A DNA stretch of 56,304 nt from a virus. Its lineage: Duplodnaviria; Caudoviricetes. This document shows, piece after piece, positions 1-56,304 of the stretch. The DNA is taken from positions 1 to 56,304 of the IMG/VR virus record IMGVR_UViG_3300006922_000026. The stretch is one strand, 5' to 3'. The notes under the pieces are model-generated. The model was not told where the DNA came from. It ran no database searches and worked only from the letters and a program-made list of their open reading frames with translations. Position 1 is the first letter of the stretch, and the number at the start of each line of letters is the position of its first letter. The translations under genes and the position numbers were made by a program.

Positions 1-766
1 CCGCCCAATCCTTTTCCTGATCTGTTGCGTTTGCAGATAGTTTAGGTGGGTTAAGTACTTCGTTAAGTTCGTTGATTTCAGGCAAGTAACACTCTTTTAA
101 TTTTCTTGCATGAGCCTGTGTTACTTTAAATTCATAAAAATGTTTTTTAAAGTCAAAGCCTTTAGGGTTAAACTTCAAAGGATCATCAGACCATTCATCT
201 AACCAACCTTGTGGCTTCTCGTCCATTATACACATCTGTGCCCATATACGTTCTTGTATAGTAGGCTGGTGTGCTTTTTTCTTTTTTTCTATTTCTGCTT
301 TTGCTTCTGCTTCTTCAGTGGCAAATGCTTGTGCTTTGAATTGTAGTTCTCCAAGCCAAACGTCAATGCTAACATTCATTGGTTTAGGAGTACCCATTGT
401 GCCTGGTAAACTTTCCCAATACTTATTGTATTCTTCATTGATGTTAGGTTTACCTAACTGTAACATTCTACACATTGCACCGAGTGTACTGTTAAAGCGA
501 TTCTCAGGAACCTTTTTAAAACTATCTACATGCTGTCGCCACTTATCGCTCTTGTCCATGTATTCAAGAGTCCAACGTTTAAAGTCTGCTCCTTTACATT
601 CCAGTCGATAGTAGTCTAATGCTTTGTTTGTTCTTCTGCCGAAGTTCTCTGGAGTACAGTCCTTTAGTTCTTCTTCCGTCCACAACACCTCACCTGTAAC
701 ACTCTTTTGTCGACGAACAGGTTTCTTCCTTCTCGATGTTTTTCCTTTTAGGGCGGTCAATGCCAT
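1..766 (-). CDS. Conserved large-phage hypothetical protein (truncated by window edge)
   Basis: ATG at 766 with GAGGAG RBS, open to window edge (MALTALKGKTSRRKK...PTIQERIW...); missing from ORF track because it has no stop in the window. Confidence 0.8.
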   Translation of the reverse strand, partial: MALTALKGKTSRRKKPVRRQKSVTGEVLWTEEELKDCTPENFGRRTNKALDYYRLECKGADFKRWTLEYMDKSDKWRQHVDSFKKVPENRFNSTLGAMCRMLQLGKPNINEEYNKYWESLPGTMGTPKPMNVSIDVWLGELQFKAQAFATEEAEAKAEIEKKKKAHQPTIQERIWAQMCIMDEKPQGWLDEWSDDPLKFNPKGFDFKKHFYEFKVTQAHARKLKECYLPEINELNEVLNPPKLSANATDQEKDWA

Positions 767-791
767 TTGTAAATCTCCTCACGTTTTGTAT

Positions 792-819
792 ATTATATAG
801 TCTAATAATTAAAAGTCAA
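792..819 (-). promoter_or_regulatory. Sigma70-type promoter
   Basis: TTGACT-16 nt-TATAAT upstream of ATG at 766. Confidence 0.6.
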
Positions 820-836
820 GCAAAAATGGCTTATAA

Positions 837-1061
837 CTATTCTTGTTCGGTGTTTACTGTACCACCTTCGGCTCTAAACAGTCTTCGTAAAAACCATTTA
901 TGTTGTAGATAATAATCTTGTAAAGTGTAATCAACTTGGCGTTGTTCCCATTCCATAATCTCATCTTTGTGCTTCATCCAAATCTCTTGGACAAAGGATT
1001 TCCAATTACTGATTCGGGGTGCTGTAGAGATGTCGGGCCAGACAGTTTCGTCTACTCTCAT
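837..1061 (-). CDS. Hypothetical protein
   Basis: 74 aa ORF tiled with neighbours on the coding strand. Confidence 0.65.
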   Translation of the reverse strand: MRVDETVWPDISTAPRISNWKSFVQEIWMKHKDEIMEWEQRQVDYTLQDYYLQHKWFLRRLFRAEGGTVNTEQE

Positions 1062-1065
1062 ATGA

Positions 1066-1254
1066 CTACTCTGATGTAAGGCTAACTAATGGATCGCTAT
1101 AAAACGAATCGTGGTAGTCACCGTTCTTTTGGAAGTTACGTACTGAAGTTTCTTTGATAAACATACCATCTTTCTTTGTGTATGTGGTATACTCTGATCT
1201 TATCATACCTTCAGTGTCACGTTCAACATGTTGCTTCATTGGACCTTCTTTCAT
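1066..1254 (-). CDS. Hypothetical protein
   Basis: 62 aa ORF, start overlaps upstream stop, GGAG RBS. Confidence 0.65.
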   Translation of the reverse strand: MKEGPMKQHVERDTEGMIRSEYTTYTKKDGMFIKETSVRNFQKNGDYHDSFYSDPLVSLTSE

Positions 1255-1484
1255 TATACTATCTCCTCTACAATTCCAAGTACTTCAGCAAGGAATAACA
1301 TTACACCTGATAACATCATTAAGAACCCTACTTCAGTTATAAAAAAATCTGTATACATCAGTTCACCTGTCCACAAGTTATATCCTGCCCAGGCAAGTAA
1401 ACCTGATGCTACAAATCTAAAAATACTTTTTACAATACTGACCGCAAAGTGACCATCACCCGGATCTTTGTTTGCTATTTTCAT
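1254..1484 (-). CDS. Small membrane protein
   Basis: Two hydrophobic helices, AGGAG RBS. Confidence 0.7.
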   Translation of the reverse strand: MKIANKDPGDGHFAVSIVKSIFRFVASGLLAWAGYNLWTGELMYTDFFITEVGFLMMLSGVMLFLAEVLGIVEEIV

Positions 1485-1492
1485 ACTTACTC

Positions 1493-1873
1493 CTATTCGT
1501 GTTCCCCACCAGGATCATTTGGATCCAATGGCACCTTATGTGCAATACCATTCTTGTCACGATAGATAGTATAGTTTCTACCTCTACCATGTGAATGATA
1601 CCCATTCTTAAACTTAAATGCACCTGGGTTGGTTTCTGCAACTTTAAATGTAGCAACAGTAATAACAACTGCGGCAACAAAAATTACGTGTCCAATGGCA
1701 CTATACATAAATGCCGTAATACTATTAATAACCATAATAGCAAATACACTTGACCACATGAATGCTAAAATCTGCATAACCATGTGTCTAACCATCAAGT
1801 CGGGAATGTTCTTCAACGGATTGTGTTCTGCATCCATAACACTATTCCAACTCTGTACTACAAACTGTCTCAT
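1493..1873 (-). CDS. Membrane hypothetical protein
   Basis: Two TM segments; ATGA overlap with ligase stop; GGAG RBS. Confidence 0.75.
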   Translation of the reverse strand: MRQFVVQSWNSVMDAEHNPLKNIPDLMVRHMVMQILAFMWSSVFAIMVINSITAFMYSAIGHVIFVAAVVITVATFKVAETNPGAFKFKNGYHSHGRGRNYTIYRDKNGIAHKVPLDPNDPGGEHE

Positions 1874-3219
1874 GCTTTTTCTCCTTTATACTCACGAAAC
1901 GACTTAAATCTTGGAAAACGTAAACTATACGTTTCCGAGTCTTGCGACTGTGTTCGAGCATCTGCTCTAATTTCAATTAACTGACCAATGAGACTATCAC
2001 GTGCAGTCCAGTACTCATCACGTTGACTATCAGTGAAGCCGCTCCCACAGTTAAGGTGATAATTGTATCCATCATCTTCTCCTTCTACTATTACGGCACC
2101 TAATCTTCCTGCATTACGTCCAGTACCTTCCTCGACGTCAACGACTTTTAGTGTAATCTCAATAAATGGTTTTGCCTTTAACCAAGCATGTGTTCGCTTA
2201 CATTCGTAGGGTGCGTCAATGTCTTTGATCATTACACCTTCATAACCACCGTCTACGGCCGTCTTATTAAGCTCTACAAAGCGTTCTTGGCCTTCGGGAG
2301 TGTCTAAGTCTACATCTTCCCACTCAAGTGCTTGTACGTGCTTTAAAACGTCCTGGTTGCTTTCTACCCAATGTTTAGTAATTGCACTTCTTGTTGACTG
2401 TGGTTTGTCCCAACCACCTTGTTTGAAATCGGATAATGGAATAGTATCAAACAAATGCAATACTGCATCTTTGGCTGTACCACCACTCTTTCTATGTACC
2501 TGTTTCATTAAGTCTTGGAAGTTAGCACTCATTACCTCACCGTCTAACACAAGGTCATATGGTGCAGGCTTATCTTTGAGTACTGTTTTAATTTCTTCAA
2601 TGATGTGATCAAAGTTATGAAACTGCTTACCATTACGACTAAACATTTCTACTTTGTCACCTTGTATAATTGTAATAACTCTTACGCCATCAAGTTTAAC
2701 TTCAATTTGTTTCTTACCTGACATCTTCTTTTCATGATTGGCAGAGTCGTGTGCTAATGCACAAGTGAATGTAGGGATAACATATTTTGTTTCACCCTTC
2801 ATGTTAAATCTTTTAGCAACTTTGTTTACTGTCTTTTCACTTACTCCACAACGTAAATCTTTAATAAGGATCCTACGATAAAAACCATTCCACTGATCTG
2901 CCGTTGCTGAACTCATTACAAGTTCGATAGCATCACGTGCCGCATGTCCTGTAAGTTCTCTTGCAATTAGTTTATCTGCAAGTTCTTTGAATACTGGCCA
3001 AGCACAACCTTGTGCTGATAGCACTTCATTCTCTGCTTTTTCTGGAACTTGTTTAACGCCAAATGTTACAAGTGGGTCAAGTGCCATTGTTACACCTTCG
3101 AAGAACTCATCAAGTCCTTCACCCATAGCACTGAATACGATAGTTTCTTTGTCTAACCTACCGTTGTGCTGTTCAAGTTTGTAAATTACGTCCTGTGGTT
3201 GTGTTCTCATGTTTTTCAT
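1870..3219 (-). CDS. lig: ATP-dependent DNA ligase
   Basis: Motif I EVKLDGVR, motif III LDGE, motif IV EGVMIK, motif V WLKAK, C-terminal OB fold with SLRFPRF. Confidence 0.95.
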   Translation of the reverse strand: MKNMRTQPQDVIYKLEQHNGRLDKETIVFSAMGEGLDEFFEGVTMALDPLVTFGVKQVPEKAENEVLSAQGCAWPVFKELADKLIARELTGHAARDAIELVMSSATADQWNGFYRRILIKDLRCGVSEKTVNKVAKRFNMKGETKYVIPTFTCALAHDSANHEKKMSGKKQIEVKLDGVRVITIIQGDKVEMFSRNGKQFHNFDHIIEEIKTVLKDKPAPYDLVLDGEVMSANFQDLMKQVHRKSGGTAKDAVLHLFDTIPLSDFKQGGWDKPQSTRSAITKHWVESNQDVLKHVQALEWEDVDLDTPEGQERFVELNKTAVDGGYEGVMIKDIDAPYECKRTHAWLKAKPFIEITLKVVDVEEGTGRNAGRLGAVIVEGEDDGYNYHLNCGSGFTDSQRDEYWTARDSLIGQLIEIRADARTQSQDSETYSLRFPRFKSFREYKGEKA

Positions 3220-3249
3220 ATTTGCCTCTTATTGCCTAATTATGTTACT

Positions 3250-3278
3250 ATTATACGATCTAAATACCAAAAAGTCAA
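3250..3278 (-). promoter_or_regulatory. Sigma70-type promoter for ligase
   Basis: TTGACT-17 nt-TATAAT. Confidence 0.75.
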
Positions 3279-3305
3279 CCTCTTTTTAATCCAAATCCAA
3301 ATAAC

Positions 3306-3416
3306 TTAATCCTTTTCATTTTCTTTGATACGTTCAATAAGATCTAATATTTCTTCTAACAAGTTGTTGTCCTGATCTTTTTCAGTATCCAATTCAACTT
3401 CTAATTTAATTTTCAT
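3306..3416 (-). CDS. Small acidic hypothetical protein (36 aa)
   Basis: MKIKLEVELDTEKDQDNNLLEEILDLIERIKENEKD; ATGA overlap with upstream ORF; below ORF-track cutoff. Confidence 0.55.
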   Translation of the reverse strand: MKIKLEVELDTEKDQDNNLLEEILDLIERIKENEKD

Positions 3417-3685
3417 GTTTTACCTTTGTCTACCCATTCCTTAAATTCAATTTTAAACTCATCCGCTTTCTCTTGTGTTTCAAAATGATAAGAGTGCGAA
3501 TATACGTATGTCCATGTGTCCATACCCCATTCCCAACGTTGCATGTTACGTCTACACCAATCTTTACATTGTATATGTAGATCACTGTGTACGTCAACAG
3601 TTACACCAGGCTTCCATCTAAGTTTGTATTCAAACAATTCTTGTGGAGTCATTTTTGATTTATCCATTATACTGCTCTTATCCAT
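3413..3685 (-). CDS. Hypothetical protein
   Basis: 90 aa Trp-rich ORF tiled with neighbours. Confidence 0.7.
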   Translation of the reverse strand: MDKSSIMDKSKMTPQELFEYKLRWKPGVTVDVHSDLHIQCKDWCRRNMQRWEWGMDTWTYVYSHSYHFETQEKADEFKIEFKEWVDKGKT

Positions 3686-3843
3686 CTTATACCGATGTAC
3701 AGTATCAAACTTACAATTACCATTAACGCAGGCGATTCTGTAGTAATGCCAGCAATAATTGTTCCGACTATAGATACAAAGAATGCTACTTTGTCTGTTT
3801 TATCATCTTCTGGATGCATATCAATATACTTGTCTTTCCACAT
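3667..3843 (-). CDS. Small two-TM membrane protein
   Basis: Start revised to ATG 3843 (AAGGA RBS); the annotated upstream part overlaps a TTGACA...TATATT promoter. Confidence 0.6.
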   Translation of the reverse strand: MWKDKYIDMHPEDDKTDKVAFFVSIVGTIIAGITTESPALMVIVSLILYIGIRWIRAV

Positions 3844-3915
3844 AGGGTCGTCCTTAACTGTTATTATATTTAATATACAGTCAAAGTATACAGTTGTCAA
3901 CCGGAATTAGTTCAA

Positions 3916-4971
3916 TTATTGGTAAGGGTCAATATCCAAATACTTACCCCATTCGGAATAGTAATGGCGCATACCTACTTCATCATGGATAGTTCCATTT
4001 TCATGTCTACCATGTAGTATGCGTCTATTCTCTGTTCCTTCACGCATTGTAGTACCTTGCCCAGCAACTCCGATTAGATCCTCGTGGAGGTTGCGACCAA
4101 ATGGTCCCCATATACTGTTATGATGTTTGATTCGTGTCAAACGTTCTTCTTTAGTATCTTTTTTTAGTCCGTATCCCCTAAACTCAATCAGTACACGGTT
4201 AGGACCTAATGGAGTTACTGAGTCACTGCGATATGCACTTCCACGTAGATTAAAATTGAATCCAGGAAACAAGTCTACCATATACCATTGGTTGGGCGGT
4301 AGGTTAGGAAAGGACAGTTCGCCTCTATCTTCGAAGCCGTCATACTCCTCATAGTTTACTGTGAAACTGCTTACGTTTACATGCCCGTTATCAAACGGTA
4401 TATTCTTACGTGCAAAGTATTCATCGTTGAATCCACTTACACGATTAAAGTAGTGCATGAAGTCATGATAAAATTCACTGTTGGTATCATGCCATAGTTT
4501 GTAGTTTGTATCTATGATTGCTTTGTGGTAATGGAACACTTCCATTTCTTCTGTGTCAATAGCATCAGCAATGCAATCAAATGCACCTGCTGTCCATTGT
4601 TCTACACTCTGCGTAGGATTAGGATCAAGTGTTACCCATACCATACCTCCGTGCTTTACTTCGCTGTGTAGTTGTGGCTCAACTGTTACAATAGGTGCTT
4701 CGAGTGTACCAGCAGGACCGTTTATACCGTAGTTACGATATGCTCTAACACCGTTGCCTGTATTATATGCAATAACATCAACGCCTGCTATCTGTGTTGT
4801 TCGGTAGTCTAATTCGTTATACATCTCTGAGATGTGACACATAGGTACCCATACTTTACTAAAGATACGTTCTTGCTCTTGTGCAAATATTTCTGGGTTG
4901 TTATATGCTGAACTGCTGATTGATTCTACGTTTGGTTGTGCTAACCAACTCTTATGATTACGTGGTGGCAT
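3916..4971 (-). CDS. Ring-hydroxylating (Rieske-family) oxygenase alpha subunit homolog lacking Rieske cluster ligands
   Basis: N-terminal Y..PEIF..EQERIF..W; catalytic domain NYKLWHDTNSEFYHDFMH, LFPGF and EDL..Q (2-His-1-carboxylate); no CxH...CxxH. Confidence 0.85.
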   Translation of the reverse strand: MPPRNHKSWLAQPNVESISSSAYNNPEIFAQEQERIFSKVWVPMCHISEMYNELDYRTTQIAGVDVIAYNTGNGVRAYRNYGINGPAGTLEAPIVTVEPQLHSEVKHGGMVWVTLDPNPTQSVEQWTAGAFDCIADAIDTEEMEVFHYHKAIIDTNYKLWHDTNSEFYHDFMHYFNRVSGFNDEYFARKNIPFDNGHVNVSSFTVNYEEYDGFEDRGELSFPNLPPNQWYMVDLFPGFNFNLRGSAYRSDSVTPLGPNRVLIEFRGYGLKKDTKEERLTRIKHHNSIWGPFGRNLHEDLIGVAGQGTTMREGTENRRILHGRHENGTIHDEVGMRHYYSEWGKYLDIDPYQ

Positions 4972-4998
4972 GTTTTCTCCTTATGCTATATTTAAATT

Positions 4999-5027
4999 AT
5001 TATAGCACAGAAAAATGCCTAAGTCTA
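4999..5027 (-). promoter_or_regulatory. Sigma70-type promoter with extended -10
   Basis: TAGACT-17 nt-TATAAT preceded by TG. Confidence 0.55.
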
Positions 5028-5057
5028 ATAGGCTGTGTCTATTACTTAATAGTCTTT

Positions 5058-5134
5058 TGGCGCACCCGACAGGACTCGAACCTATTACCTTATGTTCCGC
5101 AAACATACGCTCTATCCAGATGAGCTACGGGTGC
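5058..5134 (-). tRNA. tRNA-Arg (GCG)
   Basis: GCACCCG/CGGGTGC acceptor stem, D-arm TAGCTCATCTGGATAGAGC, anticodon arm TATGT-TTGCGGA-ACATA, GTTCGAGTC T-loop, encoded CCA. Confidence 0.92.
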
Positions 5135-5141
5135 AGTCGAA

Positions 5142-5303
5142 TTACATCAAAGATGATTGAATAAAGTTTGAAACTTTTTCAACTGCTTCTGATATACTCT
5201 GGCCATTTTCTGCCAACTGTGCTTTACCTTGTTCCCAACTATTCTTTTGGTACTCGATAATGCTTTCCTTCTCAGCAACTAACCAGTTTTTTATATTTTC
5301 CAT
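5142..5303 (-). CDS. Small hypothetical protein (53 aa)
   Basis: MENIKNWLVAEKESIIEYQKNSWEQGKAQLAEN...; AGGAG RBS and own promoter; below ORF-track cutoff. Confidence 0.7.
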   Translation of the reverse strand: MENIKNWLVAEKESIIEYQKNSWEQGKAQLAENGQSISEAVEKVSNFIQSSLM

Positions 5304-5324
5304 AACATCTCCTTTGTTATGAAT

Positions 5325-5353
5325 AGTATATAAGATCGCACCCGTATTGTCAA
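5325..5353 (-). promoter_or_regulatory. Sigma70-type promoter
   Basis: TTGACA-17 nt-TATACT. Confidence 0.75.
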
Positions 5354-5365
5354 GTATTATTTTGG

Positions 5366-5557
5366 TTACTTGTTATCATGGTTAATCGATATATGTTTCA
5401 AAACTTTACCAGAATTTGGTCCAGTTGTAACAGTATACCCAGTCGTACCATTTCCATACACGTTTACTTCGCTACGAGTTTTCATAAGGATTTTCTCCTT
5501 GCGTTCTCTCATTTTTTGCTCACGGTATGATTTAAGTAGGTAATCGTATCTGTTCAT
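5366..5557 (-). CDS. Small basic protein downstream of glutamine riboswitch; possible IF7/IF17-like glutamine synthetase inactivating factor
   Basis: AGGAG RBS; RKEKILMKTRSEVNV resembles the IF7 core RQQSMLSRAAAEIGV by eye. Confidence 0.6.
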   Translation of the reverse strand: MNRYDYLLKSYREQKMRERKEKILMKTRSEVNVYGNGTTGYTVTTGPNSGKVLKHISINHDNK

Positions 5558-5580
5558 TACACTCTCCTTTTTACAGTTAA

Positions 5581-5630
5581 GTGCGTTCCTTCGGCTTTGC
5601 GCCTACTTCCGGCCTTTTTTCGGCTGAACG
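5581..5630 (-). ncRNA. glnA-type glutamine riboswitch
   Basis: CGUUC-A-GCC(loop)GGC-C-GGAAGUA-GGC(loop)GCC-GAAG-GAACG-CAC: P1 CGUUC/GAACG, three-way junction and E-loop GGAAGUA/GAAG of the glnA RNA motif. Confidence 0.85.
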
Positions 5631-5638
5631 TTGTATAT

Positions 5639-6016
5639 CTATTTAGTCTTAGTCTGGTAGTCTTTTATTGCTGATTTGATTGCATCTTCGGCAAGTACAC
5701 TGCAATGTATCTTAACTGGCGGTAAAGCAAGTTCTTCTACAATGTCCATATTCTTAACTGCTGATGCTTGATCTAATGTCATTCCTTTTACCATTTCAGT
5801 TACTAAACTTGAACTTGCTATTGCACTACCGCAACCGTAAGTTTTGAATTTAGCATCTACAATAACATTATCTTCAACCTGGATTTGTAATTTCATTACA
5901 TCACCACATGCAGGAGCACCTACCATACCTGTTCCTATGTTTTGCTGTTTTGGATTGAAAGAACCTACGTTGCGTGGATTTTCGTAATGGTCAAGTACTT
6001 TTTCGGAGTATGCCAT
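5639..6016 (-). CDS. iscU: Fe-S cluster scaffold IscU
   Basis: YSEKVLDHYENPRNVG, GAPACGD, GCGSAIAS, LPPVKIHC. Confidence 0.97.
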   Translation of the reverse strand: MAYSEKVLDHYENPRNVGSFNPKQQNIGTGMVGAPACGDVMKLQIQVEDNVIVDAKFKTYGCGSAIASSSLVTEMVKGMTLDQASAVKNMDIVEELALPPVKIHCSVLAEDAIKSAIKDYQTKTK

Positions 6017-6069
6017 AATAGTCTCTGTAGTTTAACTACATTTATTTAGTAGAGTAGTTTTAAGAAGTC

Positions 6070-6100
6070 AAAAAAATAGGCGACACAAAGGCCGCCTATT
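6070..6100 (-). terminator. Intrinsic terminator
   Basis: AATAGGCG/CGCCTATT stem followed by T-tract on minus strand. Confidence 0.75.
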
Positions 6101-6120
6101 TAAGAAAATAACAAATGCTA

Positions 6121-6390
6121 TTAGTTGTCTAATAGACCTTTTGCCATTGCTTTGTAACCAGCACCGATAACCGCTTTAGGAGCCTTAGTTCCCATTACGT
6201 ATCTTGATACTTTCGTACCTCTGCTGTTTTTTCTTGTGTTCAAGAACACTGGGTGTCCAGCAAATCTTAAAGATTGTACAACCGCTTGTGGATTGCCAGC
6301 CTTATATCTGTTCTTGATGTCTGCACTTGTAAGTGCTTTACCGTCTTGGAGTGCAGTAAGTACTCTTTCTTGAATTGTAGTTTTAGTCAT
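6121..6390 (-). CDS. Basic winged-helix-like DNA-binding protein
   Basis: QERVLTALQDGKALTSADI...VVQSLRFAGHPVF helix-turn-helix-like pattern; AGGA RBS. Confidence 0.6.
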   Translation of the reverse strand: MTKTTIQERVLTALQDGKALTSADIKNRYKAGNPQAVVQSLRFAGHPVFLNTRKNSRGTKVSRYVMGTKAPKAVIGAGYKAMAKGLLDN

Positions 6391-6461
6391 TATAACTTCT
6401 CCTATATATAATTAAAGTTTACTCAAGTTGCGGTAAAGATACTATCTCTACCAACTATTAC

Positions 6462-6490
6462 ATTATACACTAATTTGTCAACAAAGTCAA
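6462..6490 (-). promoter_or_regulatory. Sigma70-type promoter
   Basis: TTGACT-17 nt-TATAAT. Confidence 0.7.
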
Positions 6491-6559
6491 ACACTAATGT
6501 AACCAAAAGTTGTATAGGTCACCCAAAGAACACTGCCGAACAGTGTCTTTTGTTCTTTC

Positions 6560-7138
6560 TTAGTCGTTGAAAGTAATTTTGTCATTGCTTACGACCTTAG
6601 TTGTAAATGTAATCATATTCACAGCATGATCCAATTTATTTGGTGTAATGTGTCTTGCCAAATGTGCAGGAGTTATAATTAATCGACCTTTGTCGATAAT
6701 AAACTTCTCGCTTGGTGCTGTGTATAGACTCAGTGATTTCTCTACTGGAGTCGATATTGGATTGTTAAAAGGTGCTTCAACAATCAAATCAATACTTTCC
6801 TTCTGTGCAGTTGGAAAGTAATGACCAATAAACAGACTGTTATCAAATGATTTTGAATCAACACCTTTACCAGACTCAATATTTTCATAATATGAATCTG
6901 CTACTTCGTGATACTCAACACTATACTCGTTTGTGTATGATTTGATACAGTCGTTAATTGATTTCTTTAGTAAAGGCAATGTATCTAATACATTTTCTTC
7001 TACACTGTCTTTGTTAATTAAGTCAAAAACTTTTGGCTCTTCTGCCGGGTGATACCCTGTTAAATCAAACATACCTACACAAGTAGGAAAGATGCTAAAA
7101 AATTCACTCGGGTGTAATGTGTCTGTTTGATGATGCAT
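6560..7138 (-). CDS. Degenerate TIGR02466-like 2OG-Fe(II) oxygenase fold protein
   Basis: IFPT start, NSLFIGHYF and GRLIITPAHL..PN pattern, but the HxH iron ligands are missing. Confidence 0.55.
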   Translation of the reverse strand: MHHQTDTLHPSEFFSIFPTCVGMFDLTGYHPAEEPKVFDLINKDSVEENVLDTLPLLKKSINDCIKSYTNEYSVEYHEVADSYYENIESGKGVDSKSFDNSLFIGHYFPTAQKESIDLIVEAPFNNPISTPVEKSLSLYTAPSEKFIIDKGRLIITPAHLARHITPNKLDHAVNMITFTTKVVSNDKITFND

Positions 7139-7755
7139 TATTCTACCGCCACTGCTTCTGAACTCATTGCACTCATTTCTATGTTGTCTGATTGCATGTT
7201 TGCCTGTTGTTCTTTGACCTCTTTCAAGTAAGTCAACATTTTTTCTGGAGTAGTTTCAATGTATGGATCAGCATCTGAACCTTCATTATTGATTCCAGGC
7301 TCTTGCCACCATGCTTCAACAACACCATCGTTGACAACTGTCATGTAACGCCAACTTCTATTTCCAAAACCTCTATGGTTCTTACCAATAAGCATACCCA
7401 TGTAACGTGTAAAGTTTCCGCTACCATCTGGAATAACTTTTACATTATTAACTTTGAGTATTTCAGCCCATGCATTCATTACAAATGTGTCATTAACTGA
7501 ACAACAGTATACTTCGTCAATACCTAACGATTTGATAGTATTGTAGTTTTCTTCAAAACTTGGTAATTGTGTTGATGTACATGTTGGTGTAAACGCACCT
7601 GGTAAACTAAACAACACAACACGTCTACCTTTGAAGTAATCGTCTGTTGTCATTGTTGTCCACATACCTTCGTCAAAACTACAACCGTCGTCTAAGACTG
7701 AGTCGCCAGTTCTAACTTGGAACGTTGTATTTGGGATTTTAAATCCTTTAATCAT
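7138..7755 (-). CDS. Peroxiredoxin (Prx5/redoxin family)
   Basis: SLPGAFTPTC, SVNDTFVMNAW, RSWRY. Confidence 0.95.
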   Translation of the reverse strand: MIKGFKIPNTTFQVRTGDSVLDDGCSFDEGMWTTMTTDDYFKGRRVVLFSLPGAFTPTCTSTQLPSFEENYNTIKSLGIDEVYCCSVNDTFVMNAWAEILKVNNVKVIPDGSGNFTRYMGMLIGKNHRGFGNRSWRYMTVVNDGVVEAWWQEPGINNEGSDADPYIETTPEKMLTYLKEVKEQQANMQSDNIEMSAMSSEAVAVE

Positions 7756-7776
7756 TTTGTCTCCTCGTAGTTAAAA

Positions 7777-7852
7777 TGGTGCCGATTCACAGATTCGAAC
7801 TGCGGACCTACTGATTACAAATCAGTTGCTCTACCAACTGAGCTAAACCGGC
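7777..7852 (-). tRNA. tRNA-Thr (TGT)
   Basis: GCCGGTT/AATCGGC acceptor stem, ACTGA-TTTGTAA-TCAGT anticodon arm, GTTCGAATC, CCA. Confidence 0.95.
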
Positions 7853-7860
7853 TGATACAT

Positions 7861-8157
7861 TTAATTATCAGCAGTTACAGGTACAGGACCTACTTCTTGG
7901 ACCCTGTCGTAACGAAAACTGCGCCAACCCTTGGCATTTATGTCCCAAACTGTTACAGTTCCTTCTTTGCCAGGCTTGTCAGTTTTTGGTTTATTCTCTT
8001 CTGGAATAATATCGTAGGACTTTGTACAATCCATTATTCTTTTGTCGCCATCCAATTTTAAAAATGTTACTTGTAGCACTTCTTTGCGAAGTTGTTCGTT
8101 TAGTACTTCAACAGTTGGAATGCCTTTCATGTCTGCAATTTCTTTTTTAATATCCAC
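7861..8157 (-). CDS. SH3/WYL_2-like (DUF2693-type) phage protein
   Basis: FLKLDGDKRIMDCT...VWDINAKGWRSFR; start revised to GTG 8157 with GGAG RBS. Confidence 0.8.
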   Translation of the reverse strand: MDIKKEIADMKGIPTVEVLNEQLRKEVLQVTFLKLDGDKRIMDCTKSYDIIPEENKPKTDKPGKEGTVTVWDINAKGWRSFRYDRVQEVGPVPVTADN

Positions 8158-8371
8158 GAATAACTCCATTAAGCCAATTTTGTCCACATGACTCAGCATA
8201 GGGTTTACTATGCCCTGCCATTGATCTACTTTCAACCAATTTGCCATGCTCATACATCTTAACAATGTATTCCTTTTGTTCTACAATCTCAAAAGTTCTT
8301 GAGTGTAATGCTTGTTGATCAAACACCCCTTTTAACTTCTTAGCCATTTTACTTTTATTTCCTGTTGCCAT
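8147..8371 (-). CDS. Hypothetical protein
   Basis: Start revised to ATG 8371 (MATGNKSK) with GGGAG RBS. Confidence 0.65.
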   Translation of the reverse strand: MATGNKSKMAKKLKGVFDQQALHSRTFEIVEQKEYIVKMYEHGKLVESRSMAGHSKPYAESCGQNWLNGVIRGY

Positions 8372-8387
8372 ATTATCTTCTCCCTTC

Positions 8388-9197
8388 CTATAATAACTCG
8401 AACCAGTACTCAGCGATACGTTTGTGTGTCTTAGGCCCAGGGTGCTGATGGTCCCGAGCATGATCCGTTTCTACTATCTTTGGATCAATGTTTGCAAATA
8501 CACCTTCTGGCATAACTTGCTCGATAATATTGTTAGTTGCTCTGCTCCAACTCCATATACTTAGAGTTTTATCTATAGCAATGTCGTTAATCCAGTTTAG
8601 GTAATTGATAGTCCTATTAGTTTCTAATAGTTCGTTGTTACTTTTAAAATAATCTACGTGTTTGCTATTGTTAGGATCTAATCCTGGACCAGGTATTAAA
8701 TTTGTGTGTTGCCAAAGTGGGTGATTATACTCTGGCCAACAAAACCTTCCATGGTCTGGTAATAGCATTAGTGCAAAATCAAAATCCACAACACGTTTTG
8801 CTACAGTATAGCATTTAGCAATGTTCTCTATGCTACTGCCTACCATACCAAAGTTTAGCAATGAGTAACTCGGATACATTTTATTAAGGTGTTGTACAAA
8901 TGTATCTTGCTCATCTACACCTACACCAAATGTACAACTGTCGCCAAATATTGCTATACGTGTTTTTCTACTTATATCAAGATTCCAAGTGCCTCTAAAG
9001 CCGTACTCGTTAATGTTGTAAGTAGTGCCTATTGGATCTACTTCCCATTCCTTGCTATCTTTAAATGGTCCGCATGTAAACGACTGTTTAGGTTTGTACT
9101 CCGGACAAGTTAACATATACTCATGAAACTTCACAAGGTCGTGCTTGTTATTCATCAATGCTGGACTTAATTGTGATAGGTTGTCTATGCCGTCCAT
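8388..9197 (-). CDS. SGNH/GDSL-like hydrolase fold protein
   Basis: FGDSCTFG block I, NFGMVGSS block II, DHQHPG block V. Confidence 0.75.
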   Translation of the reverse strand: MDGIDNLSQLSPALMNNKHDLVKFHEYMLTCPEYKPKQSFTCGPFKDSKEWEVDPIGTTYNINEYGFRGTWNLDISRKTRIAIFGDSCTFGVGVDEQDTFVQHLNKMYPSYSLLNFGMVGSSIENIAKCYTVAKRVVDFDFALMLLPDHGRFCWPEYNHPLWQHTNLIPGPGLDPNNSKHVDYFKSNNELLETNRTINYLNWINDIAIDKTLSIWSWSRATNNIIEQVMPEGVFANIDPKIVETDHARDHQHPGPKTHKRIAEYWFELL

Positions 9198-10165
9198 AGT
9201 ATGCTACCAGAGTTGTTTTGTTTTACTTCTTGTACGAATTGGTCTGGACTTGGTTCGTAATACTTTTCATCATACTCTTTAGGCTTATCAACAAAGTCTG
9301 TGTGTGGGTTGCCACACAATACAAATGGACCTTTTTGAATATCTAACTTAATGCCTAATGTTTTATCCTTAGGTATATGAAATCCTAATTGACACCAATG
9401 ATTAAAGTTATCACTGCCACGTCCTGGATTGTTGTTTACAAATTCTGTATCTTCACTGTATGCCTTCCAATGGAATACCATAAAGTTGTGTCCTTCTGGT
9501 CTTGGAACTTCCATGATAAATCTTAGGTCGTCTTCTTTAGGATAGTTCTTTAGATCAAGACTAAACATAAGTGTTTCATTGTCTACAGGATGATCGTCAA
9601 TACGTGTAGGACGTAATCCTGGTAATGGATATAGCATACCCATCTTTAGGTTAACAGGAAACTGTTCAATGTAACGTTTTTCTTTTTCAACTTCTTCTAA
9701 GAACAATGTACTTTGATACAGGTTAATCTTATCTGGAATAGCAACGCAACCTTGTTGTCTTGCAATCAAGTCGCTATAGATACGTGTAAAGTTTCTTTCA
9801 ATACCAATGTCGCCAAGTGTTTCACTAATAACTAAATCAAAGTAATTTGATGGAGCCTCGTTAACATCTGCGATTATTCTATAGTTTGTAACGTTGTTTA
9901 GTTTGCATAGTTCTTCAATGGTTCCATGTAAACTTGTTTGGTTCTCACAGAACCATACTTCTTTTGCACCCTGTAATGACGCATAGATACCAAGCAATCC
10001 TGTGCCTGCTCCAAAGTCAATTACAGTTTTACCTTCTGCATGTTTTTTAATTCTACTAAAGAAACCTTGACAACGTGCATGATCTTTAATCATACACATA
10101 TGACTGGCATGATCAGCAAACTCGTGATCAAATAAAGCAAAGGTATGGTCGCAAAATTTATCCAC
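9185..10165 (-). CDS. PRMT-like SAM-dependent methyltransferase
   Basis: [28 protein letters not shown], double-E loop [17 protein letters not shown]-like NHWCQ. Confidence 0.8.
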
Positions 10166-10745
10166 GATTAGCGATTACCGTATCTGCAAGTCCGTAATCA
10201 ACTGCTTCTTGGGCACTCATAAAGTTATCTCTATCCATGTCTGCTTCAAGTGTAGCATAATCTTTGCCTGTGTGCTTTTCATACAGTTTAGTCAATGTTT
10301 CTTTCCAATACTGTAATTCTTTGTATTGAATCTCAACATCACTTGCTTGTCCTTGTGTTCCACCTAATGGTTGGTGTATCATGTGTCTTGCATGTGGTAA
10401 GATTTTACGTTTGCCTGGCTCACCTGCCATTGCAAGGAAACTTCCCATACTTGCCGCTTGACCCATTACAATAGTATTCACTGGCGAATTGATAAACTGC
10501 ATTGTGTCATAGATAGACATACCTGCGGTTACACTACCACCTGGACTATTAATATAAAAGTTAATTGGTTTCTTTGGATTTTCACTTTCCAAGAAAAGCA
10601 TTTGTGATACAATTAAACTTGCAGACGTACTGTTTACATCTGTGTCTAACATTATAATACGATCTTTTAGTAGACGACTGTAAATATCATAACTACGTTC
10701 GCCACGTTGTTCTTTCTCAATTACTACTGGTACTAAATTAGGCAT
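10158..10745 (-). CDS. clpP: ClpP protease
   Basis: [29 protein letters not shown] (Ser), MIHQP (His), DRD; start revised to ATG 10745. Confidence 0.97.
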
Positions 10746-10977
10746 ATCGCCCCTCCTTCGTTCTGTATACTTCTTTCGGGCCTGGTGTTGTAAACTCATA
10801 GCCAAATGCGTTACCAATGTATATACTTCTACCATTCCATTTCATATGGATTTTATTTGTAGCCATAAACACATTCATCGATTCTTTTTCTCTAAAGTTG
10901 TCTACTTCTGCTTCAACTACTTTATCGTTATCTGTACAAGTTACCATACAAGTCTTTTCGTAAACACTATTCGCCAT
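10738..10977 (-). CDS. Hypothetical protein
   Basis: 79 aa ORF coupled to clpP. Confidence 0.7.
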
Positions 10978-11215
10978 TGCTTATCCTTTTTTTAATTGTT
11001 ATATATTCTAACATATCCCATACTATAAAGTAAAGAAAAAATGTTGCCAAACTGCCAAACCACCCGCCAAAAAAGTACACGGGTATCAAGTAAAAGAAGA
11101 TAACAAATTTATACAAGTATCCTCTTACCATTCTCTTAGGAACGTAATGCATAGGCCATTGTCCAATATTTTCTATTGGTGGCTTCTTTCTAAAATCTTC
11201 GTATTCCCAGTTCAT
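10967..11215 (-). CDS. Small membrane protein
   Basis: Aromatic/hydrophobic double TM; overlapping start/stop. Confidence 0.65.
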   Translation of the reverse strand: MNWEYEDFRKKPPIENIGQWPMHYVPKRMVRGYLYKFVIFFYLIPVYFFGGWFGSLATFFLYFIVWDMLEYITIKKRISNGE

Positions 11216-11694
11216 AGTGTATATTCAAAATTTTGTGTTTGATGATGTATGGCTACTTGTTTAGCACCATTCTTAATATGAAAGTGTGTTGCCATAGGAT
11301 TTAACGGACTTAATGTTACTACTCTTTTTATACCGTTCTTCTTTGCGAATTCTAAAACTTTTTTAATGATCTCTTTACCTGCTCCACGTTTGCGACTCCA
11401 TACAGTGTATGCAATAGCAATATTCTTTTCGTCTTTCAAGTGTGCAAGTTCGCTCATTAGATCTAATTCTTTTACATTGTGCGGAACATCATTTGTAAAT
11501 GCAATACAAATAATTCCTTCAATTTCATTTTCATATTTTAAACCGTAAATCTTACGACCTTTACTAATACGCCAGCCAAGTGTTAGTTCGGGTCTAACAG
11601 GATCTTCACTTACATCGATATCATCGAGCTCAACAAGTTCAGTACCTTTTACCCATCTAAAAAATTCTTCGCTTTTGTCCTTGAACAACTTCAT
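11212..11694 (-). CDS. GNAT-like fold phage protein
   Basis: AYTVWSRKRGAGKEII acetyl-CoA-binding-like motif; ATHFHIKNG. Confidence 0.65.
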   Translation of the reverse strand: MKLFKDKSEEFFRWVKGTELVELDDIDVSEDPVRPELTLGWRISKGRKIYGLKYENEIEGIICIAFTNDVPHNVKELDLMSELAHLKDEKNIAIAYTVWSRKRGAGKEIIKKVLEFAKKNGIKRVVTLSPLNPMATHFHIKNGAKQVAIHHQTQNFEYTL

Positions 11695-12419
11695 ACTTTA
11701 TTCCTTTTTATAATCTTTAATACTTTTTGACGCATACGTGCATTGTCAAAGTATTCATATGCTTTATGTAAAGGTGTAGGTGGAAGTTGATTCTTTAGTG
11801 TAATACAAGAGTTAATAGGACTATGAAAGCCTAACTGATCTAACTCATGCGAGTCAAACTCAACAAGATTAATTTTTTCATCTGTGTTGAACTTAACATA
11901 CATTAAAGGATCTCCTTCATTAATGCTAATACGTGTTGCATCAGGTTTCTTTTGGAACAATGGGCGTACACCTGGACGAAACCATCTGCCAATATCATAA
12001 CTGCCACACAATGGATTAACTGATTCTGTATATCCGTTGTTGTGATAATACGGTGGTAAGTTTGTAGCCATTAATGGCTTGTCTGCAAAAAATATGTAAC
12101 CAAAGCCAAGTTGGTGAATACCGTTCTTGCCTTGTGGGTCTCCAAAGAATATTGCTCCGAACTCTGGATCTTGTCTGTGTATTTTTAGTTGACCGTTATC
12201 GTTGTATTCAAGTTCAACTGTTACAGGAGATTTGATAACAACTGTTTTAGTCATCTCTTCTACCATACCAGGACAATGCAATAATGATGGTCCAAGCCAT
12301 TCTTTGTAATCTATGTTCTTGTGTAAGAACTCCGGCTCTTGAAATCGTAGTGGACTAATGAAATGTCTTTCACCACTACCTGGAGCAATCGCTCTTGTCC
12401 AATATACATTAACGGTCAT
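11691..12419 (-). CDS. Conserved phage hypothetical protein (beta-rich)
   Basis: CP...GSYDIGRWFRP...INEGDPLMYVKF pattern common in large phages. Confidence 0.7.
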   Translation of the reverse strand: MTVNVYWTRAIAPGSGERHFISPLRFQEPEFLHKNIDYKEWLGPSLLHCPGMVEEMTKTVVIKSPVTVELEYNDNGQLKIHRQDPEFGAIFFGDPQGKNGIHQLGFGYIFFADKPLMATNLPPYYHNNGYTESVNPLCGSYDIGRWFRPGVRPLFQKKPDATRISINEGDPLMYVKFNTDEKINLVEFDSHELDQLGFHSPINSCITLKNQLPPTPLHKAYEYFDNARMRQKVLKIIKRNKV

Positions 12420-13176
12420 AATCGTTAAACCACATTTTATAAGGTTGCCCTTGTTTGCTGTCTTTTCTTACAAAGCCAAACTGACCAATGTTGAAACTTA
12501 ATGTAACTCTTTCAACATCACTCTTGAAAGGATATACTGCATGTCGCATAGCACCTGGAAAGAAAATACAATCACCTGTTGTTGGTGTATAGTTTATTCC
12601 ACTGCTCTGCCATATGTCATCAATCAAACCACCAGTGAATGTAATGTCGCCTGGTACTGGTTGATTAGTATATTCTTTTGCCTTGTCTTTTTCTTCTTTA
12701 ATTACTTCAGGTATATCAATATACAAACTTGCACTAATTAAACTGTTAGGGTGTGTATGCATTGGATTAAACTCACCTGCTTTAGTTACGTTAACCCAAG
12801 GATAACCTAATAGTTCTATTGCAAGATCATGTTCGTCCTCTGATGGCATTTCATCAAGATTGCTTACTTGTAGTCCACTGCGAATATAATTGTTACAGTG
12901 TTCTGCCATTATGGTGATAAACCTGTTTTGTTCTTCTGGAGTTCCTATACTTTTTAAGTCGTACTGTCCAGCAATGTTGCCACTTAGGCTTTGACCCATT
13001 GGATCGCTCTTAGCCTGTGCTTCTTTAGATAGTTTTTGTAAAAACGCTAAATCGTCATCTGTGAACTTTCCAATATAGAGGCTTGGTCCAAAAGGTTTAC
13101 GTATTTCGTATCCTTTAGATTCCTCAGTCCAACCGTGACCGTTATACTTAAATTGTCTATCTATTGTTTTCGGCAA
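12409..13176 (-). CDS. TIGR02466-like 2OG-Fe(II) oxygenase
   Basis: WVN...FNPMHTH...FFPG.MRHAVYP...RVTLSFN; start tentatively TTG 13176. Confidence 0.8.
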   Translation of the reverse strand: MPKTIDRQFKYNGHGWTEESKGYEIRKPFGPSLYIGKFTDDDLAFLQKLSKEAQAKSDPMGQSLSGNIAGQYDLKSIGTPEEQNRFITIMAEHCNNYIRSGLQVSNLDEMPSEDEHDLAIELLGYPWVNVTKAGEFNPMHTHPNSLISASLYIDIPEVIKEEKDKAKEYTNQPVPGDITFTGGLIDDIWQSSGINYTPTTGDCIFFPGAMRHAVYPFKSDVERVTLSFNIGQFGFVRKDSKQGQPYKMWFNDYDR

Positions 13177-13354
13177 TTCTTTGTTCCTTCTTACGTCTTG
13201 CAATACCACGCTTCTTTGCTTCACGTCTTTTTTCACTTGGCTTCATGTAGTGTTGTCTTTCTCTTAACTCTTCCATGATTCCGTTTTTCTTCATTTTACG
13301 TTTCATAAGCCTTAGGGCCTTTTCAACGTTGTTATTTCTTACGATTATTTCCAT
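13157..13354 (-). CDS. rpsU: Ribosomal protein bS21 (copy 1)
   Basis: IIVRNNNVEKALRLMKRK...ELRERQHYMKPSEKRR. Confidence 0.92.
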   Translation of the reverse strand: MEIIVRNNNVEKALRLMKRKMKKNGIMEELRERQHYMKPSEKRREAKKRGIARRKKEQRIAENNR

Positions 13355-13368
13355 TTAACTCCTTTAGG

Positions 13369-13590
13369 TTAGTGTAGTGTTCTGCTTATATCCTCGTCCT
13401 CTGTTAAGTCTACACCAAAATACTTGTAACAGATTTCGATTATTGATTCTGGCACTGTATGTTCCTCTTTGCCTTCTGGAATAAACAGGCCTTTCAACTC
13501 CCCGTCCGGACCAAAGATTAGACCCCAATCTCCGTCCTCTAAACTATCTTCGAATATTACTAAGTCTGCAGGATCTACTTTCTTAGACAT
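13369..13590 (-). CDS. Acidic hypothetical protein
   Basis: Start revised to ATG 13590 with GAGGAG RBS. Confidence 0.65.
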   Translation of the reverse strand: MSKKVDPADLVIFEDSLEDGDWGLIFGPDGELKGLFIPEGKEEHTVPESIIEICYKYFGVDLTEDEDISRTLH

Positions 13591-13627
13591 ATAGTTCTCC
13601 TCTTCGATGTGTTTGTACTGCATTTAC

Positions 13628-14317
13628 TTAACCGAATCTAACATAGTTTAATTGTGTTTCTGGTAACTTTGTAATAAAGTTTTCGCCGTGTCTTTTTACT
13701 TTAGCCTTAACTTTAATTACATCTTTTTCCTTAGGTAGTACAGCCTCAGGTTTAAACTCTTTAAAAAATGAAACAAGGTTGTTATCTATGTTGCCGTTAA
13801 TAACATGACACCCAAACTTTTCAACCCACTTGATTTCATTTACTGTTAGTTCGCCTTGAATAACTTCACCTGGTAAACCAATATGTTTGCTTTCACCAAA
13901 TGATTCTTTAATTACTTTCTTATAATCTTTCTTGTGCTTTTGTTCAAAGTAAACTTTTGGTAATAATGCAATAACACCAAACTCACTTCCGTGTATTTCT
14001 TTACTATTCATATGTGAAACAAGTGTTTCCATAAAGTTGCTTAATGTTCCTGCAATCTGTTGTAATGATGTGTCCCTGTTTATAAATGCAACTGCCTCTT
14101 TAGCATTGGTATAGTCTTCGGCAATTGGTTTATACTGGCCTATAATAAAATCTTCAGGCGGAGTATGAAGGTAATCACTACAATATGCAAGGATCTCTTT
14201 GTTAGCAAACAACGTAGGTGTATCTTCAGAAAATCTACGTGTGTCTTTAACTAACGATCCGTTTACTCTGTATGCTGTAAATGCCTTTGCTAATGTTTCT
14301 GTCGTATTATATTTCAT
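13628..14317 (-). CDS. Hypothetical protein with C-terminal OB-like fold
   Basis: HIG..GE...VKAKVKRH...ETQLNYV beta pattern; own sigma70 promoter. Confidence 0.7.
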   Translation of the reverse strand: MKYNTTETLAKAFTAYRVNGSLVKDTRRFSEDTPTLFANKEILAYCSDYLHTPPEDFIIGQYKPIAEDYTNAKEAVAFINRDTSLQQIAGTLSNFMETLVSHMNSKEIHGSEFGVIALLPKVYFEQKHKKDYKKVIKESFGESKHIGLPGEVIQGELTVNEIKWVEKFGCHVINGNIDNNLVSFFKEFKPEAVLPKEKDVIKVKAKVKRHGENFITKLPETQLNYVRFG

Positions 14318-14347
14318 GCCTGAGTGTGCCTTTCTAATTATAACAAT

Positions 14348-14376
14348 AGTATACTATCGTTGCTTCAAAAAGTCAA
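14348..14376 (-). promoter_or_regulatory. Sigma70-type promoter
   Basis: TTGACT-17 nt-TATACT. Confidence 0.7.
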
Positions 14377-14391
14377 GTAAAAAATTACCAA

Positions 14392-14958
14392 TTATAGGAT
14401 ATGATCTGCGATATTAAGGTCAACCATTTGTTTGGCTGTGTAGTATTGGTCGGAAGGATTTTTGATAAACTTATTACGAACTTCTTGTATAGTCATACCA
14501 GTTGCATCACGTAATATTTGCATACATCTTGTTTCGCAGTTTTGGTTCTCTTTCATCTGTGCTTTGATGTCATGCATTTTGGCATCCATATTATCACTGT
14601 GTTGATGATTCATGCTACCTGCATTTTTACCAATATAACGTTGTCCTTCTTTACCACTTGCAAAGATTAAAAATCCTGCACTCATAACTGCACCAATTCC
14701 TATAGTGCTTATGTTGTGATAACTGTTCTTCATTACATCAATAAGAGCAAACATCTCATAGAGATCTCCGCCTGGGGTATTGATATACAATTGAAGTGTA
14801 CGTTTTGGTTTTTTGACTAAATTTGCACTTATGATCCATTTGATAGTTTCACTGACATTTTCACTTGTGATTTCTCCAGTGAGATAGTGAATATCGTTAT
14901 CAAGTAGATTACGATCTATAGCATCAGCGGCTGAAAAGAATTCGTTCTGTTTACTCAT
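14392..14958 (-). CDS. Divergent ClpP-family protease (second copy)
   Basis: LYINTPGG, AVMSAG (Ser), SMNHQ (His), DQYYTA..M...IADHIL. Confidence 0.88.
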   Translation of the reverse strand: MSKQNEFFSAADAIDRNLLDNDIHYLTGEITSENVSETIKWIISANLVKKPKRTLQLYINTPGGDLYEMFALIDVMKNSYHNISTIGIGAVMSAGFLIFASGKEGQRYIGKNAGSMNHQHSDNMDAKMHDIKAQMKENQNCETRCMQILRDATGMTIQEVRNKFIKNPSDQYYTAKQMVDLNIADHIL

Positions 14959-15451
14959 ATGCTTCTTTGTACTTATCTAAGTCGTCCCATGTCCATGGCT
15001 TTTTCTGTAATCCTTCTTTATCAACCCACTGTAGAAACAGTCCTACTTCTCGTCCATGTGCTTCTATTTCCCAAGGTCGATCCCAGTATTTTGGCATTTT
15101 CTTATATTCTTTGCCGTCAAATCTTGTAGTCTTTGTGTTCTCTAATTCTACCCAACGTCCTGTTGCAAACTGTGAAATATGCACCATTTCGTGTGCTATA
15201 GATTCTAACATTCTACGCAAAGTAAACGTCTTATCAACACGTAACGTATATTCTTTGGGTCTAAAGTTATTGTCCTCGTATACAACGTCAGCAAGACTAC
15301 CGCACTCTTTGTATAGATTACCCATTAGTTCTATGTCTATTTCTAACTTATCAGCAGTTTTATCTGTCATCAAATAGTAACCTGAAAATACTGCTATACT
15401 TTCTACTAATGCACGTTCTTTCTTTGTGCCACCTGTGATGTTTAAGAACAT
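14951..15451 (-). CDS. Zinc metallopeptidase-like protein (HExxH)
   Basis: IAHEMVHISQ and PWEIEA. Confidence 0.8.
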   Translation of the reverse strand: MFLNITGGTKKERALVESIAVFSGYYLMTDKTADKLEIDIELMGNLYKECGSLADVVYEDNNFRPKEYTLRVDKTFTLRRMLESIAHEMVHISQFATGRWVELENTKTTRFDGKEYKKMPKYWDRPWEIEAHGREVGLFLQWVDKEGLQKKPWTWDDLDKYKEAYE

Positions 15452-15483
15452 TTTGAACCCTTTATTTTACGATCGTTATATGT

Positions 15484-15512
15484 ATTATACATTATTGTAC
15501 ACCACTTGTCAA
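15484..15512 (-). promoter_or_regulatory. Sigma70-type promoter
   Basis: TTGACA-17 nt-TATAAT, perfect consensus. Confidence 0.8.
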
Positions 15513-15557
15513 GTATAATGTGAGTACTTAAATTACTTATCCATTCAATAAATAATA

Positions 15558-15656
15558 GTGTTGGAGCGTGAGGGCACCCAACAATACAGAATTCGCAAGT
15601 TAGGAGAAGGCGCTAACATGTTCGTCCACTTAGAAATAAGATGGGCGGTTTTTTTT
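15558..15656 (+). ncRNA. Candidate late small RNA
   Basis: ATAAATA late-promoter motif at 15548-15554, two GC-rich hairpins, then terminator CGTCCACTTA/TAAGATGGGCG + T8. Confidence 0.5.
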
Positions 15657-15659
15657 GAC

Positions 15660-15869
15660 TTAATCTTCTTCAGATCGCAATTTAATTGCTTGACGCTGTT
15701 CAAGTTGAGATCTAAACATCTCAACAACGTTGGGGTCGTTATTTGTATGCTTAATAAACAGGTTCAGTCCAGTCCAAGAATTACCTATGAATAGTAATTT
15801 TCCTGATTTATACAGACTTGACTTGCTGTCTTGAGTTACAAATGTATATTGTTTGTGGGTATACTTCAA
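15660..15869 (-). CDS. Hypothetical protein
   Basis: 69 aa, TTG start overlapping upstream stop, AGGA RBS. Confidence 0.6.
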   Translation of the reverse strand: MKYTHKQYTFVTQDSKSSLYKSGKLLFIGNSWTGLNLFIKHTNNDPNVVEMFRSQLEQRQAIKLRSEED

Positions 15870-16324
15870 ATGAGTCCTTTCGCTTTCGCTACAAAATAAA
15901 AGATTGATCCTAACATAATAACACAGAAGCCTAATAATACAGTAATTGATACTGCTTCAACTAATGCTTTTCTCCGTTGTAATTGTTTGTAAACAGTTTG
16001 CTCTCGTTTCTTTCTTATGCTTCGACGCATCTCTTTGAGTTCGTCCATAGTGCCGTAGCCAAAACGCATATTAAGAATAATGGACAGTTCTTTTTCCTGT
16101 TCCATAATTTTCTTTTCGTGTATTAATAGATTAAGTGCTTCTTCTTCGACACTGCCGGCGGCAAACAATTTTTTGAATATTGGAGGTTTCTTTTGTTCTT
16201 GTTGTGCGTGTCTAAAATCTGACACTGCTGTATACCATTTGCCAAGTTGTCCTGCTACTTGTTCGAACTCTTGACCTGCATTAACAAACTTCTTTACTGT
16301 GCTGAACGCTGTTGTGGCGGCCAT
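15866..16324 (-). CDS. Coiled-coil protein with C-terminal TM helix
   Basis: 152 aa; the frame extends upstream as I-I-D-P-I-S-A-V (possible AUA start at 16348). Confidence 0.75.
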   Translation of the reverse strand: MAATTAFSTVKKFVNAGQEFEQVAGQLGKWYTAVSDFRHAQQEQKKPPIFKKLFAAGSVEEEALNLLIHEKKIMEQEKELSIILNMRFGYGTMDELKEMRRSIRKKREQTVYKQLQRRKALVEAVSITVLLGFCVIMLGSIFYFVAKAKGLI

Positions 16325-16392
16325 TACTGCACTAATTGGATCTATTATTTTGCCCTACACTCTCTACAGGGGCCCATTCCTGCTAACTGTAT

Positions 16393-16812
16393 TTATGAAA
16401 TATTACACCAGTATTGTTCTGCACCAGGTTGGAGAGATTCACACCCTCGTATTAATAATTCTAACATCACAGGAAGGTCTTGGGCAATACCAGTTATCAT
16501 AGCAAGAAAAATAAACAGAAAAAATGCTATAATAGGACTTAATAAAATTAACCACCAATAGGTTCTAAGTATTCCGTGTCCATGTGCTTTACGATATTCA
16601 CGTTTACGTGCAAACCAATGTACTATTGCTCTTGCAATACGTTTAAGTCCGCCTGTAAACCAATCGCCTATAAAGTGTCTAATGATTCTAACAACAATAA
16701 GTATGGGACTTGAAACTACTTCCCATATCAAAAGTAATGCATCGACACAAAGATCAACAACGTGATCGATAGTCCACCATTCTTTAAAACGTTGCCACCT
16801 ACTTTTGTTCAT
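16393..16812 (-). CDS. Membrane hypothetical protein
   Basis: Hydrophobic segments; TAAATA 4 nt before ATG. Confidence 0.7.
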   Translation of the reverse strand: MNKSRWQRFKEWWTIDHVVDLCVDALLLIWEVVSSPILIVVRIIRHFIGDWFTGGLKRIARAIVHWFARKREYRKAHGHGILRTYWWLILLSPIIAFFLFIFLAMITGIAQDLPVMLELLIRGCESLQPGAEQYWCNIS

Positions 16813-16819
16813 ACTGTAT

Positions 16820-18271
16820 TTATTGTTGGGTTAGAGTAGTTGTACCACAACCATTTGCGTTAACACAGGTTTGACTTATTGAGTATGTTTGATTAGTTGA
16901 ACCTTGTTGTGTAAGGTCAAGTCCTGAAGTGTAACCTGACATAGATACAGAAGTGTTATGCTGTCCACTTCCGTCTTGTGTTATGTCAACAGTTTGATCA
17001 CTGCCAACAGCAATTTCTGCATAGTGCGAACCTGCACCTTGTTGATATAAGTCTATATCATTGTCGTCACCTTGTACAGAAATAAATGCTTTTTTATCTC
17101 CGTCATTAAGTTGACTTGTCAAAACATTATTGTTGTCGCCATCTAAATCTAATGCAAGGAAGTGTCCATTAGTTCCTATACCATTATTGTGATTTTGTGT
17201 GATGCTTGTTGTATTAGTGTCGCCATTTATATCAAATTCAACTCTATTGTCGTCTGCACCTGATGTACTACCTTGATCAACAGTTGTTGTATTAGTGTTG
17301 CCTGTGATATCAAACAACATAACATTATTGTCGCCTTTTTGTTTTAGTGTAGTAGTGTTGTTACTTCCTGTAATATCTGCATTTACATAACTGTTTGTTG
17401 TAGATCCAACTCCTGCTATTAAGTTATCATCGCCGTCTTGTACAATAGTGAGTGTATTGCTGTTACCTACTTGATTAATGTATATACCATTGCCACTGTT
17501 TGTTACACCTCTTGATGTTGTTATCTGTGTAGTCTGTGCGTTGCTTATGCTTGATGTATATGTGGTTGTTGTTGCAACTAATCCTTCTTCTTGCAAGGCT
17601 CGATACAAGAAGTCATTCATGTTACTTGCATATTGATGAGTTGAAAGAAATTGTCCATAACCAAACGTTACATAAACTGTACCGCCATTTGAACCGTAAT
17701 CCCATTTATGCATCATTTCAATTGTAGATGTGGTAGTATTAGCAGTAACCATTTCACCACCAGTAATATTGTACATATATTTGTCTGTGCCTGGTAAAAT
17801 ATTTTCACTTGCTGTGCTACTGGCATAATCGCCTCTGGCTATATTTTGATAACCACCATTACTACTACCGGCTTGAGTAAAACTGCCTACACTTAACTTA
17901 CTTTCAATTAAACTTTCTATATTACTATTTCTGGTGGTCGCTCCGTTGGATCCTACTATAAGTAATTTACCGCCGCTTGATAGATAACTTTCATAATTTG
18001 TTTTACAGGTACTACCACAATTTGAAGAACCTGTGATATCAATTACAAGTTCTTTACCTGATATATCAGAACTACTAACGGTACCACTTGTACTACTTGA
18101 AACAGTAAAGCCTGCATCTTCAAGTTCGCTTTTTAAATTAAGGTATTGGCTTGAAGTATTATAACCACCACTATTTTTATAATATATGAAAGCATCATTT
18201 GCAAATGCTTGTATAGGCAATACTAATAATAAAAATAATACACTACTGAACTTGTACAATGTCGATTTCAT
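16820..18271 (-). CDS. Secreted curlin-repeat protein with N-terminal globular domain
   Basis: Signal peptide (..QAFA), many QxGxxN/IxGxxN repeats in C-terminal half; start revised to ATG 18271. Confidence 0.8.
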   Translation of the reverse strand: MKSTLYKFSSVLFLLLVLPIQAFANDAFIYYKNSGGYNTSSQYLNLKSELEDAGFTVSSSTSGTVSSSDISGKELVIDITGSSNCGSTCKTNYESYLSSGGKLLIVGSNGATTRNSNIESLIESKLSVGSFTQAGSSNGGYQNIARGDYASSTASENILPGTDKYMYNITGGEMVTANTTTSTIEMMHKWDYGSNGGTVYVTFGYGQFLSTHQYASNMNDFLYRALQEEGLVATTTTYTSSISNAQTTQITTSRGVTNSGNGIYINQVGNSNTLTIVQDGDDNLIAGVGSTTNSYVNADITGSNNTTTLKQKGDNNVMLFDITGNTNTTTVDQGSTSGADDNRVEFDINGDTNTTSITQNHNNGIGTNGHFLALDLDGDNNNVLTSQLNDGDKKAFISVQGDDNDIDLYQQGAGSHYAEIAVGSDQTVDITQDGSGQHNTSVSMSGYTSGLDLTQQGSTNQTYSISQTCVNANGCGTTTLTQQ

Positions 18272-19349
18272 TTTGTCCATCTCCAAGTTGGTAGTCTCTG
18301 TATTCAAAGTCTTGTTGTCGCATATTAATATTATAACCATACTGTTGATCTAAACGTAATTCATAAAAGTTTCCTAAACCATCATCACGTCTTAATACCC
18401 AGTCTGGGTTTTGATCATACAGTTCTATTCCTGTTTCAGGATCTTTACCTAACTGTATACCTTTTTGTCTTGAGTCTAATGCTCCACGCATAAGTCTTGC
18501 TAATGCTTGGTTAATTTGATCTAAGATATTAGCAAGAAAGTTATTACCTAAGAAGTCTACGTCCAGGTCGGTCATCCAAAGACCCTTTTCACTTTCTGCA
18601 AAGTAGTTTGTATTAAGTTCATCAAAGTCTAAAAAGTCGACGCCTAAGAAGTCGCCTAACTTTCTAACTCTTTCATATTCTTGTTGTTCATTATCATACA
18701 CAGGCTTGCGTATGATTAGCAAGTTGTTAATGATTAAGTTTGTTGGATCTAACAAAAGGGGTTTCAGTGGAGCACTCGCACGAGTGTTAACCGAAGTAAC
18801 TTGGAAGGCCTGATTGAGTATTACTATACCCACATCGGACTCCACTGAAATTTCACCTACTACACATATCCCATTAGTCGTACAACTGGGTAGTAGGATT
18901 ACCATAGTATTACCTGTTTCGTCTACAGTCATGGTAAAATCTGTTCCTCTAACACCAATTACTGCTGTTGGTGTTTTTATCTTGACATTCTGTCTTGAAT
19001 TCTTTGCGATTTGTCCAGACGCATAACGTACAGTACCAAGTGATGCCTTCAAACTCAGTGCTCCTGTCTTTGTGTTTGGATCATAAACAAAATCGTCTAT
19101 TATTAATTTACTGTGGGGAGTAACGTCGACTCTGGTCTCGTCAACAAATTCAATCGCGGTTGCTCCTTGCTGTGTTAGTACTGTGTCCATACTAAACACA
19201 TCGGTGTCCTTTTCACTCTTTACTACATCACCCTCTTGCCTTTCAATTACTGCGTTACCTTCTTGTTTGATAACGTCACCAATTGAGTTGGCAAGAGCCG
19301 ATGAAACAGTCAAGACGAGGAATGATATTAAAACACCTAACTTCAACAT
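18243..19349 (-). CDS. FecR-domain periplasmic protein
   Basis: Signal peptide; D.V.T.....I.F.D.T, KTPTAVIGVRGTDF FecR signature. Confidence 0.9.
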   Translation of the reverse strand: MLKLGVLISFLVLTVSSALANSIGDVIKQEGNAVIERQEGDVVKSEKDTDVFSMDTVLTQQGATAIEFVDETRVDVTPHSKLIIDDFVYDPNTKTGALSLKASLGTVRYASGQIAKNSRQNVKIKTPTAVIGVRGTDFTMTVDETGNTMVILLPSCTTNGICVVGEISVESDVGIVILNQAFQVTSVNTRASAPLKPLLLDPTNLIINNLLIIRKPVYDNEQQEYERVRKLGDFLGVDFLDFDELNTNYFAESEKGLWMTDLDVDFLGNNFLANILDQINQALARLMRGALDSRQKGIQLGKDPETGIELYDQNPDWVLRRDDGLGNFYELRLDQQYGYNINMRQQDFEYRDYQLGDGQNEIDIVQVQ

Positions 19350-19352
19350 ACG

Positions 19353-20057
19353 TTAATCGCTCTGCGTAATGTTGATGGCCGCGTTGTCACCACTTGTTGT
19401 CAAATTGATGATGTTGTCATATACACCTGATTGTGATATAACTGTTAATCCTGCATCACCAGTATGGCTGTGTGTTAACGTATGACCGTTAGTATCTCCG
19501 TCACCAGTTTGTGTGTAGGTTGCTACGTTACCTGCACTACCTGAACTGTTTGAAACGTCGATATCTGCTATTGCACTTTTACCGTTTGCTGTTAGTGTAA
19601 TTGTTTCGTCTGCCGCACTTGTTACATCTATTGTACCAGTGAAACTTTCTGCATCTGCGCCTTCACCAATATTTACATTAATGTCTGCACTTGATCCAGT
19701 TACGTCAATACTCATACTTACAGTGTCACAGTTTCCTGCTCCTGAACTATCACAGAGTAATGCTACATCATTACTGTTACCAGTAAGATCAATATTACCT
19801 GTGTAAGTTACACCTTTAACTACTGCTGATACTACGTTAGCACCACCAATTTGGTCAATGTTAAAAGTCATTGTGTTACCAGTTAGTGTGATTGCTGTAC
19901 TTGATGTACCTGCAACGTTATTGTTCCCGTCTTGTGTTATGTCCAAATCTAAGTTATTACCACTTTGCGTAATATAAATGTCATTCGCTATCGCTGGTGT
20001 TAAGAAAAGTAACATACTTATAAACAGGATACTTCTTAATGAAAATGCTTTGTTCAT
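19353..20057 (-). CDS. Curlin-like subunit (CsgA/CsgB-like)
   Basis: Signal peptide; IYITQSGNN, ITQDGNNN, IDQIGGAN, ISQSG..N repeats. Confidence 0.8.
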   Translation of the reverse strand: MNKAFSLRSILFISMLLFLTPAIANDIYITQSGNNLDLDITQDGNNNVAGTSSTAITLTGNTMTFNIDQIGGANVVSAVVKGVTYTGNIDLTGNSNDVALLCDSSGAGNCDTVSMSIDVTGSSADINVNIGEGADAESFTGTIDVTSAADETITLTANGKSAIADIDVSNSSGSAGNVATYTQTGDGDTNGHTLTHSHTGDAGLTVISQSGVYDNIINLTTSGDNAAINITQSD

Positions 20058-21109
20058 CTTCTTTCTCCTATATTATTTGTTCCTTCTTCGTTTACTTCCT
20101 TCTTCTCTGTGCGAAGTCTTTCGTACTTAAATTGTGCTACAGCAACATCTGATGGTATACACAGATTGTTATCTGAACAATATAAAGTCTTACCCGGCCA
20201 CTTTTTATACGCCTCGACGTCTGGCAATGGGCGGAGGTGTGGGATAGAAATGTCAACTTCTACATCGTCGGTCTGATGTACAACCTTCGGTGATTCAACC
20301 ACCGCCGGCTTCTCGACTATTTTCTTCTTAAACTTCCAAAGACCATTCGCTTCTCCTCTGGTCACTAACTCTACTATTGCCGCCTCGATGGCCGCACGAA
20401 CTGCATAGTTAGTTGGTTCATTAACAGCAGAACCGGCTTCTATTTCAAGCGCCTTTGTTCCCATGTCAAGAAACCTAAATACGTCTGCTCCAGACGCATA
20501 AGATGCAATCGTTTTTTCAGTTGCTACGCTTAATAATACTTCACCAGTTTGTACACTCACGATACGCATTGCTACTGTTACTTTGTCTGTTCGATACTGT
20601 GTGTTTGCGCCAATACCAAAGTATCTTGCGCCAGCACCGCCACTTGTAATGTTACTGTCATATCCAATAACACCACCTTCTAAAAGTAACCCTGCAAATT
20701 TCATAGGCTTTAATTTGTTACTGCCCTCTTTGCCTTCATACAACTCCCTTGTTGATCTAATTAACTGCCTTTCTTTTACTAAATTTTCTAATCCTACTCT
20801 TTCTAAAACAGTGAACCAAGTTCCGTTACCTACTTCTTGTAATCCACTTATCACCCAAACCTCAGCACCTTGTGTAACTGCTGAACTTAACTGTGAGAAA
20901 TTCTCACTTGGTTTACGCTGTCCTGTTTTATCAGTAAATCCATATATTGCTATGGTGATCTTTTCACCATCTAACTCTGGAGTTCTTTTTAATACGTTTT
21001 CAATAGGACTTCTAACTACTTTAGGATTTTCAATCATAGAATCAGGCATGGTTGTCGCACACCCTGTCATGAGAACCATCGCTAATAGTATTGTTATTAT
21101 CCTAAACAT
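20054..21109 (-). CDS. csgG: Curli secretion channel CsgG lipoprotein
   Basis: Lipobox LMTGC; FTDKTGQRKP, SSAVTQG, WFTVLERVGLENLVKERQLIR, EGGVIGYD. Confidence 0.95.
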   Translation of the reverse strand: MFRIITILLAMVLMTGCATTMPDSMIENPKVVRSPIENVLKRTPELDGEKITIAIYGFTDKTGQRKPSENFSQLSSAVTQGAEVWVISGLQEVGNGTWFTVLERVGLENLVKERQLIRSTRELYEGKEGSNKLKPMKFAGLLLEGGVIGYDSNITSGGAGARYFGIGANTQYRTDKVTVAMRIVSVQTGEVLLSVATEKTIASYASGADVFRFLDMGTKALEIEAGSAVNEPTNYAVRAAIEAAIVELVTRGEANGLWKFKKKIVEKPAVVESPKVVHQTDDVEVDISIPHLRPLPDVEAYKKWPGKTLYCSDNNLCIPSDVAVAQFKYERLRTEKKEVNEEGTNNIGERR

Positions 21110-21113
21110 TTTC

Positions 21114-21584
21114 TTAAAATCCGAATCCGCTTAATGGAACAACTATTTCTGTGGTAGTACCGTCTTCATTTGTAATTGTTACAGTAATAGTATCCGAGGT
21201 AGTATCTTTAACCCAGTAAACTGTAGCACCTTCAATGGTTGCTGTTCCTGAGTTGGCACCGTCATCAGTAAACATATTATCTACCAACTGCTTACTTAAC
21301 TGTGCGTAAATTCTTGATTCGACGTTATTAAGAAACTTCGCAAGAGTTGTGGACTCTGCTTCACGTTTGGCTTTAGCCGCATCGGCCGCCGCTTTTTCTT
21401 CTGCTTCTTTTTTACGTTGGAATTGTAATTGCTCTATAGAAAGCACGTGGTTGGAATAACCTTGCCCTGAAAACGAAGGATTTTTAAATTCAAATGTAAG
21501 GTCACTTGCCACCGCGGGCGGTGACGTTGTTATGTGAAGCAATCCCAGTAATAGAATCACTCCTGTTCGAGTCAGTTTTAGCAT
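21114..21584 (-). CDS. csgF: Curli assembly protein CsgF
   Basis: Signal peptide then LTFEFKNPSFSG; adjacent to csgG. Confidence 0.9.
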   Translation of the reverse strand: MLKLTRTGVILLLGLLHITTSPPAVASDLTFEFKNPSFSGQGYSNHVLSIEQLQFQRKKEAEEKAAADAAKAKREAESTTLAKFLNNVESRIYAQLSKQLVDNMFTDDGANSGTATIEGATVYWVKDTTSDTITVTITNEDGTTTEIVVPLSGFGF

Positions 21585-21723
21585 TAATTGCCCTCCACAT
21601 GTATTTACCGTAGATCGAATCAGATTTCACCAGGTACAAAAATCTGACGGTCACATTAATTTGTTACGTTTAAATGTTGGTTTTTTGACGGTCTGGTGAT
21701 TTAATCAGTACATAAATATGTGT

Positions 21724-23772
21724 ATGAAATACATAACTCACTGGGCAACTGCCTTACTCACTTTAGCATTTCTTACATTCTACGGATATTCAGATCCATA
21801 CGTTAAACAAATATTAAGATTAAAAAGTTTTGATGTTGTTCAACGTTCCGATACTCCTGTGATTAGCGAAGATATTGCTATACTTGAGATAGATGAGAAA
21901 GCGATTGAGCAGTATGGACAATGGCCTTGGAAACGTTCAGTACTTGCAGATGTTATATGGAAGTTGCGTGAGTCAGGTGCAGGAGTAATTGTACTACCTA
22001 TATTGTTTTCAGAGGAAGATAGACTTGGTGGTGACATGGAACTTGCTCAAGCAATAGCCGGGAACGCTGTTGTAATTGCACAAGTAGGAACAACTCAAGC
22101 AAACAAGAACGCAGTACCAAGAGGTGTTGCCAAGATAGGTGATCCTATGCCTTGGTTATTTGAATGGCCAGGTATGTTAGGACCAATAGAGTTATTAGGA
22201 ATGAACGCTGATGGTGTTGGTGTTGTAAACACTGTACCAGAGATAGATGGTGTTGTACGTAGAATGCCACTTATAATGCGTGTAGGTGATGAAACATATC
22301 CTGCAATGGCAATAGAAACAATACGTGTTGCTACAGGCGATCCAAGTTATCAAGTTAAAACAGAACAAGGCGGCATAACAAAAATGCGTGTTCCTGCATA
22401 TGCAACTATACAGACAGATGCTAACGGACGCATATGGTTACGTTGGAACAAACAATTTCCAACATATAGTTTAGTAGAAGATGATTACACACAACTTGCA
22501 GGCAAGACTGTTATTATAAGTCCTACAGCAGAAGGACTCAACAGTATCATTGCTACACCTAACGGAGAACGTTATTCACACTTGCTAACTGCAACAGCAT
22601 TGCAAACAATTATCAATGGCGATACTATTGTTAGAATGGACTATGCTACGTTTGTAGAGTGGGCAGGAACTGCTTTACTTGGTCTTATAATCATCTTAAT
22701 GGCTCTTAAAACACCGTATTGGCTTGTAGGCACTGTTATAGTTGCTGTACCAATAAGTGCTGTGTATGGAGCATATTTTGCTTTTACAAGGCATTTACAA
22801 CTATGGGATTGGAGTTGGCCGGTGATTGTAGTTGTAATCGTCGGATTACATGCAGTGTTTAATAGGTTCGCAAAAGAGTTCTTTGAGAAACAAGCAATTA
22901 AAAAACAGTTCGCAGGATACGCATCTCCAACAGTTGTGCGTATGCTACAAGAGAATCCAGCACTAATCAAAGACGGTATGAAGAAAGAAGTTAGCATACT
23001 GTTTTCAGACTTACGAGGCTTTACACCATTAGGTGAATCATTTGGTGATGATGTAAAAGGCCTAACAAAAATTATGAATGGCTACATGGACGCAATTACG
23101 CAACCTGTACTTGATGCTGATGGTATGATTATTAAGTACATCGGCGATGCAAGTATGCACATACATAATGCACCGATAGAAGATCCTGAACACCCTAAGA
23201 CAGCAGTTCGTACAGGATTGAATATGTTAACAGCAGTGGAGAAATTTAATGATAAAATCACAGCAGAAGGACGGCCGCCAATTGGCATGGGAGCAGGCAT
23301 CAATACAGGACTTGGCTATCTTGGAGAAATGGGTAGCACCGCAAGACATTCGTACGATGTACTCGGAGACGCAGTCAGTACAGCCGCAAGAATCGAAAGC
23401 AAATGTAAAGAATACGGATGCCTACTATTAGTAGGTGATGCTACGTATAAGCAAACCAAAGACGATTTCTTTTACTTAAAAGTAGATGAACTACAAGTAA
23501 AAGGCAAGAGTGTTGGTATTATTATATGGACTGTGCTTGATGGTATGAATACTAATTCAGATCGCAAGAGTCAGAAAATGCACCAAGAAATGCACGAAGC
23601 ATACAGAGCCCAGAAGTTTGATGAAGCAATATGGATCTGTGAAAAACTAATGAGACACTTTGATGGCAAAATGGAAGGCTATTATAAGATGTGGATTGAA
23701 CGTTGTGAGTTCCAGAAAACACAAGACTTACCTAAAGACTGGAACGGTATAATGATTGCTACTTCGAAGTAG
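21724..23772 (+). CDS. CHASE2-domain class III adenylate cyclase
   Basis: IDEKAI..GQWPWKR and DGVVRR (CHASE2), three TMs, FSDLRGFT, KYIGDA, GINTG, YDVLGDAVSTAARIES; start probably ATG 21724 after ATAAATA. Confidence 0.95.
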   Translation: MKYITHWATALLTLAFLTFYGYSDPYVKQILRLKSFDVVQRSDTPVISEDIAILEIDEKAIEQYGQWPWKRSVLADVIWKLRESGAGVIVLPILFSEEDRLGGDMELAQAIAGNAVVIAQVGTTQANKNAVPRGVAKIGDPMPWLFEWPGMLGPIELLGMNADGVGVVNTVPEIDGVVRRMPLIMRVGDETYPAMAIETIRVATGDPSYQVKTEQGGITKMRVPAYATIQTDANGRIWLRWNKQFPTYSLVEDDYTQLAGKTVIISPTAEGLNSIIATPNGERYSHLLTATALQTIINGDTIVRMDYATFVEWAGTALLGLIIILMALKTPYWLVGTVIVAVPISAVYGAYFAFTRHLQLWDWSWPVIVVVIVGLHAVFNRFAKEFFEKQAIKKQFAGYASPTVVRMLQENPALIKDGMKKEVSILFSDLRGFTPLGESFGDDVKGLTKIMNGYMDAITQPVLDADGMIIKYIGDASMHIHNAPIEDPEHPKTAVRTGLNMLTAVEKFNDKITAEGRPPIGMGAGINTGLGYLGEMGSTARHSYDVLGDAVSTAARIESKCKEYGCLLLVGDATYKQTKDDFFYLKVDELQVKGKSVGIIIWTVLDGMNTNSDRKSQKMHQEMHEAYRAQKFDEAIWICEKLMRHFDGKMEGYYKMWIERCEFQKTQDLPKDWNGIMIATSK

Positions 23773-24037
23773 GCTTTTTAACTTTATCTTTATCTCTACG
23801 TTCTTTTGCTTGATGCTCAAGAACCATATTTAATTTTTGATTTAATCTAATCATATCGTTATCTAACATACGAACACGATCAATTAATGCTATCAGAGTG
23901 CTATTGGCTTGTCCAAGTACAGGTTTAATTTCTGTTGTAACCCATTTCCATACATAGAATACAAAGTATCCCATACCCATTGCCGCAACGACAGGAAAAC
24001 CAAAGTCCTTAATTACAGTCGCTAACTCTGATGTCAT
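23759..24037 (-). CDS. Small TM plus coiled-coil protein (paralog A)
   Basis: GFPVVAAMGMGYFVFY...LIDRVRMLDNDMIRL; start revised to ATG 24037. Confidence 0.75.
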   Translation of the reverse strand: MTSELATVIKDFGFPVVAAMGMGYFVFYVWKWVTTEIKPVLGQANSTLIALIDRVRMLDNDMIRLNQKLNMVLEHQAKERRDKDKVKKPTSK

Positions 24038-24038
24038 A

Positions 24039-24239
24039 CTATCCTTGTATTCCTGTAGATATGTAACCGCCAAGGTCCGGAGAACCTACACCAAAGCCCC
24101 AGATGAATCCAACTGCAACTCCTATTGCTAAACCAATAAGAACTGATTTAACCATATCGCTATCGTACCAGTAACCTTGTCTTTGTAAGAACTGATCTGT
24201 TTGCTTGTGCCCTGTAGTGTTTCTATAAAAATTCTTCAA
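24039..24239 (-). CDS. Small membrane protein
   Basis: 66 aa, Gly-rich TM helix. Confidence 0.6.
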   Translation of the reverse strand: MKNFYRNTTGHKQTDQFLQRQGYWYDSDMVKSVLIGLAIGVAVGFIWGFGVGSPDLGGYISTGIQG

Positions 24240-24254
24240 CTTCTTCCCCTAATG

Positions 24255-24533
24255 TTAGTCACGTCTTGCATCTTCTTTGCCCTCATTGGCCGCTAATCTA
24301 TCTACATTAGGTTTTACTCCTAATGCATAACTCAACAGGGTATCTATCTTAACAAGATCATTATTCATAGTTTGTACTCGGTTGTCGAGCGATTGAATGA
24401 TGTTCTTCAATCCCATTACGGAACCGGTTACTGATGCAAGTATAAATTTTAGTGTAGTGAAAACAAAAAAGCCTGCCGCTATAGCCCCTGCGATAGGAAA
24501 TCCAACTTCACCCACAAATGATAAAAAGTCCAT
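24255..24533 (-). CDS. Small TM plus coiled-coil protein (paralog B)
   Basis: GFPIAGAIAAGFFVF...LDNRVQTMNNDLVKI; start revised to ATG 24533 with AGGAGG RBS. Confidence 0.75.
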   Translation of the reverse strand: MDFLSFVGEVGFPIAGAIAAGFFVFTTLKFILASVTGSVMGLKNIIQSLDNRVQTMNNDLVKIDTLLSYALGVKPNVDRLAANEGKEDARRD

Positions 24534-24579
24534 TTGTGCCCTCCTGTTGTTTATATTAGTATTTATAATAAATATGCGT

Positions 24580-24939
24580 ATGGAACTGTTTATCCTGTTG
24601 CTCATCAAGCACTCAATAATTGACTTAGGACTTCAACCGTTATCTTATCCGCAAGGAAAAGGTAAGGCCAATTACTTTGGTTACATGGGTCATTTAGGAC
24701 ATTACGTGCCACATGGTGTCGGTACACTCTTTGTACTACTATTCTTTGTAGACCCGTGTACGGCGCTCTTAGGCGGTTTAATCGACTGGTTTTTGCACTG
24801 GAATATCGACTTTACTAAAACTACAATCCGTAATAAAAAGGGTTGGACTAATAATGATCGACAGTTTTGGTTGTTAAATGCATTGGATCAAATCCTGCAT
24901 TATCTAACATATTTCTTAATTATACTTTGGGTAGTATAG
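24580..24939 (+). CDS. DUF3307-like membrane protein
   Basis: KH..D..LQ, H..H, HW.ID..K, DQ.LH motifs; ATAAATA immediately upstream. Confidence 0.75.
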   Translation: MELFILLLIKHSIIDLGLQPLSYPQGKGKANYFGYMGHLGHYVPHGVGTLFVLLFFVDPCTALLGGLIDWFLHWNIDFTKTTIRNKKGWTNNDRQFWLLNALDQILHYLTYFLIILWVV

Positions 24940-24969
24940 AGGACCCGAAGGTCCCCTATATTATTTTGA
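24940..24969. terminator. Hairpin between convergent genes
   Basis: GGACC-CGAA-GGTCC followed by T-rich tract. Confidence 0.6.
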
Positions 24970-26040
24970 TTAGAACTTGTATCTAATTGATCCTACGATT
25001 TGATCAGTTTCGGCGTAGTCAACTCCTGTAAAAGTTGATGTACCTGCTTTGTCATGGTAGTAAAGTCCTACTTCTAAGCCGTCCTGTTTGTCAGCACGTT
25101 TAGTGACATCACGGTTTGTTACTACGTTGTAAACAACACCATAGTAATTACCATCATATCCTAAGTCATCATTTTCAGTTCTATGTGCAGTAACATAAAT
25201 TGACTCATTTACAAAATACATTGCACCCACGTCAATTCTGTTATCACTTGCAAGACCTGTGTCTTTGTCGTCCCACACTTCAGCACCCCAAGTCATTGGA
25301 ATACCAAATCTAAATAGTGAACCGCCAACGGAATAACCTTCCTGCATTGTGTCTACTGTGTAACTTGCAGAACCATCTGCTTTCGTATCAATCATCATGT
25401 ATGATACATCAGCAAGTCCCATTAGACTTACAGTTGCACTTGCATAAGTTGATTGTTCGTTAGCATCATAACCTAATACAAAACCGTATGGTTGATTAGG
25501 GTCAAGTCTATATGTATCAAAGTCAAACTCTGAATCACGCTCGAAGCCACCAAATGTAATAACTGTTTTATTGTTATGATCTAATCTATTACTACTTTCA
25601 GTAATAATAATTGGAGCACCAATTTTTCCAGTTTTTGCAAAGCCTAAACGTTGTGCGTCTGTTTCACCTAAATAGATTGTTGCAAAGTCATTGCCAAGGC
25701 CAATTTGTTTTTCAACCATGGTATTGTCTTTCGTAGCGTCTAAGGCATAGTCACTATCGTAAGTCATACTTGCACCAGCATAATCGATATTCAAACCGTT
25801 ATCTGGTAACTCTACATCAAATCCAACTTGTAATTCTGAACGGGCTTCCCAGCCACTGTCGAATAATTTATCGTTGTAGTATCCTTCAATTTCACCTGAT
25901 ATAAACATACCGTTTGGTAAACTTGGAACATTACTACTTTCAAGATCTGAAACTCTTTGTTCCAGTGTCTTATCTTCAGCCAATGCTTGTGTAGTCGCTA
26001 AACCAACAAGAAGGGCTAAACTAAAGATTAGTTTTTTCAT
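24970..26040 (-). CDS. Outer-membrane porin-like beta-barrel protein
   Basis: Signal peptide (QALA), LEQRVSDLE coil, amphipathic strands, C-terminal IRYKF BAM signal. Confidence 0.75.
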   Translation of the reverse strand: MKKLIFSLALLVGLATTQALAEDKTLEQRVSDLESSNVPSLPNGMFISGEIEGYYNDKLFDSGWEARSELQVGFDVELPDNGLNIDYAGASMTYDSDYALDATKDNTMVEKQIGLGNDFATIYLGETDAQRLGFAKTGKIGAPIIITESSNRLDHNNKTVITFGGFERDSEFDFDTYRLDPNQPYGFVLGYDANEQSTYASATVSLMGLADVSYMMIDTKADGSASYTVDTMQEGYSVGGSLFRFGIPMTWGAEVWDDKDTGLASDNRIDVGAMYFVNESIYVTAHRTENDDLGYDGNYYGVVYNVVTNRDVTKRADKQDGLEVGLYYHDKAGTSTFTGVDYAETDQIVGSIRYKF

Positions 26041-26069
26041 TTGCTTCTGTTTCCTATATTTTATTGCAA

Positions 26070-26095
26070 TAAAAAAGACACTGTGTCAGTGTCTT
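26070..26095 (-). terminator. Terminator-like hairpin in porin leader
   Basis: AAGACACTG-ACA-CAGTGTCTT followed by T-tract, about 30 nt before porin ATG. Confidence 0.6.
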
Positions 26096-26220
26096 CTTAG
26101 TAATTATGCACTCTTTTGTCGCATAATCTTAAAAGTGGCAAACCTATGCCGCTCTTATTTCTCTGTGGATTTTGGTAGGGATGTCTCTAATCCGAGTTAT
26201 TTATCGGAGTTGGGGGATTA

Positions 26221-27594
26221 TTAATCTTGGGGTTTAGCGATGTTTGTAAGTTGAACGTAAAGAGGACCTTTTTCAATATAGTTACGTAGGTAGCCGTCGG
26301 AATAATAAGTTCTTATTCCTACTAATTTTTTTCCTGAAGTTTGGTCGACGATATTAATTTGTGGTCTTGTTTTTTTCTCGTCATACTCGGCCATCAAGTT
26401 TAAACCAGCATCTTGCATCTTGTCTAATCTTTTTGCATCTAATATTATTGTACCTTTACCGGTAAATTGTTTTAGCAACACATCATCGTCGCCTCTGTTC
26501 TTCCACCATTTCAATGCTTTTACAAAAGTGTTCAAGAATGCTTTTTCGTCATTATCTGTAGTTAAGGATTTATTAATAGAGTCAACTGCTTCTCTGTATG
26601 CAATTTCTTGTGCTTTAAGTCTACCTGCAGGTTGCTTTTTAGAAGATGCCATTTCAATAAACTTATCCTTAATAGAACTAATGTCTGCGATTTTAGCATA
26701 TCCATGAACACCAAATAAATCATCGTTTAGTATATTATATCTTTGTTCTGGTGTTGCCGCTTTGCTTGTGTTAGAATCTTTTACTGCACCTCCACCTACT
26801 TGATGGATTTGGCTTGTTTGGCCTGCTTTGATACTGTATCCTCTGTATTTCTTTTCTGTTTCGTTTTCAAACTCTATATCTGTTTTTCTTTCTTGTTCTC
26901 CGCTTACACCGTCACCTATAACTCTTACTTCATCGTATTTGTTATTGTTTGCATAAACATCTGCTCTTCTACCTGTCTCGTCATTAGCATCGTCAATAAT
27001 ATCCTTGACATAAGATGCAAAATCTTTATCTTCAAGTACAGCAAAATTTTGAAAGTATTTCCATGATCCAGGTTTCAAAGCAATCGTTACAGAAAACATA
27101 TCTGCTAAATCTGGATTTTCTGTTTCATTTCTTTTCAGTGTAAATATTTGATTATTTTTTAACTTAGGTATAAATGTTCTTATTTGATCTAAAGTAATAT
27201 CTTTTGTAGGTCGAGCAATAAGTCTTACAAAGGCCGCTATTGCGTGGTATCCTTCTGACACTTCACCTCTATTAAATTTTAACTTATCTTCTGTTTCACC
27301 TTTAATCTCATTAGACTTAAAAAGGTTTCCTGCTGGTACTGATGTAACATCTTTTCCTAAATGATCTTTTCCTTTACCAGTAATAAGATCACCTAAATGC
27401 TTAATTGGTTTCTGTCCTGGATTTGCTGTAAATACTTTGTTTGGATCTTCTGATGCGCCAACATAAAAAGTACGATCTTTATCTGTGGCTCCTGCTAACT
27501 TACTATTGATTCCGTCAATGTAACCAGAGACACTCGAGTCTCTTGCGGACTTAACCATGGCCATTTCGGTTATTTTAAACTGTGCGTATCTCAT
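26221..27594 (-). CDS. Late hypothetical (probable virion) protein
   Basis: 457 aa; MRYAQFKITE N-terminus; TAAATA 8 nt upstream. Confidence 0.75.
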   Translation of the reverse strand: MRYAQFKITEMAMVKSARDSSVSGYIDGINSKLAGATDKDRTFYVGASEDPNKVFTANPGQKPIKHLGDLITGKGKDHLGKDVTSVPAGNLFKSNEIKGETEDKLKFNRGEVSEGYHAIAAFVRLIARPTKDITLDQIRTFIPKLKNNQIFTLKRNETENPDLADMFSVTIALKPGSWKYFQNFAVLEDKDFASYVKDIIDDANDETGRRADVYANNNKYDEVRVIGDGVSGEQERKTDIEFENETEKKYRGYSIKAGQTSQIHQVGGGAVKDSNTSKAATPEQRYNILNDDLFGVHGYAKIADISSIKDKFIEMASSKKQPAGRLKAQEIAYREAVDSINKSLTTDNDEKAFLNTFVKALKWWKNRGDDDVLLKQFTGKGTIILDAKRLDKMQDAGLNLMAEYDEKKTRPQINIVDQTSGKKLVGIRTYYSDGYLRNYIEKGPLYVQLTNIAKPQD

Positions 27595-27605
27595 TGTATA
27601 CGTAT

Positions 27606-28292
27606 TTATGCAAGTTTAGGGAATAGCATATCAGTGCAAAACTTGTCTACATCTGCTTCGTCTAATCCTAAAGACTTCATTACGTTAGGTGTGTGGGGGT
27701 TTTGTTGCTGGTTATGACAGTAGTAATCTTGTGCGCCTGATACCAATGCTTTGTCGCCTTCGCCTTTTGTAATACCTACTTCATCGAAGTATGCACGTAG
27801 ATTGCTCAATGCAATACGTATAATTTCATCTGCTTCTTCGTCTGTCTTTACGTTACCTGCGGCAAGCATTTTATCTGTAAAGATGTTAGTTGCCCATTCT
27901 GGTAACTTGCGTTGCTTCTCCGGAACAAAGTGTTCTACACTTTCTCGGTAGCCATCAATCATAGGGTGATGCATATCACTGCTTGGTGAAAAATCGTGGA
28001 AGGCTCCTGTTATCTTATTCTTACCTGCAATAACATCAAAGCCGTATATAGGTGCTGGGTTGTCTAACGTAGGAAAAATACATACATGCATCATCCACAA
28101 GCCTTTTGAAGCACGAGCATCTACAACATCAATGTGAGCTCGTCTAACATTATCATTTGCCCATACCCTATTAATCCAGCCGCCATCAGGACGATTAAAA
28201 TAGTCCAGTCCAGGCTCATTAATTTCTTTAGCCTGTTCGTCAAAAATTTGTATGATTTCATCTTTGCAATTGATTAGTTTATCCCAAAGCAT
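27606..28292 (-). CDS. pcyX: Ferredoxin-dependent bilin reductase, PcyX/PcyA family
   Basis: RRAHIDVVD, MMHVCIFP, PIYGFDVIAG, FHDFSP, LPEWA.NIF, QQQNPHT; downstream of heme oxygenase. Confidence 0.85.
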   Translation of the reverse strand: MLWDKLINCKDEIIQIFDEQAKEINEPGLDYFNRPDGGWINRVWANDNVRRAHIDVVDARASKGLWMMHVCIFPTLDNPAPIYGFDVIAGKNKITGAFHDFSPSSDMHHPMIDGYRESVEHFVPEKQRKLPEWATNIFTDKMLAAGNVKTDEEADEIIRIALSNLRAYFDEVGITKGEGDKALVSGAQDYYCHNQQQNPHTPNVMKSLGLDEADVDKFCTDMLFPKLA

Positions 28293-28448
28293 TTACTTCA
28301 CCTTTCTGCTTGTGGTCTTCTCCAACCATGCGACTTTTTTCTGTAAGTCGATTATTTGTTCTTGTAGTAATTGTATTTGTGCTATTACTTTTAATTCTTT
28401 ATCTTTGTTTGCTTGAACTTGAAATTCAGGCACTTCACTTAACTTCAT
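28293..28448 (-). CDS. Small coiled-coil protein
   Basis: MKLSEVPEF...; fills gap between hemO and pcyX. Confidence 0.55.
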   Translation of the reverse strand: MKLSEVPEFQVQANKDKELKVIAQIQLLQEQIIDLQKKVAWLEKTTSRKVK

Positions 28449-28974
28449 CTTGCATCTCTTTAAATAAATCAGTTGCGAATTGGAAACAAATTCTTGCTTC
28501 AGGAGCCATGTCATCATTTAGACGCTCTCTGATTGCAGTCTTAAGTTCATCTGGTTGTGTAAAATCATACATAGTTCCTTTACCAGGAATCTTTTTACGT
28601 ATCATTTGTCCACCACTCAAATCACCCATATGTCTTGTATAAATGTGTGCCATTAATTTTTGTTTATCATCTCTGATACTCATAATATGGTCTGCGTACA
28701 TTTTACTACTTGGTGCAAGTTTCGGTGGGTTTTCTAAATCATTCCATAGTTCAGTGTAGTCTTCAAGTATCTTACTTGCCCGTCTAACATCTGGCAAGTC
28801 ATCTAACACACCTTCTGCCATTGCAACAGTTTCTAATAGGTTATAATTTACGTATTGGTTATATAAAAAAGTTGCGTATACTTTAGGGTCAATCTTGCCA
28901 CTCATTAATACTTTTACAAAGCCTTGGCGTTCTGCATTTCTATGATGCTCATATGTTAATTCTTTTAAACTCAT
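28435..28974 (-). CDS. hemO: Heme oxygenase
   Basis: LKELTYEHHRNAE (proximal His), AHIYTRHMGDLSGGQ distal helix. Confidence 0.93.
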   Translation of the reverse strand: MSLKELTYEHHRNAERQGFVKVLMSGKIDPKVYATFLYNQYVNYNLLETVAMAEGVLDDLPDVRRASKILEDYTELWNDLENPPKLAPSSKMYADHIMSIRDDKQKLMAHIYTRHMGDLSGGQMIRKKIPGKGTMYDFTQPDELKTAIRERLNDDMAPEARICFQFATDLFKEMQDEVK

Positions 28975-29274
28975 TTAGTCCTTCTCTATTCTGATTTGTA
29001 ATGGGAACCCTGCGTTCCTACTTAGGGTCGTTGCTTCAATACTTTTCTGCTCAGCAAGTTCAAAACTATATACACCACATATTGCACTTCCTTCTTGATG
29101 AATCTTCATCGTTAAGTCTCTTGCATTTTCTGGTGTGTGTTTAAAAATAGATGTTAAGATTTCTATTACAAAATCCATAGGCGTATGGTCGTCATTAAGT
29201 AATATAACTTTGTATCGATCAGGTGTTGAAATTACCTGTTCAATCTTTTCGTCAATGTCTACTGCTGTACTCAT
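28975..29274 (-). CDS. clpS: ClpS adaptor
   Basis: YKVILLNDDHTPMDFV...IHQEGSAICG...GFPL. Confidence 0.95.
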   Translation of the reverse strand: MSTAVDIDEKIEQVISTPDRYKVILLNDDHTPMDFVIEILTSIFKHTPENARDLTMKIHQEGSAICGVYSFELAEQKSIEATTLSRNAGFPLQIRIEKD

Positions 29275-29303
29275 ATTGTCTCCTTAACTATTTATTATGA
29301 GTG

Positions 29304-29333
29304 TTTGCAGTCGACCCTAAAGCCGACTGCAAA
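29304..29333. terminator. Strong hairpin after hsp20
   Basis: TTTGCAGTCG/CGACTGCAAA 10 bp perfect stem. Confidence 0.65.
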
Positions 29334-29340
29334 TCCTTGT

Positions 29341-29781
29341 TTACTTAACTGTGATTGAACGTGCTTTCTTCGCCTCTGGAACAATACGCTCCATTGCTAT
29401 TTTAAGCAATCCATCTTTCAACTCAGCGCCGTTAACTACAACATCATCAGCGATTGAAAAAGACTTACTAAACTGTCTTTTACTAATGCCTTGGTGTTGT
29501 ACACCTTCTCTCTGTGCTTCGTTGTTATCGTGTACAGATTTTACTGTTACAACACCATCTTCGTATTGTACATCAATATCGTCTTTACCGAATCCTGCAA
29601 GAGCCAATTCAATATCGTAGGTGTAATCACCTGTTCTTACAATATTGTATGGGGGGTAGTTAGTAGTTGGAGCGTCAAAGAAGTTATCGTTGAACATCCT
29701 TTCGAATCTGTCAAATACAGGATCGAATCCTACTGTTACGGGTCTTAGTTGGTTAAAAATTGATAGGGATTTGTTTGTCAT
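29341..29781 (-). CDS. Small heat-shock protein (Hsp20/IbpA-like)
   Basis: VGFD, YPPYNI, IELALAGF, GISKRQF, A.LKDGLL. Confidence 0.95.
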   Translation of the reverse strand: MTNKSLSIFNQLRPVTVGFDPVFDRFERMFNDNFFDAPTTNYPPYNIVRTGDYTYDIELALAGFGKDDIDVQYEDGVVTVKSVHDNNEAQREGVQHQGISKRQFSKSFSIADDVVVNGAELKDGLLKIAMERIVPEAKKARSITVK

Positions 29782-29841
29782 TTGCTTTCCTCCTATTGTT
29801 AAGCGAGTTATATAATGTAAGACCTATCAAGCATCTTACAC
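29782..29841 (-). promoter_or_regulatory. ROSE-like RNA thermometer
   Basis: Hairpin UGUAAGA/UCUUACA, then CUCGCU able to pair with AGGAG SD leaving a bulged G. Confidence 0.6.
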
Positions 29842-29909
29842 TAATATTTATCATTGTACTTACAATTATACGCAATTTTGATAGAAAAATCAAGTGCTTT
29901 GTTTACCAA

Positions 29910-31022
29910 TTATGCGTTGTATTGATTGAACACTTGATTAACCTGTTGTGTACATCTTACGAATGTTGTACACTTAGGCATATCTTTAATGCGTTTTGCT
30001 CCAATGTAAGTACAAGTAGATCGTAAACCACCAAGTATTTCTGTTAGTGTACCTTCTACTTCTCCTTTGTAAGGAATAGAAACAAGTTTGCCTTCAGCAC
30101 CCCTGTATCCATCTTTACGTGTACCATGTGTCGCCATGGCCGCGTCTGAGCTCATTCCGTAGAACTCAACAAAACTCTGTTCAGCAAAGTGCGGAACATA
30201 AGTTCCATTGTCTAACTTATGAGCACCTCCTGTTGATGTGTGTTTTGTAATAATGTTACCACCACCTTCTTTGTGTCCTGCTAACATACCGCCAAGCATA
30301 ACAAAGTGAGCACCTGCTCCAAAGGCTTTACTTACATCTCCTGGATACACACAACCGCCATCAGCAATAATGTGTCCACCAATACCATTGGCCGCATCAG
30401 CACATTCAATAATGCCTGATAGTTGCGGTACACCAACACCTGTCATTAGTCGTGTAGTACATACTGATCCTGGACCAATACCACACTTGACAATGTCAGC
30501 ACCTTTGATAATAAGTTCTTCTGTCATCTCTGCTGAAATAACATTACCAGCAATAATAGTTTTGTCTGGGTATGCGTCTCTAACTCTTGCAATAAAGTCT
30601 GCATAGTTTTCGTGATAAGCATTTGCAACATCAATAGTAATAAACTTGATGTCTGGATACATTTCTAATACTGCTTTCATAGTAGCATAGTCTTTTGCAT
30701 CTTTATCCCAAATAACTCCTGTACCTGTGCAAACACTTAGGTACTTCATCTTTACACCTGCACTGTGTTCTTTCCAGTCATCTACTGAATAGTGCTTTCG
30801 CATTACAGTAATCATTTTATGTTCTTGCAGGACCTTCGCCATCTCGAATGTACCAACACCGTCCATGTTACTTGACATGATCGGTACTCCAGTCCATTCA
30901 TTACCATAATGAAACTTGATCGTTCGAGTCAAGTCAACGTCACGCCTGCTTTCTAATTTAGACCGTTTAGGCTTAAACAGTACGTCTTTGTAATCTAACT
31001 TAACATCTTGTTCGATTCTCAT
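29910..31022 (-). CDS. guaC: GMP reductase
   Basis: KLDYKDVL, NMDGVGTF, IDVANAY, GIGPGSVCTTR, FYGMSS, LRSTCTYIGA. Confidence 0.95.
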   Translation of the reverse strand: MRIEQDVKLDYKDVLFKPKRSKLESRRDVDLTRTIKFHYGNEWTGVPIMSSNMDGVGTFEMAKVLQEHKMITVMRKHYSVDDWKEHSAGVKMKYLSVCTGTGVIWDKDAKDYATMKAVLEMYPDIKFITIDVANAYHENYADFIARVRDAYPDKTIIAGNVISAEMTEELIIKGADIVKCGIGPGSVCTTRLMTGVGVPQLSGIIECADAANGIGGHIIADGGCVYPGDVSKAFGAGAHFVMLGGMLAGHKEGGGNIITKHTSTGGAHKLDNGTYVPHFAEQSFVEFYGMSSDAAMATHGTRKDGYRGAEGKLVSIPYKGEVEGTLTEILGGLRSTCTYIGAKRIKDMPKCTTFVRCTQQVNQVFNQYNA

Positions 31023-31603
31023 TGTGTAATTGCTCCATAATTGAATGACAGGCTCACCCTATCAAGGTTGTGTTTATTAATCTTAACTGCGTGAGATTGC
31101 CAACCTGGAAATACAATGATATCATTCTCTTGTGGTTGTACAGTAAGTCTTGTTCCTACTATAGGATTGTAGTCTGCATTAGTCGGTACGTAATAGTCTG
31201 CATCATCGTCACGTACAAATTCAATGCCACCACTGTCGGTGTCTGGTGTTTTTAAGTATAAGTTTCCTACAAGCAAAGCATTCCTATGCTTGTGTAAATT
31301 ATTGTATGCTCCAGTTGGATTTACATTGAGCCAGTAATTAAGTAAACTTACCATAGGTAGTCCTAATTCTTTTGCAATGTCGTTTACCATGTTATCAAGA
31401 AACTGTTGTAACCTTACTCCATGGGGCAATGGAAACGCTATACTCATTTCTTCTTCGTTATCAAATGTTTGAAATCCATTACAATCATTTAGTTTACCTA
31501 CTGCATATTTCTCGTATGCCATTTCTATAAGCCAAGACGTATCTATGCTGTCAGGCAATGTATTCTGCCACATTGGCGTTTCAAATAGATTTACTTTTTT
31601 CAT
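31019..31603 (-). CDS. TIGR02466-like 2OG-Fe(II) oxygenase
   Basis: WLNVN...HKH...FPGWQSHAV..N...RVSLSFN. Confidence 0.85.
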   Translation of the reverse strand: MKKVNLFETPMWQNTLPDSIDTSWLIEMAYEKYAVGKLNDCNGFQTFDNEEEMSIAFPLPHGVRLQQFLDNMVNDIAKELGLPMVSLLNYWLNVNPTGAYNNLHKHRNALLVGNLYLKTPDTDSGGIEFVRDDDADYYVPTNADYNPIVGTRLTVQPQENDIIVFPGWQSHAVKINKHNLDRVSLSFNYGAITQ

Positions 31604-32232
31604 TCTGATAACTGTGGCATTCTTGGTTGCCCTGGACCATAATTAAAACTAATACTGTAACGTTCGCTTTTGCTCATGTTACTACATACACTATGTTTAA
31701 GCCAACTTGGAAATAATAATAGCAAGTTGTCTTTAGGTGCATAACTACCTTTTTGACTTGTAAAGTGATTGTATCTATCAAGGGGTGGAATAAAATGAAT
31801 TGCACTATCTTCTCTGTGGAATTCAATATTACCCATCTTGTCTGGATCAATAACATTTGTATATACTACACCACTGATCAAACTTCCTTGATGGTCGTGT
31901 AGCATGTTATGATCTTTGTGACCATTAATATTAAACCACATATTGTTTAAGTGTAGTTGCGGAAATCCTGCTTGTGTAACTGCAACACCTACTGCTTCAT
32001 CTAACTGTGTTTTAAACTTTTTTAGTTCCCATGGAGTACTCTGCTCTTGGAACTCTGGCCATTCAATTGAGCGACTTTGCCAACCACCTGAGTTACTTAC
32101 ACTTTCACCTTCTGGGTCTGCATGTCTTAATTGATCTGAGTATTGTTTAAGCCAGGCAATGTCTGCACCTAAGTCTAATGTTGCCCAGACAATACTTGGG
32201 AACCATAAATCTGCGTTTAGTTTAATAGCCAT
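31600..32232 (-). CDS. TIGR02466-like 2OG-Fe(II) oxygenase
   Basis: SNSGGWQS, WFNIN..HDH, FPSWLKHSV..N...RYSISFN; start revised to ATG 32232. Confidence 0.88.
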   Translation of the reverse strand: MAIKLNADLWFPSIVWATLDLGADIAWLKQYSDQLRHADPEGESVSNSGGWQSRSIEWPEFQEQSTPWELKKFKTQLDEAVGVAVTQAGFPQLHLNNMWFNINGHKDHNMLHDHQGSLISGVVYTNVIDPDKMGNIEFHREDSAIHFIPPLDRYNHFTSQKGSYAPKDNLLLLFPSWLKHSVCSNMSKSERYSISFNYGPGQPRMPQLSE

Positions 32233-32461
32233 AATCTTCTTTTCGTTTTGCAATCTTCTTAAGATGTCTGGCTCTACCTGCCGCTTTTGCCATCTTACGT
32301 TTCTCGCTCGGCTTTGTATAAGCCTGTTTATCTTTTAGTGTTAGTAGTACACCGTCATCGTTAACTTTACGTTTGAATCTACGCAAGGCACCATTCATGT
32401 CGCCATTCCTAACTTCAACGTGTAGTCCCTTATATTTCTTCTCGCCTTTGTCATACTTCAA
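32222..32461 (-). CDS. rpsU: Ribosomal protein bS21 (copy 2)
   Basis: VEVRNGDMNGALRRFKRKV...AYTKPSEKRK. Confidence 0.88.
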   Translation of the reverse strand: MKYDKGEKKYKGLHVEVRNGDMNGALRRFKRKVNDDGVLLTLKDKQAYTKPSEKRKMAKAAGRARHLKKIAKRKEDYGY

Positions 32462-32846
32462 AGTAGTTTACTCCTTCTGCTACTTGTGTCATGTCGTAAA
32501 CTTTGTTAACATTAATAATATTATACGACATATGGTCGGCAGTTGTCAAGTAAAAAGTTTTATTAAACTTCAACAACCAGCCAGTTAACCACTCAATTCT
32601 TTTTGATTGGTCTAAATTTATGTAAATGTGATCAACCATGTTAGCAATATTAATCAGCCACTGGTCTGTGTCTTCTGGTACCTCTTCTTGGAAAAGGTAT
32701 AAATTGATGTCGCTCTTGAAGTCTTTAGCAAGACTGTTGAATTGCTCTTTGTCTACGTTGCTTGGGTTAACAAGTAGTATGCTTGGATTATCATTTTGCA
32801 ATGTATCCGGAGCAGTGATCAGATTCATTTTTAATTCTTTTGTCAT
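32451..32846 (-). CDS. Hypothetical protein
   Basis: 131 aa; LITAPD motif; TAAGTA 6 nt upstream. Confidence 0.7.
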   Translation of the reverse strand: MTKELKMNLITAPDTLQNDNPSILLVNPSNVDKEQFNSLAKDFKSDINLYLFQEEVPEDTDQWLINIANMVDHIYINLDQSKRIEWLTGWLLKFNKTFYLTTADHMSYNIINVNKVYDMTQVAEGVNYFEV

Positions 32847-32926
32847 CGTAAGTACTTATTAGCGTCTTTTAAGGATGTCTTTGAAATGTGAACTTTCGTG
32901 TTGTTCTGCGTTTTGAGTGTAGGGCT

Positions 32927-34597
32927 CTATGACTTCGGTGTACTGGTCTTTCTTACTTGCTTGTTCCCTTCCTTTTTTATGTAATTGGTTCCGTCCGGGG
33001 TTTTTTTTTGATCTTCTATCTCTGCACCATAAAAGATTCTGTTCTTGGTATCTGGAAGTTCTTTTGGAGTATCTTCTTCTGGATTCTTTTCTGCTTCTTC
33101 GTTTGCTTTTTCAACCCAATCATTCCATTTGTCTAAGTCGTCTTGAACTTCTTCTGGTATTGGTTGTTCTTCGTTGATTGGTTGTGCATTGTCTGCCTGT
33201 GCATACATTTCCGCAAATTCTTCGTTACGTTCTTCTATAGCACGTTGTTCTTGTTCTTCTTTGAATCCTTCCATTGCCATTTCGTGCAATGTTTGTTCTT
33301 CTGGTTCTTGACCGACGTTATACGATTGCTGAACTTCTTCGCCTTGCCAATCATCATTTTCATCGATTAATTTAGCACGATCAAACTCATAGTTTTGTCT
33401 GTGTGCTTCGTCCCACTCTGCTTCGGTGTAACTCGGGGCTGGACTATTTGGGTTGGACTTCGGGTCGAACTTTCCCGGCGAACCACCTCCGTTCCTATTC
33501 TCTCTTGCCCAATTAAATGTGTATTGTGATGCAATTAGTAATAGTACTGCAAGTGGATCAAATACAAATATAATAACAATAATAACCCATCTTACTGCTT
33601 CTTCAAGTAAGTTGTTGTCTGCGTTCTCGCCGTAAACAAATTCTGCAATGTATTTGATTGGACCTACTTCTGCTTCAAGTTTACGATACTCTTTTTCGTA
33701 TAAAAACTTTTCTTCACGTACATCATCAATCTTAACTTGCTCGTCTTCAATAAACCCTTCAAGTTCATCTACACGACTGTCAATGTCTACTGTCTTAGTA
33801 TTTGCTTGATTACGTAACGTTTGTATTCTATCATTAATTGCTTTAATACTATCTGCATACTTGGCATCAACTGCTTCAAGTGATGTTGTTAGTGTGTTAT
33901 TAATTTTTCTAATTTCTTTTTGTGCTGAACTGGCAACACTTAATTCGTTTGCTTTTGCTTTCTCAACTGCTTGATCATACTTTGTACCGCCGCCTATGGA
34001 TCCTTCAAATCTATCCTTGGCCGCTTTTATGTCTGTGAACTTACGTAACTTCGCTTGATCTAATCTGTCGTTTTGTAGTTTGATTTGTGCTTGTGCATCG
34101 GCTCTGACGTTGTCTTTCTCTTTCTCAATCTGGGCATAAAGATCTTTAAGAGCGTCATTTTCTCTGTCAATAAGGTTATCAACTCGAACATCTTGTCCTT
34201 TCATTAAGCGGTCAAGTTCGTCTTGCCACCTTGTAATTTTGGCTGTTGCTCTGTTTTGTTTGTCATCAAGTGTTTCAATAAGAGCAATCTGTTCTTGTGA
34301 CATGCTTGTTTGTTCAATGTGTGCTTTAGATAAGAAACCAAAGATACCCATGCTTGTAATAAACATAAGAACAAACACTGCTAAAGCAAGGTAAGTTTTT
34401 AACCACCATGTGGCACGATCCCAATACCTGTGTAACCACACCGCGGTAACTAATTTACCAACTTCTAATGATACACCCATTACAATAATGGGAATAACTG
34501 CGGCCGCGAAGATTGCGGCAAGTCCTGCTACGGAATAGTATATTGCAACTGCACTAATTACTAATGCAGTTAAAAAGGTAATGAATCCAAATATCAT
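32927..34597 (-). CDS. Membrane-anchored coiled-coil protein; possible -1 frameshift extension to 32859
   Basis: N-terminal TMs, long coiled coil, EVGPIKYIA/FDPLAV TM, acidic tail ending at an A9 run. Confidence 0.85.
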   Translation of the reverse strand: MIFGFITFLTALVISAVAIYYSVAGLAAIFAAAVIPIIVMGVSLEVGKLVTAVWLHRYWDRATWWLKTYLALAVFVLMFITSMGIFGFLSKAHIEQTSMSQEQIALIETLDDKQNRATAKITRWQDELDRLMKGQDVRVDNLIDRENDALKDLYAQIEKEKDNVRADAQAQIKLQNDRLDQAKLRKFTDIKAAKDRFEGSIGGGTKYDQAVEKAKANELSVASSAQKEIRKINNTLTTSLEAVDAKYADSIKAINDRIQTLRNQANTKTVDIDSRVDELEGFIEDEQVKIDDVREEKFLYEKEYRKLEAEVGPIKYIAEFVYGENADNNLLEEAVRWVIIVIIFVFDPLAVLLLIASQYTFNWARENRNGGGSPGKFDPKSNPNSPAPSYTEAEWDEAHRQNYEFDRAKLIDENDDWQGEEVQQSYNVGQEPEEQTLHEMAMEGFKEEQEQRAIEERNEEFAEMYAQADNAQPINEEQPIPEEVQDDLDKWNDWVEKANEEAEKNPEEDTPKELPDTKNRIFYGAEIEDQKKTPDGTNYIKKEGNKQVRKTSTPKS

Positions 34598-34653
34598 AGT
34601 TATCTCCTTAACGTAATATTTATCGTAGTTATAACCACAACATTTATGCTACT

Positions 34654-35091
34654 TTATCTAATGAACTTCCATTTGCTGGAGCCATTCTTACAAGCAGTCT
34701 CTTTAAAACTACGAACCTTTTGTTTGTAGTTGATTTGTGATAGCAACACTCTACAGAAGCCACCACCCATTGGGTATGTCATTACAACACTAACCTTACC
34801 GTGTGATGCATTGTCGTTGCCAATCCATTCAGTAATGTCGCCTTCTTGTAGATTGTCTAATGCAAAGAATACGGCTTGTTCTTGTAGTAACTGATCCTCT
34901 GCAGGAAGTTTATATGACTTCCATTTAGCAAAGTTTGATACTACACTAATGTAAGATGTATTAGGTGAATAACTTGTGTTAGCACTACTACCTACACTAT
35001 CACTAATGTAAGTACGTTTAGATGTGCCACAGGCCGCTAAACTAATACATAAACTTAGGATTAATAATCTCCCAACCACCATGCTCTCCAT
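34654..35091 (-). CDS. Lipoprotein, 17 kDa surface-antigen-like
   Basis: Lipobox LAAC; W.G....G.V....CR...ETACK...W. Confidence 0.7.
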   Translation of the reverse strand: MESMVVGRLLILSLCISLAACGTSKRTYISDSVGSSANTSYSPNTSYISVVSNFAKWKSYKLPAEDQLLQEQAVFFALDNLQEGDITEWIGNDNASHGKVSVVMTYPMGGGFCRVLLSQINYKQKVRSFKETACKNGSSKWKFIR

Positions 35092-35395
35092 TCACATCAA
35101 GTTTACGACACACAAAGCCACGCCTTTGTTCTTGCTTACCTGCTATAGTAACATAGTAATAGTGTGGCCTGCAACTGTCTGCGATGCCTGTTTTCACAAT
35201 CATGTTATTCTTTAGATTGGGTCTATCAGTACATTCGACTTTTGTTTCACTGCTAACCTTATCGTCTTTGTTAACAATAGTTTCGTCAGTGTAACAGTAT
35301 TGCGGTTTGTTTGCTAAATTCTTGGGTGCCGAACTACAGGCGCCAAGCATGATTAGAAAACAGATTACGACTGCATACATGAATACGTTATACAT
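35042..35395 (-). CDS. Cys-rich lipoprotein
   Basis: Lipobox LGAC; four further Cys. Confidence 0.75.
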   Translation of the reverse strand: MYNVFMYAVVICFLIMLGACSSAPKNLANKPQYCYTDETIVNKDDKVSSETKVECTDRPNLKNNMIVKTGIADSCRPHYYYVTIAGKQEQRRGFVCRKLDVNGEHGGWEIINPKFMY

Positions 35396-35397
35396 AA

Positions 35398-35892
35398 TTA
35401 ACTCTGAGTTGCTTTTGCTTCGTTAATCAAAGATTCAAAGACTTCTTTAGTCATCTTGATCTTCATAAATGTGTGGAATTGACCACCGTACATATATGTG
35501 TACTTCTCAGATTCAAGTTGACGTCTTACTACTGTCTTATCGACAATATGTTCTACGTAAGTTCTTGTGTTCTTAGAATCGTTTTTAATATCTACTGATG
35601 TAGATGCTTTTATGTTACTGTGTATTCTTTCAGCAACACCTTTTAGTGCGAACGTCTTTGCTTGTGCCGTTGCCGCTTGATCAAATGTGCTTACACCTTT
35701 ACCACATGCATAAACATAATCTGTACCAAACCAGAACAAGAAGTTACCTTCTGTTCCCATTTCTTGACACTTTGCATACCACTTAGGTTCTACATAAGTA
35801 TCTCTTTCAGCAACCTGAGTCATTGTACTACACGCACCCAACATGGATGCAAGAGCAACTCCGATTACTGCATTTTTTAACACGCCTGCCAT
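35398..35892 (-). CDS. Lipoprotein (LPP20-like)
   Basis: Lipobox LGAC; PKWY...G.S...A...A...A. Confidence 0.75.
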   Translation of the reverse strand: MAGVLKNAVIGVALASMLGACSTMTQVAERDTYVEPKWYAKCQEMGTEGNFLFWFGTDYVYACGKGVSTFDQAATAQAKTFALKGVAERIHSNIKASTSVDIKNDSKNTRTYVEHIVDKTVVRRQLESEKYTYMYGGQFHTFMKIKMTKEVFESLINEAKATQS

Positions 35893-35929
35893 TTTAAAGC
35901 CTCCTTGTTTGCCTTTTCATTGTCCCTAT

Positions 35930-35958
35930 AGTATATACAATGTTTGAATAAAAGTCAA
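35930..35958 (-). promoter_or_regulatory. Sigma70-type promoter
   Basis: TTGACT-17 nt-TATACT. Confidence 0.7.
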
Positions 35959-35961
35959 CCA

Positions 35962-36633
35962 TTACTTTACCAATTTATTTTTATTTAAAATATCCTTGAT
36001 CTTCTTAACTTTTATCTTAACAAGTTTAGTATACTTTGGGTTAGTACTCCATTCAGATAACAAATCAATTTGTTTATCTAAATCCAATTTACCTGAGTCA
36101 TGTTGTTTTGCACGTTCAATTCTATATTCTTCATATGCATGATACTCGTTTACATTACGAATCATATCTTTAACACTATCGCATTTGGTTTTGTATTTCT
36201 TTACACCAAATTCTGCATCAGGTAGTTCTTTTGGTTTCAGTTGTGGTGCTTCTGGATCCCATGTTCTGTAACCAAATAAGTTGTTGCCTTCTGTAGCAAA
36301 TCTACTCTTGCCATATCCTGTTTCAAGAACAGCCATTGCTATAATAATCATTTTAGGAACACGTTGTTCGTGCGGTATAGTCATATTCAAAAAGTCTACA
36401 CAACGACCAATGCCTACAACAAATTCATAGTTGTTTGTATATTCAATACTTGGTTGTTGGAAACCAAATGCTTTCCACTCCTCATTGAATGCCGCCTTGG
36501 CTTTTGCTATAAGATTATTCTTTGTCCAATAGTTAGGATAAAATGTACCAGCACCGTAACTACCAATTCCAATAACAGCCATAGCGATTAATATTATTAC
36601 AGTAGTACGTATCTTAGTCCAATGCTTCTTCAT
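35962..36633 (-). CDS. GH73 glucosaminidase (Bax/FlgJ-like) with N-terminal anchor
   Basis: AMAVLETGYGKSRF..GNNLFG, WSTNPKY; N-terminal TM. Confidence 0.88.
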   Translation of the reverse strand: MKKHWTKIRTTVIILIAMAVIGIGSYGAGTFYPNYWTKNNLIAKAKAAFNEEWKAFGFQQPSIEYTNNYEFVVGIGRCVDFLNMTIPHEQRVPKMIIIAMAVLETGYGKSRFATEGNNLFGYRTWDPEAPQLKPKELPDAEFGVKKYKTKCDSVKDMIRNVNEYHAYEEYRIERAKQHDSGKLDLDKQIDLLSEWSTNPKYTKLVKIKVKKIKDILNKNKLVK

Positions 36634-37100
36634 TAATTCCTACGCATTTGTGCATATTCAGTTGCGGCTTTTTGTCCTGTCTTATCATCTTCATCTGCAA
36701 ACACAGGAACAAGGTTAGACTTGTGCATCATAGCAATACCTACAAGTTTACGTTCACCTGTGTACTGCATAGTTTCTTTCTTGACTGCTGGTGCGAAACT
36801 TTCTTTAGATGTTAGACTTGGAATGTTCTGTGTTTCTCGAACCACTGGCGGTGAGTAATGCCACGGCTTTCTATTTGTAGGTTGTGTGTCAGTTGCCTTA
36901 CGTTTGTACCTACCGTGAATGTAATCGATGTAATCATCAAGTGTCATTTGCATATGATGACAATGTATTTGCCTCATACGTTTGTTGTGCTGACGCATCT
37001 CTGTGGTCCACTTGTCAATTTGCTTTTGTGTAAATTTTGTTTTCTTTTTAGCCTTACGAGTGTTAAGTGTAGTAAGACCTCGTTCAAGATGCATTGTCAT
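36633..37100 (-). CDS. Conserved large-phage hypothetical protein
   Basis: YTG..LVGIAMMHKSNLVPVF motif. Confidence 0.8.
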   Translation of the reverse strand: MTMHLERGLTTLNTRKAKKKTKFTQKQIDKWTTEMRQHNKRMRQIHCHHMQMTLDDYIDYIHGRYKRKATDTQPTNRKPWHYSPPVVRETQNIPSLTSKESFAPAVKKETMQYTGERKLVGIAMMHKSNLVPVFADEDDKTGQKAATEYAQMRRN

Positions 37101-37156
37101 AATAGTTGCCTCAAAATTAAATTGTATTATTAATGTAACATATTATTTGGTGTTTG

Positions 37157-37729
37157 TCAACGATTAATGAAGTAGAATTGGTTAAGACTAAAACGACCTT
37201 TACCAATTACTTTGGTTACTTCGTGTTGTTCAAAACTTGGAAATAGGATAGTTGTATTGTTATCCATATGCGGAGAGTAATCATACTCTGTGAACTTTAG
37301 TTCACCTCCGGTAAATTCTTTTGGTGTTTTCCAAAATGTAGTTACTGCACTAATTGTTGCATGGTCGGCATGATGTGCATATGAACTACCATCTGGATAA
37401 TAATTGAGTTGTGTTAGATCATCGTTAGTCATGTCCAAATATTTCATGAATGGATTTTCTACCATATTCTGCTTTTTGAGTTCATCTGTAATGCTGTAAA
37501 TTAGTCTGTTTGCTTGAAGTATATGACTTTTAGTTCTGTCTTCTTGGTAAAAGTTATCCAAATTCAAACCAAGCATTCCACTACTACGTGGATCACCTGT
37601 CGTTGTTTTATCTGCAAGGATAGGACTTAATTCATTAAGTTCATTCCAAATTAAACTTTCATCACGTGGCGAATAGTAATCATAGATGATCGTATGATTA
37701 AAAGGTGCGGTCAGATTTATTATTCTCAT
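37157..37729 (-). CDS. Prolyl-hydroxylase-like 2OG-Fe(II) oxygenase
   Basis: YAHHAD, FTGGELKF, LFPS..HEVT.V..GRFS. Confidence 0.85.
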   Translation of the reverse strand: MRIINLTAPFNHTIIYDYYSPRDESLIWNELNELSPILADKTTTGDPRSSGMLGLNLDNFYQEDRTKSHILQANRLIYSITDELKKQNMVENPFMKYLDMTNDDLTQLNYYPDGSSYAHHADHATISAVTTFWKTPKEFTGGELKFTEYDYSPHMDNNTTILFPSFEQHEVTKVIGKGRFSLNQFYFINR

Positions 37730-37735
37730 ATTATT

Positions 37736-37764
37736 ATTATACTTTCTTTAGTTAATAAAGTCAA
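37736..37764 (-). promoter_or_regulatory. Sigma70-type promoter
   Basis: TTGACT-17 nt-TATAAT. Confidence 0.7.
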
Positions 37765-37771
37765 CCTAAAT

Positions 37772-37845
37772 TGGCAGGAGACCAAGGAATTGAACCCTGT
37801 CTTACTGGGTTGGAGCCAGTCGTGCTACCGTAACACTTGTCTCCT
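37772..37845 (-). tRNA. tRNA-Trp (CCA)
   Basis: AGGAGAC/GTCTCCT acceptor stem, ACTGG-CTCCAAC-CCAGT anticodon arm, GTTCAATTC, CCA. Confidence 0.92.
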
Positions 37846-37849
37846 TAAA

Positions 37850-38115
37850 GTGCAACTTTTCTGTTGCCAGGTAAGTTGCCAACCCCGTCACATAGTTAGA
37901 CTATGCGGCAAGAGCAAAGTTTTCGTTTGCGTCTATAGTTTTGCTTGATTTACGGTCATCGCCTACCGGTAACTCCACGTTCTCTCTTACACCTGTCGAT
38001 CCTATTTCGCCCCCATCATAAGCACACTAATTAATGTGTGCTTAATGTGTTTATGGTGGAGGCGTCGGGTATCGCACCCGAGTCCAGTTTGCAGTTGATT
38101 GGCTTCAACGTTACA
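37850..38115 (-). ncRNA. ssrA: Two-piece (circularly permuted) tmRNA, tag ANENFALAA
   Basis: Acceptor piece ending GACTCGGGTGCGATACCCGACGCCTCCACCA (CCA at 38054) precedes an intervening hairpin and the coding piece GGGGGCGAAATAGGATCGAC (from 38014); G3:U70 pair; tag ORF 37930-37901; outer ends approximate. Confidence 0.93.
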
Positions 38116-38132
38116 ATACTATTTAAACATCT

Positions 38133-38432
38133 TTAGTTGAAGATGTCAAGTTCTTTTTTTAATTTTATTGCTTTTTTTGGCTGTTTAATTGGTTCTAACC
38201 AACTATCTGCTATGTAGGCTTGGGGACTTGGCCCAAGTTGAGTTGAAATGTCGTCTGCTTCTATCCACCAATAATGGTCAGATATTAAACATTGACAGGG
38301 CATTCCTCTGAATTGGAATTGCTCACCCTTTTCGTACTGTCCTATATACTCTTTTACTTTCACTATCAGTCCAACATTTTGCGGTCGAATTGAAAAAGTG
38401 ATGTGGGCTACATCGCCTTGAGTACACTTCAT
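38133..38432 (-). CDS. Hypothetical protein
   Basis: MKC..GD.A...N.G..V...DSWLEPI pattern seen in phage proteins. Confidence 0.7.
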   Translation of the reverse strand: MKCTQGDVAHITFSIRPQNVGLIVKVKEYIGQYEKGEQFQFRGMPCQCLISDHYWWIEADDISTQLGPSPQAYIADSWLEPIKQPKKAIKLKKELDIFN

Positions 38433-38437
38433 AGGAT

Positions 38438-38647
38438 TTAGTCTTTCTTGATGTTGCCGGCTACTGTCTTACCTCTGAACTCAACTTCGTCGTATGTCAG
38501 TGCCATACCTTCGATGATCGAGTCCTCTACAATACCTGCTTTTTTGAATTCTGAAATATGGACAAAGATGTCCTTGGTTGCACCATTTGGTGTAATAAAA
38601 CCAAACCCTTTAACAGGGTTATACCATTTTAAATTTCCGTTGCTCAT
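38438..38647 (-). CDS. Cold-shock domain protein
   Basis: GNLKWYN..KGFGFI (RNP1), DIFVHIS (RNP2). Confidence 0.93.
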   Translation of the reverse strand: MSNGNLKWYNPVKGFGFITPNGATKDIFVHISEFKKAGIVEDSIIEGMALTYDEVEFRGKTVAGNIKKD

Positions 38648-38711
38648 TATATTATTAAGTACCCTCTAATTTATACTTATATTTAGTTATAGGAATCTAT
38701 TTATCAAGAAA

Positions 38712-38742
38712 ACAGTACAATTATGTTACTTTATTGTACTGT
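38712..38742 (-). terminator. Hairpin, probable terminator
   Basis: ACAGTACAAT/ATTGTACTGT stem followed by T-rich tract on minus strand. Confidence 0.5.
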
Positions 38743-38765
38743 CTCCTTGTATAATAATATAGAAA

Positions 38766-38945
38766 TTATAGAGAGTTTTTCTTCTCTTGGATTTCTGCTC
38801 TACGTGACTTTGCAAGTTTACCCATGTTTCCTAAGGCTTTTCTTGCTCTTGCCGCCGCCGCCTTAACACTCTTTGTATCGAATGCTTCAGACTCTTTCAT
38901 ATAGTTTTCGTATTCAGCAATAATTTGCTCATGAATTGTTGACAT
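38766..38945 (-). CDS. Small histone-H1-like (Hc1-type) helical protein
   Basis: VKAAAARARKAL...RRAEIQEKKN; start revised to ATG 38945 with AGGAG RBS. Confidence 0.65.
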   Translation of the reverse strand: MSTIHEQIIAEYENYMKESEAFDTKSVKAAAARARKALGNMGKLAKSRRAEIQEKKNSL

Positions 38946-39543
38946 ATCTTTCTCCTGTAATGATTTTGTAAACAGTGCTCCAGAACTTTGCAGTTGGGAT
39001 ATCGTCCTTGAATGTATCTTTATTATATTCATGTTCGATAATGATTGGCTTCAACCCAACTCGCTTTCCAGCGAGAGCGTTTTCAACCTTATCTTCCACC
39101 CACCAGGCCCCTGAACCTTCATACTTTGCAAGTGCTTTGTCTTTGCCAGCACCCGTAGGTAAAAAGGTAATGTCGGAAATAACTCCTTCACCAAACACAT
39201 CTTGTAAGTTCAACTTGCGAAGTGCTTGTGCCGGTCTATCCGTGTGTAATGATGTAATCGCCTTAAATTCATAGCCTTTTGCTTTAAGGGCAGTTATCAC
39301 CTCTACACTATCTCTTAATGGTTCCAAGAAAGCAATCCAGGCACTACGATTGAAATACTCAACCATAAACTTGCCTTGTTCTTCGCTTATCTCTTTGCCA
39401 TGTCGTTCTTGCATCCATTCAGTAACTTTGTACTTTGTATTGTCTACTTCAACAATACCTTCCAAAGCCATGAACTGTAAGAAACTATTTTTCCAGTCTA
39501 ATACTACACCGTCAATATCAATTAAAATTAATTTATTACTCAT
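38929..39543 (-). CDS. HAD-family phosphatase (T4 gp30.2-like)
   Basis: DIDGVVLDW, ITS, K, WVEDKVEN. Confidence 0.85.
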   Translation of the reverse strand: MSNKLILIDIDGVVLDWKNSFLQFMALEGIVEVDNTKYKVTEWMQERHGKEISEEQGKFMVEYFNRSAWIAFLEPLRDSVEVITALKAKGYEFKAITSLHTDRPAQALRKLNLQDVFGEGVISDITFLPTGAGKDKALAKYEGSGAWWVEDKVENALAGKRVGLKPIIIEHEYNKDTFKDDIPTAKFWSTVYKIITGERYVNNS

Positions 39544-39833
39544 GATAATGTTTGTATCCCTGTTGTTACTTCAATATACTTTTTTGATGTTTCCTTCTCA
39601 CACTCTGCAATTACCATAACACTTGTTTTTGGTAATGTAATATCTTTAAGTGGATCAGCAGTCATCATAAACGAGCCTAATACAACTCCCTTTGGTCCTT
39701 GCATCAATGTCAGTGGCTTGTGTAATTTAAAAGAAGTATCATTAATCGCTTCGATACGAGCAACTACTTCTTCTCCTGAAACAAGTTTAATTGATACAGT
39801 ATCGCCTTTTTTATATGGTACTTCTAATAGCAT
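39540..39833 (-). CDS. Sm-like fold phage protein
   Basis: GDTVSIKLVSGEEVVA...Y...TTGI. Confidence 0.7.
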   Translation of the reverse strand: MLLEVPYKKGDTVSIKLVSGEEVVARIEAINDTSFKLHKPLTLMQGPKGVVLGSFMMTADPLKDITLPKTSVMVIAECEKETSKKYIEVTTGIQTLS

Positions 39834-40105
39834 TATTGTTGTGTTCCTTCTATTCCGTGTTCTTCAACATACGAAGCCAATGCTTCATATCCTCCTATAT
39901 ACTTACCGTTAAGGATAACTTGCGGCACCGATCTTGGCTGTGGCATACCATTTACTTCAAATTCTTCAAGTAATTGCTCACGTGTAATATCAGTTCCGAC
40001 TTCTCTTACTGTGTATTCAATTTTCAAATTGTCCAATAATGATTTTGCTTTGACGCAAGACGGACAAGATGGCTTTGAATAAACGACTGTTGGTTGTTTG
40101 CTCAT
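39833..40105 (-). CDS. Glutaredoxin
   Basis: CPSC, RSVPQV, YIGGY; adjacent to nrdB. Confidence 0.93.
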   Translation of the reverse strand: MSKQPTVVYSKPSCPSCVKAKSLLDNLKIEYTVREVGTDITREQLLEEFEVNGMPQPRSVPQVILNGKYIGGYEALASYVEEHGIEGTQQ

Positions 40106-40127
40106 TGTACTTCCTTCTTTTGTTTGA

Positions 40128-41237
40128 TTATAAACTAAAACCTTTAAACGTATCTTTCTCTACGTCTTGTTTAATACCGCCAATCAAGTAACTTTCAACT
40201 TCAGTTTCTTGAGGTGCGACTTGTAGTCCTGCACTTGACAACCAATGTTGTGTCCAAGGTAAAGGGTTAGTATTAAGTGGGCGATCGTAAATTGTTTTAA
40301 GTCCAAGTGCTTTCAATCTCTTGTTAGCAATAAACTCTACATAAGCATGTAACAAAGTTTCGTTCAATCCAATAATGGATCCATCTTTGAACAGGTAGTC
40401 TGCCCAACGTTTTTCTTCGTCAACGCAATCACGCCACATTTGATAAACTTCTTCTTCGCACTCTTTTGCAATCTTAACAAAGTCCTTGTCGTCATCACCT
40501 TTCATCCAATGCTTTAGAATGTGTGTAGACAGATTCAGGTGAGTTGCTTCATCACGTGCAATCAATGAAATAATCTTTGCAGACCCTTCCATCATTTTTA
40601 ATTCGCCAAATGCAAATGTACATGCAAATGAAACATAAAAACGTAAACCTTCTAAGATGTTTACAGTCATCATTGCTTTGTATAACTGCTTCTTAACTTC
40701 ATAGATACTGTGCTTGCCTTGATTAAAGTGTTCAGTAGCAATATTATAAAACTTGTCGTACTCTTTAGTAACACTTTCAGCACGTTCAATAATTCTTTCG
40801 TCATCAAGGATAGTATCAAATACTTCACTTGGATCGGCATAAACATTTTTTACAATGTGTGTATATGAACGACTGTGAATAGTTTCAAAGAAGTCCCATG
40901 CTACAATACAACTTTCCAATTCCGGCACGGAAACATAAGGTAAGAAAGCAAGACATGGTCCTCTTCCTTGTACACTATCTAATAGTGTTTGGTATTTCAA
41001 ATTACTCGTAAAGATGTGCTTCTGCTCTGGTCTGAAGTTGGCATAGTCTGCTCTGTCTTTCTGTAGACTTACTTCTTCAGGACGCCAAAAGTATCCTAAC
41101 ATTGTTTGATTTAACTTATCAAACTCTGGGTAACGAAACGTATCGTACCTTTGTGTATTCTGATCCTCCCCAAAGAACATGTGTTGCTTTGTGAAATCTA
41201 CTTTGTTCTTATTGAACACTGTTTTCTTTGTTGACAT
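40128..41237 (-). CDS. nrdB: Ribonucleotide reductase class Ia beta subunit
   Basis: FWRPEE, LDSVQGR, ETIHSRSY, EGLRFYVSF, RDEATH, QVAPQETE. Confidence 0.97.
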   Translation of the reverse strand: MSTKKTVFNKNKVDFTKQHMFFGEDQNTQRYDTFRYPEFDKLNQTMLGYFWRPEEVSLQKDRADYANFRPEQKHIFTSNLKYQTLLDSVQGRGPCLAFLPYVSVPELESCIVAWDFFETIHSRSYTHIVKNVYADPSEVFDTILDDERIIERAESVTKEYDKFYNIATEHFNQGKHSIYEVKKQLYKAMMTVNILEGLRFYVSFACTFAFGELKMMEGSAKIISLIARDEATHLNLSTHILKHWMKGDDDKDFVKIAKECEEEVYQMWRDCVDEEKRWADYLFKDGSIIGLNETLLHAYVEFIANKRLKALGLKTIYDRPLNTNPLPWTQHWLSSAGLQVAPQETEVESYLIGGIKQDVEKDTFKGFSL

Positions 41238-41300
41238 TTCTAATGCACCTCTCTCTATGTATCTGTATATGTTACTATCTTTTGCTTACGTTGTCAAGTA

Positions 41301-43625
41301 CTAAATTGCACAACTGTCGCAATATTCTTCATACTCGTCGTCTGTGCCTTTAAATTCACCACGTTCAACTTGTACAAGTGGAGTACTTATCTCTGAAGTT
41401 GGTTCTTCTACTTCATCAGCCCCCTTAAAGTCGTAAGTATTTTGATAATAACTCGTTTTCCAACCGTATTTGTATGTGTTTAATAAGTCCTTGAACATAA
41501 CACTCATAGGAACTTCGTTGTTTTCAAAGTGTGTTGGATTGTATGACCAGTTACCACTAATTGCCTGATCAAAAAACTTCTGCATTACTGCTACTATATT
41601 GATATACCCTTCGTTGCTTGGCATATCCCATAATAGAGTATAGTGATTCTTTAATGTAGTATACTGCGGAACAATCTGCTTAAGAGGCCCTTTCTTGGAC
41701 TTCTTAACGGACAAGTAACCTCTTGGTGGTTCAATTCCGTTTGTGGCATTTGACACAATGGACGAACTCTCCGAAGGCATTTGTGCGGACAACGTTGAAT
41801 GCCGTAGGCCGTGTTCTGTGATACGTGTTCTAAGACTATCCCAATCATACTTTAATTTAATGTTACAAACTTCATCAAGATCCTTTTTGTATGTGTCAAT
41901 TGGTAAGATACCATCTGCATACTTGGTTCTATCAAAGTAATCACATTTACCTTTCTCTTGTGCAAGTTTATTAGATGCTGTTAACAAGTAGTATTGAAAT
42001 GCTTCTGACAGTTCGTGTACTTTTGTTAATGCTTTCTTGTCACTGTATTTAACACCTTCACGTGCCAAGTAATGTGCAAGTCCAATATAACCTACTCCTA
42101 ATGAACGTCTTGCTTTAGTAGATACTTCAGCCGCCTTCACAGGATATCTTTGGTAATCAATAATTTCATCTAATGCTCTTACTGCCAACTCGCATAGTTC
42201 TTCTAAGTCGTCTAACTCTTTTAATAGTCCAACGTTAATAGCACTTAGAATACACAATGCAATTTCACCTTCTTCATCATCAATGTGTGTAAGTGGTTTA
42301 GTTGGTAGTGTAATCTCTTGACACAAGTTACTCATGTACACTGTGTCCTTAAATGAACTGTGTGTATTAGCATGGTCAACGTTCATAAGATAGATACGTC
42401 CTGTTTCAGCACGTTCTTTAAGCATTGAACCAAACAACTCCATTGCTGGAATAGTTTTCTTTTTAATCTTAGGATCTTTCTCTGCCGCCTTATAAAGTTT
42501 TTCAAACTTGTCTTGGTCAGAATAAAATGCTTCGTACATTCCATCTACTGCGTGTGGCGAGAAAAGACTTATGTCGCCGTTGGACAATAATCTTTCATAC
42601 ATTAATTTATTAAGTTGAATTGAATAATCTAACTTACGTACTCTATTATCCTCTGTACCTTTGTTATTCTTTAGTACAAGGATGTCTTCAATTTCATAAT
42701 GCCATAATGGAAAATGAACAGTTGCACTTCCGCCACGTACACCATTCTGTGTACAACAACGTACTGTGCTTTCAAATTTCTTTAGGAACGGAATTACTCC
42801 TGTGTGGGCAACTTCTCCGCCTCTGATTTTAGAGTTGATTGCTCTAACTCTACCACTGTTGATTCCGATACCCGCCCTTTGCGCCGTATAACGTCCGATA
42901 GCCATATCACTGCTAAAAATGGAATTGAGAGAATCATCACTGTCAACCAAAACGCAAGAAGCAAACTGGCGGACAGGAGTTCTAACACCAGCCATGACTG
43001 GGGTCGGTATGTTGATTTTAAAAAGTGAGGTCGCGTCATAATATCTCCTTACATAATACATGCGTGATTCTGCTGGGTAATTAGCAAATAGTGTCGCGGC
43101 AATCATCATATACATGTGTTGCGGAGTTTCAAACAGTTGTCCTGAACTTCTATCTTGACACAGGTACTTGTCAACAATTTGTCTTAGGCCTGCGTATGTA
43201 AAGTTCTCATCACGGTTACGTTTAATGTATTTGTCTAATGTTAAAATTTCTTCTGGTGTGTATTGATTTAGAATGTCAGGATCATATACACCACGTTCGA
43301 TGTTTTTCTGGATCATTGACATAAGAGGAGCATTGTCAAATTCGCCATAAACATCTTTATATGTTGCGTACAATAATAAACGTGATGCAACAAACTGGTA
43401 GTTAGGATTTTCTAACGTAATTAAATCATTTGCTGACTTAATCATAATCTCTTGAATTTCACTTGACGACATGCCATCGTAAAATTGTATGTGTGAGCTC
43501 ATTTCTACTTGACTCGAACTAACACCTGTTAGCCCTTCACAAGCAAACTCAACCACTTTGTGAATCTTGTTTACATCTAATGGCTCCGTAGTGCCATCAC
43601 GCTTCATTATATTGATATTTGACAT
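41301..43625 (-). CDS. nrdA: Ribonucleotide reductase class Ia alpha subunit with ATP cone
   Basis: KRDG ATP cone, QFASC, SNLCQE, MPSESS, KTSYY, C-terminal CDSC. Confidence 0.97.
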   Translation of the reverse strand: MSNINIMKRDGTTEPLDVNKIHKVVEFACEGLTGVSSSQVEMSSHIQFYDGMSSSEIQEIMIKSANDLITLENPNYQFVASRLLLYATYKDVYGEFDNAPLMSMIQKNIERGVYDPDILNQYTPEEILTLDKYIKRNRDENFTYAGLRQIVDKYLCQDRSSGQLFETPQHMYMMIAATLFANYPAESRMYYVRRYYDATSLFKINIPTPVMAGVRTPVRQFASCVLVDSDDSLNSIFSSDMAIGRYTAQRAGIGINSGRVRAINSKIRGGEVAHTGVIPFLKKFESTVRCCTQNGVRGGSATVHFPLWHYEIEDILVLKNNKGTEDNRVRKLDYSIQLNKLMYERLLSNGDISLFSPHAVDGMYEAFYSDQDKFEKLYKAAEKDPKIKKKTIPAMELFGSMLKERAETGRIYLMNVDHANTHSSFKDTVYMSNLCQEITLPTKPLTHIDDEEGEIALCILSAINVGLLKELDDLEELCELAVRALDEIIDYQRYPVKAAEVSTKARRSLGVGYIGLAHYLAREGVKYSDKKALTKVHELSEAFQYYLLTASNKLAQEKGKCDYFDRTKYADGILPIDTYKKDLDEVCNIKLKYDWDSLRTRITEHGLRHSTLSAQMPSESSSIVSNATNGIEPPRGYLSVKKSKKGPLKQIVPQYTTLKNHYTLLWDMPSNEGYINIVAVMQKFFDQAISGNWSYNPTHFENNEVPMSVMFKDLLNTYKYGWKTSYYQNTYDFKGADEVEEPTSEISTPLVQVERGEFKGTDDEYEEYCDSCAI

Positions 43626-43665
43626 TGACTTCCTCTTCTTTCTTCTTGCGTTAACAAAAAAATAT

Positions 43666-44094
43666 TTATTGAAGTGCCGGCAACTTGTATACCTTTTGTG
43701 GTACCCAACTTCCTGGTGCTTCGTTGTGTGATATTATGCGTTTGCCCATAGGTTGTATGAACGTCTGTCCTATGGATAAAAGCATAAAGGTTTCCTGTTT
43801 TTCTACTTCCGTAATAATATGTATCTCAAAACGGTTCTTCGAAAACCGTTCAGTTAATTGTAAAGTATAACATATTCCTAATAAAATGCAAGTGTCTGTA
43901 TAGCCATTTTCTTGGATAAGTTCCCAAGGACCACGCCACGTGCTTTGATCCCACATGTTTATACTTTTGTTGTGTACGATTGGTGCGTTTGAGTAATATT
44001 CAACTACATCACGCAATGGATCTTTAGATGTCTCGAGGGTGTCTCGGAGTGCCTTCCACTTGATTAATCGATTCTCATATACTTCTGAAAACAT
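43666..44094 (-). CDS. Conserved large-phage hypothetical protein
   Basis: RL..W..LR...W..PWELI...LGICYTL. Confidence 0.75.
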   Translation of the reverse strand: MFSEVYENRLIKWKALRDTLETSKDPLRDVVEYYSNAPIVHNKSINMWDQSTWRGPWELIQENGYTDTCILLGICYTLQLTERFSKNRFEIHIITEVEKQETFMLLSIGQTFIQPMGKRIISHNEAPGSWVPQKVYKLPALQ

Positions 44095-44105
44095 GCTAAC
44101 TCTAT

Positions 44106-45719
44106 TTAATTTTTAATTGATACTTGGTATGTAAAGTCGGCATTCTCGCTCACTACAGTATTCTTCATTCTTATTGCTAATGTGTCGTTTACAGTATCAC
44201 TGTTCATATCAAATAGTTGTGCTTTCAATTCTAATGTAGTTGCAAAACCTGCATCTCCATTATAATCATATACGTCACTGTACGTTACAGAGTCATTGCT
44301 TTTGTTAACAATAACTTCTAACTTACCTTGACGCATTGCATCTACTTGATTACTTTTATACTGATAATCAATAATGTATGTGCGAGTGTAATCACCTGGG
44401 AGTCTAAAAATAGTTTCAAAAGCATTTTGTTGTACTGTTGATATCTTGTTACTAAAACTGTATCCTGTGTGGATAGGTCCTTGTATTTCTGATATGTAAG
44501 GAGTAGTTTGGAAAGCAGTATCTAACATAAGATCGTTTGTTCTACTAAACCAATCTCCACAACTCTTGTTACCATCTTGTACACTGTTAATAATAGTGTA
44601 GGCAACTGCTGTACTTGTACCGCCGTTGTTACCTACGTTTGTAAATTTGTTACTTTCACTTGTATTATATTTTCCTTGTTGGAATATAATTGCATTTCTA
44701 TCAATGTTATTAAATGCACAACTTTCAAACAAGTTCTTCTGTGGACCTGTTGATTGTCCTTGAGCACCAACAACTGTGTTTTCACCAAACCATACACCGT
44801 ATGATAGAACATCGAATACACAATTTGTAAATGTATTTTCATATGCATCGTCATCACTCTTAACACCATGTGCATAACCATTAATGTCAACGTCATGAAA
44901 CTTGTTATTAAATGATCCAACAACTGTACTTAGGTTAGACATGCTAACTCCAATACTTGCGGCAACAATACCTGTGCCTGAAGTCCAAGGACCTTTGATG
45001 TTTAGATTCTCAAACACACTGTTCTTACAACTTACAAGTTCAATACCTGTAAAACTTGATAACGTGTGTTCTAATGTCATGCCTTCGATAATAATATCTT
45101 GTGCTTGGTTAAGTGATGTGCTTGTACTGTCATCAGCATAAGACCCTGGAGTACTTGTACTGTTGACTGTTGTAAAGATAGGATAGTTACCTGTCTGTAC
45201 TATAAATGTTTTGTTTTTTCCTGCACCTTTGATTGTTGCATAAGGTGGAATCTTAATTGAGTTTGTAATATTGTAAGTACCTGCTTCTAAAACAAGTGTA
45301 ACTCTACTTTGTGCTGTACCTTTAGTTGCTGTATTAATAAACAACTGATCAATAGCACGTTGTAGTGTTGTTGTTTGATCTGAACTATCACCTACTCCAC
45401 CGAAAGATTTGATACTAACGATGTCATCTAATCTGCTCTGAAGTGTTCTTTTGATTGGACCACTAACTGTTGCACCAGTTTGTATTGTGCCATCTTTATA
45501 AGTGTATTGGTCTGCAAGTGTAAACAGGTTATCGTTTTCTGTTAGTACCTTTGTATTACCAACTGCTGGAGAACCTTCACTAACACTACCGTTACCAATG
45601 TATAGTTCTTGTGAGTCTACTGCCCACCCAAGTTCACCACCTGCAAGTTGAGGTATTCCCGAACCACTGTTTTTGCGTCCTCTACGTATTTGAATTCTTG
45701 ATATTTGAACTACAGCCAC
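44106..45719 (-). CDS. Tail/baseplate-associated structural protein with beta-helix
   Basis: IQIRRG...GELGWAVD..ELYIGNG N-terminal module; SIKSFGGVGD pectate-lyase-like start; late promoter upstream. Confidence 0.75.
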   Translation of the reverse strand: MAVVQISRIQIRRGRKNSGSGIPQLAGGELGWAVDSQELYIGNGSVSEGSPAVGNTKVLTENDNLFTLADQYTYKDGTIQTGATVSGPIKRTLQSRLDDIVSIKSFGGVGDSSDQTTTLQRAIDQLFINTATKGTAQSRVTLVLEAGTYNITNSIKIPPYATIKGAGKNKTFIVQTGNYPIFTTVNSTSTPGSYADDSTSTSLNQAQDIIIEGMTLEHTLSSFTGIELVSCKNSVFENLNIKGPWTSGTGIVAASIGVSMSNLSTVVGSFNNKFHDVDINGYAHGVKSDDDAYENTFTNCVFDVLSYGVWFGENTVVGAQGQSTGPQKNLFESCAFNNIDRNAIIFQQGKYNTSESNKFTNVGNNGGTSTAVAYTIINSVQDGNKSCGDWFSRTNDLMLDTAFQTTPYISEIQGPIHTGYSFSNKISTVQQNAFETIFRLPGDYTRTYIIDYQYKSNQVDAMRQGKLEVIVNKSNDSVTYSDVYDYNGDAGFATTLELKAQLFDMNSDTVNDTLAIRMKNTVVSENADFTYQVSIKN

Positions 45720-45756
45720 TTAATAACTCCTAAATTGTTATTAGTATTTATCGACT

Positions 45757-46437
45757 TCAAGCGAACTTATCATAGTACATATACACACGATCCCACCACT
45801 TTTGTTCCCACTCGTCGAAGTTCTCTGGTAGTAAATCAAACTGTTGGTACTGTAAGTCGCGACTACACATGAATATATGCCCTTCGCGTATGTTTGTGTC
45901 GTATATTTCGTTATGTGCTAATGCATAAGCAACCATCTGCAGATAGTAATCGTCTACCCACTCTGCTTTCTTAGGCTTATTAGTTTGTTTAAAGTCCATG
46001 ATAGCAGGTTGTCCTTTGTACTGTCCTACAAGGTCTGTGGTACCTGCATAAATTTTAGGGTGAAACAAGTTAATCTCTGATCCCCATATCTCATCGACAT
46101 GTGTCATTGCTTCTTCTTTAATTACTGTTGCCATTTTATGTGCCTGTTGGGCATATGGATTGCCACCTGGTGTAGGCCATTCAGCAAATTCGATATAGTC
46201 TTCAAGATACTTGTGCATACGTGTTCCAACACTGGCCGCTTCAGTAACAATCTCTTTGGCTTTTTGTTCGCCTACACGTTTACGCCAAGCAATCAATCCA
46301 GACTTGTCTTTTGTTTTATCTAAAATAGTAGTAACACTTGCTACTGCATTACCGTCTGGACAAGCATATAAACGTTTACCGTCAACCGCCTGTCTTTTGA
46401 TTTCGCTATACGAATAGCGTTCTGTTATTAATGACAA
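45757..46437 (-). CDS. PD-(D/E)XK exonuclease
   Basis: SVTTIL, GTRMH, E...YAGTTD...MDFKQ, Q..AY. Confidence 0.88.
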   Translation of the reverse strand: MSLITERYSYSEIKRQAVDGKRLYACPDGNAVASVTTILDKTKDKSGLIAWRKRVGEQKAKEIVTEAASVGTRMHKYLEDYIEFAEWPTPGGNPYAQQAHKMATVIKEEAMTHVDEIWGSEINLFHPKIYAGTTDLVGQYKGQPAIMDFKQTNKPKKAEWVDDYYLQMVAYALAHNEIYDTNIREGHIFMCSRDLQYQQFDLLPENFDEWEQKWWDRVYMYYDKFA

Positions 46438-46438
46438 A

Positions 46439-46996
46439 TTATCTCCTATTATATTCTATATCGTAAACGACAGTACGTCTGATACTGTCTGTAGGATACA
46501 CTCCGTGCCACACTCTTCCATCAAGGCAAACTACTCCGCCTTCAACACTTGGAAAATGATTTGGGTGTTGGTATCCATCTGGTTCTGGCATTATTGTAAA
46601 TAGCATTCCGTTAAACTTGTTCTTTGTATTATGTAAAATTGGAACATCATCTAAATGTACAACGGCACTAAAAGTATTTTTCTTCAAGTCACCTTGGTGT
46701 ACATGAAGTCCTTGGTATCCACCTTTTTGATAATAGATGATCCAAGACTCAATAAGTTTAAAATCAGTAAAGTCTTTGAATGCAAGTTGTTGCTCAAGCC
46801 AATCAAAAAATCTTTGTTGTATTCTTTGGTAGTCTTGATTATCTTTTGGTATGTAGATTTGCTCGCCGTCTACTGTTGTCGTGCCAGTGCTTTCATCATC
46901 TGCAATGATGTTATCAAATAGAGTTTCAAACTCTTTATATTGAGGATAACGTGAATGCCATATCCACTGATCTGCGACTTCTTTATAGTTTTCCAT
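46439..46996 (-). CDS. 2OG-Fe(II) oxygenase-like protein
   Basis: SW..Y...YQGLHVH...WHGVYP...RR. Confidence 0.75.
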   Translation of the reverse strand: MENYKEVADQWIWHSRYPQYKEFETLFDNIIADDESTGTTTVDGEQIYIPKDNQDYQRIQQRFFDWLEQQLAFKDFTDFKLIESWIIYYQKGGYQGLHVHQGDLKKNTFSAVVHLDDVPILHNTKNKFNGMLFTIMPEPDGYQHPNHFPSVEGGVVCLDGRVWHGVYPTDSIRRTVVYDIEYNRR

Positions 46997-47019
46997 TTCA
47001 AACCTTTAATGTACTGTAC

Positions 47020-47048
47020 ATTATACAGTACTTACGTTACGAAGTCAA
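47020..47048 (-). promoter_or_regulatory. Sigma70-type promoter
   Basis: TTGACT-17 nt-TATAAT. Confidence 0.7.
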
Positions 47049-47067
47049 GTGTTTTTTTATATGTGGA

Positions 47068-47376
47068 TTATTGCATTGCATTAGACGTTGCACTTTGAGC
47101 CATTTGGTCAACTGTGTCATCGCCTTGTGCTGGGGGAGTTACTTCTTCGCCGCCTTTTAGTACGATACCTTCTGGATCAAAACTTGCTACGAGGTTTTTA
47201 ACTACTGGATCTTGATCGTACACTGCTTTGAAAGTTTCTTGATCGTGTTGTTCGCCACCCATGTTATCCATGAATGCATTTAACTCATCCCAAGAAACTT
47301 TCTCAGTTTTGTTTTTTACAAGTAAATTTAAGATTTTCGTTAGATTGGGTGAAGCCGACTCAATTACTTTTTTTTT
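47068..47376 (-). CDS. Probable -1 frameshift C-terminal extension of the 47364..48140 protein
   Basis: Frame open from A AAA AAG site to 47068, with no ATG/GTG/TTG for the first ~35 codons. Confidence 0.65.
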   Translation of the reverse strand, partial: KKKVIESASPNLTKILNLLVKNKTEKVSWDELNAFMDNMGGEQHDQETFKAVYDQDPVVKNLVASFDPEGIVLKGGEEVTPPAQGDDTVDQMAQSATSNAMQ

Positions 47377-48140
47377 GAGTCAGTGCCTCCAAGTAAAGTA
47401 CCAATGCGTCTTGATCGTTCAATTGACTCACGTGTGGCTCTGCCGGCTTCTTCTTCGCCGCCTGTTGCTGGCTCTGCCGCCGCAAACTCATCTTCGCCTT
47501 CCGCTGGTGCTTCTGCATCTGCGTCAACTGTTGGTTCCATTTCTGGATCTTCTTCTGCTGGTGCTTCATCGCCCATTGTCTCTGGGGCACCCTCGCCTGT
47601 CAGTACGGCTACGCCGCCTGTTAATGCATCTCGTGTAGTTTCGAGTGTAGTGAATAAAGCCTCAAGTGCAGGTTTAACTGTACCTATAAATGCTTCTGAT
47701 TGCTCAGAACCCATTTCGTCTCTAATTTTGTCGCCTATTTCAAGCATTGATTCTGTTTGCATTTCTGCTGTGTCTTCCATCCAGCCTGTAACTCTATCAA
47801 CCATGTCCTTTGCGGCCATAACCAATGTTGCTTCTTCTTCAGCGCCTTCTGTAATTGGTGTTTCTGTTTCTATGTCGCCTTCAACAATATGAGCTCTTTC
47901 GTCAATTGCCTGATTAATAACTTTTAAGAACATATTTTTCTTTTGGTAATCTGTGTTACCTACTGCATCAAATGATTCGTTAGTTTCGATATCGTGTAAT
48001 GCTGTACGCAATTTGTTTCTTGCGTCCATCAACTGATCTGTTGAAAATTTATCTACGTCTATTGTTTCCCCGAATCTTTTGTCCAAGCTCTCATTAAGGC
48101 TCTTTACTGTGATCGGTTTATTAAAATGGCTTATTCTCAT
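47364..48140 (-). CDS. Acidic late (probable virion/assembly) protein
   Basis: 258 aa with acidic linker; late promoter upstream; ends at A AAA AAG TAA. Confidence 0.85.
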   Translation of the reverse strand: MRISHFNKPITVKSLNESLDKRFGETIDVDKFSTDQLMDARNKLRTALHDIETNESFDAVGNTDYQKKNMFLKVINQAIDERAHIVEGDIETETPITEGAEEEATLVMAAKDMVDRVTGWMEDTAEMQTESMLEIGDKIRDEMGSEQSEAFIGTVKPALEALFTTLETTRDALTGGVAVLTGEGAPETMGDEAPAEEDPEMEPTVDADAEAPAEGEDEFAAAEPATGGEEEAGRATRESIERSRRIGTLLGGTDSKKK

Positions 48141-48162
48141 TGTTTGTTCCCTTTAACTACAT

Positions 48163-48594
48163 TTATTTATCAAAAAGATAGTTCTCAATCTGATCCCTGA
48201 TACGCATACATTCGTCTATTGCAATCTCAAATCTCATCTGCGCCGAATCTGCACGTACTTCGTCTTTTGAATGCTCTACAGTGTACTTATAAAATATTGC
48301 ATCGTTATAGTATTTACTCAATTTCTCCTCTAAACGTCTTATATCTGTCACGGCATAGTCTAAACCGTGTGCTGTGCAATGTGCAACGGCTAACGCTGTG
48401 GTTTTAGACGGGGTAAAAATGACATGCTGTTTATCTATAAGATTGAATACGTGATATCCTTTGCCGTTTTTACGCATAACAACATTCTTAATGCGTATGC
48501 TATTACCTTTTTTATATGGCACTGGATACTCGGCCAGTCCAGCCTCCATAATCTCATTTAAGGTTTTTATTATCTCAGGATTTGTATGCTTCAT
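48163..48594 (-). CDS. Hypothetical protein
   Basis: KGNSIRIK...YYNDAIFY; start tentatively ATG 48594. Confidence 0.7.
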   Translation of the reverse strand: MKHTNPEIIKTLNEIMEAGLAEYPVPYKKGNSIRIKNVVMRKNGKGYHVFNLIDKQHVIFTPSKTTALAVAHCTAHGLDYAVTDIRRLEEKLSKYYNDAIFYKYTVEHSKDEVRADSAQMRFEIAIDECMRIRDQIENYLFDK

Positions 48595-48793
48595 TTGCCA
48601 TAACCAGTACATTACCATTTTTAACTACTTTACTTACTAAGGCCTTACGAATAAGCGATTCAATAACGAATTGCTCTCTTGGCGTATAAGCATGAATAGG
48701 AGTCAAAGACTCCGTAGACATTTGGTTCAATACTTCTGATTCCTCATTGCTCATTGCTATAGTAAATGTTTGTAATAGTTCACGAAGTTTCAT
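48575..48793 (-). CDS. Small hypothetical late protein
   Basis: MKLRELL...SNEE...REQ...LIRK. Confidence 0.7.
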   Translation of the reverse strand: MKLRELLQTFTIAMSNEESEVLNQMSTESLTPIHAYTPREQFVIESLIRKALVSKVVKNGNVLVMANEAYKS

Positions 48794-48795
48794 TG

Positions 48796-49329
48796 TTATC
48801 CTGTAGTCATCTGTTTGATAATTGGATCCAAATCTTTCTTAACATGAACTGTTTTGATTGGTTCGCCTGGTTTGGCTTTTGGGTTCTTGAGTGTTACCTC
48901 ATTACCCTTAACGGCATCTATTTCAAAATCTTGTTGCTGTCCTTGTGCATCTGGCATCGGAAGTACTGCTCCCGGTTTTAATACTGCCTGTGCCATCTTT
49001 CCAGCAACTGCCCCTTGTGCTTTGTTCAATGCCTTAGTTGCAAGTTTTTGTGCGGCGCCTTTAGCACCTTTCGCGGCAACCTGACCCATCTTTTGTCCAA
49101 CTCGTCCAGCGGCTTTTACACCTGCCTTCGCGACTGCACCTGCACCTTTGGCCGCCATCTTGCCCGCGGCCGCGGCACCTTTCATTGCTAACTTGCCTGC
49201 CGCACCTGCGACTGCACCTAACATTGCTGGGATTGCCTCGTTAATTTGTTCTTCTGTGTAATGAGGATACTTCTCTGCAATAATTTCTCTTGCACGTTGT
49301 TCAGTAATTGTAAACTCGTTATATCTCAT
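48796..49329 (-). CDS. Ala/Gly/Lys-rich late protein
   Basis: MRYNEFTITE; AGK-rich amphipathic segment. Confidence 0.75.
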   Translation of the reverse strand: MRYNEFTITEQRAREIIAEKYPHYTEEQINEAIPAMLGAVAGAAGKLAMKGAAAAGKMAAKGAGAVAKAGVKAAGRVGQKMGQVAAKGAKGAAQKLATKALNKAQGAVAGKMAQAVLKPGAVLPMPDAQGQQQDFEIDAVKGNEVTLKNPKAKPGEPIKTVHVKKDLDPIIKQMTTG

Positions 49330-49658
49330 TATCTTGACCTTTTTCTACTTCTTGTTTTAGGTCGAATATTTTTTAAGTTACGTCTACCTGACTTATTAAT
49401 TCTGGTAATACGTTGTGAAATACCGCCTGCTCTTTTTCTACGTGCTGATGCAATCTTCATTGCACTGCCACGTCTTGCCTTTGCTCTCTTTATGTTAATC
49501 GAACTTTGTACTCTTTTAGGTTTGTTACATGTTTCTGGCTTTGCAACAATACGTCCTTTACGTGTGCCACTTGTGCATCTGTATTTACGTACAATCTTGC
49601 CACCACGTCGTCCTGCAATCTGTAACGCACCCTCAGTAATTATCTCATTAACAATCAT
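49329..49658 (-). CDS. Very basic protein (paralog 1)
   Basis: RRGGKIVRKYRCTSGTRKGRIV..PETC. Confidence 0.8.
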   Translation of the reverse strand: MIVNEIITEGALQIAGRRGGKIVRKYRCTSGTRKGRIVAKPETCNKPKRVQSSINIKRAKARRGSAMKIASARRKRAGGISQRITRINKSGRRNLKNIRPKTRSRKRSR

Positions 49659-49984
49659 TTCGGTCTCTTCTTAATGTTTACACGTTTGCTTGGGTATTTA
49701 AACCCTGCTCCAGACCTGTTCATAGTTCTTACTCTGATACTTGCTGGATTAGTACGTTTAGTTCTTCTTGCCTTACGTGCCATTCTTGCTCCAAGTCTGG
49801 CTCGTGTTTTCTTCATGCGTATCTTTGCTTTGATATTAGGTGCCGCAAAGCATTGTCCTATCTTAGATACAATACGACCTTTGCGGTGCCCTGTAGTACA
49901 ACGATACTTGCGGACTACTTTCTTTCCAGAACGTGCCCATATCTGTTTTTCTACAAGAGATGTGATAATATCTTCTACTAACAT
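49655..49984 (-). CDS. Very basic protein (paralog 2)
   Basis: RSGKKVVRKYRCTTGHRKGRIV..IGQC. Confidence 0.8.
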   Translation of the reverse strand: MLVEDIITSLVEKQIWARSGKKVVRKYRCTTGHRKGRIVSKIGQCFAAPNIKAKIRMKKTRARLGARMARKARRTKRTNPASIRVRTMNRSGAGFKYPSKRVNIKKRPK

Positions 49985-50010
49985 AACACTTGTATTTAGT
50001 GTCTAAAGGA

Positions 50011-50247
50011 TTAGTTGAAGTTAATAAGGATGACTACGATAGTGGATAGTAGGCCAGCAACAATAGTGCCTGATGCGCCAACAATTACTTTAACCATTGA
50101 CTTGTTGCCGTTTGTGATATCAACATGGATGGCTGAAACTTTTTCCTCGATGGATTTCATACGTCCTTCGAGTGAGTTGTATCTTTGTTCACACAAGTCT
50201 ACGTGTGCTTCTAAGTTTTCTTTTTCTAAGTTAGTGGCTCTTGCCAT
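50011..50247 (-). CDS. Coiled-coil plus C-terminal TM protein (holin-like)
   Basis: EKENLEAHVDLCEQRY..LE...TM; GGAG RBS. Confidence 0.7.
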   Translation of the reverse strand: MARATNLEKENLEAHVDLCEQRYNSLEGRMKSIEEKVSAIHVDITNGNKSMVKVIVGASGTIVAGLLSTIVVILINFN

Positions 50248-50339
50248 CTGTTCTCTCCATTGCGTGTTTAATCGTGCAAGGGGCCTATTGTGTACCTATT
50301 CGAGATGTAATGTTTGCCTATACAATATTTATACTTCTT

Positions 50340-50747
50340 TTACTCTGCATTCTCTGGTAAGATAAAGATTATATTACACTTCTTCTTACTCTTTGTTCTA
50401 AATGCTTTGTTATCAGTATTTATCGTTTCTGTAAGGTTAGCAATGACAGGGACCAAATCAAAATCTTCTTTGAGTGTTTTTAGATCTGCTCCGGCAACTG
50501 CTGTTTCAACTTCAAACTCAAAGTCCCACACCTTGTGTGTTCCTTTAAAATCAGTACCAAATACCCCAGTCACGTCTTGTTCAGAACATAGTGGACTTAC
50601 ATCGTAGTACGGATTGAAACGCATACTCAAACAGTTAAAGAAACTTGCAAAATTGGCTTGTTGGAAAATCAACTGCTTGTCTACTTCGTTGTGCTTATGC
50701 TTTCTTGTTTCAGTAATATCTATTAATGTTCTGATTGTGACTTTCAT
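50340..50747 (-). CDS. Hypothetical late protein
   Basis: TLIDITET...QQANF...W.FEFEVE...VPVI..L.ET; start revised to ATG 50747. Confidence 0.75.
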   Translation of the reverse strand: MKVTIRTLIDITETRKHKHNEVDKQLIFQQANFASFFNCLSMRFNPYYDVSPLCSEQDVTGVFGTDFKGTHKVWDFEFEVETAVAGADLKTLKEDFDLVPVIANLTETINTDNKAFRTKSKKKCNIIFILPENAE

Positions 50748-50766
50748 AGTATTACTTATAGTCATG

Positions 50767-50798
50767 AAAAAAGGGCCCAGTAAAAACTGAGCCCTTTT
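50767..50798 (-). terminator. Intrinsic terminator
   Basis: AAAAGGGCTCAG/CTGGGCCCTTTT stem plus T-tract. Confidence 0.8.
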
Positions 50799-50824
50799 AA
50801 AACTTCGTATTAGTTAAAAACTAA

Positions 50825-51169
50825 TTACGCAGGGTTTTGGTCAAAGTCTGCAAGTAAAGACGATGTTACACCAGTTGAACCTGTTCCAAAGTTTGCCGCC
50901 GCAGTAAATGCGCCTGTACCTTGTAGTACAACTTGTACATCATCAGTAGTTCCACTTGTGAAAACACCTGATTCAGTTAAACATGAAACACCAGCGATTG
51001 TGTGTGCATCGTTAGTTCCAGCAACATCACCTGCCGCTAAGTAATCTAAAGCCGCATGTAATTCTGCTTCAGTCATGTTTGATTTTGCAAGATTGATAAT
51101 TCTTGTTCTTCCGCCTAAACCGTTGCCTGATGCTACGATTCCGCCGTTTCCTTGTGCTATTCCAGCCAT
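50825..51169 (-). CDS. Small Gly/Ala-rich probable virion protein
   Basis: Own late promoter, AGGAG RBS and terminator. Confidence 0.75.
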   Translation of the reverse strand: MAGIAQGNGGIVASGNGLGGRTRIINLAKSNMTEAELHAALDYLAAGDVAGTNDAHTIAGVSCLTESGVFTSGTTDDVQVVLQGTGAFTAAANFGTGSTGVTSSLLADFDQNPA

Positions 51170-51251
51170 TTTATTTCTCCTATGTTTAAAATAGAGATTC
51201 TATTCTCTCTTAAATGACATCTTCATTACTCTATGAAGTTGTTACATGTAT

Positions 51252-52139
51252 TTAGTCTTTTTTGGAAGTTTGGCTCTGTAATGCACGTCTTTCGAGTGCT
51301 TTTAGCATGGAAATAAAGGCAGGACCTGCTTTTACTATGTTATCTATAGATTTAATGGCAGGCATATATGCTTTTACCATCTGTGGTGGAATAGGCTTGC
51401 CGTCTTTAGCAAGTTCAATAAACTTCTTGGCAAGCATTAAATTCTTAGTACCAAGTAAGTATCTGTAGAAGCCTAAGTCTTTAGCAGTTACACTTATGTC
51501 TGCTATTGAAACAGTTGGCTCTGGGTCTCTAACCTTAGCAGTTTCAAGATCTCTTACTGCCGCTAATGCTTCTAAGTGTTCAATGATGTCACTGCTTCTT
51601 AGTTTAGCTCTAACAGCATACAACAAACGTGTAACAGTTTTCTTTTTGTCTGCTGTTGCTAATCTGTCTAAGTTAAAAATATTTCTACGTACTGCTTTGT
51701 AGTCTGTGTTGGCAATGTGTAATGCACTTTCAATATCTAAAAATACTTTCTGATCATTGATTGTACTTGTTCTACCTGATGACAATGCAATAAGATATCT
51801 ATTGAATGCCATAGCAGGTAAAGTAGTTCGTGTACGCATTTTCAATGCCGCTTTAGGATCTTTTAGTTTTTCTAAAGCCGTTGTGTCACCTTGTACAAAG
51901 TATGCAAAGTTATATAAATCTGTTGCATACATTCTAAAGTGTTTGTAACTATCTCTGTCTGTGGTCTTCTTAGCATAACCGTGAGCAACAGGAGCAAACT
52001 GTGGATACCTTCTAAGCAACTCAAGGGTGAGCATAGTAAGGTATAGCCGCTCACAACAATCTGTGTATGTTAGTACACGTTGATTGCCGCTGTCGCGAGT
52101 CATTCTCGCTTCGTGCAGTTCTGTTAAGAAATCCATCAT
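51252..52139 (-). CDS. Hypothetical late protein
   Basis: 295 aa; MDFLTELHEARM start. Confidence 0.8.
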   Translation of the reverse strand: MMDFLTELHEARMTRDSGNQRVLTYTDCCERLYLTMLTLELLRRYPQFAPVAHGYAKKTTDRDSYKHFRMYATDLYNFAYFVQGDTTALEKLKDPKAALKMRTRTTLPAMAFNRYLIALSSGRTSTINDQKVFLDIESALHIANTDYKAVRRNIFNLDRLATADKKKTVTRLLYAVRAKLRSSDIIEHLEALAAVRDLETAKVRDPEPTVSIADISVTAKDLGFYRYLLGTKNLMLAKKFIELAKDGKPIPPQMVKAYMPAIKSIDNIVKAGPAFISMLKALERRALQSQTSKKD

Positions 52140-52579
52140 TAACTGTAGTTACTCTTCTCTGGTGCGTCTAAGTCGCCTTTAACGTACTTGTTCAAGAACG
52201 CTTTAATCATATCATCGTTGTCACCTGCTGATAACATCATTTTAAGTGTTTCAGACTGTTGAATGTCTTGTGTAAACTGACGCTTAATGTCTGGCTTAAC
52301 TTTGTCTGTTGTTAGTAACATTTTAATTGTAGCCGCTTGTGACGGATTACATTTGTGTTCTTTACCATCGTCACTAACACAAGTTGTTACTGGCTTTGGA
52401 TTGCCTCTACTGTCAAGTACTTTGCCTACTTGTACAATCATTGGCTGTTGTTTAAATCCAGGTGCTAAATCTGCTTCATCATCATCTGCTTTATCAGGCT
52501 CACCACCAAGACCTAAGTCTCTCATATCGTCGTCGATTTCGTGCATTTTCACGTCATCTAACATTTCTTTAAGTTTCAT
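52139..52579 (-). CDS. Hypothetical late protein
   Basis: 146 aa; AGGAG RBS. Confidence 0.75.
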   Translation of the reverse strand: MKLKEMLDDVKMHEIDDDMRDLGLGGEPDKADDDEADLAPGFKQQPMIVQVGKVLDSRGNPKPVTTCVSDDGKEHKCNPSQAATIKMLLTTDKVKPDIKRQFTQDIQQSETLKMMLSAGDNDDMIKAFLNKYVKGDLDAPEKSNYS

Positions 52580-52590
52580 AGTCTTTGCTC

Positions 52591-54321
52591 CTATCGTTGT
52601 ATAGATCTATTTGCCGCTGTAAATCCACCCTTGCCGCGGTTAACAAGTTTCATATCACCATCTGGGTCTGCTAAGACATAACCTTCACCACCCGGTTGCC
52701 CGTTAATGGTTGCTTTTACATCTGCATCTTGATTGTTCAGTTGATCGATAATATTATTCTTTACACTCATAATGCCGTTTACGGTATCCCATATAGCACT
52801 GAATGTTTTTACGTTTTGATTAACATACTCTTGGATCTTTCTTTGCTTGTTAGCACTGACCTTAGAGTCGCCTAACCATTTAAGAAAGTCTCTTCCTAAC
52901 TTGTCTAATCCACTGTCCACTTTTTGATTTATGTAAGTGTACAATATATTGGAAAAGTCAGAGACCTGCATCTGTTTAAGTTTTGCCTTGTCAAGGAAAC
53001 TGTCAATTGCACTACTGTTAGATGATATCAAAGCCTCTAACTTCCCAATGTTACTTTCGTCAACACTTGGTGTTTCCGAAACTGTTACTGGAGGAATAAC
53101 AAGTAACTCATTACCCTCCATAATGTCAAAGTCCTTAAATGGTTGTTCGTTACCATCCTTGTCAATGACTCTGTGAACTACTACCCCCATCTTACTCATG
53201 TTAATTTTCTTACCTAAATCACTATCTGTCTTAACTGTGTACTGTACAATGTTAGGCTTGAAGTGATACATATCTTGTTCTTGTTGTGGCTCATGGAAAT
53301 AAAGCATGTCACCTTTGAAGTAACCTCTAAAGCCTTTAGGCGTAGCCTTTTCCATAATGCCAAAAGCATTTTTCATGTTAGCACCTAAGGCCTTAAATCC
53401 TTTTGGATCCCTTTGTGCTCCGGGACGCTTAAGAAACATCTTCTCAAGGTCATCTCCGTTCTTTGCTCGTCCATCATATCCTTTTGCGACAAAGCCACCT
53501 TTGTCTGTGAGCATGAACTCTCCGTTCTCATCGCGGCCGAATATGACTGCTGGAGATCCGTCCCATTTAATCTGTACATCATCTTTGCTACTTGCCATGC
53601 TTTTGATCTTTGCTAATGCTCTCTTTGCACCAGCACTGCCATTAAAGATAACTTCATCTTCAATGTGTTGAATACGTGCATCTAAACCTTCGTTAACTGT
53701 TCTTGAACTACCTGTTGCGGCATTGAATCCTTTGATGCCACTATCTCTATCTAATGACTTACCTTTTTGCTTTGACGTTGTAACTGGATGCCACTTTGAA
53801 GACCTCTCGTCCCATTGGTATAACAAATTAGATTTAGTATCAACAAAACTTGCGTTGTTGCCTACTAAGTCTTTAGCGTGTTTGATTGGCTCATCTATAT
53901 ATTTCTTTTTCTTTTCTGCTTCTGGTTGATCTTTTTTAGGTTCTTCTTTTGCTTTAGGATCTGCTTTTGCTTTTGCACCTTTGTCATCATCTGCATCTAC
54001 ATCAACAGGTTCTGCTATTGGAGTGCCGGCTGTCTTTGCAAGGTCTACTGCTTGTTTACCTGTGCCTGCTATTCCTTTGAGAGCACCTAAGACTGATCCG
54101 TCTCCGCCTGCTTGTGCTTGTTGTTGCTTGACTGCATCGTATCCTGCTTTGAAGTTACCAACTGTTTTATCTTTAACATCTTTAGCCGCTTTGGCAATAC
54201 CCATAGTGGAAGGATCCATCTTCTTGGTCTGCTTAACGTTTGTACCTGAGATAGGTGCATCAGGCTCTTTAGTGTCTGCTTTTGCTTTAGGTGCTTCTGT
54301 TTTAAAATCTCTAAACTTCAT
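52591..54321 (-). CDS. DUF6267-like protein with ligase-type nucleotidyltransferase motifs
   Basis: RIQHIED, KWDGSPA (motif I), FKGD, EGYV (IV), KLVNR (V); low-complexity N-terminus. Confidence 0.75.
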   Translation of the reverse strand: MKFRDFKTEAPKAKADTKEPDAPISGTNVKQTKKMDPSTMGIAKAAKDVKDKTVGNFKAGYDAVKQQQAQAGGDGSVLGALKGIAGTGKQAVDLAKTAGTPIAEPVDVDADDDKGAKAKADPKAKEEPKKDQPEAEKKKKYIDEPIKHAKDLVGNNASFVDTKSNLLYQWDERSSKWHPVTTSKQKGKSLDRDSGIKGFNAATGSSRTVNEGLDARIQHIEDEVIFNGSAGAKRALAKIKSMASSKDDVQIKWDGSPAVIFGRDENGEFMLTDKGGFVAKGYDGRAKNGDDLEKMFLKRPGAQRDPKGFKALGANMKNAFGIMEKATPKGFRGYFKGDMLYFHEPQQEQDMYHFKPNIVQYTVKTDSDLGKKINMSKMGVVVHRVIDKDGNEQPFKDFDIMEGNELLVIPPVTVSETPSVDESNIGKLEALISSNSSAIDSFLDKAKLKQMQVSDFSNILYTYINQKVDSGLDKLGRDFLKWLGDSKVSANKQRKIQEYVNQNVKTFSAIWDTVNGIMSVKNNIIDQLNNQDADVKATINGQPGGEGYVLADPDGDMKLVNRGKGGFTAANRSIQR

Positions 54322-55072
54322 TTAGTTTGTCCAATGTATCTCTAAACCATTCACGTCCTTCTAACGCAACTGATTCTGGTAGTTTTAATCCGTCCTTCTC
54401 AAAATACTTTGCGGCGTCTGCCGTCATTGCATCATAGTTAGGATCGCTTTTAATTTTAGCAACGATAGTGTCAACACTATCTAAGTCTGACCCTTTAGCA
54501 CTGTCACCTAAAAGATACTGTGCAATCTCGTCTGGGTCTTTTGAAACTGTTTTATTATTAATTCTATCAACAAGTCCTGTTTGACTGTTAAACTTGTAAC
54601 CATGAAACTTTGCAACACTGGAAATTAAGATTGCTCTATGTACACCTTTATACTTTGTGTCGTCGCCATAACCTTTTAGTGCGAACTTCATAAACTCTGG
54701 CTCGCCAAACATTAAATCTAATTGTACAAAGCCATTTGATTCTTTACCATTGATAGGTGCTTTGAAGTGTACATTAATACCTGACTTGGCTACCCACTGT
54801 CTTGGTGCATCATCTGGATGGTTCTTTGTTACCCATGCCATTAGTTTCTTTTCAACTGTTGCTTTGTCGTATTCGTCTTTGTCAACGGCAACATCTAAGT
54901 CACCACTTGAACTTTTAATTCCTGTTGACCCTAACTTCATGTTGACATGGTCCATGCCAGTAATCTTTTCAATCCACTGTAACGTTGGGTCTACGTCTGC
55001 TTGTTGAATACGTTGTGTAGTTGCATCGCCGTTTTCATCTTTGAATACGTTGCCACCTTCATTAAGAATCAT
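54311..55072 (-). CDS. Pol-beta-like nucleotidyltransferase
   Basis: LGSTG..SSGDLDVAV and third Asp in VQLDLM; start revised to ATG 55072 (MILNEGGNVF). Confidence 0.75.
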   Translation of the reverse strand: MILNEGGNVFKDENGDATTQRIQQADVDPTLQWIEKITGMDHVNMKLGSTGIKSSSGDLDVAVDKDEYDKATVEKKLMAWVTKNHPDDAPRQWVAKSGINVHFKAPINGKESNGFVQLDLMFGEPEFMKFALKGYGDDTKYKGVHRAILISSVAKFHGYKFNSQTGLVDRINNKTVSKDPDEIAQYLLGDSAKGSDLDSVDTIVAKIKSDPNYDAMTADAAKYFEKDGLKLPESVALEGREWFRDTLDKLNEV

Positions 55073-55322
55073 TTTTTCTACTTTCCTGTACTTTTGAAAT
55101 ACCACGTCTAAATTTCTTAGTATCTCCCGTTCTAATTGAGTTTAGGAATCTACGTTCTATGTCCTGTGCTTCTTCTGCCGAATAGTTCTCGTTTATACGA
55201 GCGAGTAGGTTAACAGCACTTTCAATGATGTTAGTACCTGTAGTAGCGATTAACGAATCATTATCACGATCTCTATGGAGATTGTTTAATTCTTCTAAGA
55301 TTGATCTTGTGCGTTTTTTCAT
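55062..55322 (-). CDS. Hypothetical late protein
   Basis: MKKRTRSILEEL...IIESA.NL...; late promoter upstream. Confidence 0.75.
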   Translation of the reverse strand: MKKRTRSILEELNNLHRDRDNDSLIATTGTNIIESAVNLLARINENYSAEEAQDIERRFLNSIRTGDTKKFRRGISKVQESRKNDS

Positions 55323-55406
55323 TTGTTCAGTTTCCTTATAACTATTTATGGCAATTACAAATAAATATTACTGCAAAAAGGTTTATAATAACGAGGGAGT
55401 ATAAAA

Positions 55407-55877
55407 ATGGGAACTTTTAATAACAAAATCATGGCAGAGTTCAACCCACCACGTAAATGGGTACTGGGTCGTGATTTGTCATATGATTGTCCAGAGTTAA
55501 CAGAAACAGAACTTAAAGCACTAAAAGGCGTGGGTGTTAAACTCAAAGGTTCAAAAATAACTGTTCCTACTGGATTTGTTACTGATTTAGCATCAGTACC
55601 AAGAGGAATGTGGTGGTTGATAGCACCGTTTGATGTAGCCAGAGCGGCCATCATACACGATTTACTATATAAAACAATTAGACAATACAGACACAAGATG
55701 CAAGACAAACAAGACGATGCACTTGTAAAGGCGGCTAAGAAAGCCTCTGATATGGTTTTTTGGTATGGCATGGTAGATGCTGAGCCTTCAGTACCTAAGT
55801 GGAAAATGTATTCTGCTTGGAAGGCTGTTGATTTATTCGGCAATGGATCTATTGTCCCTAAAGAAGATAATATATAA
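55407..55877 (+). CDS. DUF1353 family protein
   Basis: VPTGFVTDLASVPR...AAIIHDLLY...D..F...M. Confidence 0.85.
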   Translation: MGTFNNKIMAEFNPPRKWVLGRDLSYDCPELTETELKALKGVGVKLKGSKITVPTGFVTDLASVPRGMWWLIAPFDVARAAIIHDLLYKTIRQYRHKMQDKQDDALVKAAKKASDMVFWYGMVDAEPSVPKWKMYSAWKAVDLFGNGSIVPKEDNI

Positions 55878-55886
55878 AAGTTAAAC

Positions 55887-55913
55887 AATAGGGTGCCTTA
55901 GTTGCACCCTATT
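55887..55913. terminator. Bidirectional terminator between convergent genes
   Basis: AATAGGGTGC/GCACCCTATT 10 bp stem. Confidence 0.7.
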
Positions 55914-55921
55914 ATTGTGAG

Positions 55922-56304
55922 TTACATTCCTATTTGGTTAGGAACAATAACATAGTGTATCATCAACACTACTCCTACTGAAGCACCTAACCCTATCATC
56001 ATTTTAATAAAGTCTTTAGTTACTAAAGGGAATACTGTCTTGAACTTTTCCTTGCCTGTCATAGTTGCCATAGCAAGTTCACGTCCACATAATAGTCCTA
56101 CGAACACCCATGTTGTTGACATAGGTATATCGTTAAGTTCTTTGAAGAACCACAAACACAACCAATACACTGCATCAATAATTGTAGCACTACGAACATA
56201 TTTTGTATTGTGCTTTTCAATTACAATGTTTTGTATCTTGCCTCCGCCTTCACGGAACATGTATCCTAATCCAAATACAAATATAAGACTTACTAATACC
56301 ATAA
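55922..56304 (-). CDS. C-terminus of a PiT-like (phosphate/anion) permease, truncated by window edge
   Basis: Multi-TM; IPMSTTWVFVGLLCGRE resembles PiT PVSTT signature. Confidence 0.55.
   Translation of the reverse strand, partial: MVLVSLIFVFGLGYMFREGGGKIQNIVIEKHNTKYVRSATIIDAVYWLCLWFFKELNDIPMSTTWVFVGLLCGRELAMATMTGKEKFKTVFPLVTKDFIKMMIGLGASVGVVLMIHYVIVPNQIGM

What the first reader, a model, noticed from the sequence alone, without database searches (positions are those of the whole stretch)
5366..5630. Glutamine riboswitch controlling an IF7-like small protein in a phage
Seen: a compact glnA-motif RNA (P1 CGUUC/GAACG, E-loop GGAAGUA/GAAG) ends 12 nt before the AGGAG RBS of a 63 aa basic ORF, with a TAAATA motif just upstream. 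Known: cyanobacterial glutamine riboswitches switch on gifB (IF17), a glutamine synthetase inhibitor. By eye, RKEKILMKTRSEVNV aligns with IF7 RQQSMLSRAAAEIGV. Inference: a phage of an apparently non-cyanobacterial host senses host glutamine and tunes host glutamine synthetase or nitrogen flux. The protein similarity is short and could be chance.
Basis: partly seen in the sequence, partly recalled or inferred. Interest (0 to 1): 0.85.

Follow-up and report, generated by a model that had tools for sequence, protein, structure and literature searches.

The report
Phage glutamine riboswitch controls small protein
A marine phage carries a genuine glutamine-sensing RNA switch that should turn on a 63-residue protein copied from its likely SAR11 host, but that protein shows no detectable relation to the cyanobacterial glutamine-synthetase inhibitor IF7.

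Summary
The RNA is real. Rfam RF01739 (glutamine riboswitch) matches window 5632-5580 (-) at 56 bits against a cut-off of 35. It lies 9 nt behind a conserved T4-late-promoter-like box (CTAAATA). It is followed by a covarying 5-bp helix (CACUU/GAGUG) that covers the 3' end of the Shine-Dalgarno sequence of a 63-aa ORF (5557-5366). This is the same platform design as the cyanobacterial gifB ON-switch.

The ORF is a real gene (median dN/dS 0.19). All 26 related viral loci that have upstream DNA carry the riboswitch.

The IF7 reading is not supported. There is no DUF4278 domain, and hhalign against riboswitch-linked cyanobacterial IF7-like proteins gives 0.8-0.9% probability. That is no better than other unrelated mini-proteins score against this family.

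The ORF belongs to phrog_32989. This small-protein family was found in 148 of 201 Pelagibacteraceae genomes, in 0 of 300 other genomes of the same class, and in Pelagibacter phages. Its function is unknown.

Glutamine riboswitches in Melnitz-like and pelagimyophages are already published, but were assigned to the tmRNA. In Melnitz the riboswitch in fact precedes an unannotated 32-aa ORF.

Side finding: most SAR11 chromosomal homologues use a different, covarying double-pseudoknot leader that has no Rfam match.

The parts
5640..5646 (-). T4-late-promoter-like box CTAAATA. It lies 9 nt upstream of CGUUCA and overlaps the TAG stop of the iscU-like gene.
   Evidence: Sequence. All 18 unique relatives have ACTAAATA or GATAAATA here. 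Among 109 unique viral glutamine-riboswitch instances, 66 have TAAATA ending <=14 nt before CGTTCA, with a peak at 6-8 nt. The shuffled expectation is 3.4%. In bacterial loci it is 11 of 119, with no peak. The T4-like late consensus TATAAAT is quoted in the methods passage of PMC9004378.
5580..5632 (-). Glutamine riboswitch aptamer (RF01739, type 1 / glnA RNA), with stems P1, P1a and P2.
   Evidence: 56.0 bits (gathering score 35), whole model matched. Relatives keep the P1a and P2 stems through changes on both sides. P1a: GCC/GGC, GGC/GCC, UCCC/GGGA, ACC/GGU, ACUC/GAGU, UCUU/AAGA. P2: GGC/GCC, AGC/GCU, GGU/ACC, AGGC/GCCU. These were read from the printouts.
5560..5583 (-). Expression platform. 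CACUU (5583-5579), directly 3' of P1, pairs with GAGUG (5564-5560), which overlaps the 3' end of the Shine-Dalgarno sequence.
   Evidence: The MFE fold forms this helix. In 68 of 89 unique viral linkers there is a helix of >=5 bp anchored within 3 nt after P1 and ending within 16 nt of the start codon, against 17% in shuffles. The types covary: CACCU/GGGUG 23, CACUU/GAGUG 11, CACUUU/GAAGUG 5, CAUCUUU/GGAGAUG and others. The same design occurs in 37 of 42 bacterial small-ORF leaders, mostly CGCCUC/GAGGCG in cyanobacteria.
5564..5568 (-). Shine-Dalgarno AGGAG, 6 nt before the ATG.
   Evidence: Sequence. The linker is nearly invariant in 18 unique relatives.
5366..5557 (-). 63-aa basic ORF ('family A', phrog_32989): N-terminal helix plus a conserved core R.EV.(I/V)NGNGT.GY.V..G.N.GKVL.H.
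   Evidence: ORF; 22 homologues of about 63 aa; phrog_32989, E 3.8e-9; alignment; median dN/dS 0.19 over 117 pairs. AF2 helix at residues 3-27 (pLDDT 83-87), rest low confidence; 123 clusters at E<=1e-3.
5325..5353 (-). Sigma-70-like promoter (TTGACA, 17 nt, TATACT), 13 nt after the ORF's stop. It starts the next unit (53-aa ORF 5303-5142 and tRNA-Arg 5134-5058) and so marks the 3' boundary of the riboswitch unit.
   Evidence: 11 of 12 consensus matches; tRNA-Arg.
5639..6016 (-). Upstream iscU-like gene (NifU_N). It is context only and is a lineage-specific insertion between a terminator and the riboswitch unit.
   Evidence: PF01592, E 1.2e-52; terminator at 6101-6074. The same terminator sequence lies directly before ACTAAATA plus riboswitch in L005/L006. 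IscU lies directly upstream only in L004 among the viral loci searched.

Best explanation
This is a stand-alone late-gene cassette of a Melnitz/HTVC008M-like marine myophage. It consists of a T4-type late-promoter box, a type-1 glutamine riboswitch at the very 5' end of the transcript, a 5-bp helix that ties the nucleotides just 3' of P1 to the 3' part of the Shine-Dalgarno sequence, and a 63-aa ORF.

At low glutamine the helix (CACUU/GAGUG) should hide the ribosome-binding site. Glutamine binding is expected to pull the conserved C that follows P1 into the aptamer core and melt the helix, switching translation ON. This follows what was shown for gifB in Synechocystis and proposed for its anti-RBS pairing.

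The product is a phage copy of a small basic protein family (phrog_32989). That family is single-copy and near-universal in SAR11 (Pelagibacteraceae) and common in Pelagibacter phages. It is a helix followed by a conserved glycine-rich tail. It is not an IF7/IF17 homologue. Its target is unknown. I take it to be a glutamine-status effector that binds a host macromolecule.

Shown: the aptamer match, the conserved linkage of riboswitch and ORF, the covarying anti-SD helix, purifying selection on the ORF, and the family's distribution.
Inferred: the ON polarity, late timing, a SAR11-type host, and any role in nitrogen metabolism.
For: Aptamer: 56 bits against a cut-off of 35.

Linkage: 26 of 28 related viral loci have RF01739 directly upstream of the ORF. 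The other 2 (L003, L030) have no upstream DNA in the locus.

Platform:
- The linker is almost invariant.
- Covarying anti-SD helix in 68 of 89 unique viral linkers, against 17% in shuffles, and in 37 of 42 bacterial small-ORF leaders.
- The helix forms in the MFE fold, z = -2.6.
- In passages I read, Klahn 2018 (PMC6212724) states that the riboswitch raises gifB expression with glutamine, and that the C after P1 and the nucleotides downstream of it can pair with the RBS.

Late promoter: a box conserved in 18 of 18 unique relatives, and in 66 of 109 viral instances at 5-13 nt, against 3.4% expected.

Real gene: median dN/dS 0.19. 22 close homologues. 123 clusters at 50% identity.

Host link:
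- 148 of 201 genomes of the family of a Pelagibacteraceae MAG have one match.
- 0 of 300 other genomes of its class have one.
- 42% identity to the chromosomal copy of that MAG, which also carries RF01739 in a housekeeping gene context.
- tblastn with a divergent member hits 17 Pelagibacter phages and 1 uncultured phage.

Phage lineage: a 684-aa protein is 71.6% identical to Melnitz and 48% to HTVC008M.

Contigs of RNA libraries from 3 studies cover the unit. One 288-nt contig spans 5363-5649 with 1 mismatch. This shows presence only, not proof of transcription.
Against: - No ligand binding or reporter data exist for this RNA. ON rather than OFF rests on analogy with gifB.
- The MFE fold does not form P1. 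It pairs the 5' strand of P1 with AUGAAC at the start codon. Thermodynamics alone therefore does not give the aptamer fold, and the free-state structure is uncertain.
- The box is CTAAATA, not the full T4 consensus.
- No homologue of the Melnitz late-transcription coactivator, or of 4 other Melnitz proteins, was found in this 56-kb fragment: 0 of 5 at E<=1e-3.
- The box overlaps the iscU stop. An RNA-library contig bridges iscU and the ORF, so read-through transcripts are possible.
- Six isolate Pelagibacter phages carry the family without any riboswitch: 0 Rfam matches of any family at E<=1 in the 6 loci. So do 18 of the 20 best SAR11 loci. Glutamine control is therefore not intrinsic to the family.
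- The protein model is poor (mean pLDDT 65). No family library gives it a function.
- The closest isolate phage infects OM43, not SAR11.
Confidence: 0.72

Rival explanations
1. One reading: the 63-aa protein is a glutamine-synthetase inactivating factor (an analogue or very distant relative of IF7/IF17). The phage would shut down host GS when glutamine is high.
For: - It has the same riboswitch class and the same anti-SD platform as cyanobacterial gifB-type genes.
- In cyanobacterial loci of my genome scan, the riboswitch precedes IF7-like proteins of about 50 aa and DUF4278 proteins.
- The protein is small, basic and helical with a disordered tail.
- SAR11-type genomes have a GS, and many alphaproteobacterial SAGs and MAGs place tandem glutamine riboswitches before glnA and amt. 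The regulon is therefore nitrogen assimilation.
Against: - hhalign probability is 0.8-0.9%. Unrelated mini-protein families reach up to 2.3% against the same profile.
- No DUF4278 in 0 of 14 family members scanned, whereas 12 of the 56 other riboswitch-linked ORFs scanned have it.
- The best-conserved part is the glycine-rich C-terminal core, not the basic helix.
- Most SAR11 and podophage copies lack the glutamine riboswitch.
- Two SAR11 subtypes sit 6-66 nt behind an IscA/ErpA-type gene instead.
- Melnitz has the same riboswitch and platform before another mini-ORF, yet its authors state that neither OM43 nor Melnitz encodes glnA (PMC9004378 section 8).
Confidence: 0.2
2. The protein is a nucleic-acid- or ribosome-binding mini-protein, for example an RNA chaperone or an autoregulator of its own leader. 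Glutamine control in phages would be just one of several ways of timing it.
For: - The net charge is about +7 and the protein is a single helix plus a flexible tail.
- Host copies carry an elaborate conserved leader of their own, a double pseudoknot. That is typical both of riboswitches and of protein-autoregulated leaders.
- Gene neighbours in SAR11 vary and include RNA-related genes: RlmN-like, PNPase, Rho and a tmRNA piece. These names are my reading of translations and of the Rfam match; they were not searched against a library.
Against: There is no RNA-binding domain hit in Pfam or NCBIfam. The same two leaders (RF01739 and the double pseudoknot) serve two unrelated small-protein families. 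This fits a shared metabolite signal better than autoregulation by one protein.
Confidence: 0.15
3. The riboswitch is an OFF switch, or it acts on transcription (attenuation) rather than on translation initiation.
For: Polarity was not measured. In marine heterotrophs the same aptamer precedes glnA and amt, with long linkers of about 90 nt. There, negative control would make physiological sense.
Against: No terminator-like hairpin followed by a U-run lies between the aptamer and the ATG; the gap is only 22 nt. The helix that covaries involves the SD. The platform matches the gifB type, which is reported as glutamine-induced.
Confidence: 0.08
4. The published reading for this phage group: the glutamine riboswitch controls the tmRNA (ssrA) or downstream late functions, not a small ORF.
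For: The abstract and section 8 of PMC9004378 state that the Melnitz ssrA is 'controlled by a glutamine riboswitch'. In Melnitz the aptamer lies 8 nt after the end of the tmRNA match.
Against: - In the window the tmRNA (37849-38153) is 32 kb from the riboswitch.
- In Melnitz the aptamer lies 3' of the tmRNA. It is followed by the same CACUUAAC...GGGGAGAGUGUUAUG platform and an unannotated 32-aa ORF (L002 3037-3135).
- A Melnitz-like contig, L071, has the same arrangement.
Confidence: 0.03

Closest known systems
Type-1 glutamine riboswitch of Synechocystis gifB (Klahn et al. 2018, PMC6212724; Rfam RF01739)
   Same: The aptamer family is the same. The aptamer is a single copy directly before a small ORF. 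The conserved C and the nucleotides after P1 pair with the ribosome-binding site, and this helix is seen in 37 of 42 bacterial small-ORF leaders. The expected polarity is glutamine-ON.
   Different: This one is in a phage of a heterotroph. It sits behind a late-promoter-like box rather than an NtcA-regulated promoter. The anti-SD strand is CACUU rather than CGCCUC. The downstream protein has no DUF4278 and no detectable IF7/IF17 similarity.
Glutamine riboswitch of OM43 phage Melnitz, Pelagibacter phage Mosig and pelagimyophage MAVGs (Buchholz et al. 2022, PMC9004378)
   Same: The phage lineage is the same. RF01739 matches at 52.8 bits in Melnitz. The expression platform is the same. A two-piece alpha-type tmRNA is present in both genomes.
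   Different: In the window the riboswitch is 32 kb from the tmRNA and precedes a 63-aa family-A ORF. In Melnitz it follows the tmRNA and precedes an unannotated 32-aa ORF of another family. The paper assigns control to ssrA and names no downstream ORF in the parts I read (abstract, section 8, 12 passages).
GS inactivating factors IF7/IF17 (gifA/gifB) and IF17-like DUF4278 peptides behind glutamine-II (Downstream-peptide) riboswitches
   Same: They are small basic proteins whose synthesis is coupled to glutamine by a riboswitch. 12 of 70 viral riboswitch-linked ORFs that I scanned do carry DUF4278.
   Different: Family A has no DUF4278. hhalign probability is below 1%. Its conserved core (NGNGTSGY..K.G.N.GK) has no counterpart in the 14 cyanobacterial IF7-like proteins aligned. 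Its taxonomic home is SAR11 and its phages.
phrog_32989 (PHROGs v4, unknown function)
   Same: The window protein matches at E 3.8e-9. 13 of 70 riboswitch-linked ORFs match it. Annotated 'hypothetical protein' copies occur in Pelagibacter phages HTVC019P, HTVC011P, HTVC168P, Eistla and Kolga.
   Different: Those isolate copies are 53-65 aa as annotated, lack the C-terminal H...NN tail, and have no riboswitch: 0 Rfam matches of any family at E<=1 in the 6 loci.

Membership tests
Glutamine riboswitch type 1 (Rfam RF01739, glnA RNA) | Covariance-model score at or above the curated gathering score | tested here: met
   56.0 bits against 35, model positions 1-53 of 53, E 1.1e-9. Repeated on the whole record at E 2.6e-13.
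Glutamine riboswitch type 1 (Rfam RF01739, glnA RNA) | P1/P1a/P2 three-stem layout with conserved junction strands CGGAAGUA and GAAGGAACG | tested here: met
   The alignment to the consensus shows all junction letters identical to the consensus.
Glutamine riboswitch type 1 (Rfam RF01739, glnA RNA) | Stems kept by compensatory changes among relatives | tested here: met
   Read from the printouts (23 unique aptamers before family-A genes). At least 6 Watson-Crick types for P1a and 4 for P2; P1 is invariant.
Glutamine riboswitch type 1 (Rfam RF01739, glnA RNA) | Selective binding of L-glutamine | not testable with these tools
   Needs in-line probing or ITC.
gifB-type translational ON platform | Nucleotides directly 3' of P1 pair with the ribosome-binding site | tested here: met
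   CACUU 5583-5579 pairs with GAGUG 5564-5560 in the MFE fold. 68 of 89 viral linkers have such a helix, against 17% of shuffles, with covarying types. 37 of 42 bacterial small-ORF leaders have it.
gifB-type translational ON platform | Expression rises with glutamine | not testable with these tools
   Known only for Synechocystis gifB and a Prochlorococcus element (PMC6212724 passages).
IF7/IF17 GS inactivating factors | Pfam DUF4278 (PF14105), the IF17 and IF17-like marker used by Klahn et al. | tested here: not met
   No Pfam hit at E<=1 for the window protein. None for 14 family-A members within A1 or for 10 SAR11 copies. 12 other riboswitch-linked ORFs in A1 do hit PF14105 (best E 4.8e-7).
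IF7/IF17 GS inactivating factors | Sequence or profile similarity to IF7-type proteins | tested here: not met
   hhalign of A2 against 14 cyanobacterial riboswitch-linked IF7-like proteins (A3): probability 0.8%, E 0.07, and 0.9% on repeat. Other mini-protein families score 0.2-2.3% against A2.
IF7/IF17 GS inactivating factors | Binds and inactivates glutamine synthetase | not testable with these tools
   Needs an enzyme assay or pull-down.
phrog_32989 / 'family A' mini-protein | Profile match and conserved core R..EV.(I/V)NGNGT.GY....G.N.GK | tested here: met
   phrog_32989 at E 3.8e-9, residues 8-54. Invariant R3, R28, G37, T38, G40, G46, H55 in 23 sequences.
T4-type late promoter | TATAAAT(A)-like box a few nt upstream of the transcript start | tested here: inconclusive
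   CTAAATA at 5646-5640 is conserved in 18 of 18 unique relatives and enriched before viral aptamers: 66 of 109 against 3.4% expected. It is not the full consensus, and no start site was mapped.
T4-type late promoter | Phage encodes the late sigma and coactivator (gp55/gp33 type) | tested here: inconclusive
   The Melnitz coactivator has no match in this 56-kb fragment at E<=1e-3. The record is about 20% complete. gp55 was not searched.

The most novel reading that the evidence does not exclude
SAR11 and its phages may run a glutamine-status regulon of mini-proteins. The members seen here are family A, the 48-50-aa family B, and possibly the other riboswitch-linked mini-ORF families. These would be functional counterparts of the cyanobacterial GS inactivating factors but unrelated to them.

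The regulon would be read out by two interchangeable leaders: the known glutamine riboswitch, and a previously undescribed 51-nt double-pseudoknot leader that would be a new riboswitch class for glutamine or a linked nitrogen signal. The phage cassette in this window would then be a host-derived effector that reprogrammes nitrogen assimilation late in infection according to the glutamine pool.
Probability: 0.25. Interest if true: 0.85.

Novelty: new variant of a known kind. Interest (0 to 1): 0.6.

Why it matters
SAR11 is the most abundant heterotroph in the ocean. From recall, not from any call here, it is reported to lack the usual PII/NtrBC nitrogen circuitry.

A glutamine-switched mini-protein shared by SAR11 and many of its phages points to an unstudied layer of nitrogen control. 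It also suggests a way for phages to read the host's nitrogen state.

The analysis has two further consequences:
- It reassigns the published 'riboswitch-controlled tmRNA' of Melnitz-like phages to unannotated mini-ORFs.
- Together, it shows that glutamine riboswitches are widespread in SAR11, SAR86 and SAR116 genomes. This is against the statement that they are exclusive to cyanobacteria.

The double-pseudoknot leader is a directly testable candidate for a new riboswitch class.

Tried and rejected
1. Complex prediction of the window protein (alignment A2) with two copies of a Pelagibacteraceae GS (alignment A6) gave 'no answer'. It is neither for nor against binding.

2. I did not send the AF2 model to a fold search. 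It is one helix plus a low-confidence tail, so matches would be meaningless.

3. tblastn of the window protein itself against isolate phages found nothing at E<=10. A divergent family member did find hits.

4. NCBIfam gave no relevant hit. The ESM Atlas gave only unnamed viral clusters with scores of 0.83-0.86, below its own lead level.

5. A link to Fe-S assembly was considered, because the window gene follows iscU and two SAR11 subtypes follow an IscA/ErpA-type gene. I rejected it as a general explanation for the phage. IscU is directly upstream only in L004 among 147 viral loci searched. In the window it looks like an insertion between a terminator and the cassette.

6. Start-codon sequestration, with the 5' strand of P1 pairing to AUGAAC, was considered. 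The AUGAAC start is not kept in divergent family members, so I treat it as window-lineage-specific at most.

7. RNAalifold on the SAR11 leader alignment recovered only hairpin A. The pseudoknots were counted with my own parser instead.

8. Model R1 found no double-pseudoknot leader in the window or in 95 viral or phage loci.

9. RNA-library contigs show presence only. Parts without cover, and depth, were not used.

10. Literature:
-, 'glutamine riboswitch' + 'phage': 22 papers.
-, 'glutamine riboswitch' + 'Pelagibacter': 7 papers.
-, 'glutamine synthetase inactivating factor' + 'phage': 13 papers, listing only.
-, 'glnA RNA' + viral + riboswitch + small: 3 papers.
- I read the abstract, section 8 and passages of PMC9004378, and passages of PMC6212724, PMC12379486, PMC9964418, PMC9602691, PMC8632094 and PMC2704228.
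- None describes the family-A ORF, the Melnitz mini-ORF or the double-pseudoknot leader.
- Subscription journals and supplements were not visible. Supplementary Tables S1/S2 and Fig. S3 of PMC6212724, and Table S1 of PMC9004378, may list downstream ORFs or phage instances that bear on the novelty claims.
Full report
**Observation**

The window is an IMG/VR virus record of 56,304 bases, estimated about 20% complete. Rfam's glutamine riboswitch model RF01739 matches 5632..5580 on the minus strand over its full length, at 56.0 bits against a gathering score of 35.

From the sequence:
- P1 is CGUUC (5630-5626) paired with GAACG (5588-5584).
- The junction strands CGGAAGUA and GAAGGAACG are identical to the consensus.
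- AGGAG lies at 5568-5564 and the ATG at 5557.
- The ORF 5557..5366 encodes 63 residues, with 13 K/R and 6 D/E.

All parts of the observation are therefore in the sequence as described.

**Is the riboswitch-ORF linkage more than chance?**

The ORF has 22 homologues of about 63 aa in the large protein collection. It has 28 related loci in viral contigs. RF01739 lies directly upstream in 26 of these 28. The remaining two loci simply have no upstream DNA.

In the alignment of 18 unique versions:
- The aptamer stems P1a and P2 change on both sides.
- The coding region accumulates mostly synonymous change. Median dN is 0.073, median dS 0.413, and median dN/dS 0.19 over 117 pairs.
- The 22-nt linker is almost invariant.
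- Every version has ACTAAATA or GATAAATA 6-9 nt before the aptamer, usually preceded by an intrinsic terminator.

The unit ends 13 nt before a near-consensus sigma-70-type promoter (TTGACA, 17 nt, TATACT). That promoter opens the next unit, which holds a 53-aa ORF and tRNA-Arg. The thing is thus a self-contained cassette: terminator, late-type box, aptamer, SD, mini-ORF.

**Expression platform**

Directly 3' of P1, CACUU (5583-5579) can pair with GAGUG (5564-5560), which overlaps the 3' end of the SD. The MFE fold of the leader contains this helix.

I scanned viral contigs for the aptamer's conserved strands.
- In 68 of 89 unique linkers there is a helix of at least 5 bp that starts within 3 nt of P1 and ends within 16 nt of the start codon. 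Shuffled linkers give 17%.
- The helix covaries: CACCU/GGGUG 23, CACUU/GAGUG 11, CACUUU/GAAGUG 5, plus CAUCUUU/GGAGAUG, CAAUCUU/GAGAUUG and others.

The same design is found in 37 of 42 bacterial leaders with small ORFs. In cyanobacteria it is mostly CGCCUC/GAGGCG.

Passages of Klahn et al. 2018 (PMC6212724) make three relevant statements:
- The gifB riboswitch raises expression when glutamine accumulates.
- The conserved C after P1 and its downstream neighbours can pair with the RBS.
- Glutamine binding is postulated to melt that pairing.

I therefore read the window element as a translational ON switch of the gifB type. Polarity is inferred, not shown.

**Timing**

TAAATA ends at most 14 nt before CGTTCA in 66 of 109 unique viral instances, with a peak at 6-8 nt. 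Shuffles give 3.4%. In bacterial instances it is 11 of 119, with no peak. The T4-like late consensus TATAAAT is quoted in the methods of PMC9004378.

This places the aptamer at the 5' end of late transcripts in these phages. Three points weaken it:
- The window's box is not the full consensus.
- The late coactivator of Melnitz has no match in this fragment.
- An RNA-library contig bridges iscU and the ORF, so read-through is possible.

**What the protein is**

Pfam, NCBIfam and PADLOC-independent searches give nothing. PHROGs gives phrog_32989, of unknown function. AlphaFold2 predicts a helix at residues 3-27 (pLDDT 83-87) and a low-confidence tail.

A profile search finds 123 clusters at E<=1e-3.

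tblastn with a divergent member hits 18 isolate or fosmid phages. Seventeen are Pelagibacter phages of podo-, sipho- and myovirus types. I fetched six of them:
- They have no Rfam match of any family, RF01739 included, at E<=1.
- Five have an annotated copy of 53-65 aa (most 53-54).
- HTVC008M has an unannotated, frame-shifted copy.

The genome scan turned up a Pelagibacteraceae MAG in which riboswitch plus family-A gene sit among housekeeping genes.
- A search of that genome's family found one match in 148 of 201 genomes.
- A sample of its class found none in 300 other genomes.
- The window protein is 42% identical to that chromosomal copy.

Family A is therefore a SAR11-core mini-protein that pelagiphages carry.

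The phage itself belongs with Melnitz and HTVC008M. A 684-aa protein is 71.6% and 48% identical to theirs, and has no full-length relative in any other isolate phage. The host is probably SAR11, but OM43 is not excluded.

**IF7 test**

From the genome scan I took 14 cyanobacterial riboswitch-linked proteins of about 50 aa.

hhalign of family A against them gives probability 0.8% and score 12.2.

DUF4278, the IF17 marker, is found in 12 of 70 viral riboswitch-linked ORFs scanned, but in none of the 14 family-A members.

Membership in IF7/IF17 fails. A GS-inhibitor-like function remains possible but untested. Three points weaken it:
- Many copies lack the riboswitch.
- The helix is the less conserved part of the protein.
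- The authors of the Melnitz paper state that OM43 lacks glnA.

**Wider picture**

Viral glutamine riboswitches precede mini-ORFs almost without exception. There were 127 aptamer instances, 104 with a called ORF, and 98 unique proteins. They fall into about ten families:
- A WCF/YCR-type family of 28-49 aa: 23 unique.
- Family A: 16 unique.
- A KQQKEK family: 10 unique.
- Two YRG-repeat groups, which are the DUF4278 hits: 14 unique.
- Family B (...SRPR.EKNI...): 8 unique.
- Smaller families.
- Sixteen instances gave no call, mostly at locus ends or with very short ORFs.

Tandem aptamers occur; 8 first copies were flagged.

In Melnitz the aptamer (L002 2966-3014, 52.8 bits) begins 8 nt after the tmRNA match ends. 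It is followed by the same platform and an unannotated 32-aa ORF at 3037-3135. The record annotates an opposite-strand CDS there instead. The published statement that the riboswitch controls ssrA is thus probably a misassignment.

In bacterial genomes the aptamer occurs in cyanobacteria and also in SAR11-type, SAR116 and SAR86 SAGs and MAGs. There it is often tandem and lies before amt, glnA and GS-like genes.

**Side discovery**

Only 2 of the 20 best SAR11 family-A loci have RF01739. The other 18, and 11 further loci fetched later (L296-L305 and L310; 29 loci in all, 26 of them parsed), have a different leader.

This leader has two hairpins whose loops pair with short stretches downstream:
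- Hairpin A is NCCAU-loop-AUGGN, followed by an A-rich linker and 3-4 nt complementary to loop A.
- Hairpin B is NNNCAU-loop-AUGNNN, followed by UUAAAA or GCAAA and 4-5 nt complementary to loop B.

Both loop pairings covary in 26 sequences: 6 pair types for the first, 4 for the second, and 7 types for stem B. Two more types appear.

Rfam 15 has no match at E<=5.

A covariance model of the short variant (R1) hits 30 of 151 genomes, once each:
- All 17 strong hits lie directly upstream of the family-A places listed.
- I fetched nine of the 13 weaker hits. Five of them are in genomes listed without a family-A match; the other four are not in that call's printed rows. All nine precede a 48-aa ORF.
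- That ORF is 43% identical (E 6e-10) to viral family B, which follows glutamine riboswitches.

Two unrelated mini-protein families are therefore served interchangeably by RF01739 and by this leader. That is the pattern expected if the leader senses the same or a linked signal. It was not found in the window or in 95 viral or phage loci.

**Verdict**

The riboswitch reading is right and its mechanism can be stated with fair confidence. The 'IF7-like' label is not supported.

The riboswitch in this phage group is already in print. New here are:
- the identity and host origin of the regulated mini-protein,
- the late-promoter placement,
- the covarying SD helix,
- the correction of the tmRNA assignment,
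- the candidate new leader in SAR11.

Noticed in passing
SAR11 genome loci L278-L305, L310 and L336-L344 (not in the window): A conserved leader of about 51 nt, with two hairpins whose loops pair with downstream stretches (a double pseudoknot), lies before family-A or family-B mini-protein genes. Both loop pairings and stem B covary. Rfam 15 has no match at E<=5. Model R1 hits 30 of 151 genomes, once each. It is a candidate new cis-regulatory RNA, interchangeable with the glutamine riboswitch.
   Followed up: partly
L002 (Melnitz MZ577097.1), locus positions 2966-3135: The Melnitz glutamine riboswitch begins 8 nt after the tmRNA match ends and precedes an unannotated 32-aa ORF (3037-3135) with the same anti-SD platform. 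The record annotates an opposite-strand 33-aa CDS there. The published 'tmRNA controlled by a riboswitch' is probably a misassignment.
   Followed up: yes
Viral loci L031-L149: Glutamine riboswitches in viral contigs precede about ten families of mini-ORFs of 26-80 aa. Only the YRG-repeat ones carry DUF4278 (12 of 70 scanned). Several contigs have tandem aptamers, for example L044, L048, L087, L115, L131, L137 and L140.
   Followed up: partly
Genome loci L156-L275: The glutamine riboswitch pattern occurs in SAGs and MAGs titled SAR11/Pelagibacteraceae, SAR116, SAR86, Rhodobacterales and Porticoccaceae. It is often tandem and lies before amt (about 428 aa), glnA (about 476 aa), GS-like proteins of 327-336 aa, and mini-ORFs. 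This is at odds with the statement in PMC6212724 that the riboswitch is exclusive to cyanobacterial genomes.
   Followed up: partly
window 5639-6101: The terminator at 6101-6074 has the same sequence as the one that lies directly before ACTAAATA plus riboswitch in L005/L006. In the window and in L004 an iscU-like gene is inserted between terminator and cassette. This looks like a recent auxiliary-gene insertion.
   Followed up: partly
SAR11 loci L313, L316, L318 and L332: Two SAR11 subtypes of family A (MNKFEFKNLVK... and MRDTKHLE...) lie 6-66 nt downstream of a gene ending ...ERCGCGESFK. I recognise this ending from recall as the IscA/ErpA-type C-terminus; it was not searched against a library.
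   Followed up: no
L151 (HTVC008M KC465899.1), locus positions about 1415-1585: An unannotated family-A copy lies between the 'DNA end protector' and 'baseplate tail tube initiator' genes. It is split by a frame shift in an A-run. This may be a sequencing error or a pseudogene.
   Followed up: no
window 37772-38153 (-): A two-piece alpha-type tmRNA (RF01849 at 129.5 bits, RF04321 at 125.6 bits) lies directly next to tRNA-Trp. tRNA-Thr is at 7777-7852 and tRNA-Arg at 5058-5134.
   Followed up: no
window 3916-4971 (-): A 351-aa protein with a ring-hydroxylating alpha-subunit domain has 75.5% nucleotide identity over 644 bases to the methanesulfonate monooxygenase gene of Puniceispirillum (SAR116) phage HMO-2011.
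   Followed up: no
L016, L017, L023, L024, L026, L027 (40-840 nt downstream of the ORF): Related contigs carry Rfam freshwater-2 RNA (RF02980, 52-71 bits). L017 also carries a manA RNA (RF01745, 57 bits). These lie downstream of the family-A gene. The window has neither.
   Followed up: no
L288 (SAR11 genome G182), locus positions 1661-1736: A partial alpha_tmRNA match (33 bits, below the cut-off) begins within the last 30 nt of the chromosomal family-A gene. This recalls the tmRNA-riboswitch-mini-ORF order in Melnitz.
   Followed up: no
window 21718-23772 (+): A 684-aa protein (phrog_35576; annotated in the hit records as an adenylate/guanylate cyclase domain protein) has full-length relatives among isolate phages only in Melnitz (71.6%) and HTVC008M (48%). 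Two 'Acinetobacter phage MD-2021a' records match weakly (25% identity over 29% of the query).
   Followed up: no

Follow-up and report, generated by a model that had tools for sequence, protein, structure and literature searches.

The gene at 9185..10165 on the minus strand of the window (the whole 56,304-nucleotide stretch of phage DNA that was analysed) encodes a protein that belongs to the protein arginine methyltransferase (PRMT) superfamily by both sequence and fold. Our preferred explanation, to which we assign a probability of about 0.6, is that this protein is a compact, catalytically competent PRMT that acts as a dimeric S-adenosylmethionine (SAM)-dependent arginine N-methyltransferase on host or phage proteins and represents a branch found only in uncultured marine phages. 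The open reading frame, whose strand was missing from the sequence-only reading, is intact. Its GTG start (10163-10165) is supported by the homologues, which share its N-terminus and have M or V as the corresponding first residue. The gene and its recognizable elements are:

9185..10165, minus strand: PRMT-like SAM-dependent methyltransferase gene, 326 aa, GTG start (open reading frame and translation)
10073..10102, minus strand: N-terminal helix H22-x2-M25-x2-D28-x2-R31 of the PRMT SAM-capping type, aligned by HMMER on HEEMLKDEVR of PRMT8
9998..10024, minus strand: motif I, the SAM-binding glycine loop, residues 48-56, invariant in the family
9797..9826, minus strand: double-E-like loop S114-E115-T-L-G-D-I-G-I-E123, with glutamates 8 residues apart
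9608..9697, minus strand: candidate dimerisation arm, a helix and loop (residues ~157-186) that follow the first barrel strand in the AlphaFold model
9386..9406, minus strand: THW-like loop F254-N-H-W-C-Q-L260, with F, N, H, W, Q and L invariant in the family
9188..9310, minus strand: family-specific C-terminal tail GNPHxDF...PSPDQFVQ...WT, residues ~286-326, kept in 13 of 14 members

Searches of PDB sequences with the single protein returned PRMTs as all 48 best matches (best E 1.8e-8), with weak histidine and lysine methyltransferase matches low in the list (E 3e-4 to 1e-2). A profile built from 14 family sequences placed PRMTs in all 60 best rows (best E 8e-16), with alignments extending to residues 262-284. 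When the family was compared by hhalign with 57 next-tier PRMT-like proteins, the probability was 100% (E 2.4e-48 over 251 columns); among these proteins, 40 match Pfam PRMT_C, 31 match PRMT5 and 56 match PF06325. The phage protein itself has no match to Pfam PRMT_C at E up to 0.1. Its sole Pfam match above the cut-off is PF06325 PrmA (26 bits, cut-off 22, residues 43-120), and PHROGs gave only a weak 'tRNA methyltransferase' match (E 4.3e-4). The profile and hhalign E values, together with a structural Z of 21, argue that the resemblance to PRMTs is not due to chance.

The AlphaFold model of the protein (pLDDT 79.6, pTM 0.79; pLDDT below 50 at residues 308-326) retrieved only PRMTs among the rows listed by Foldseek against the PDB (E 2.6e-14). 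In VIA-align, ranks 1-15 are all PRMT chains, with Z 21.3-15.6 and rmsd 3.2-5.2 over 256-275 residues, and these matches span model residues ~9-325, mostly 15-291. Rank 16 is PrmA, with Z 13.5 over 131 residues; Rossmann-only enzymes align over ~112-156 residues with Z of at most 13.5. All full-length structural matches are arginine methyltransferases. The beta-barrel is thus present in the model, as aligned with 15 PRMT chains, and the PRMT call made from the sequence holds at the level of predicted fold.

The candidate arm contains a helix at residues 157-168, and pLDDT is low at 180-183. A modelled homodimer reached an ipSAE of 0.68, compared with 0.00 for the best control, where 20 of 30 proteins with solved pair structures and 1 of 23 solved as single chains attained the mark used; contact agreement was at least 48% over three runs, and the partner pLDDT was at least 79. 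In this model, residues 162-186 contact residues 19-36, 55-64 and 82-90 of the partner, and the arm packs on its Rossmann helices. The modelled contacts are consistent with a head-to-tail homodimer held by a PRMT-type barrel arm, although the pass may stem from the predictor's memory of solved PRMT dimers.

Every motif listed in the sequence-only reading is present, except that the double-E loop is one residue shorter than the canonical one, its glutamates lying 8 apart. Motif I reads V48-I-D-F-G-A-G-T-G56 (numbering from the start codon), the post-I acidic residue is E74, after beta-2, and the proline after the Rossmann core is P144. All 14 aligned family sequences agree in the motif-I residues, E74, S114, E115, G118, D119, I122, E123 and P144, and in F254-N255-H256-W257, Q259 and L260 of the THW-like loop; motif I, E74, E115, E123 and N255-H256-W257/Q259 are invariant down to 34% identity. 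The roles of the H..M..D..R residues in SAM binding are known from PRMT1 structures. H22, M25, D28 and R31 drop out of the invariant set of the family owing to three rows with a truncated or divergent N-terminus, and the member with 34% identity lacks H22. In a 19-sequence alignment that combines the family, a second phage clade (below) and canonical-looking PRMTs, the invariant positions include M25, D28, R31, V48, D50, G52, G54, G56, E74, E115, G118 and P144. The C-terminal tail (~286-326) has no counterpart in the canonical sequences of this alignment and is lacking in one family member, P0015. HMMER aligns NHWxQ exactly on Y-T-H-W-K-Q of yeast Hmt1, and hhalign matches it to the tHWxQ consensus of the 57 next-tier proteins, so that the earlier assignment of NHWCQ as a THW-like loop is borne out by its register with THWKQ of Hmt1.

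The double-E loop departs from the canonical pattern in its spacing, 8 residues here versus 9 in the aligned PRMT chains. E115 aligns on the first catalytic glutamate of PRMTs, and the shorter spacing therefore leads both HMMER and hhalign to put E123, invariant in the family, one column before the canonical second glutamate. With that residue at +8 rather than +9, the arginine clamp is not canonical. P0015, a basal family member, has glutamates at both +8 and +9, as do many next-tier proteins, some of which also retain THW. This pattern in the aligned sequences suggests the same pocket with a one-residue shift.

The family is small and was found only in uncultured marine phage contigs, with 7 clusters at E <1e-30 among 1.84 billion representatives. 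A tblastn search with the protein at an E limit of 1e-5 found nothing in 50,697 annotated phage records, a set from which entries nearly identical to the window may be missing. Prokaryote genomes (185,579 species) hold no close relative, the best matches being Acidobacteriota and myxobacterial MAGs that are 22-27% identical where the match is long. In a quick tree with SH-aLRT support, from which fragments and multidomain proteins were omitted (P0017, P0019, P0020, P0047, P0056, P0063, P0069, P0070 and P0072), the family forms a separate long-branched clade (SH-aLRT 99) that is not nested among THWKQ sequences. Because the family is small, confined to uncultured marine phage contigs, without a close relative in prokaryote genomes and in a clade of its own, the label 'eukaryote-style' given to the gene from its sequence overstates the case. 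The family is under purifying selection: dN/dS of the PRMT-like gene is 0.07 against its closest compared locus, L001 (dS 0.34), and 0.10-0.21 in more distant pairs, comparable to clpP (0.08-0.17).

The second phage clade comprises P0021, P0022, P0024, P0025, P0031, P0034, P0035 and P0077 together with viral loci L099-L121. Its proteins are ~300 aa long, carry the motifs SExIGDxxxE ... HS[YF][YF]Q and are 18-24% identical to the PRMT-like protein, from which they separate as a distinct clade (SH-aLRT 98). Like the family, they have a +8 double-E loop with G-D after it; unlike the family, they have the Trp of the THW loop replaced. Twenty-one viral loci, from uncultured T4-like marine phages, match over 273-307 of 307 residues. 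The neighbours of these genes include capsid gp23, UvsX, a gp41-type helicase, ThyX or PhoH, and no clpP neighbour was found in the 9 loci examined (7 of them with neighbours scanned against Pfam). A tblastn search with one member (E 1e-3) found nothing in the 50,697 annotated phage records, and another member gave a single weak partial match among them.

The PRMT-like gene lies in a tightly packed minus-strand neighbourhood, with the following features outside the gene itself:

10158..10835, minus strand: clpP, cellular-type Clp protease proteolytic subunit (PF00574, E 1.3e-80)
8388..9197, minus strand: SGNH/GDSL-fold hydrolase gene (AlphaFold and VIA-align; Pfam GDSL below threshold)
15484..15512, minus strand: perfect sigma-70-type consensus TTGACA-17-TATAAT (12/12 match), upstream of the co-directional block with the PRMT-like gene

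The clpP product is 56-65% identical to clpP annotated in large phages and has the Ser-His-Asp columns; its true start is probably the internal Met of MPNLVPV, from where the matches of its relatives begin. As the sequence-only reading had stated, the PRMT-like gene overlaps the clpP stop (10158-10160), the overlap being 8 nt; at its other end, its stop overlaps the ATG of the SGNH hydrolase gene by 13 nt. The hydrolase model (pLDDT 63.4) matched SGNH-type proteins in all 50 VIA rows (best Z 12.0 over 157 residues), and FGDSCTFG and D249..H252 are invariant. Neither this gene nor the orf at 11691-12419 has a PDB sequence match.

The order clpP-PRMT-SGNH is syntenic in 7 of 10 viral loci, and the SGNH gene adjoins the PRMT-like gene in all seven. 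The PRMT-like genes of three divergent family members (L008-L010) have no clpP neighbour. The coupling to clpP proposed earlier is therefore real in 7 of 10 loci but lineage-specific, because these three members and the second phage clade lie elsewhere. ClpP and S21 were not found in the DNA of L008-L010, an absence that proves little because these records are 11-44% complete. Loci fetched via the conserved neighbour were the same seven contigs again, all with the PRMT-like gene, so that a comparison of core and accessory genes gave no contrast.

The genes of the block at 13236-8388 all run the same way and overlap at their junctions; they include a 2OG-Fe(II) oxygenase, a GNAT, ORFs of 79 and 82 aa, the protease and the hydrolase; the small ORFs at 10738-10977 and 10967-11215 were assigned no family by Pfam or PHROG. 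Only two perfect sigma-70-type sites occur in the 56 kb, both on the minus strand. Perfect hexamers separated by another spacer stand at the corresponding position in L001 and L003, but not in L002, L006 and L007, and the totals of the promoter scan are not above chance (26 found, 30.1 expected). Only the perfect site at 15484..15512 is proposed here, as a putative promoter of the block. RNA-library contigs at ~94% identity, from two runs of one study, span the clpP, PRMT-like and SGNH genes, and a contig of 439 nt with 3 differences, from a run of another study, bridges the clpP/PRMT junction; these data are contigs only, and they may include DNA carry-over.

As for the phage, its ribonucleotide reductase is ~70% identical to that of a cyanomyovirus. 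Its gene content (bS21, curli CsgG) resembles that described in PMC7029224, whose main text makes no mention of Clp, methyltransferase or arginine. The conserved neighbour of the PRMT-like gene has no match in annotated phages; for this reason an attribution to pelagimyophages was not adopted, and we call the phage only a marine T4-like myovirus.

In the arginine methyltransferase model that we favour, the enzyme would bind SAM in its Rossmann domain and pair head-to-tail through the beta-barrel arm. The methyl group would go to a guanidino nitrogen of an arginine, the putative acceptor, which would sit between E115, E123 and the NHW loop. The enzyme would be made with the phage clpP product and the SGNH hydrolase from the tightly packed block, which probably begins at the host-type promoter and may be co-transcribed early. 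During infection it would most likely modify at least one protein of the host or of the phage.

No substrate candidate has support. The basic proteins encoded at 49329-49984, previously put forward as RG-rich substrates, are Arg/Lys-rich paralogues, of which the first contains a single RGG plus five RG/GR dipeptides and the second is outside the 14 most RG-dense ORFs; bS21 (13157-13354), the other phage protein proposed, has one RG only. An RG/RGG scan of the phage ORFs yielded no classical glycine-arginine-rich protein, and the context gives no consistent clue to the target because the neighbours differ between phage lineages. In Firmicutes, phospho-arginine serves as a degradation tag used with ClpCP. 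A methyl counterpart would be a long shot: compact arginine methyltransferases of marine T4-like phages' own would be a host-takeover device and, in this phage, which has two ClpP paralogues, methyl-arginine would mark or shield Clp targets.

Rather than a folded protein, the enzyme might methylate a guanidino group in free arginine or in a small peptide. Its role would then be tailoring within a peptide or metabolite cassette carried by the phage, to which the 2OG oxygenase, an ORF without assigned function, the GNAT, the pair of small ORFs, ClpP and the SGNH hydrolase would also belong. We regard this as a serious, though much less likely, alternative. According to PMC3417536, the PRMT-like domains of bacteria are peptide methylases of secondary-metabolite operons that also contain peptide dioxygenases, and PMC11705231 describes SznE as a methyltransferase of the guanidino group of free arginine, in a passage that does not call it PRMT-like. 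The composition of the co-directional block 13236-8388 (oxygenase, GNAT, small ORFs, protease and hydrolase) fits such a cassette, and the RiPP biosynthetic protein CgnD is among the best structural matches of the SGNH protein (Z 11.8, tied with ordinary esterases). However, Pfam and PHROG scans revealed neither a precursor peptide nor a RiPP recognition element, an NRPS or a cyclase in the block, the family lacks these neighbours in L008-L010, and the second phage clade adjoins capsid, replication or ThyX genes. Moreover, marine phages often carry 2OG oxygenases as auxiliary genes, and dense packing is usual in T4-like genomes.

The shortened double-E loop could instead mark an altered pocket in a PRMT fold that serves another acceptor, such as lysine, an N-terminal amine, glutamine, histidine or a non-protein nucleophile. 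The +8 spacing is common to the second phage clade, where HS[YF][YF]Q replaces THW, and the weak histidine/lysine methyltransferase matches point the same way; yet the invariance of both glutamates and of H-W-x-Q in the family, the glutamates at both positions in P0015 and many next-tier proteins, and the restriction of full-length structural matches to arginine methyltransferases make this reading unlikely. Loss of catalysis would leave a structural or regulatory protein, for example a ClpP partner, resembling the trypanosome 'prozyme'. Inactive PRMT paralogues do exist, the enzyme-prozyme complex 6dnz is among the structural matches (Z 18.4), and the gene is coupled to clpP; yet the invariance of the SAM-binding and catalytic motifs throughout the family, together with the low dN/dS, makes a dead enzyme very improbable. 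Least credible is that the protein is a ribosomal protein L11 methyltransferase of the PrmA type, a label that most homologues and the Atlas clusters carry from precomputed annotation. PF06325 is the best Pfam match, but it is confined to the Rossmann core and does not discriminate, because 56 of the 57 canonical-tier PRMT-like proteins match it as well. Scores against NCBIfam prmA were 21.7-27.5 bits, or 14.2-27.5 bits with PRK00517 included, where the cut-offs are 183-327, and covered residues 40-120 only, well short of the full PrmA models with their N-terminal L11-binding domain; the model matches the PrmA structures 3grz and 1ufk over 130-131 residues (Z 13.2-13.5), in contrast to 256-275 residues for PRMTs (Z 15.6-21.3). 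The PrmA identity was rejected on these scores, which, with the structural alignment, uphold the original distinction of the protein from PrmA-type enzymes.

PRMT-catalysed arginine methylation is regarded as a regulatory system of eukaryotes, and a full-text literature search, judged on listings and abstract openings, found no description of a phage- or virus-encoded PRMT. The present gene, its 7 clusters and the second clade, with at least 21 more viral contigs, indicate that T4-like phages of the sea, so far uncultured, maintain intact PRMT-fold enzymes by purifying selection. If host or phage proteins are methylated, these enzymes would bring a new form of post-translational takeover chemistry to phage biology, and mechanistic studies would gain small PRMTs of a single domain, among them a natural double-E variant. 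If the target is a peptide or free arginine, phages would carry tailoring chemistry known from bacterial natural-product clusters.

The closest known systems are the eukaryotic PRMT cores (PRMT1/Hmt1, PRMT3, PRMT6, PRMT8, CARM1 and T. brucei PRMT7), which have the same Rossmann domain, beta-barrel and inserted arm and align with the phage model with Z 19.7-21.3 over 260-273 residues at 14-21% identity; the N-terminal helix, motif I, post-I Glu, first Glu, Pro hinge and HWxQ are in register, and the homodimer modelled for the phage protein has their head-to-tail arrangement. The phage protein differs from them in its glutamate at +8, N for T in the THW loop, a short arm, a conserved C-terminal tail of ~40 residues, and the lack of accessory domains and of a Pfam PRMT_C match. 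With PrmA it has in common the class I Rossmann methyltransferase core, with no match in the beta-barrel. The bacterial 'peptide methylase' homologues (Aravind and colleagues, cited in PMC3417536) are PRMT superfamily members of the prokaryote world and, as described there, demonstrate that the use of the fold extends beyond protein substrates of eukaryotes. In the phage locus, the Pfam and PHROG scans found no biosynthetic core genes. T4-type phages modify arginine residues of host transcription and translation proteins early in infection, and T4 Alt, ModA and ModB are arginine ADP-ribosyltransferases; the PRMT-like enzyme would resemble these in purpose only, their fold and chemistry being unrelated.

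The gene lies between clpP and a hydrolase gene and overlaps both:

9185..10165, minus strand, PRMT-like ORF, 326 aa, GTG start
8388..9197, minus strand, SGNH/GDSL-fold hydrolase gene, overlapping the PRMT-like stop and adjoining the PRMT-like gene in all seven syntenic loci

With its stop codon at 10158-10160, clpP overlaps the PRMT-like ORF, whose GTG is at 10163-10165, by 8 nt; at the other end, the PRMT-like stop and the ATG of the hydrolase gene overlap by 13 nt. The GTG start is sound because homologues in the family alignment have M or V at the same first position and share the N-terminal sequence. The ORF proposed by the sequence-only reading is thus genuine, as is its overlap with the clpP stop, and all of the PRMT motifs listed there are present: H22..M25..D28..R31, V48-IDFGAGTG-56, E74, S114-ETLGDIGI-E123, P144, and F254-NHWCQ-L260. 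The double-E loop needs amending: both Glu residues are present, but they are spaced by 8 residues versus 9 in the aligned PRMT chains. All aligned family members, including the one with 34% identity, keep the motif-I residues, E74, E115, E123, and N255-H256-W257/Q259; M25, D28, and R31 are unchanged in all 19 sequences of the wider alignment.

Pfam matches of the protein are limited to generic Rossmann families (best PrmA, 26 bits vs a cut-off of 22, residues 43-120), with no PRMT_C match at E up to 0.1; PHROGs gave a single weak match. The PrmA label is non-discriminating because it is carried by 56 of 57 aligned canonical PRMT-like proteins from the next tier beyond the family, 40 of which match PRMT_C and 31 PRMT5. 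When the protein alone was compared with all PDB sequences, the best 48 rows were PRMTs (top E 1.8e-8). A word-index search across 5.8 billion proteins yielded 14 homologues (33-97% identity), none meaningfully named. A family profile, built from the query aligned with 13 of them, matched only PRMTs among the best 60 PDB rows listed, led by T. brucei PRMT7 (8e-16, residues 21-262) and yeast Hmt1 (4e-15, residues 18-284); HMMER placed T-H-W-K-Q of Hmt1 in exact register with the family N-H-W-x-Q. Aligned by hhalign to the next tier, whose consensus reads HxxMLxDxxR, SExIGxxxxxE, and THWxQ, the family scored a probability of 100% (E 2.4e-48, 251 columns), with NHWcQ on tHWxQ and E123 one column ahead of the canonical second Glu. 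When 1.84 billion representatives were searched exhaustively with the profile, 6608 proteins matched at E<=1e-3, 608 at E<=1e-10, and only 7 at E<=1e-30; the family is therefore small and peripheral to a large superfamily. The protein almost certainly belongs to the PRMT superfamily.

The AlphaFold model computed from the family alignment (pLDDT 79.6, pTM 0.79) predicts a Rossmann core and, after it, a beta-rich half. All PDB rows listed by Foldseek are PRMTs (best E 2.6e-14, TM 0.53-0.63). In an independent search of 48,161 representative chains, ranks 1-15 are PRMT chains (Z 21.3-15.6, rmsd 3.2-5.2, 256-275 aligned residues), followed by PrmA and by RNA and small-molecule methyltransferases at Z<=13.5 over about 112-156 residues. 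A fold lacking the barrel, which the sequence-only reading had named as evidence against itself, is not what the model shows, since PRMT chains rank first and the other structures align over shorter stretches. A PrmA-type function is highly improbable given these short PrmA alignments and NCBIfam prmA-type scores far under the cut-offs. A homodimer model reached an ipSAE of 0.68 vs 0.00 for the best control, a value that may reflect the model's memory of PRMT structures; among proteins of solved structure, 20 of 30 pairs and 1 of 23 single chains reached the ipSAE mark. Across homodimer runs, contact agreement was at least 48% and partner pLDDT at least 79. The modelled interface would pack residues 162-186 (a barrel-inserted helix and loop) against 19-36, 55-64, and 82-90 of the partner, the arrangement of PRMT dimers.

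The nearest non-family matches include a second group of about 300 aa with the same SExxGDxxxE loop and HS[YF][YF]Q replacing THW. A scan of viral contigs with the alignment of this clade gave 341 pattern matches and 102 confirmed relatives, of which 80 were kept; at least 21 of these loci (L099-L119) match 273-307 of 307 residues, on contigs of up to 221 kb. Nine loci were examined, and a Pfam scan of 29 neighbouring ORFs from seven of them shows T4-type genes that vary by locus: gp23 capsid protein; UvsX, gp41-type helicase, and ThyX; SufE; radical SAM and PhoH. An ORF of about 326 aa without a Pfam family overlaps the end of the PRMT-like gene in four of the nine (L101, L111, L112, L114; e.g. 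L101 5887-6864) and may be a conserved partner. Apart from one weak partial match, the clade is missing from the 50,697 records of annotated phages, and tblastn with the query matched none of them. Among 185,579 prokaryote species genomes there is no close relative, the best long matches being 22-27% identical proteins of Acidobacteriota and myxobacterial MAGs. The ESM Atlas cluster containing the protein (117 members; 86% viral among the 37 of known phylum) serves as a lead only. In a quick maximum-likelihood tree of 69 sequences with SH-aLRT support, which leaves out fragments and multidomain proteins (P0017, P0019, P0020, P0047, P0056, P0063, P0069, P0070, P0072), the family falls into a long-branched clade (99), separate from that of the second phage group (98). 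Sequences with THWKQ and the second Glu at +9 enclose neither, so the description 'eukaryote-style' is right for architecture and wrong for ancestry. Glu occurs at both +8 and +9 in the basal family member P0015 and in many next-tier proteins. Within the PRMT superfamily, the family is a branch confined to phages, marked by a shortened double-E loop and a C-terminal tail of its own; full-text searches of open-access literature yielded no description of a phage- or virus-encoded PRMT.

Ten viral contigs (L001-L010) encode PRMT-like relatives. The order clpP, PRMT-like gene, SGNH hydrolase is kept in seven (L001-L007, 49-95% identity). The syntenic block also holds a GNAT gene and the first four features below, and the fifth lies upstream of it (window coordinates):

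11691-12419, minus strand, 242-aa unnamed ORF, the block's most conserved gene
12409-13236, minus strand, 2OG-Fe(II) oxygenase ORF, downstream of bS21
13157-13354, minus strand, bS21 gene
14392-14958, minus strand, second ClpP paralogue, 188 aa, 25% identical to clpP 10158-10835
15512-15484, minus (gene) strand, perfect TTGACA-17-TATAAT upstream of the block

The hydrolase model (pLDDT 63.4) retrieved SGNH-type structures in all 50 rows (best Z 12.0 over 157 residues), and FGDSCTFG (the GDS block) and D249..H252 are invariant. The second ClpP paralogue is divergent with conserved Ser, His, and Asp columns; it occurs in L001, L002, L006, and L007, was not found in the available parts of L003-L005, and may let the phage build a mixed ClpP ring. 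The 242-aa ORF shares 81-95% aa identity in loci whose PRMT-like genes share 49-80%, and has no Pfam family, PDB sequence match, or annotated-phage match, only phrog_17480 (unknown function). The listed GTG of the oxygenase overlaps bS21 by 80 nt; its true start is therefore probably further inside the ORF. Perfect TTGACA-N16-18-TATAAT sites number only two in 56 kb, 15484-15512 and about 32549, both on the minus, coding strand. L001 and L003 have the former at the same place with another spacer, L002, L006, and L007 lack it there, and no convincing terminator on the gene strand separates the window's site from the PRMT-like gene; this sequence pattern suggests that the block may be co-transcribed from a host-type promoter.

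The coupling to clpP is a feature of one lineage, that of the window and L001-L007; it does not extend to the second phage clade in the nine loci examined, or to L008-L010 (38-40% identity), where none of the block neighbours stands beside the PRMT-like gene. The available DNA of these three records, only 11-44% complete, contains no ClpP or S21. In L010 (2096-8832) a DUF2201 metallopeptidase/VWA protein and an AAA ATPase precede the PRMT-like gene and a GroEL-type chaperonin follows, again a protein-quality-control neighbourhood; the chaperonin is absent at that spot in L009.

We predict, with a probability of roughly 60%, that the protein is a dimeric SAM-dependent arginine N-methyltransferase modifying host or phage proteins during infection; 'arginine' and 'protein' are inferred from the conserved Glu pair, the HW loop, and what solved relatives do. 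The main rival, in which a peptide or free arginine is the target, is unlikely though worth weighing. PMC3417536 treats bacterial PRMT homologues as peptide methylases encoded in operons for secondary metabolites, and PMC11705231 describes SznE as methylating free arginine on its guanidino group. The block itself combines the oxygenase and GNAT with a protease, a hydrolase, and two small ORFs; however, no precursor or core biosynthetic gene was recognised in the local block, and the enzyme is found elsewhere without these neighbours. A changed acceptor atom is less likely again, and a dead enzyme very unlikely. dN/dS against syntenic copies is 0.07 for the sole unsaturated pair (dS 0.34) and 0.10-0.21 for more distant pairs, about equal to that of clpP (0.08-0.17).

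For protein arginine methylation, the substrates suggested from sequence, bS21 and two supposedly RG-rich proteins, lack support. The latter are extremely basic tandem paralogues of 109 aa with a common KYRCT-G-RKGRIV motif and no Pfam family, and may bind nucleic acid or belong to the interior of the virion:

49329-49658, minus strand, first paralogue (22 Arg, 14 Lys, one RGG, five RG/GR dipeptides)
49655-49984, minus strand, second paralogue, outside the window's 14 most RG-dense ORFs

bS21 has one RG.

The stretch is nearly whole in marine metagenome runs of several studies. In two metatranscriptome runs of one study, single contigs at about 94% identity span clpP, the PRMT-like gene, and the next gene, and the clpP/PRMT junction is covered by a contig of 439 nt (3 differences) from a run of another study; these are contigs from RNA libraries that show no transcript ends, with DNA carry-over possible.

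The record, rated about 20% complete, encodes bS21, CsgG, RNR, DNA ligase, three tRNAs, and auxiliary genes:

3916-4971, minus strand, ring-hydroxylating oxygenase alpha-subunit-like
5639-6016, minus strand, IscU/NifU
7138-7755, minus strand, peroxiredoxin
29910-31022, minus strand, IMPDH/GMP-reductase-family protein
5058-5134, tRNA-Arg(GCG)
7777-7852, tRNA-Thr(UGU)
37772-37845, tRNA-Trp(CCA)

A curli-type cluster (Curlin repeat protein, FecR-domain protein, CsgG) lies at 16820-23772, with a CHASE2-adenylate/guanylate cyclase gene (21718-23772) on the opposite strand, where GC skew locally flattens. Gene content resembles that of the pelagimyophages described in PMC7029224, a paper whose main text makes no mention of Clp, methyltransferase, or arginine. 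The RNR shares about 70% identity with the enzyme of Synechococcus myoviruses and ClpP 56-65% with clpP annotated in large phages; a conserved neighbour gene has no match in annotated phages. On these grounds we call the source phage a marine T4-like myovirus.

Follow-up and report, generated by a model that had tools for sequence, protein, structure and literature searches.

A run of nine adenines on the minus strand of the genome of an uncultured marine phage (positions 47376..47368 of the window, that is, of the whole 56,304-nt stretch of DNA analysed) is identified by sequence comparison as a conserved programmed recoding site. Standard reading of the gene would yield a 258-aa protein ending in SKKK, while a fixed fraction of expression events would enter the -1 frame at the run and append a 99-residue winged-helix-like domain, giving a 357-aa protein. 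We favour slippage of the host RNA polymerase as the cause, at a probability of roughly 0.55, over ribosomal -1 frameshifting, which we regard as possible. The shift would then arise mainly at the RNA level, with the bacterial RNA polymerase slipping on the A9:T9 hybrid and adding one A, and the resulting A10 mRNAs would yield the long form by ordinary translation. The ribosome may contribute as well, through -1 slippage on A AAA AAG. No report of this recoding site was found in the literature outside subscription journals.

The junction and its reading frames

The features at the junction, and a second nine-A run in the same window, are as follows.

48140..47364, minus strand: short-product ORF (0 frame), 258 aa; 3′ end GGA GGC ACT GAC TCA AAA AAA AAG TAA, protein end ...GGTDSKKK
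47390..47386, minus strand: GGAGG, 12 nt 5′ of the heptamer, confined to the window's close clade
47382..47380, minus strand: TGA ending the upstream stretch of the -1 frame, separated from the run by 3 nt
47376..47368, minus strand: nine-A run TC-A AAA AAA AA-G, the predicted recoding site
47373..47367, minus strand: in-phase slippery heptamer A AAA AAG (run plus next G)
47366..47364, minus strand: 0-frame stop TAA, 1 nt 3′ of the run
47367..47068, minus strand: -1-frame continuation, VIESASPNL...SNAMQ, 99 codons plus stop (47070..47068); C-terminal domain of the predicted 357-aa product
47048..47020, minus strand: sigma-70-like promoter, TTGACT / 17-nt spacer / TATAAT, 11/12, a consensus match only
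33009..33001, minus strand: second nine-A run, near the 3′ end of ORF 34597..32927 (556 aa)

The earlier note on this DNA had described the ORF ending, the A AAA AAG at 47373-47367, the GGAGG at 12 nt and a -1 frame opened by a TGA and extending to 47068, all of which are present. Its figures of ~100 codons for that frame, with ~35 lacking a start, were correct in substance and are refined here to 99 and 32, the earliest ATG/GTG/TTG being an ATG at 47271, 32 codons 3′ of the run. Right after the TGA, the -1 frame reads LKKKVIESASPNLTKILNLL..., and the predicted long product comprises 258 + 99 = 357 aa, in agreement with the earlier note. The sigma-70-like promoter lies directly 3′ of the -1 ORF and 5′ of a 2OG-Fe(II) oxygenase gene, and delimits the recoded unit.

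At 37.5% G+C, a third-order Markov model predicted ~1.2 A/T runs of nine in the 56-kb window and two were seen, so that a lone nine-A run is not beyond chance here. What exceeds chance is the conservation of the run at the junction, with at least nine A in 89 of 90 distinct contexts.

Conservation of the run and of the -1 frame

These contexts were derived from 160 related viral loci with a 0-frame stop, which gave 90 distinct contexts of 300 nt; some counts came from a smaller first locus set with 48 distinct contexts. A run of 9-11 A at the junction was kept in all of the 90 except one, with A9 in 79, A10 in eight, A11 in two and A6G in one. By following base and codon phase, the classes were A9+G in phase 2 (n=68), A9+G in phase 0 (n=4), A9+C (n=7), A10+T (n=8), A11+G (n=2) and A6G (n=1), such that the base 3′ of the run was G in 72/79 and C in 7/79 of the A9 contexts, and T after A10 in eight contexts. 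The columns flanking the run were just ~30-65% conserved, and the Lys codons inside it were AAA throughout. This gene was found with codon phases 0 and 2, the second A9 site with phase 1, and the constant feature is the length of the run, not the heptamer.

The frames around the run showed a consistent arrangement. The 0-frame stop was located 1-22 nt 3′ of the run (first locus set), and the -1 frame opened 3-147 nt 5′ of it, with a median of 25 (90 contexts). In none of the 90 contexts did an ATG, GTG or TTG occur in the frame of the C-terminal (C) domain before or within the run; the first start after it was a median of 30 codons away, at least 20 codons away in 57 contexts, and 89-92 codons in for five loci of the first set. 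The downstream frame encodes a conserved ~100-aa domain in all relatives where it was placed, and in none of the 158 related loci where this was possible was the domain in the 0 frame. Its frame was the one that needs one added base, the exception being three A11 loci (L155-L157; two distinct contexts), where the domain is in the +1 frame and one base fewer or two more are needed. Among substitutions in the start-less part, 39% were synonymous in the -1 frame versus 11% and 4% in the other two frames, and this stretch evolves as coding sequence in the -1 frame. The alignment of the -1-frame part comprised 29 sequences at 34-90% identity, and both reading frames were under purifying selection across 34-94% protein identity. 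The conservation of the A run and of the -1 ORF in homologues, which the earlier note had suggested as a check, was upheld, the domain being always present, and comparative evidence strongly backs a programmed shift into the -1 frame that would give 258-aa and 357-aa products.

The lack of starts bears on whether the downstream domain is instead made separately, via termination-reinitiation or a non-canonical start, in which case ribosomes would bind or stand by at the A run and the two parts would never be fused. We consider this improbable. In five distant orthologous loci (L162-L166), the two parts are separate coupled genes in which the domain has its own ATG, overlapping the upstream stop as ATGA in four and placed one base past it as TAAtATG in one, and a profile search returned many stand-alone proteins of ~105-125 aa. 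Additionally, a GTG or ATG occurred 0-5 codons past the A run in 6/90 contexts, the start overlapping the 0-frame stop in five (GTGA in L095, L109 and L161; TAATG in L107 and L148). However, a canonical start within five codons of the junction was absent from 84/90 contexts, with none for at least 20 codons in 57, and the codons past the run vary (GTA ATT, GTC ATA, GGC CTA, GGA TTA, AGA CTA), with no common near-cognate start. Moreover, separate synthesis leaves both the exact retention of nine A and the frame change at the A11 loci unexplained. A downstream protein with its own start, which had been named as evidence against recoding, was seen in the distant L162-L166 only; the own ATG in those loci does not refute recoding in the window's clade, where such a start is absent.

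We judge it highly unlikely that the gene is broken or misassembled, or that its A tract is phase-variable at the DNA level, in which cases some of the phages would carry the functional form as an in-frame fusion. Homopolymers are prone to replication slippage, and one in-frame fusion of 376 aa was detected (P0267; junction ...SPKKKISKSL...), but this was a singleton cluster from one contig, and a search among close relatives, in itself weak evidence, returned no longer, fused form of the C domain. Two further sequences, P0147 (seemingly a chimeric or inverted assembly) and P0032 (seemingly a frameshifted call), were left out. The complete lack of loci with the C domain in the 0 frame and the purifying selection on both frames argue against these readings. 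Likewise, Logan contigs from four other runs, one a DNA run of another sample and three RNA-library runs from two studies, span the run without an indel, which argues against an error or a phase-variable tract. In the assembled RNA-library contigs A9 was the consensus, as it would be even if a minority of A10 were present, since this would be lost in such assemblies. Taken with the conserved run, the indel-free contigs exclude the homopolymer error that the earlier note had raised.

Polymerase slippage and ribosomal frameshifting

Run-length conservation, phase independence and the A11/+1 variant speak for slippage of the RNA polymerase no less than for a ribosomal shift. Slippage calls for a homopolymeric A/T run of about nine or more at the frame junction, as is seen here, and for independence from phase and next base with a frame that tracks run length; phases 0, 2 and 1 were all represented, the next base was G, C or T, and A11 was accompanied by the +1 frame. 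Overlapping ORFs with a run kept in non-identical homologues, the pattern used by Baranov et al. 2005 (PMC1088944), were likewise found. Bacterial RNA polymerase is reported to slip efficiently in vivo at runs of nine A or T, and the RNA-DNA hybrid is given as 9-10 bp (PMC5009743); values described for E. coli reporters were 10% with seven A, 40% with nine and 63% with 11 (PMC3711429).

In L155 and L157, which have A11, the -1 frame reads KKKK-stop, so that a -1 ribosomal shift hits a stop at once and cannot make the fusion; the domain, being in the +1 frame, needs a shift of +1 or -2, and polymerase slippage can provide the fusion. Codon phase is not decisive against the ribosome, because an A9 run contains a valid X XXY YYZ heptamer whichever phase it is in.

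Outside such sites, these genomes avoid long A/T runs. In 296 kb of flanks from 45 non-redundant loci, no other A/T run of nine or more was seen versus 14.2 expected, and there were four runs of length eight versus 32.9 expected. Such avoidance is the criterion that Baranov et al. describe for slippage-competent systems, and the same authors caution that in AT-rich hosts the polymerase may slip less readily (PMC1088944).

An upstream hairpin provided a further point of comparison. Hairpins of -5 kcal/mol or lower that end within 5 nt 5′ of the run were present in 50/89 contexts versus 27% of shuffles. In a sub-clade (22 distinct sequences), 77% of cells pair versus 69% in shuffles, with 0/500 shuffles as high and 19-54% pairing in slid controls; 4/8 pairs were changed on both sides, in related sequences, so that these are counts and not probabilities. 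In the window itself the hairpin is weak (-3.3 kcal/mol). A nascent stem-loop beside the motif is reported to stimulate polymerase slippage in Roseiflexus IS630 (PMC5009743). The phage loci resemble that element in having a hairpin directly 5′ of the slippage motif, with some covariation, and differ from it in that the motif there is U5C5 with C loss.

Programmed -1 frameshifting by the ribosome at A AAA AAG (or A AAA AAA/C), through overlapping heptamers or poly-A sliding, may alternatively be the main route, although we give this less weight than polymerase slippage. Both the window and 68/90 contexts have A AAA AAG in phase, and L105, where the run is broken to A6G-AAA, keeps just the in-phase heptamer and yet has an intact C domain. 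The L041 group (nine loci) and L061 have a second in-phase A AAA AAG beside the 0-frame stop, and the position of that stop, 1-22 nt after the run, could slow decoding. In bacteria that have just one tRNA-Lys, A AAA AAG is described as very liable to shifting (PMC5009743), and ribosomes are also reported to slide on homopolymeric A in a length-dependent manner (PMC4363877). Against this, six A suffice for a ribosomal heptamer, whereas nine or more are kept at all junctions but that of L105, and in L067 and L070, which retain the A9, the second heptamer characteristic of the L041 group is degraded to GTA AAG or TCA AAG. Furthermore, the heptamer is A AAA AAC in seven contexts, and A AAA AAC is a weak heptamer in E. 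coli.

The stimulators expected of a dnaX-style frameshift, as which the site had first been interpreted, were not shared. The in-phase heptamer is there and the GGAGG 12 nt upstream in the window's clade favours a ribosomal shift, but within the first locus set GGAGG was found in only 6/48 distinct contexts, every one of them from the window's own clade, with GGAG in two further contexts and AGGA in one. Downstream folding in the window was -3.8 kcal/mol over 70 nt (minimum free energy; z = +1.0), the z-scores of the 48 contexts were mostly ~-1.5 to +1.5 (range -3.2 to +1.5), and no downstream structure was common to them. Rfam returned no frameshift element. The proposed fold of GACTCAA with TTGAGTC around the site also did not hold up as a shared element, given that a perfect 5-bp complement of this type occurred in just 20/89 contexts versus 8.1 in shuffles, and the complementarity can be explained by conserved Ser (TCA) and Glu (GAR) codons.

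Known recoding systems share parts of this arrangement. The A AAA AAG heptamer is shared with E. coli dnaX, and in the window's close clade an SD-like GGAGG lies at a similar upstream distance. In contrast to E. coli dnaX, the SD here is not conserved, there is no downstream stem-loop, nine A stand where six would do, and the shift in dnaX leads to the short product. In Thermus thermophilus dnaX, a sense-strand nine-A run is near the 3′ part of the gene, and two product lengths are made at a set ratio in a system described as needing no ribosomal stimulators (PMC1088944, PMC5009743). There, however, the long product comes from the templated frame and the short one from slippage, whereas in the phage gene it is the long form that slippage would produce. 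The two proteins are unrelated, and a host polymerase transcribes the phage. Citrobacter rodentium tssM1 and Shigella mxiE/spa13 have a poly-A or poly-T just before a premature stop, with base gain or loss fusing the downstream frame (PMC4256274, PMC1088944), as is proposed for the phage gene. For tssM1, an A11 run, transcripts with 10-15 A and a ~20% shift are reported, with both forms and their ratio being required (PMC4256274), and phage loci L155-L157, with A11 and the +1 frame, have the same geometry. Unlike these, which are bacterial secretion-system genes, the gene here belongs to a phage.

The recoded proteins, a second site and wider implications

The 258-aa protein had 4643 homologues at E<=1e-3, and among the 120 homologues listed, 117 have C-termini of KKK plus 0-7 residues. 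Its AlphaFold model (mean pLDDT 72) is all-helical in the N-terminal and central domains, which are followed by an acidic linker that is disordered and by a C-terminal helix; Foldseek retrieved no significant match for it in the PDB. In sequence profile searches of the PDB, the N part had no match and the C domain had only non-significant calmodulin rows (E 0.017 or worse); neither part matched Pfam. The sole PHROG match was to phrog_14154, 'virion structural protein' (profile positions 9-189 versus residues 70-241, in the central domain, E 3e-12). This match covers only part of the 771-position profile and marks a domain in common without making the protein a member of the family; the orthologue in L162 matched the same part at E 3.6e-17. 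The C-domain model has a helix-strand-helix-helix-hairpin topology (mean pLDDT 72) that fits the winged-helix fold, with a weak best Foldseek match (E 0.067) and top VIA-align rows that were mostly winged-helix domains, also weak (Z 5.3 or below). A predicted complex of the N part and C domain scored 0.00 and was counted neither for nor against. Both products may act together as virion-associated or internal proteins.

The gene had been called a late gene with products like the tail chaperones G/GT, and neither description was borne out. Genes nearby encode a 2OG-Fe(II) oxygenase, an exonuclease, an Mtd_N-domain protein and a ribonucleotide reductase, no late-gene evidence was found, and the T4-type late promoter motif TATAAATA occurred twice in the window versus 5.9 expected. 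No chaperone family match was obtained, nor does the gene sit between those for the tail tube and the tape measure. As with G/GT in lambda and many others, short and C-terminally extended forms would result from a -1 shift that is conserved and lies close to the 3′ end of the gene; unlike G/GT, the slippery site is a long homopolymer, and the extension is a separate translationally coupled gene in distant relatives. A cultured-phage collection contained no match by blastn (region) or tblastn (both ORFs), and profiles of both parts had no match in Methylophilales phage Melnitz-1 or Pelagibacter phage HTVC008M, an empty result that shows little. The gene family is very common in marine data, with 550 viral-contig relatives besides the 4643 database homologues.

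At the second A9 site (33009..33001), the -1 frame extends to 32859 and encodes a conserved alternative tail, and the A9 is conserved in relatives, in codon phase 1. The presence of this second site in the same window is counted in favour of polymerase slippage, and it suggests that looking for A9 tracts would be a simple rule for finding further sites in these genomes. We tentatively propose, at somewhat short of even odds, that a large, uncultured lineage of marine phages uses host-polymerase slippage on exactly nine A as a regular device, often with a nascent upstream hairpin and in at least two unrelated genes per genome; that at one of these the device replaced an ancestral coupled gene pair; that long A/T runs have been purged elsewhere; and that this would be the first such realignment in a double-stranded-DNA phage. 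No earlier programmed transcriptional realignment in such a phage was found in the literature outside subscription journals.

In gene calls, the downstream part appears just as a truncated 'hypothetical protein' of ~67-75 aa with an internal Met as its start, and the long product is therefore missing from annotations. Treating A9 tracts as sites of recoding would set right the annotations of thousands of phage genes. Should the shift be transcriptional, the loci would form a natural slippage series, from coupled genes, to a run with a start codon, to a run alone, together with A9, A10 and A11 variants, and these phages would exploit the infidelity of the host polymerase to set protein ratios.

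The recoded junction and its conservation

The earlier note had described a -1 frameshift at the end of a 258-codon ORF, and its sequence details all proved correct when the ORFs, the A run, the GGAGG, and the -1 frame were rechecked, with a long product of 357 aa. The junction comprises the following features:

48140..47364, minus strand: 258-codon ORF, terminal codons GGA GGC ACT GAC TCA AAA AAA AAG TAA
47376..47368, minus strand: run of nine A
stop at 47070..47068, minus strand: -1 frame past the run, 99 codons, reading KKK-VIESASPNLTKILNLL...

In the window, a TGA positioned three bases 5′ of the run closes the -1 frame; past the run, the earliest ATG, GTG, or TTG of that frame lies 32 codons on, and the heptamer A AAA AAG is preceded by GGAGG at a spacing of 12 nt. 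The nine-A run alone is not rare in sequence of 37.5% G+C, where ~1.2 A/T runs of 9 are expected per window and 2 were seen.

The 258-aa ORF had 4643 database relatives at E<=1e-3, and 117 of the best 120 ended in KKK plus 0-7 residues. We compared two sets of 80 viral-contig loci (161 sequences including the window), and the 0-frame stop was reached in 160 of the 161, yielding 90 distinct 300-nt contexts.

Run, following base, and codon phase among the 90 distinct contexts
A9 + G, codon phase 2: 68
A9 + G, codon phase 0: 4
A9 + C, codon phase 2: 7
A10 + T, codon phase 2: 8
A11 + G, codon phase 2: 2
A6G-AAA, codon phase 2: 1

Conservation in the columns flanking the run was merely ~30-65%. The 99-residue extension (C domain) was conserved in the downstream frame at all loci with a long enough contig; its HMM matched 79 of the 80 loci in the second set, the missing one being cut by the contig end, and 29 aligned sequences of the domain shared 34-90% identity. 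No context (0 of 90) had a canonical start in the downstream frame either 5′ of the run or within it; the earliest lay a median of 30 codons past it. In this start-less stretch, 39% of differences were synonymous when read in the -1 frame, versus 11% and 4% for the remaining two frames. Contigs from one DNA sequencing run (another sample) and three RNA-library runs (two studies) had no indel at the site, and in-frame fusion of both parts was seen once, in a singleton from one contig. Given the conserved run, the coding -1 frame, the indel-free contigs, and the lone fusion, a homopolymer or other sequencing error, a pseudogene, and frequent switching at the DNA level are all very unlikely, and programmed recoding of some form is the sole reading that fits the data.

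Slippage by the polymerase or the ribosome

Run length was the constant feature of the 90 contexts, with the following base and the codon phase varying. Three related loci (L155-L157; two distinct sequences, three samples) carry an A11 run, with the C domain in the +1 frame and a -1 frame that reads KKKK-stop, such that a -1 ribosomal shift would be useless there, while a transcript with one A fewer or two A more would yield the fusion. The same A11 geometry occurs in Citrobacter tssM1, for which transcripts with 10-15 A and a shift of ~20% are described (PMC4256274). Efficient slippage by bacterial RNA polymerase is reported for stretches of 9 A or T, which match its RNA-DNA hybrid in length (PMC5009743), and E. 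coli reporters gave 10% with 7 A, 40% with 9 A, and 63% with 11 A (PMC3711429). The flanks of the site show strong avoidance of long A/T runs: non-redundant sequence totaling 296 kb held none of at least 9 (14.2 expected) and four of length 8 (32.9 expected). Baranov et al. read such avoidance as the mark of a system in which the runs do harm, meaning that they are active, but also warn that the polymerases of AT-rich hosts may be less prone to slippage (PMC1088944).

Ribosomal -1 frameshifting, as proposed in the earlier note, would draw on the same tract, since any A9 contains a valid heptamer whatever the phase; most loci have A AAA AAG in phase, in-phase A6G alone remains at L105, and poly-A permits ribosome sliding (PMC4363877). 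However, the ribosome would need six A, whereas nine or more are conserved, and stimulators of the dnaX type lack conservation: an upstream GGAGG was limited to 6 of the 48 distinct contexts examined, all near the window, the 70 nt 3′ of the run had no structure common to the 48 contexts and for the most part lacked a significant one, and an Rfam search gave no frameshift element match. As for the proposed folding of GACTCAA with TTGAGTC around the site, GACTC/GAGTC pairing across the run was perfect in 20 of 89 contexts versus 8.1 in shuffles, and may be traceable to conserved Ser and Glu codons. Weighing run-length constancy and the related features against the in-phase heptamers, L105, ribosome sliding, and the possibly lower slippage in AT-rich hosts, we favor RNA polymerase slippage as the level of the shift, with a probability of roughly 0.55, and consider a ribosomal shift a less likely alternative; the two may also act jointly.

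A hairpin ending at most 5 nt 5′ of the run was found in 50 of 89 contexts versus 27% of shuffles, with moderate covariation support in one sub-clade, and was weak in the window itself. Roseiflexus IS630 offers a parallel, in that slippage there is stimulated by a stem-loop of the nascent RNA (PMC5009743). At L020-L068, L113, L130, and others, the 20 nt before the run form an 8-bp hairpin with a 3-nt loop that ends 1 nt 5′ of the A run and lies within the coding sequence of a conserved peptide (...LG.LL..S); its two arms differ in concert between clades (GGTTTGCT/AGCAGACT versus GGTCAGTT/AACTGATT), with the amino acids shifting too.

In groups with short duplications, the distal second heptamer decays (A7 to A6 to none) and one A9 is retained. 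Duplicated junctions were present at L041, L044-L046, L048-L050, L052, and L061; the L041 group has GCA AAA AAG TAG 21 nt after the A9, and the distal site is decayed in L067 and L070. L121-L125 have two A9 runs spaced by 24 nt, with the -1 frame closed in between.

Origin and products of the recoded gene

Five more distant viral contigs (L162-L166) carry the orthologous locus, and in L162 the flanking genes agree as well (the 147-aa gene upstream, those for the exonuclease and the Mtd_N-domain protein downstream). On each of the five contigs, the upstream gene of the pair ends in ...LLVGR-stop or similar, lacks the KKK tail, and is followed by a distinct gene for the C domain; the ATG of this second gene overlaps the stop as ATGA in four and lies one base past it in the other. 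In six of the 90 contexts with an A run, a GTG or ATG is additionally present 0-5 codons past it, overlapping the 0-frame stop in five; these contexts look transitional. Based on these coupled genes and transitional-looking contexts, we infer that a translationally coupled pair became a single recoded gene in the marine clade. Profile searches also recovered the C domain as a stand-alone protein of ~105-125 aa and at the N-terminus of 261-, 463-, and 771-aa proteins.

The model of the short product (mean pLDDT 72) was entirely helical apart from a disordered, acidic linker, and gave no significant fold match. Its central domain matches the opening quarter of the phrog_14154 profile ('virion structural protein'). 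The C domain model had winged-helix topology, with weak structural matches (Z 5.3 or below), and the domain ends in a conserved ...MA..A... motif. We found no evidence for the tail-chaperone-like role and late expression that had been suggested; our best guess, held with low confidence, is that the gene yields two forms, in a constant proportion, of a protein that is virion-associated or internal.

Five of six consecutive ORFs at 47364-49984 (minus strand) share a short head, M-x-x-x-[E/D/H]-[F/L/I] (MRISHF, MKLREL, MRYNEF, MIVNEI, MLVEDI), mostly with a hydrophobic-x-Glu triplet soon after. Stand-alone C domain homologs have similar heads (MRITEV, MKLNEL, MKLFEV, MKIYEV), and the recoded form has KKK and then [V/L]-x-E. 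This pattern may be akin to the leader that directs T4 internal proteins to the capsid and to their prohead-protease sites. The T4 leader and protease concept is treated in PMC3012670.

A second nine-A site and the phage lineage

One further tract lies in a 556-aa ORF (34597..32927, minus strand) that has N-terminal hydrophobic segments, a long charged helical part, and no PHROG match:

33009..33001, minus strand: A9 run, the sole other run of at least nine in the window, 24 codons before the ORF stop

Here the -1 frame continues for 46 codons past the run, to 32859, ending ...YTEVIEPYTQNAEQHESSHFKDILKRR. An A9 is at the equivalent place in 8 of 11 related viral loci (phase 1 in seven, phase 2 in L170), all eight with a tail of 46-49 codons that is conserved in the -1 frame. 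In L171 and L172 the A9 is accompanied by a closed -1 frame, and the most distant relative (L173, 39% identical) has the tail homolog in the 0 frame and no such run there. Because this is an independent case, it strengthens the view that A9 tracts would serve as a recoding device of the phage lineage.

The window is the entire assembly, a single contig of 56,304 bases encoding ribonucleotide reductase, DNA ligase, an exonuclease, a 2OG-Fe(II) oxygenase, and three tRNAs; viral contigs bearing relatives of the 258-aa ORF reach 190 kb. Its closest cultured relatives are remote, with a cyclase gene sharing 72% identity with its counterpart in Methylophilales phage Melnitz and 48% with the one in Pelagibacter phage HTVC008M, and its DUF6267 protein ~26% identical to cyanophage proteins. 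Profiles of both parts of the recoded gene had no match in Melnitz or HTVC008M. The 684-aa adenylate/guanylate-cyclase-domain protein (21718-23772, plus strand), 72% identical to the Melnitz one, is the sole large plus-strand ORF, and the Melnitz gene adjoins curli-like genes. Around the recoded gene on the minus strand are a near-consensus sigma-70-type promoter (47020-47048; TTGACT, 17 nt spacer, TATAAT) between it and the 2OG-Fe(II) oxygenase gene, a weak Rfam Ocean-VII RNA match just upstream of the 258-aa ORF (48181-48206; 19 bits, E 0.011, far under the gathering score), and two adjacent paralogous, very basic 109-aa ORFs (49329-49658 and 49655-49984), both with ...RKYRCT.G.RKGRIV... and neither with a family match.

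From the comparative evidence, we regard the site at 47376..47368 as a genuine, conserved, and unannotated recoding site. It is a member of the known poly-A slippage class, is probably transcriptional rather than dnaX-like, and is carried by a very abundant group of marine phages.
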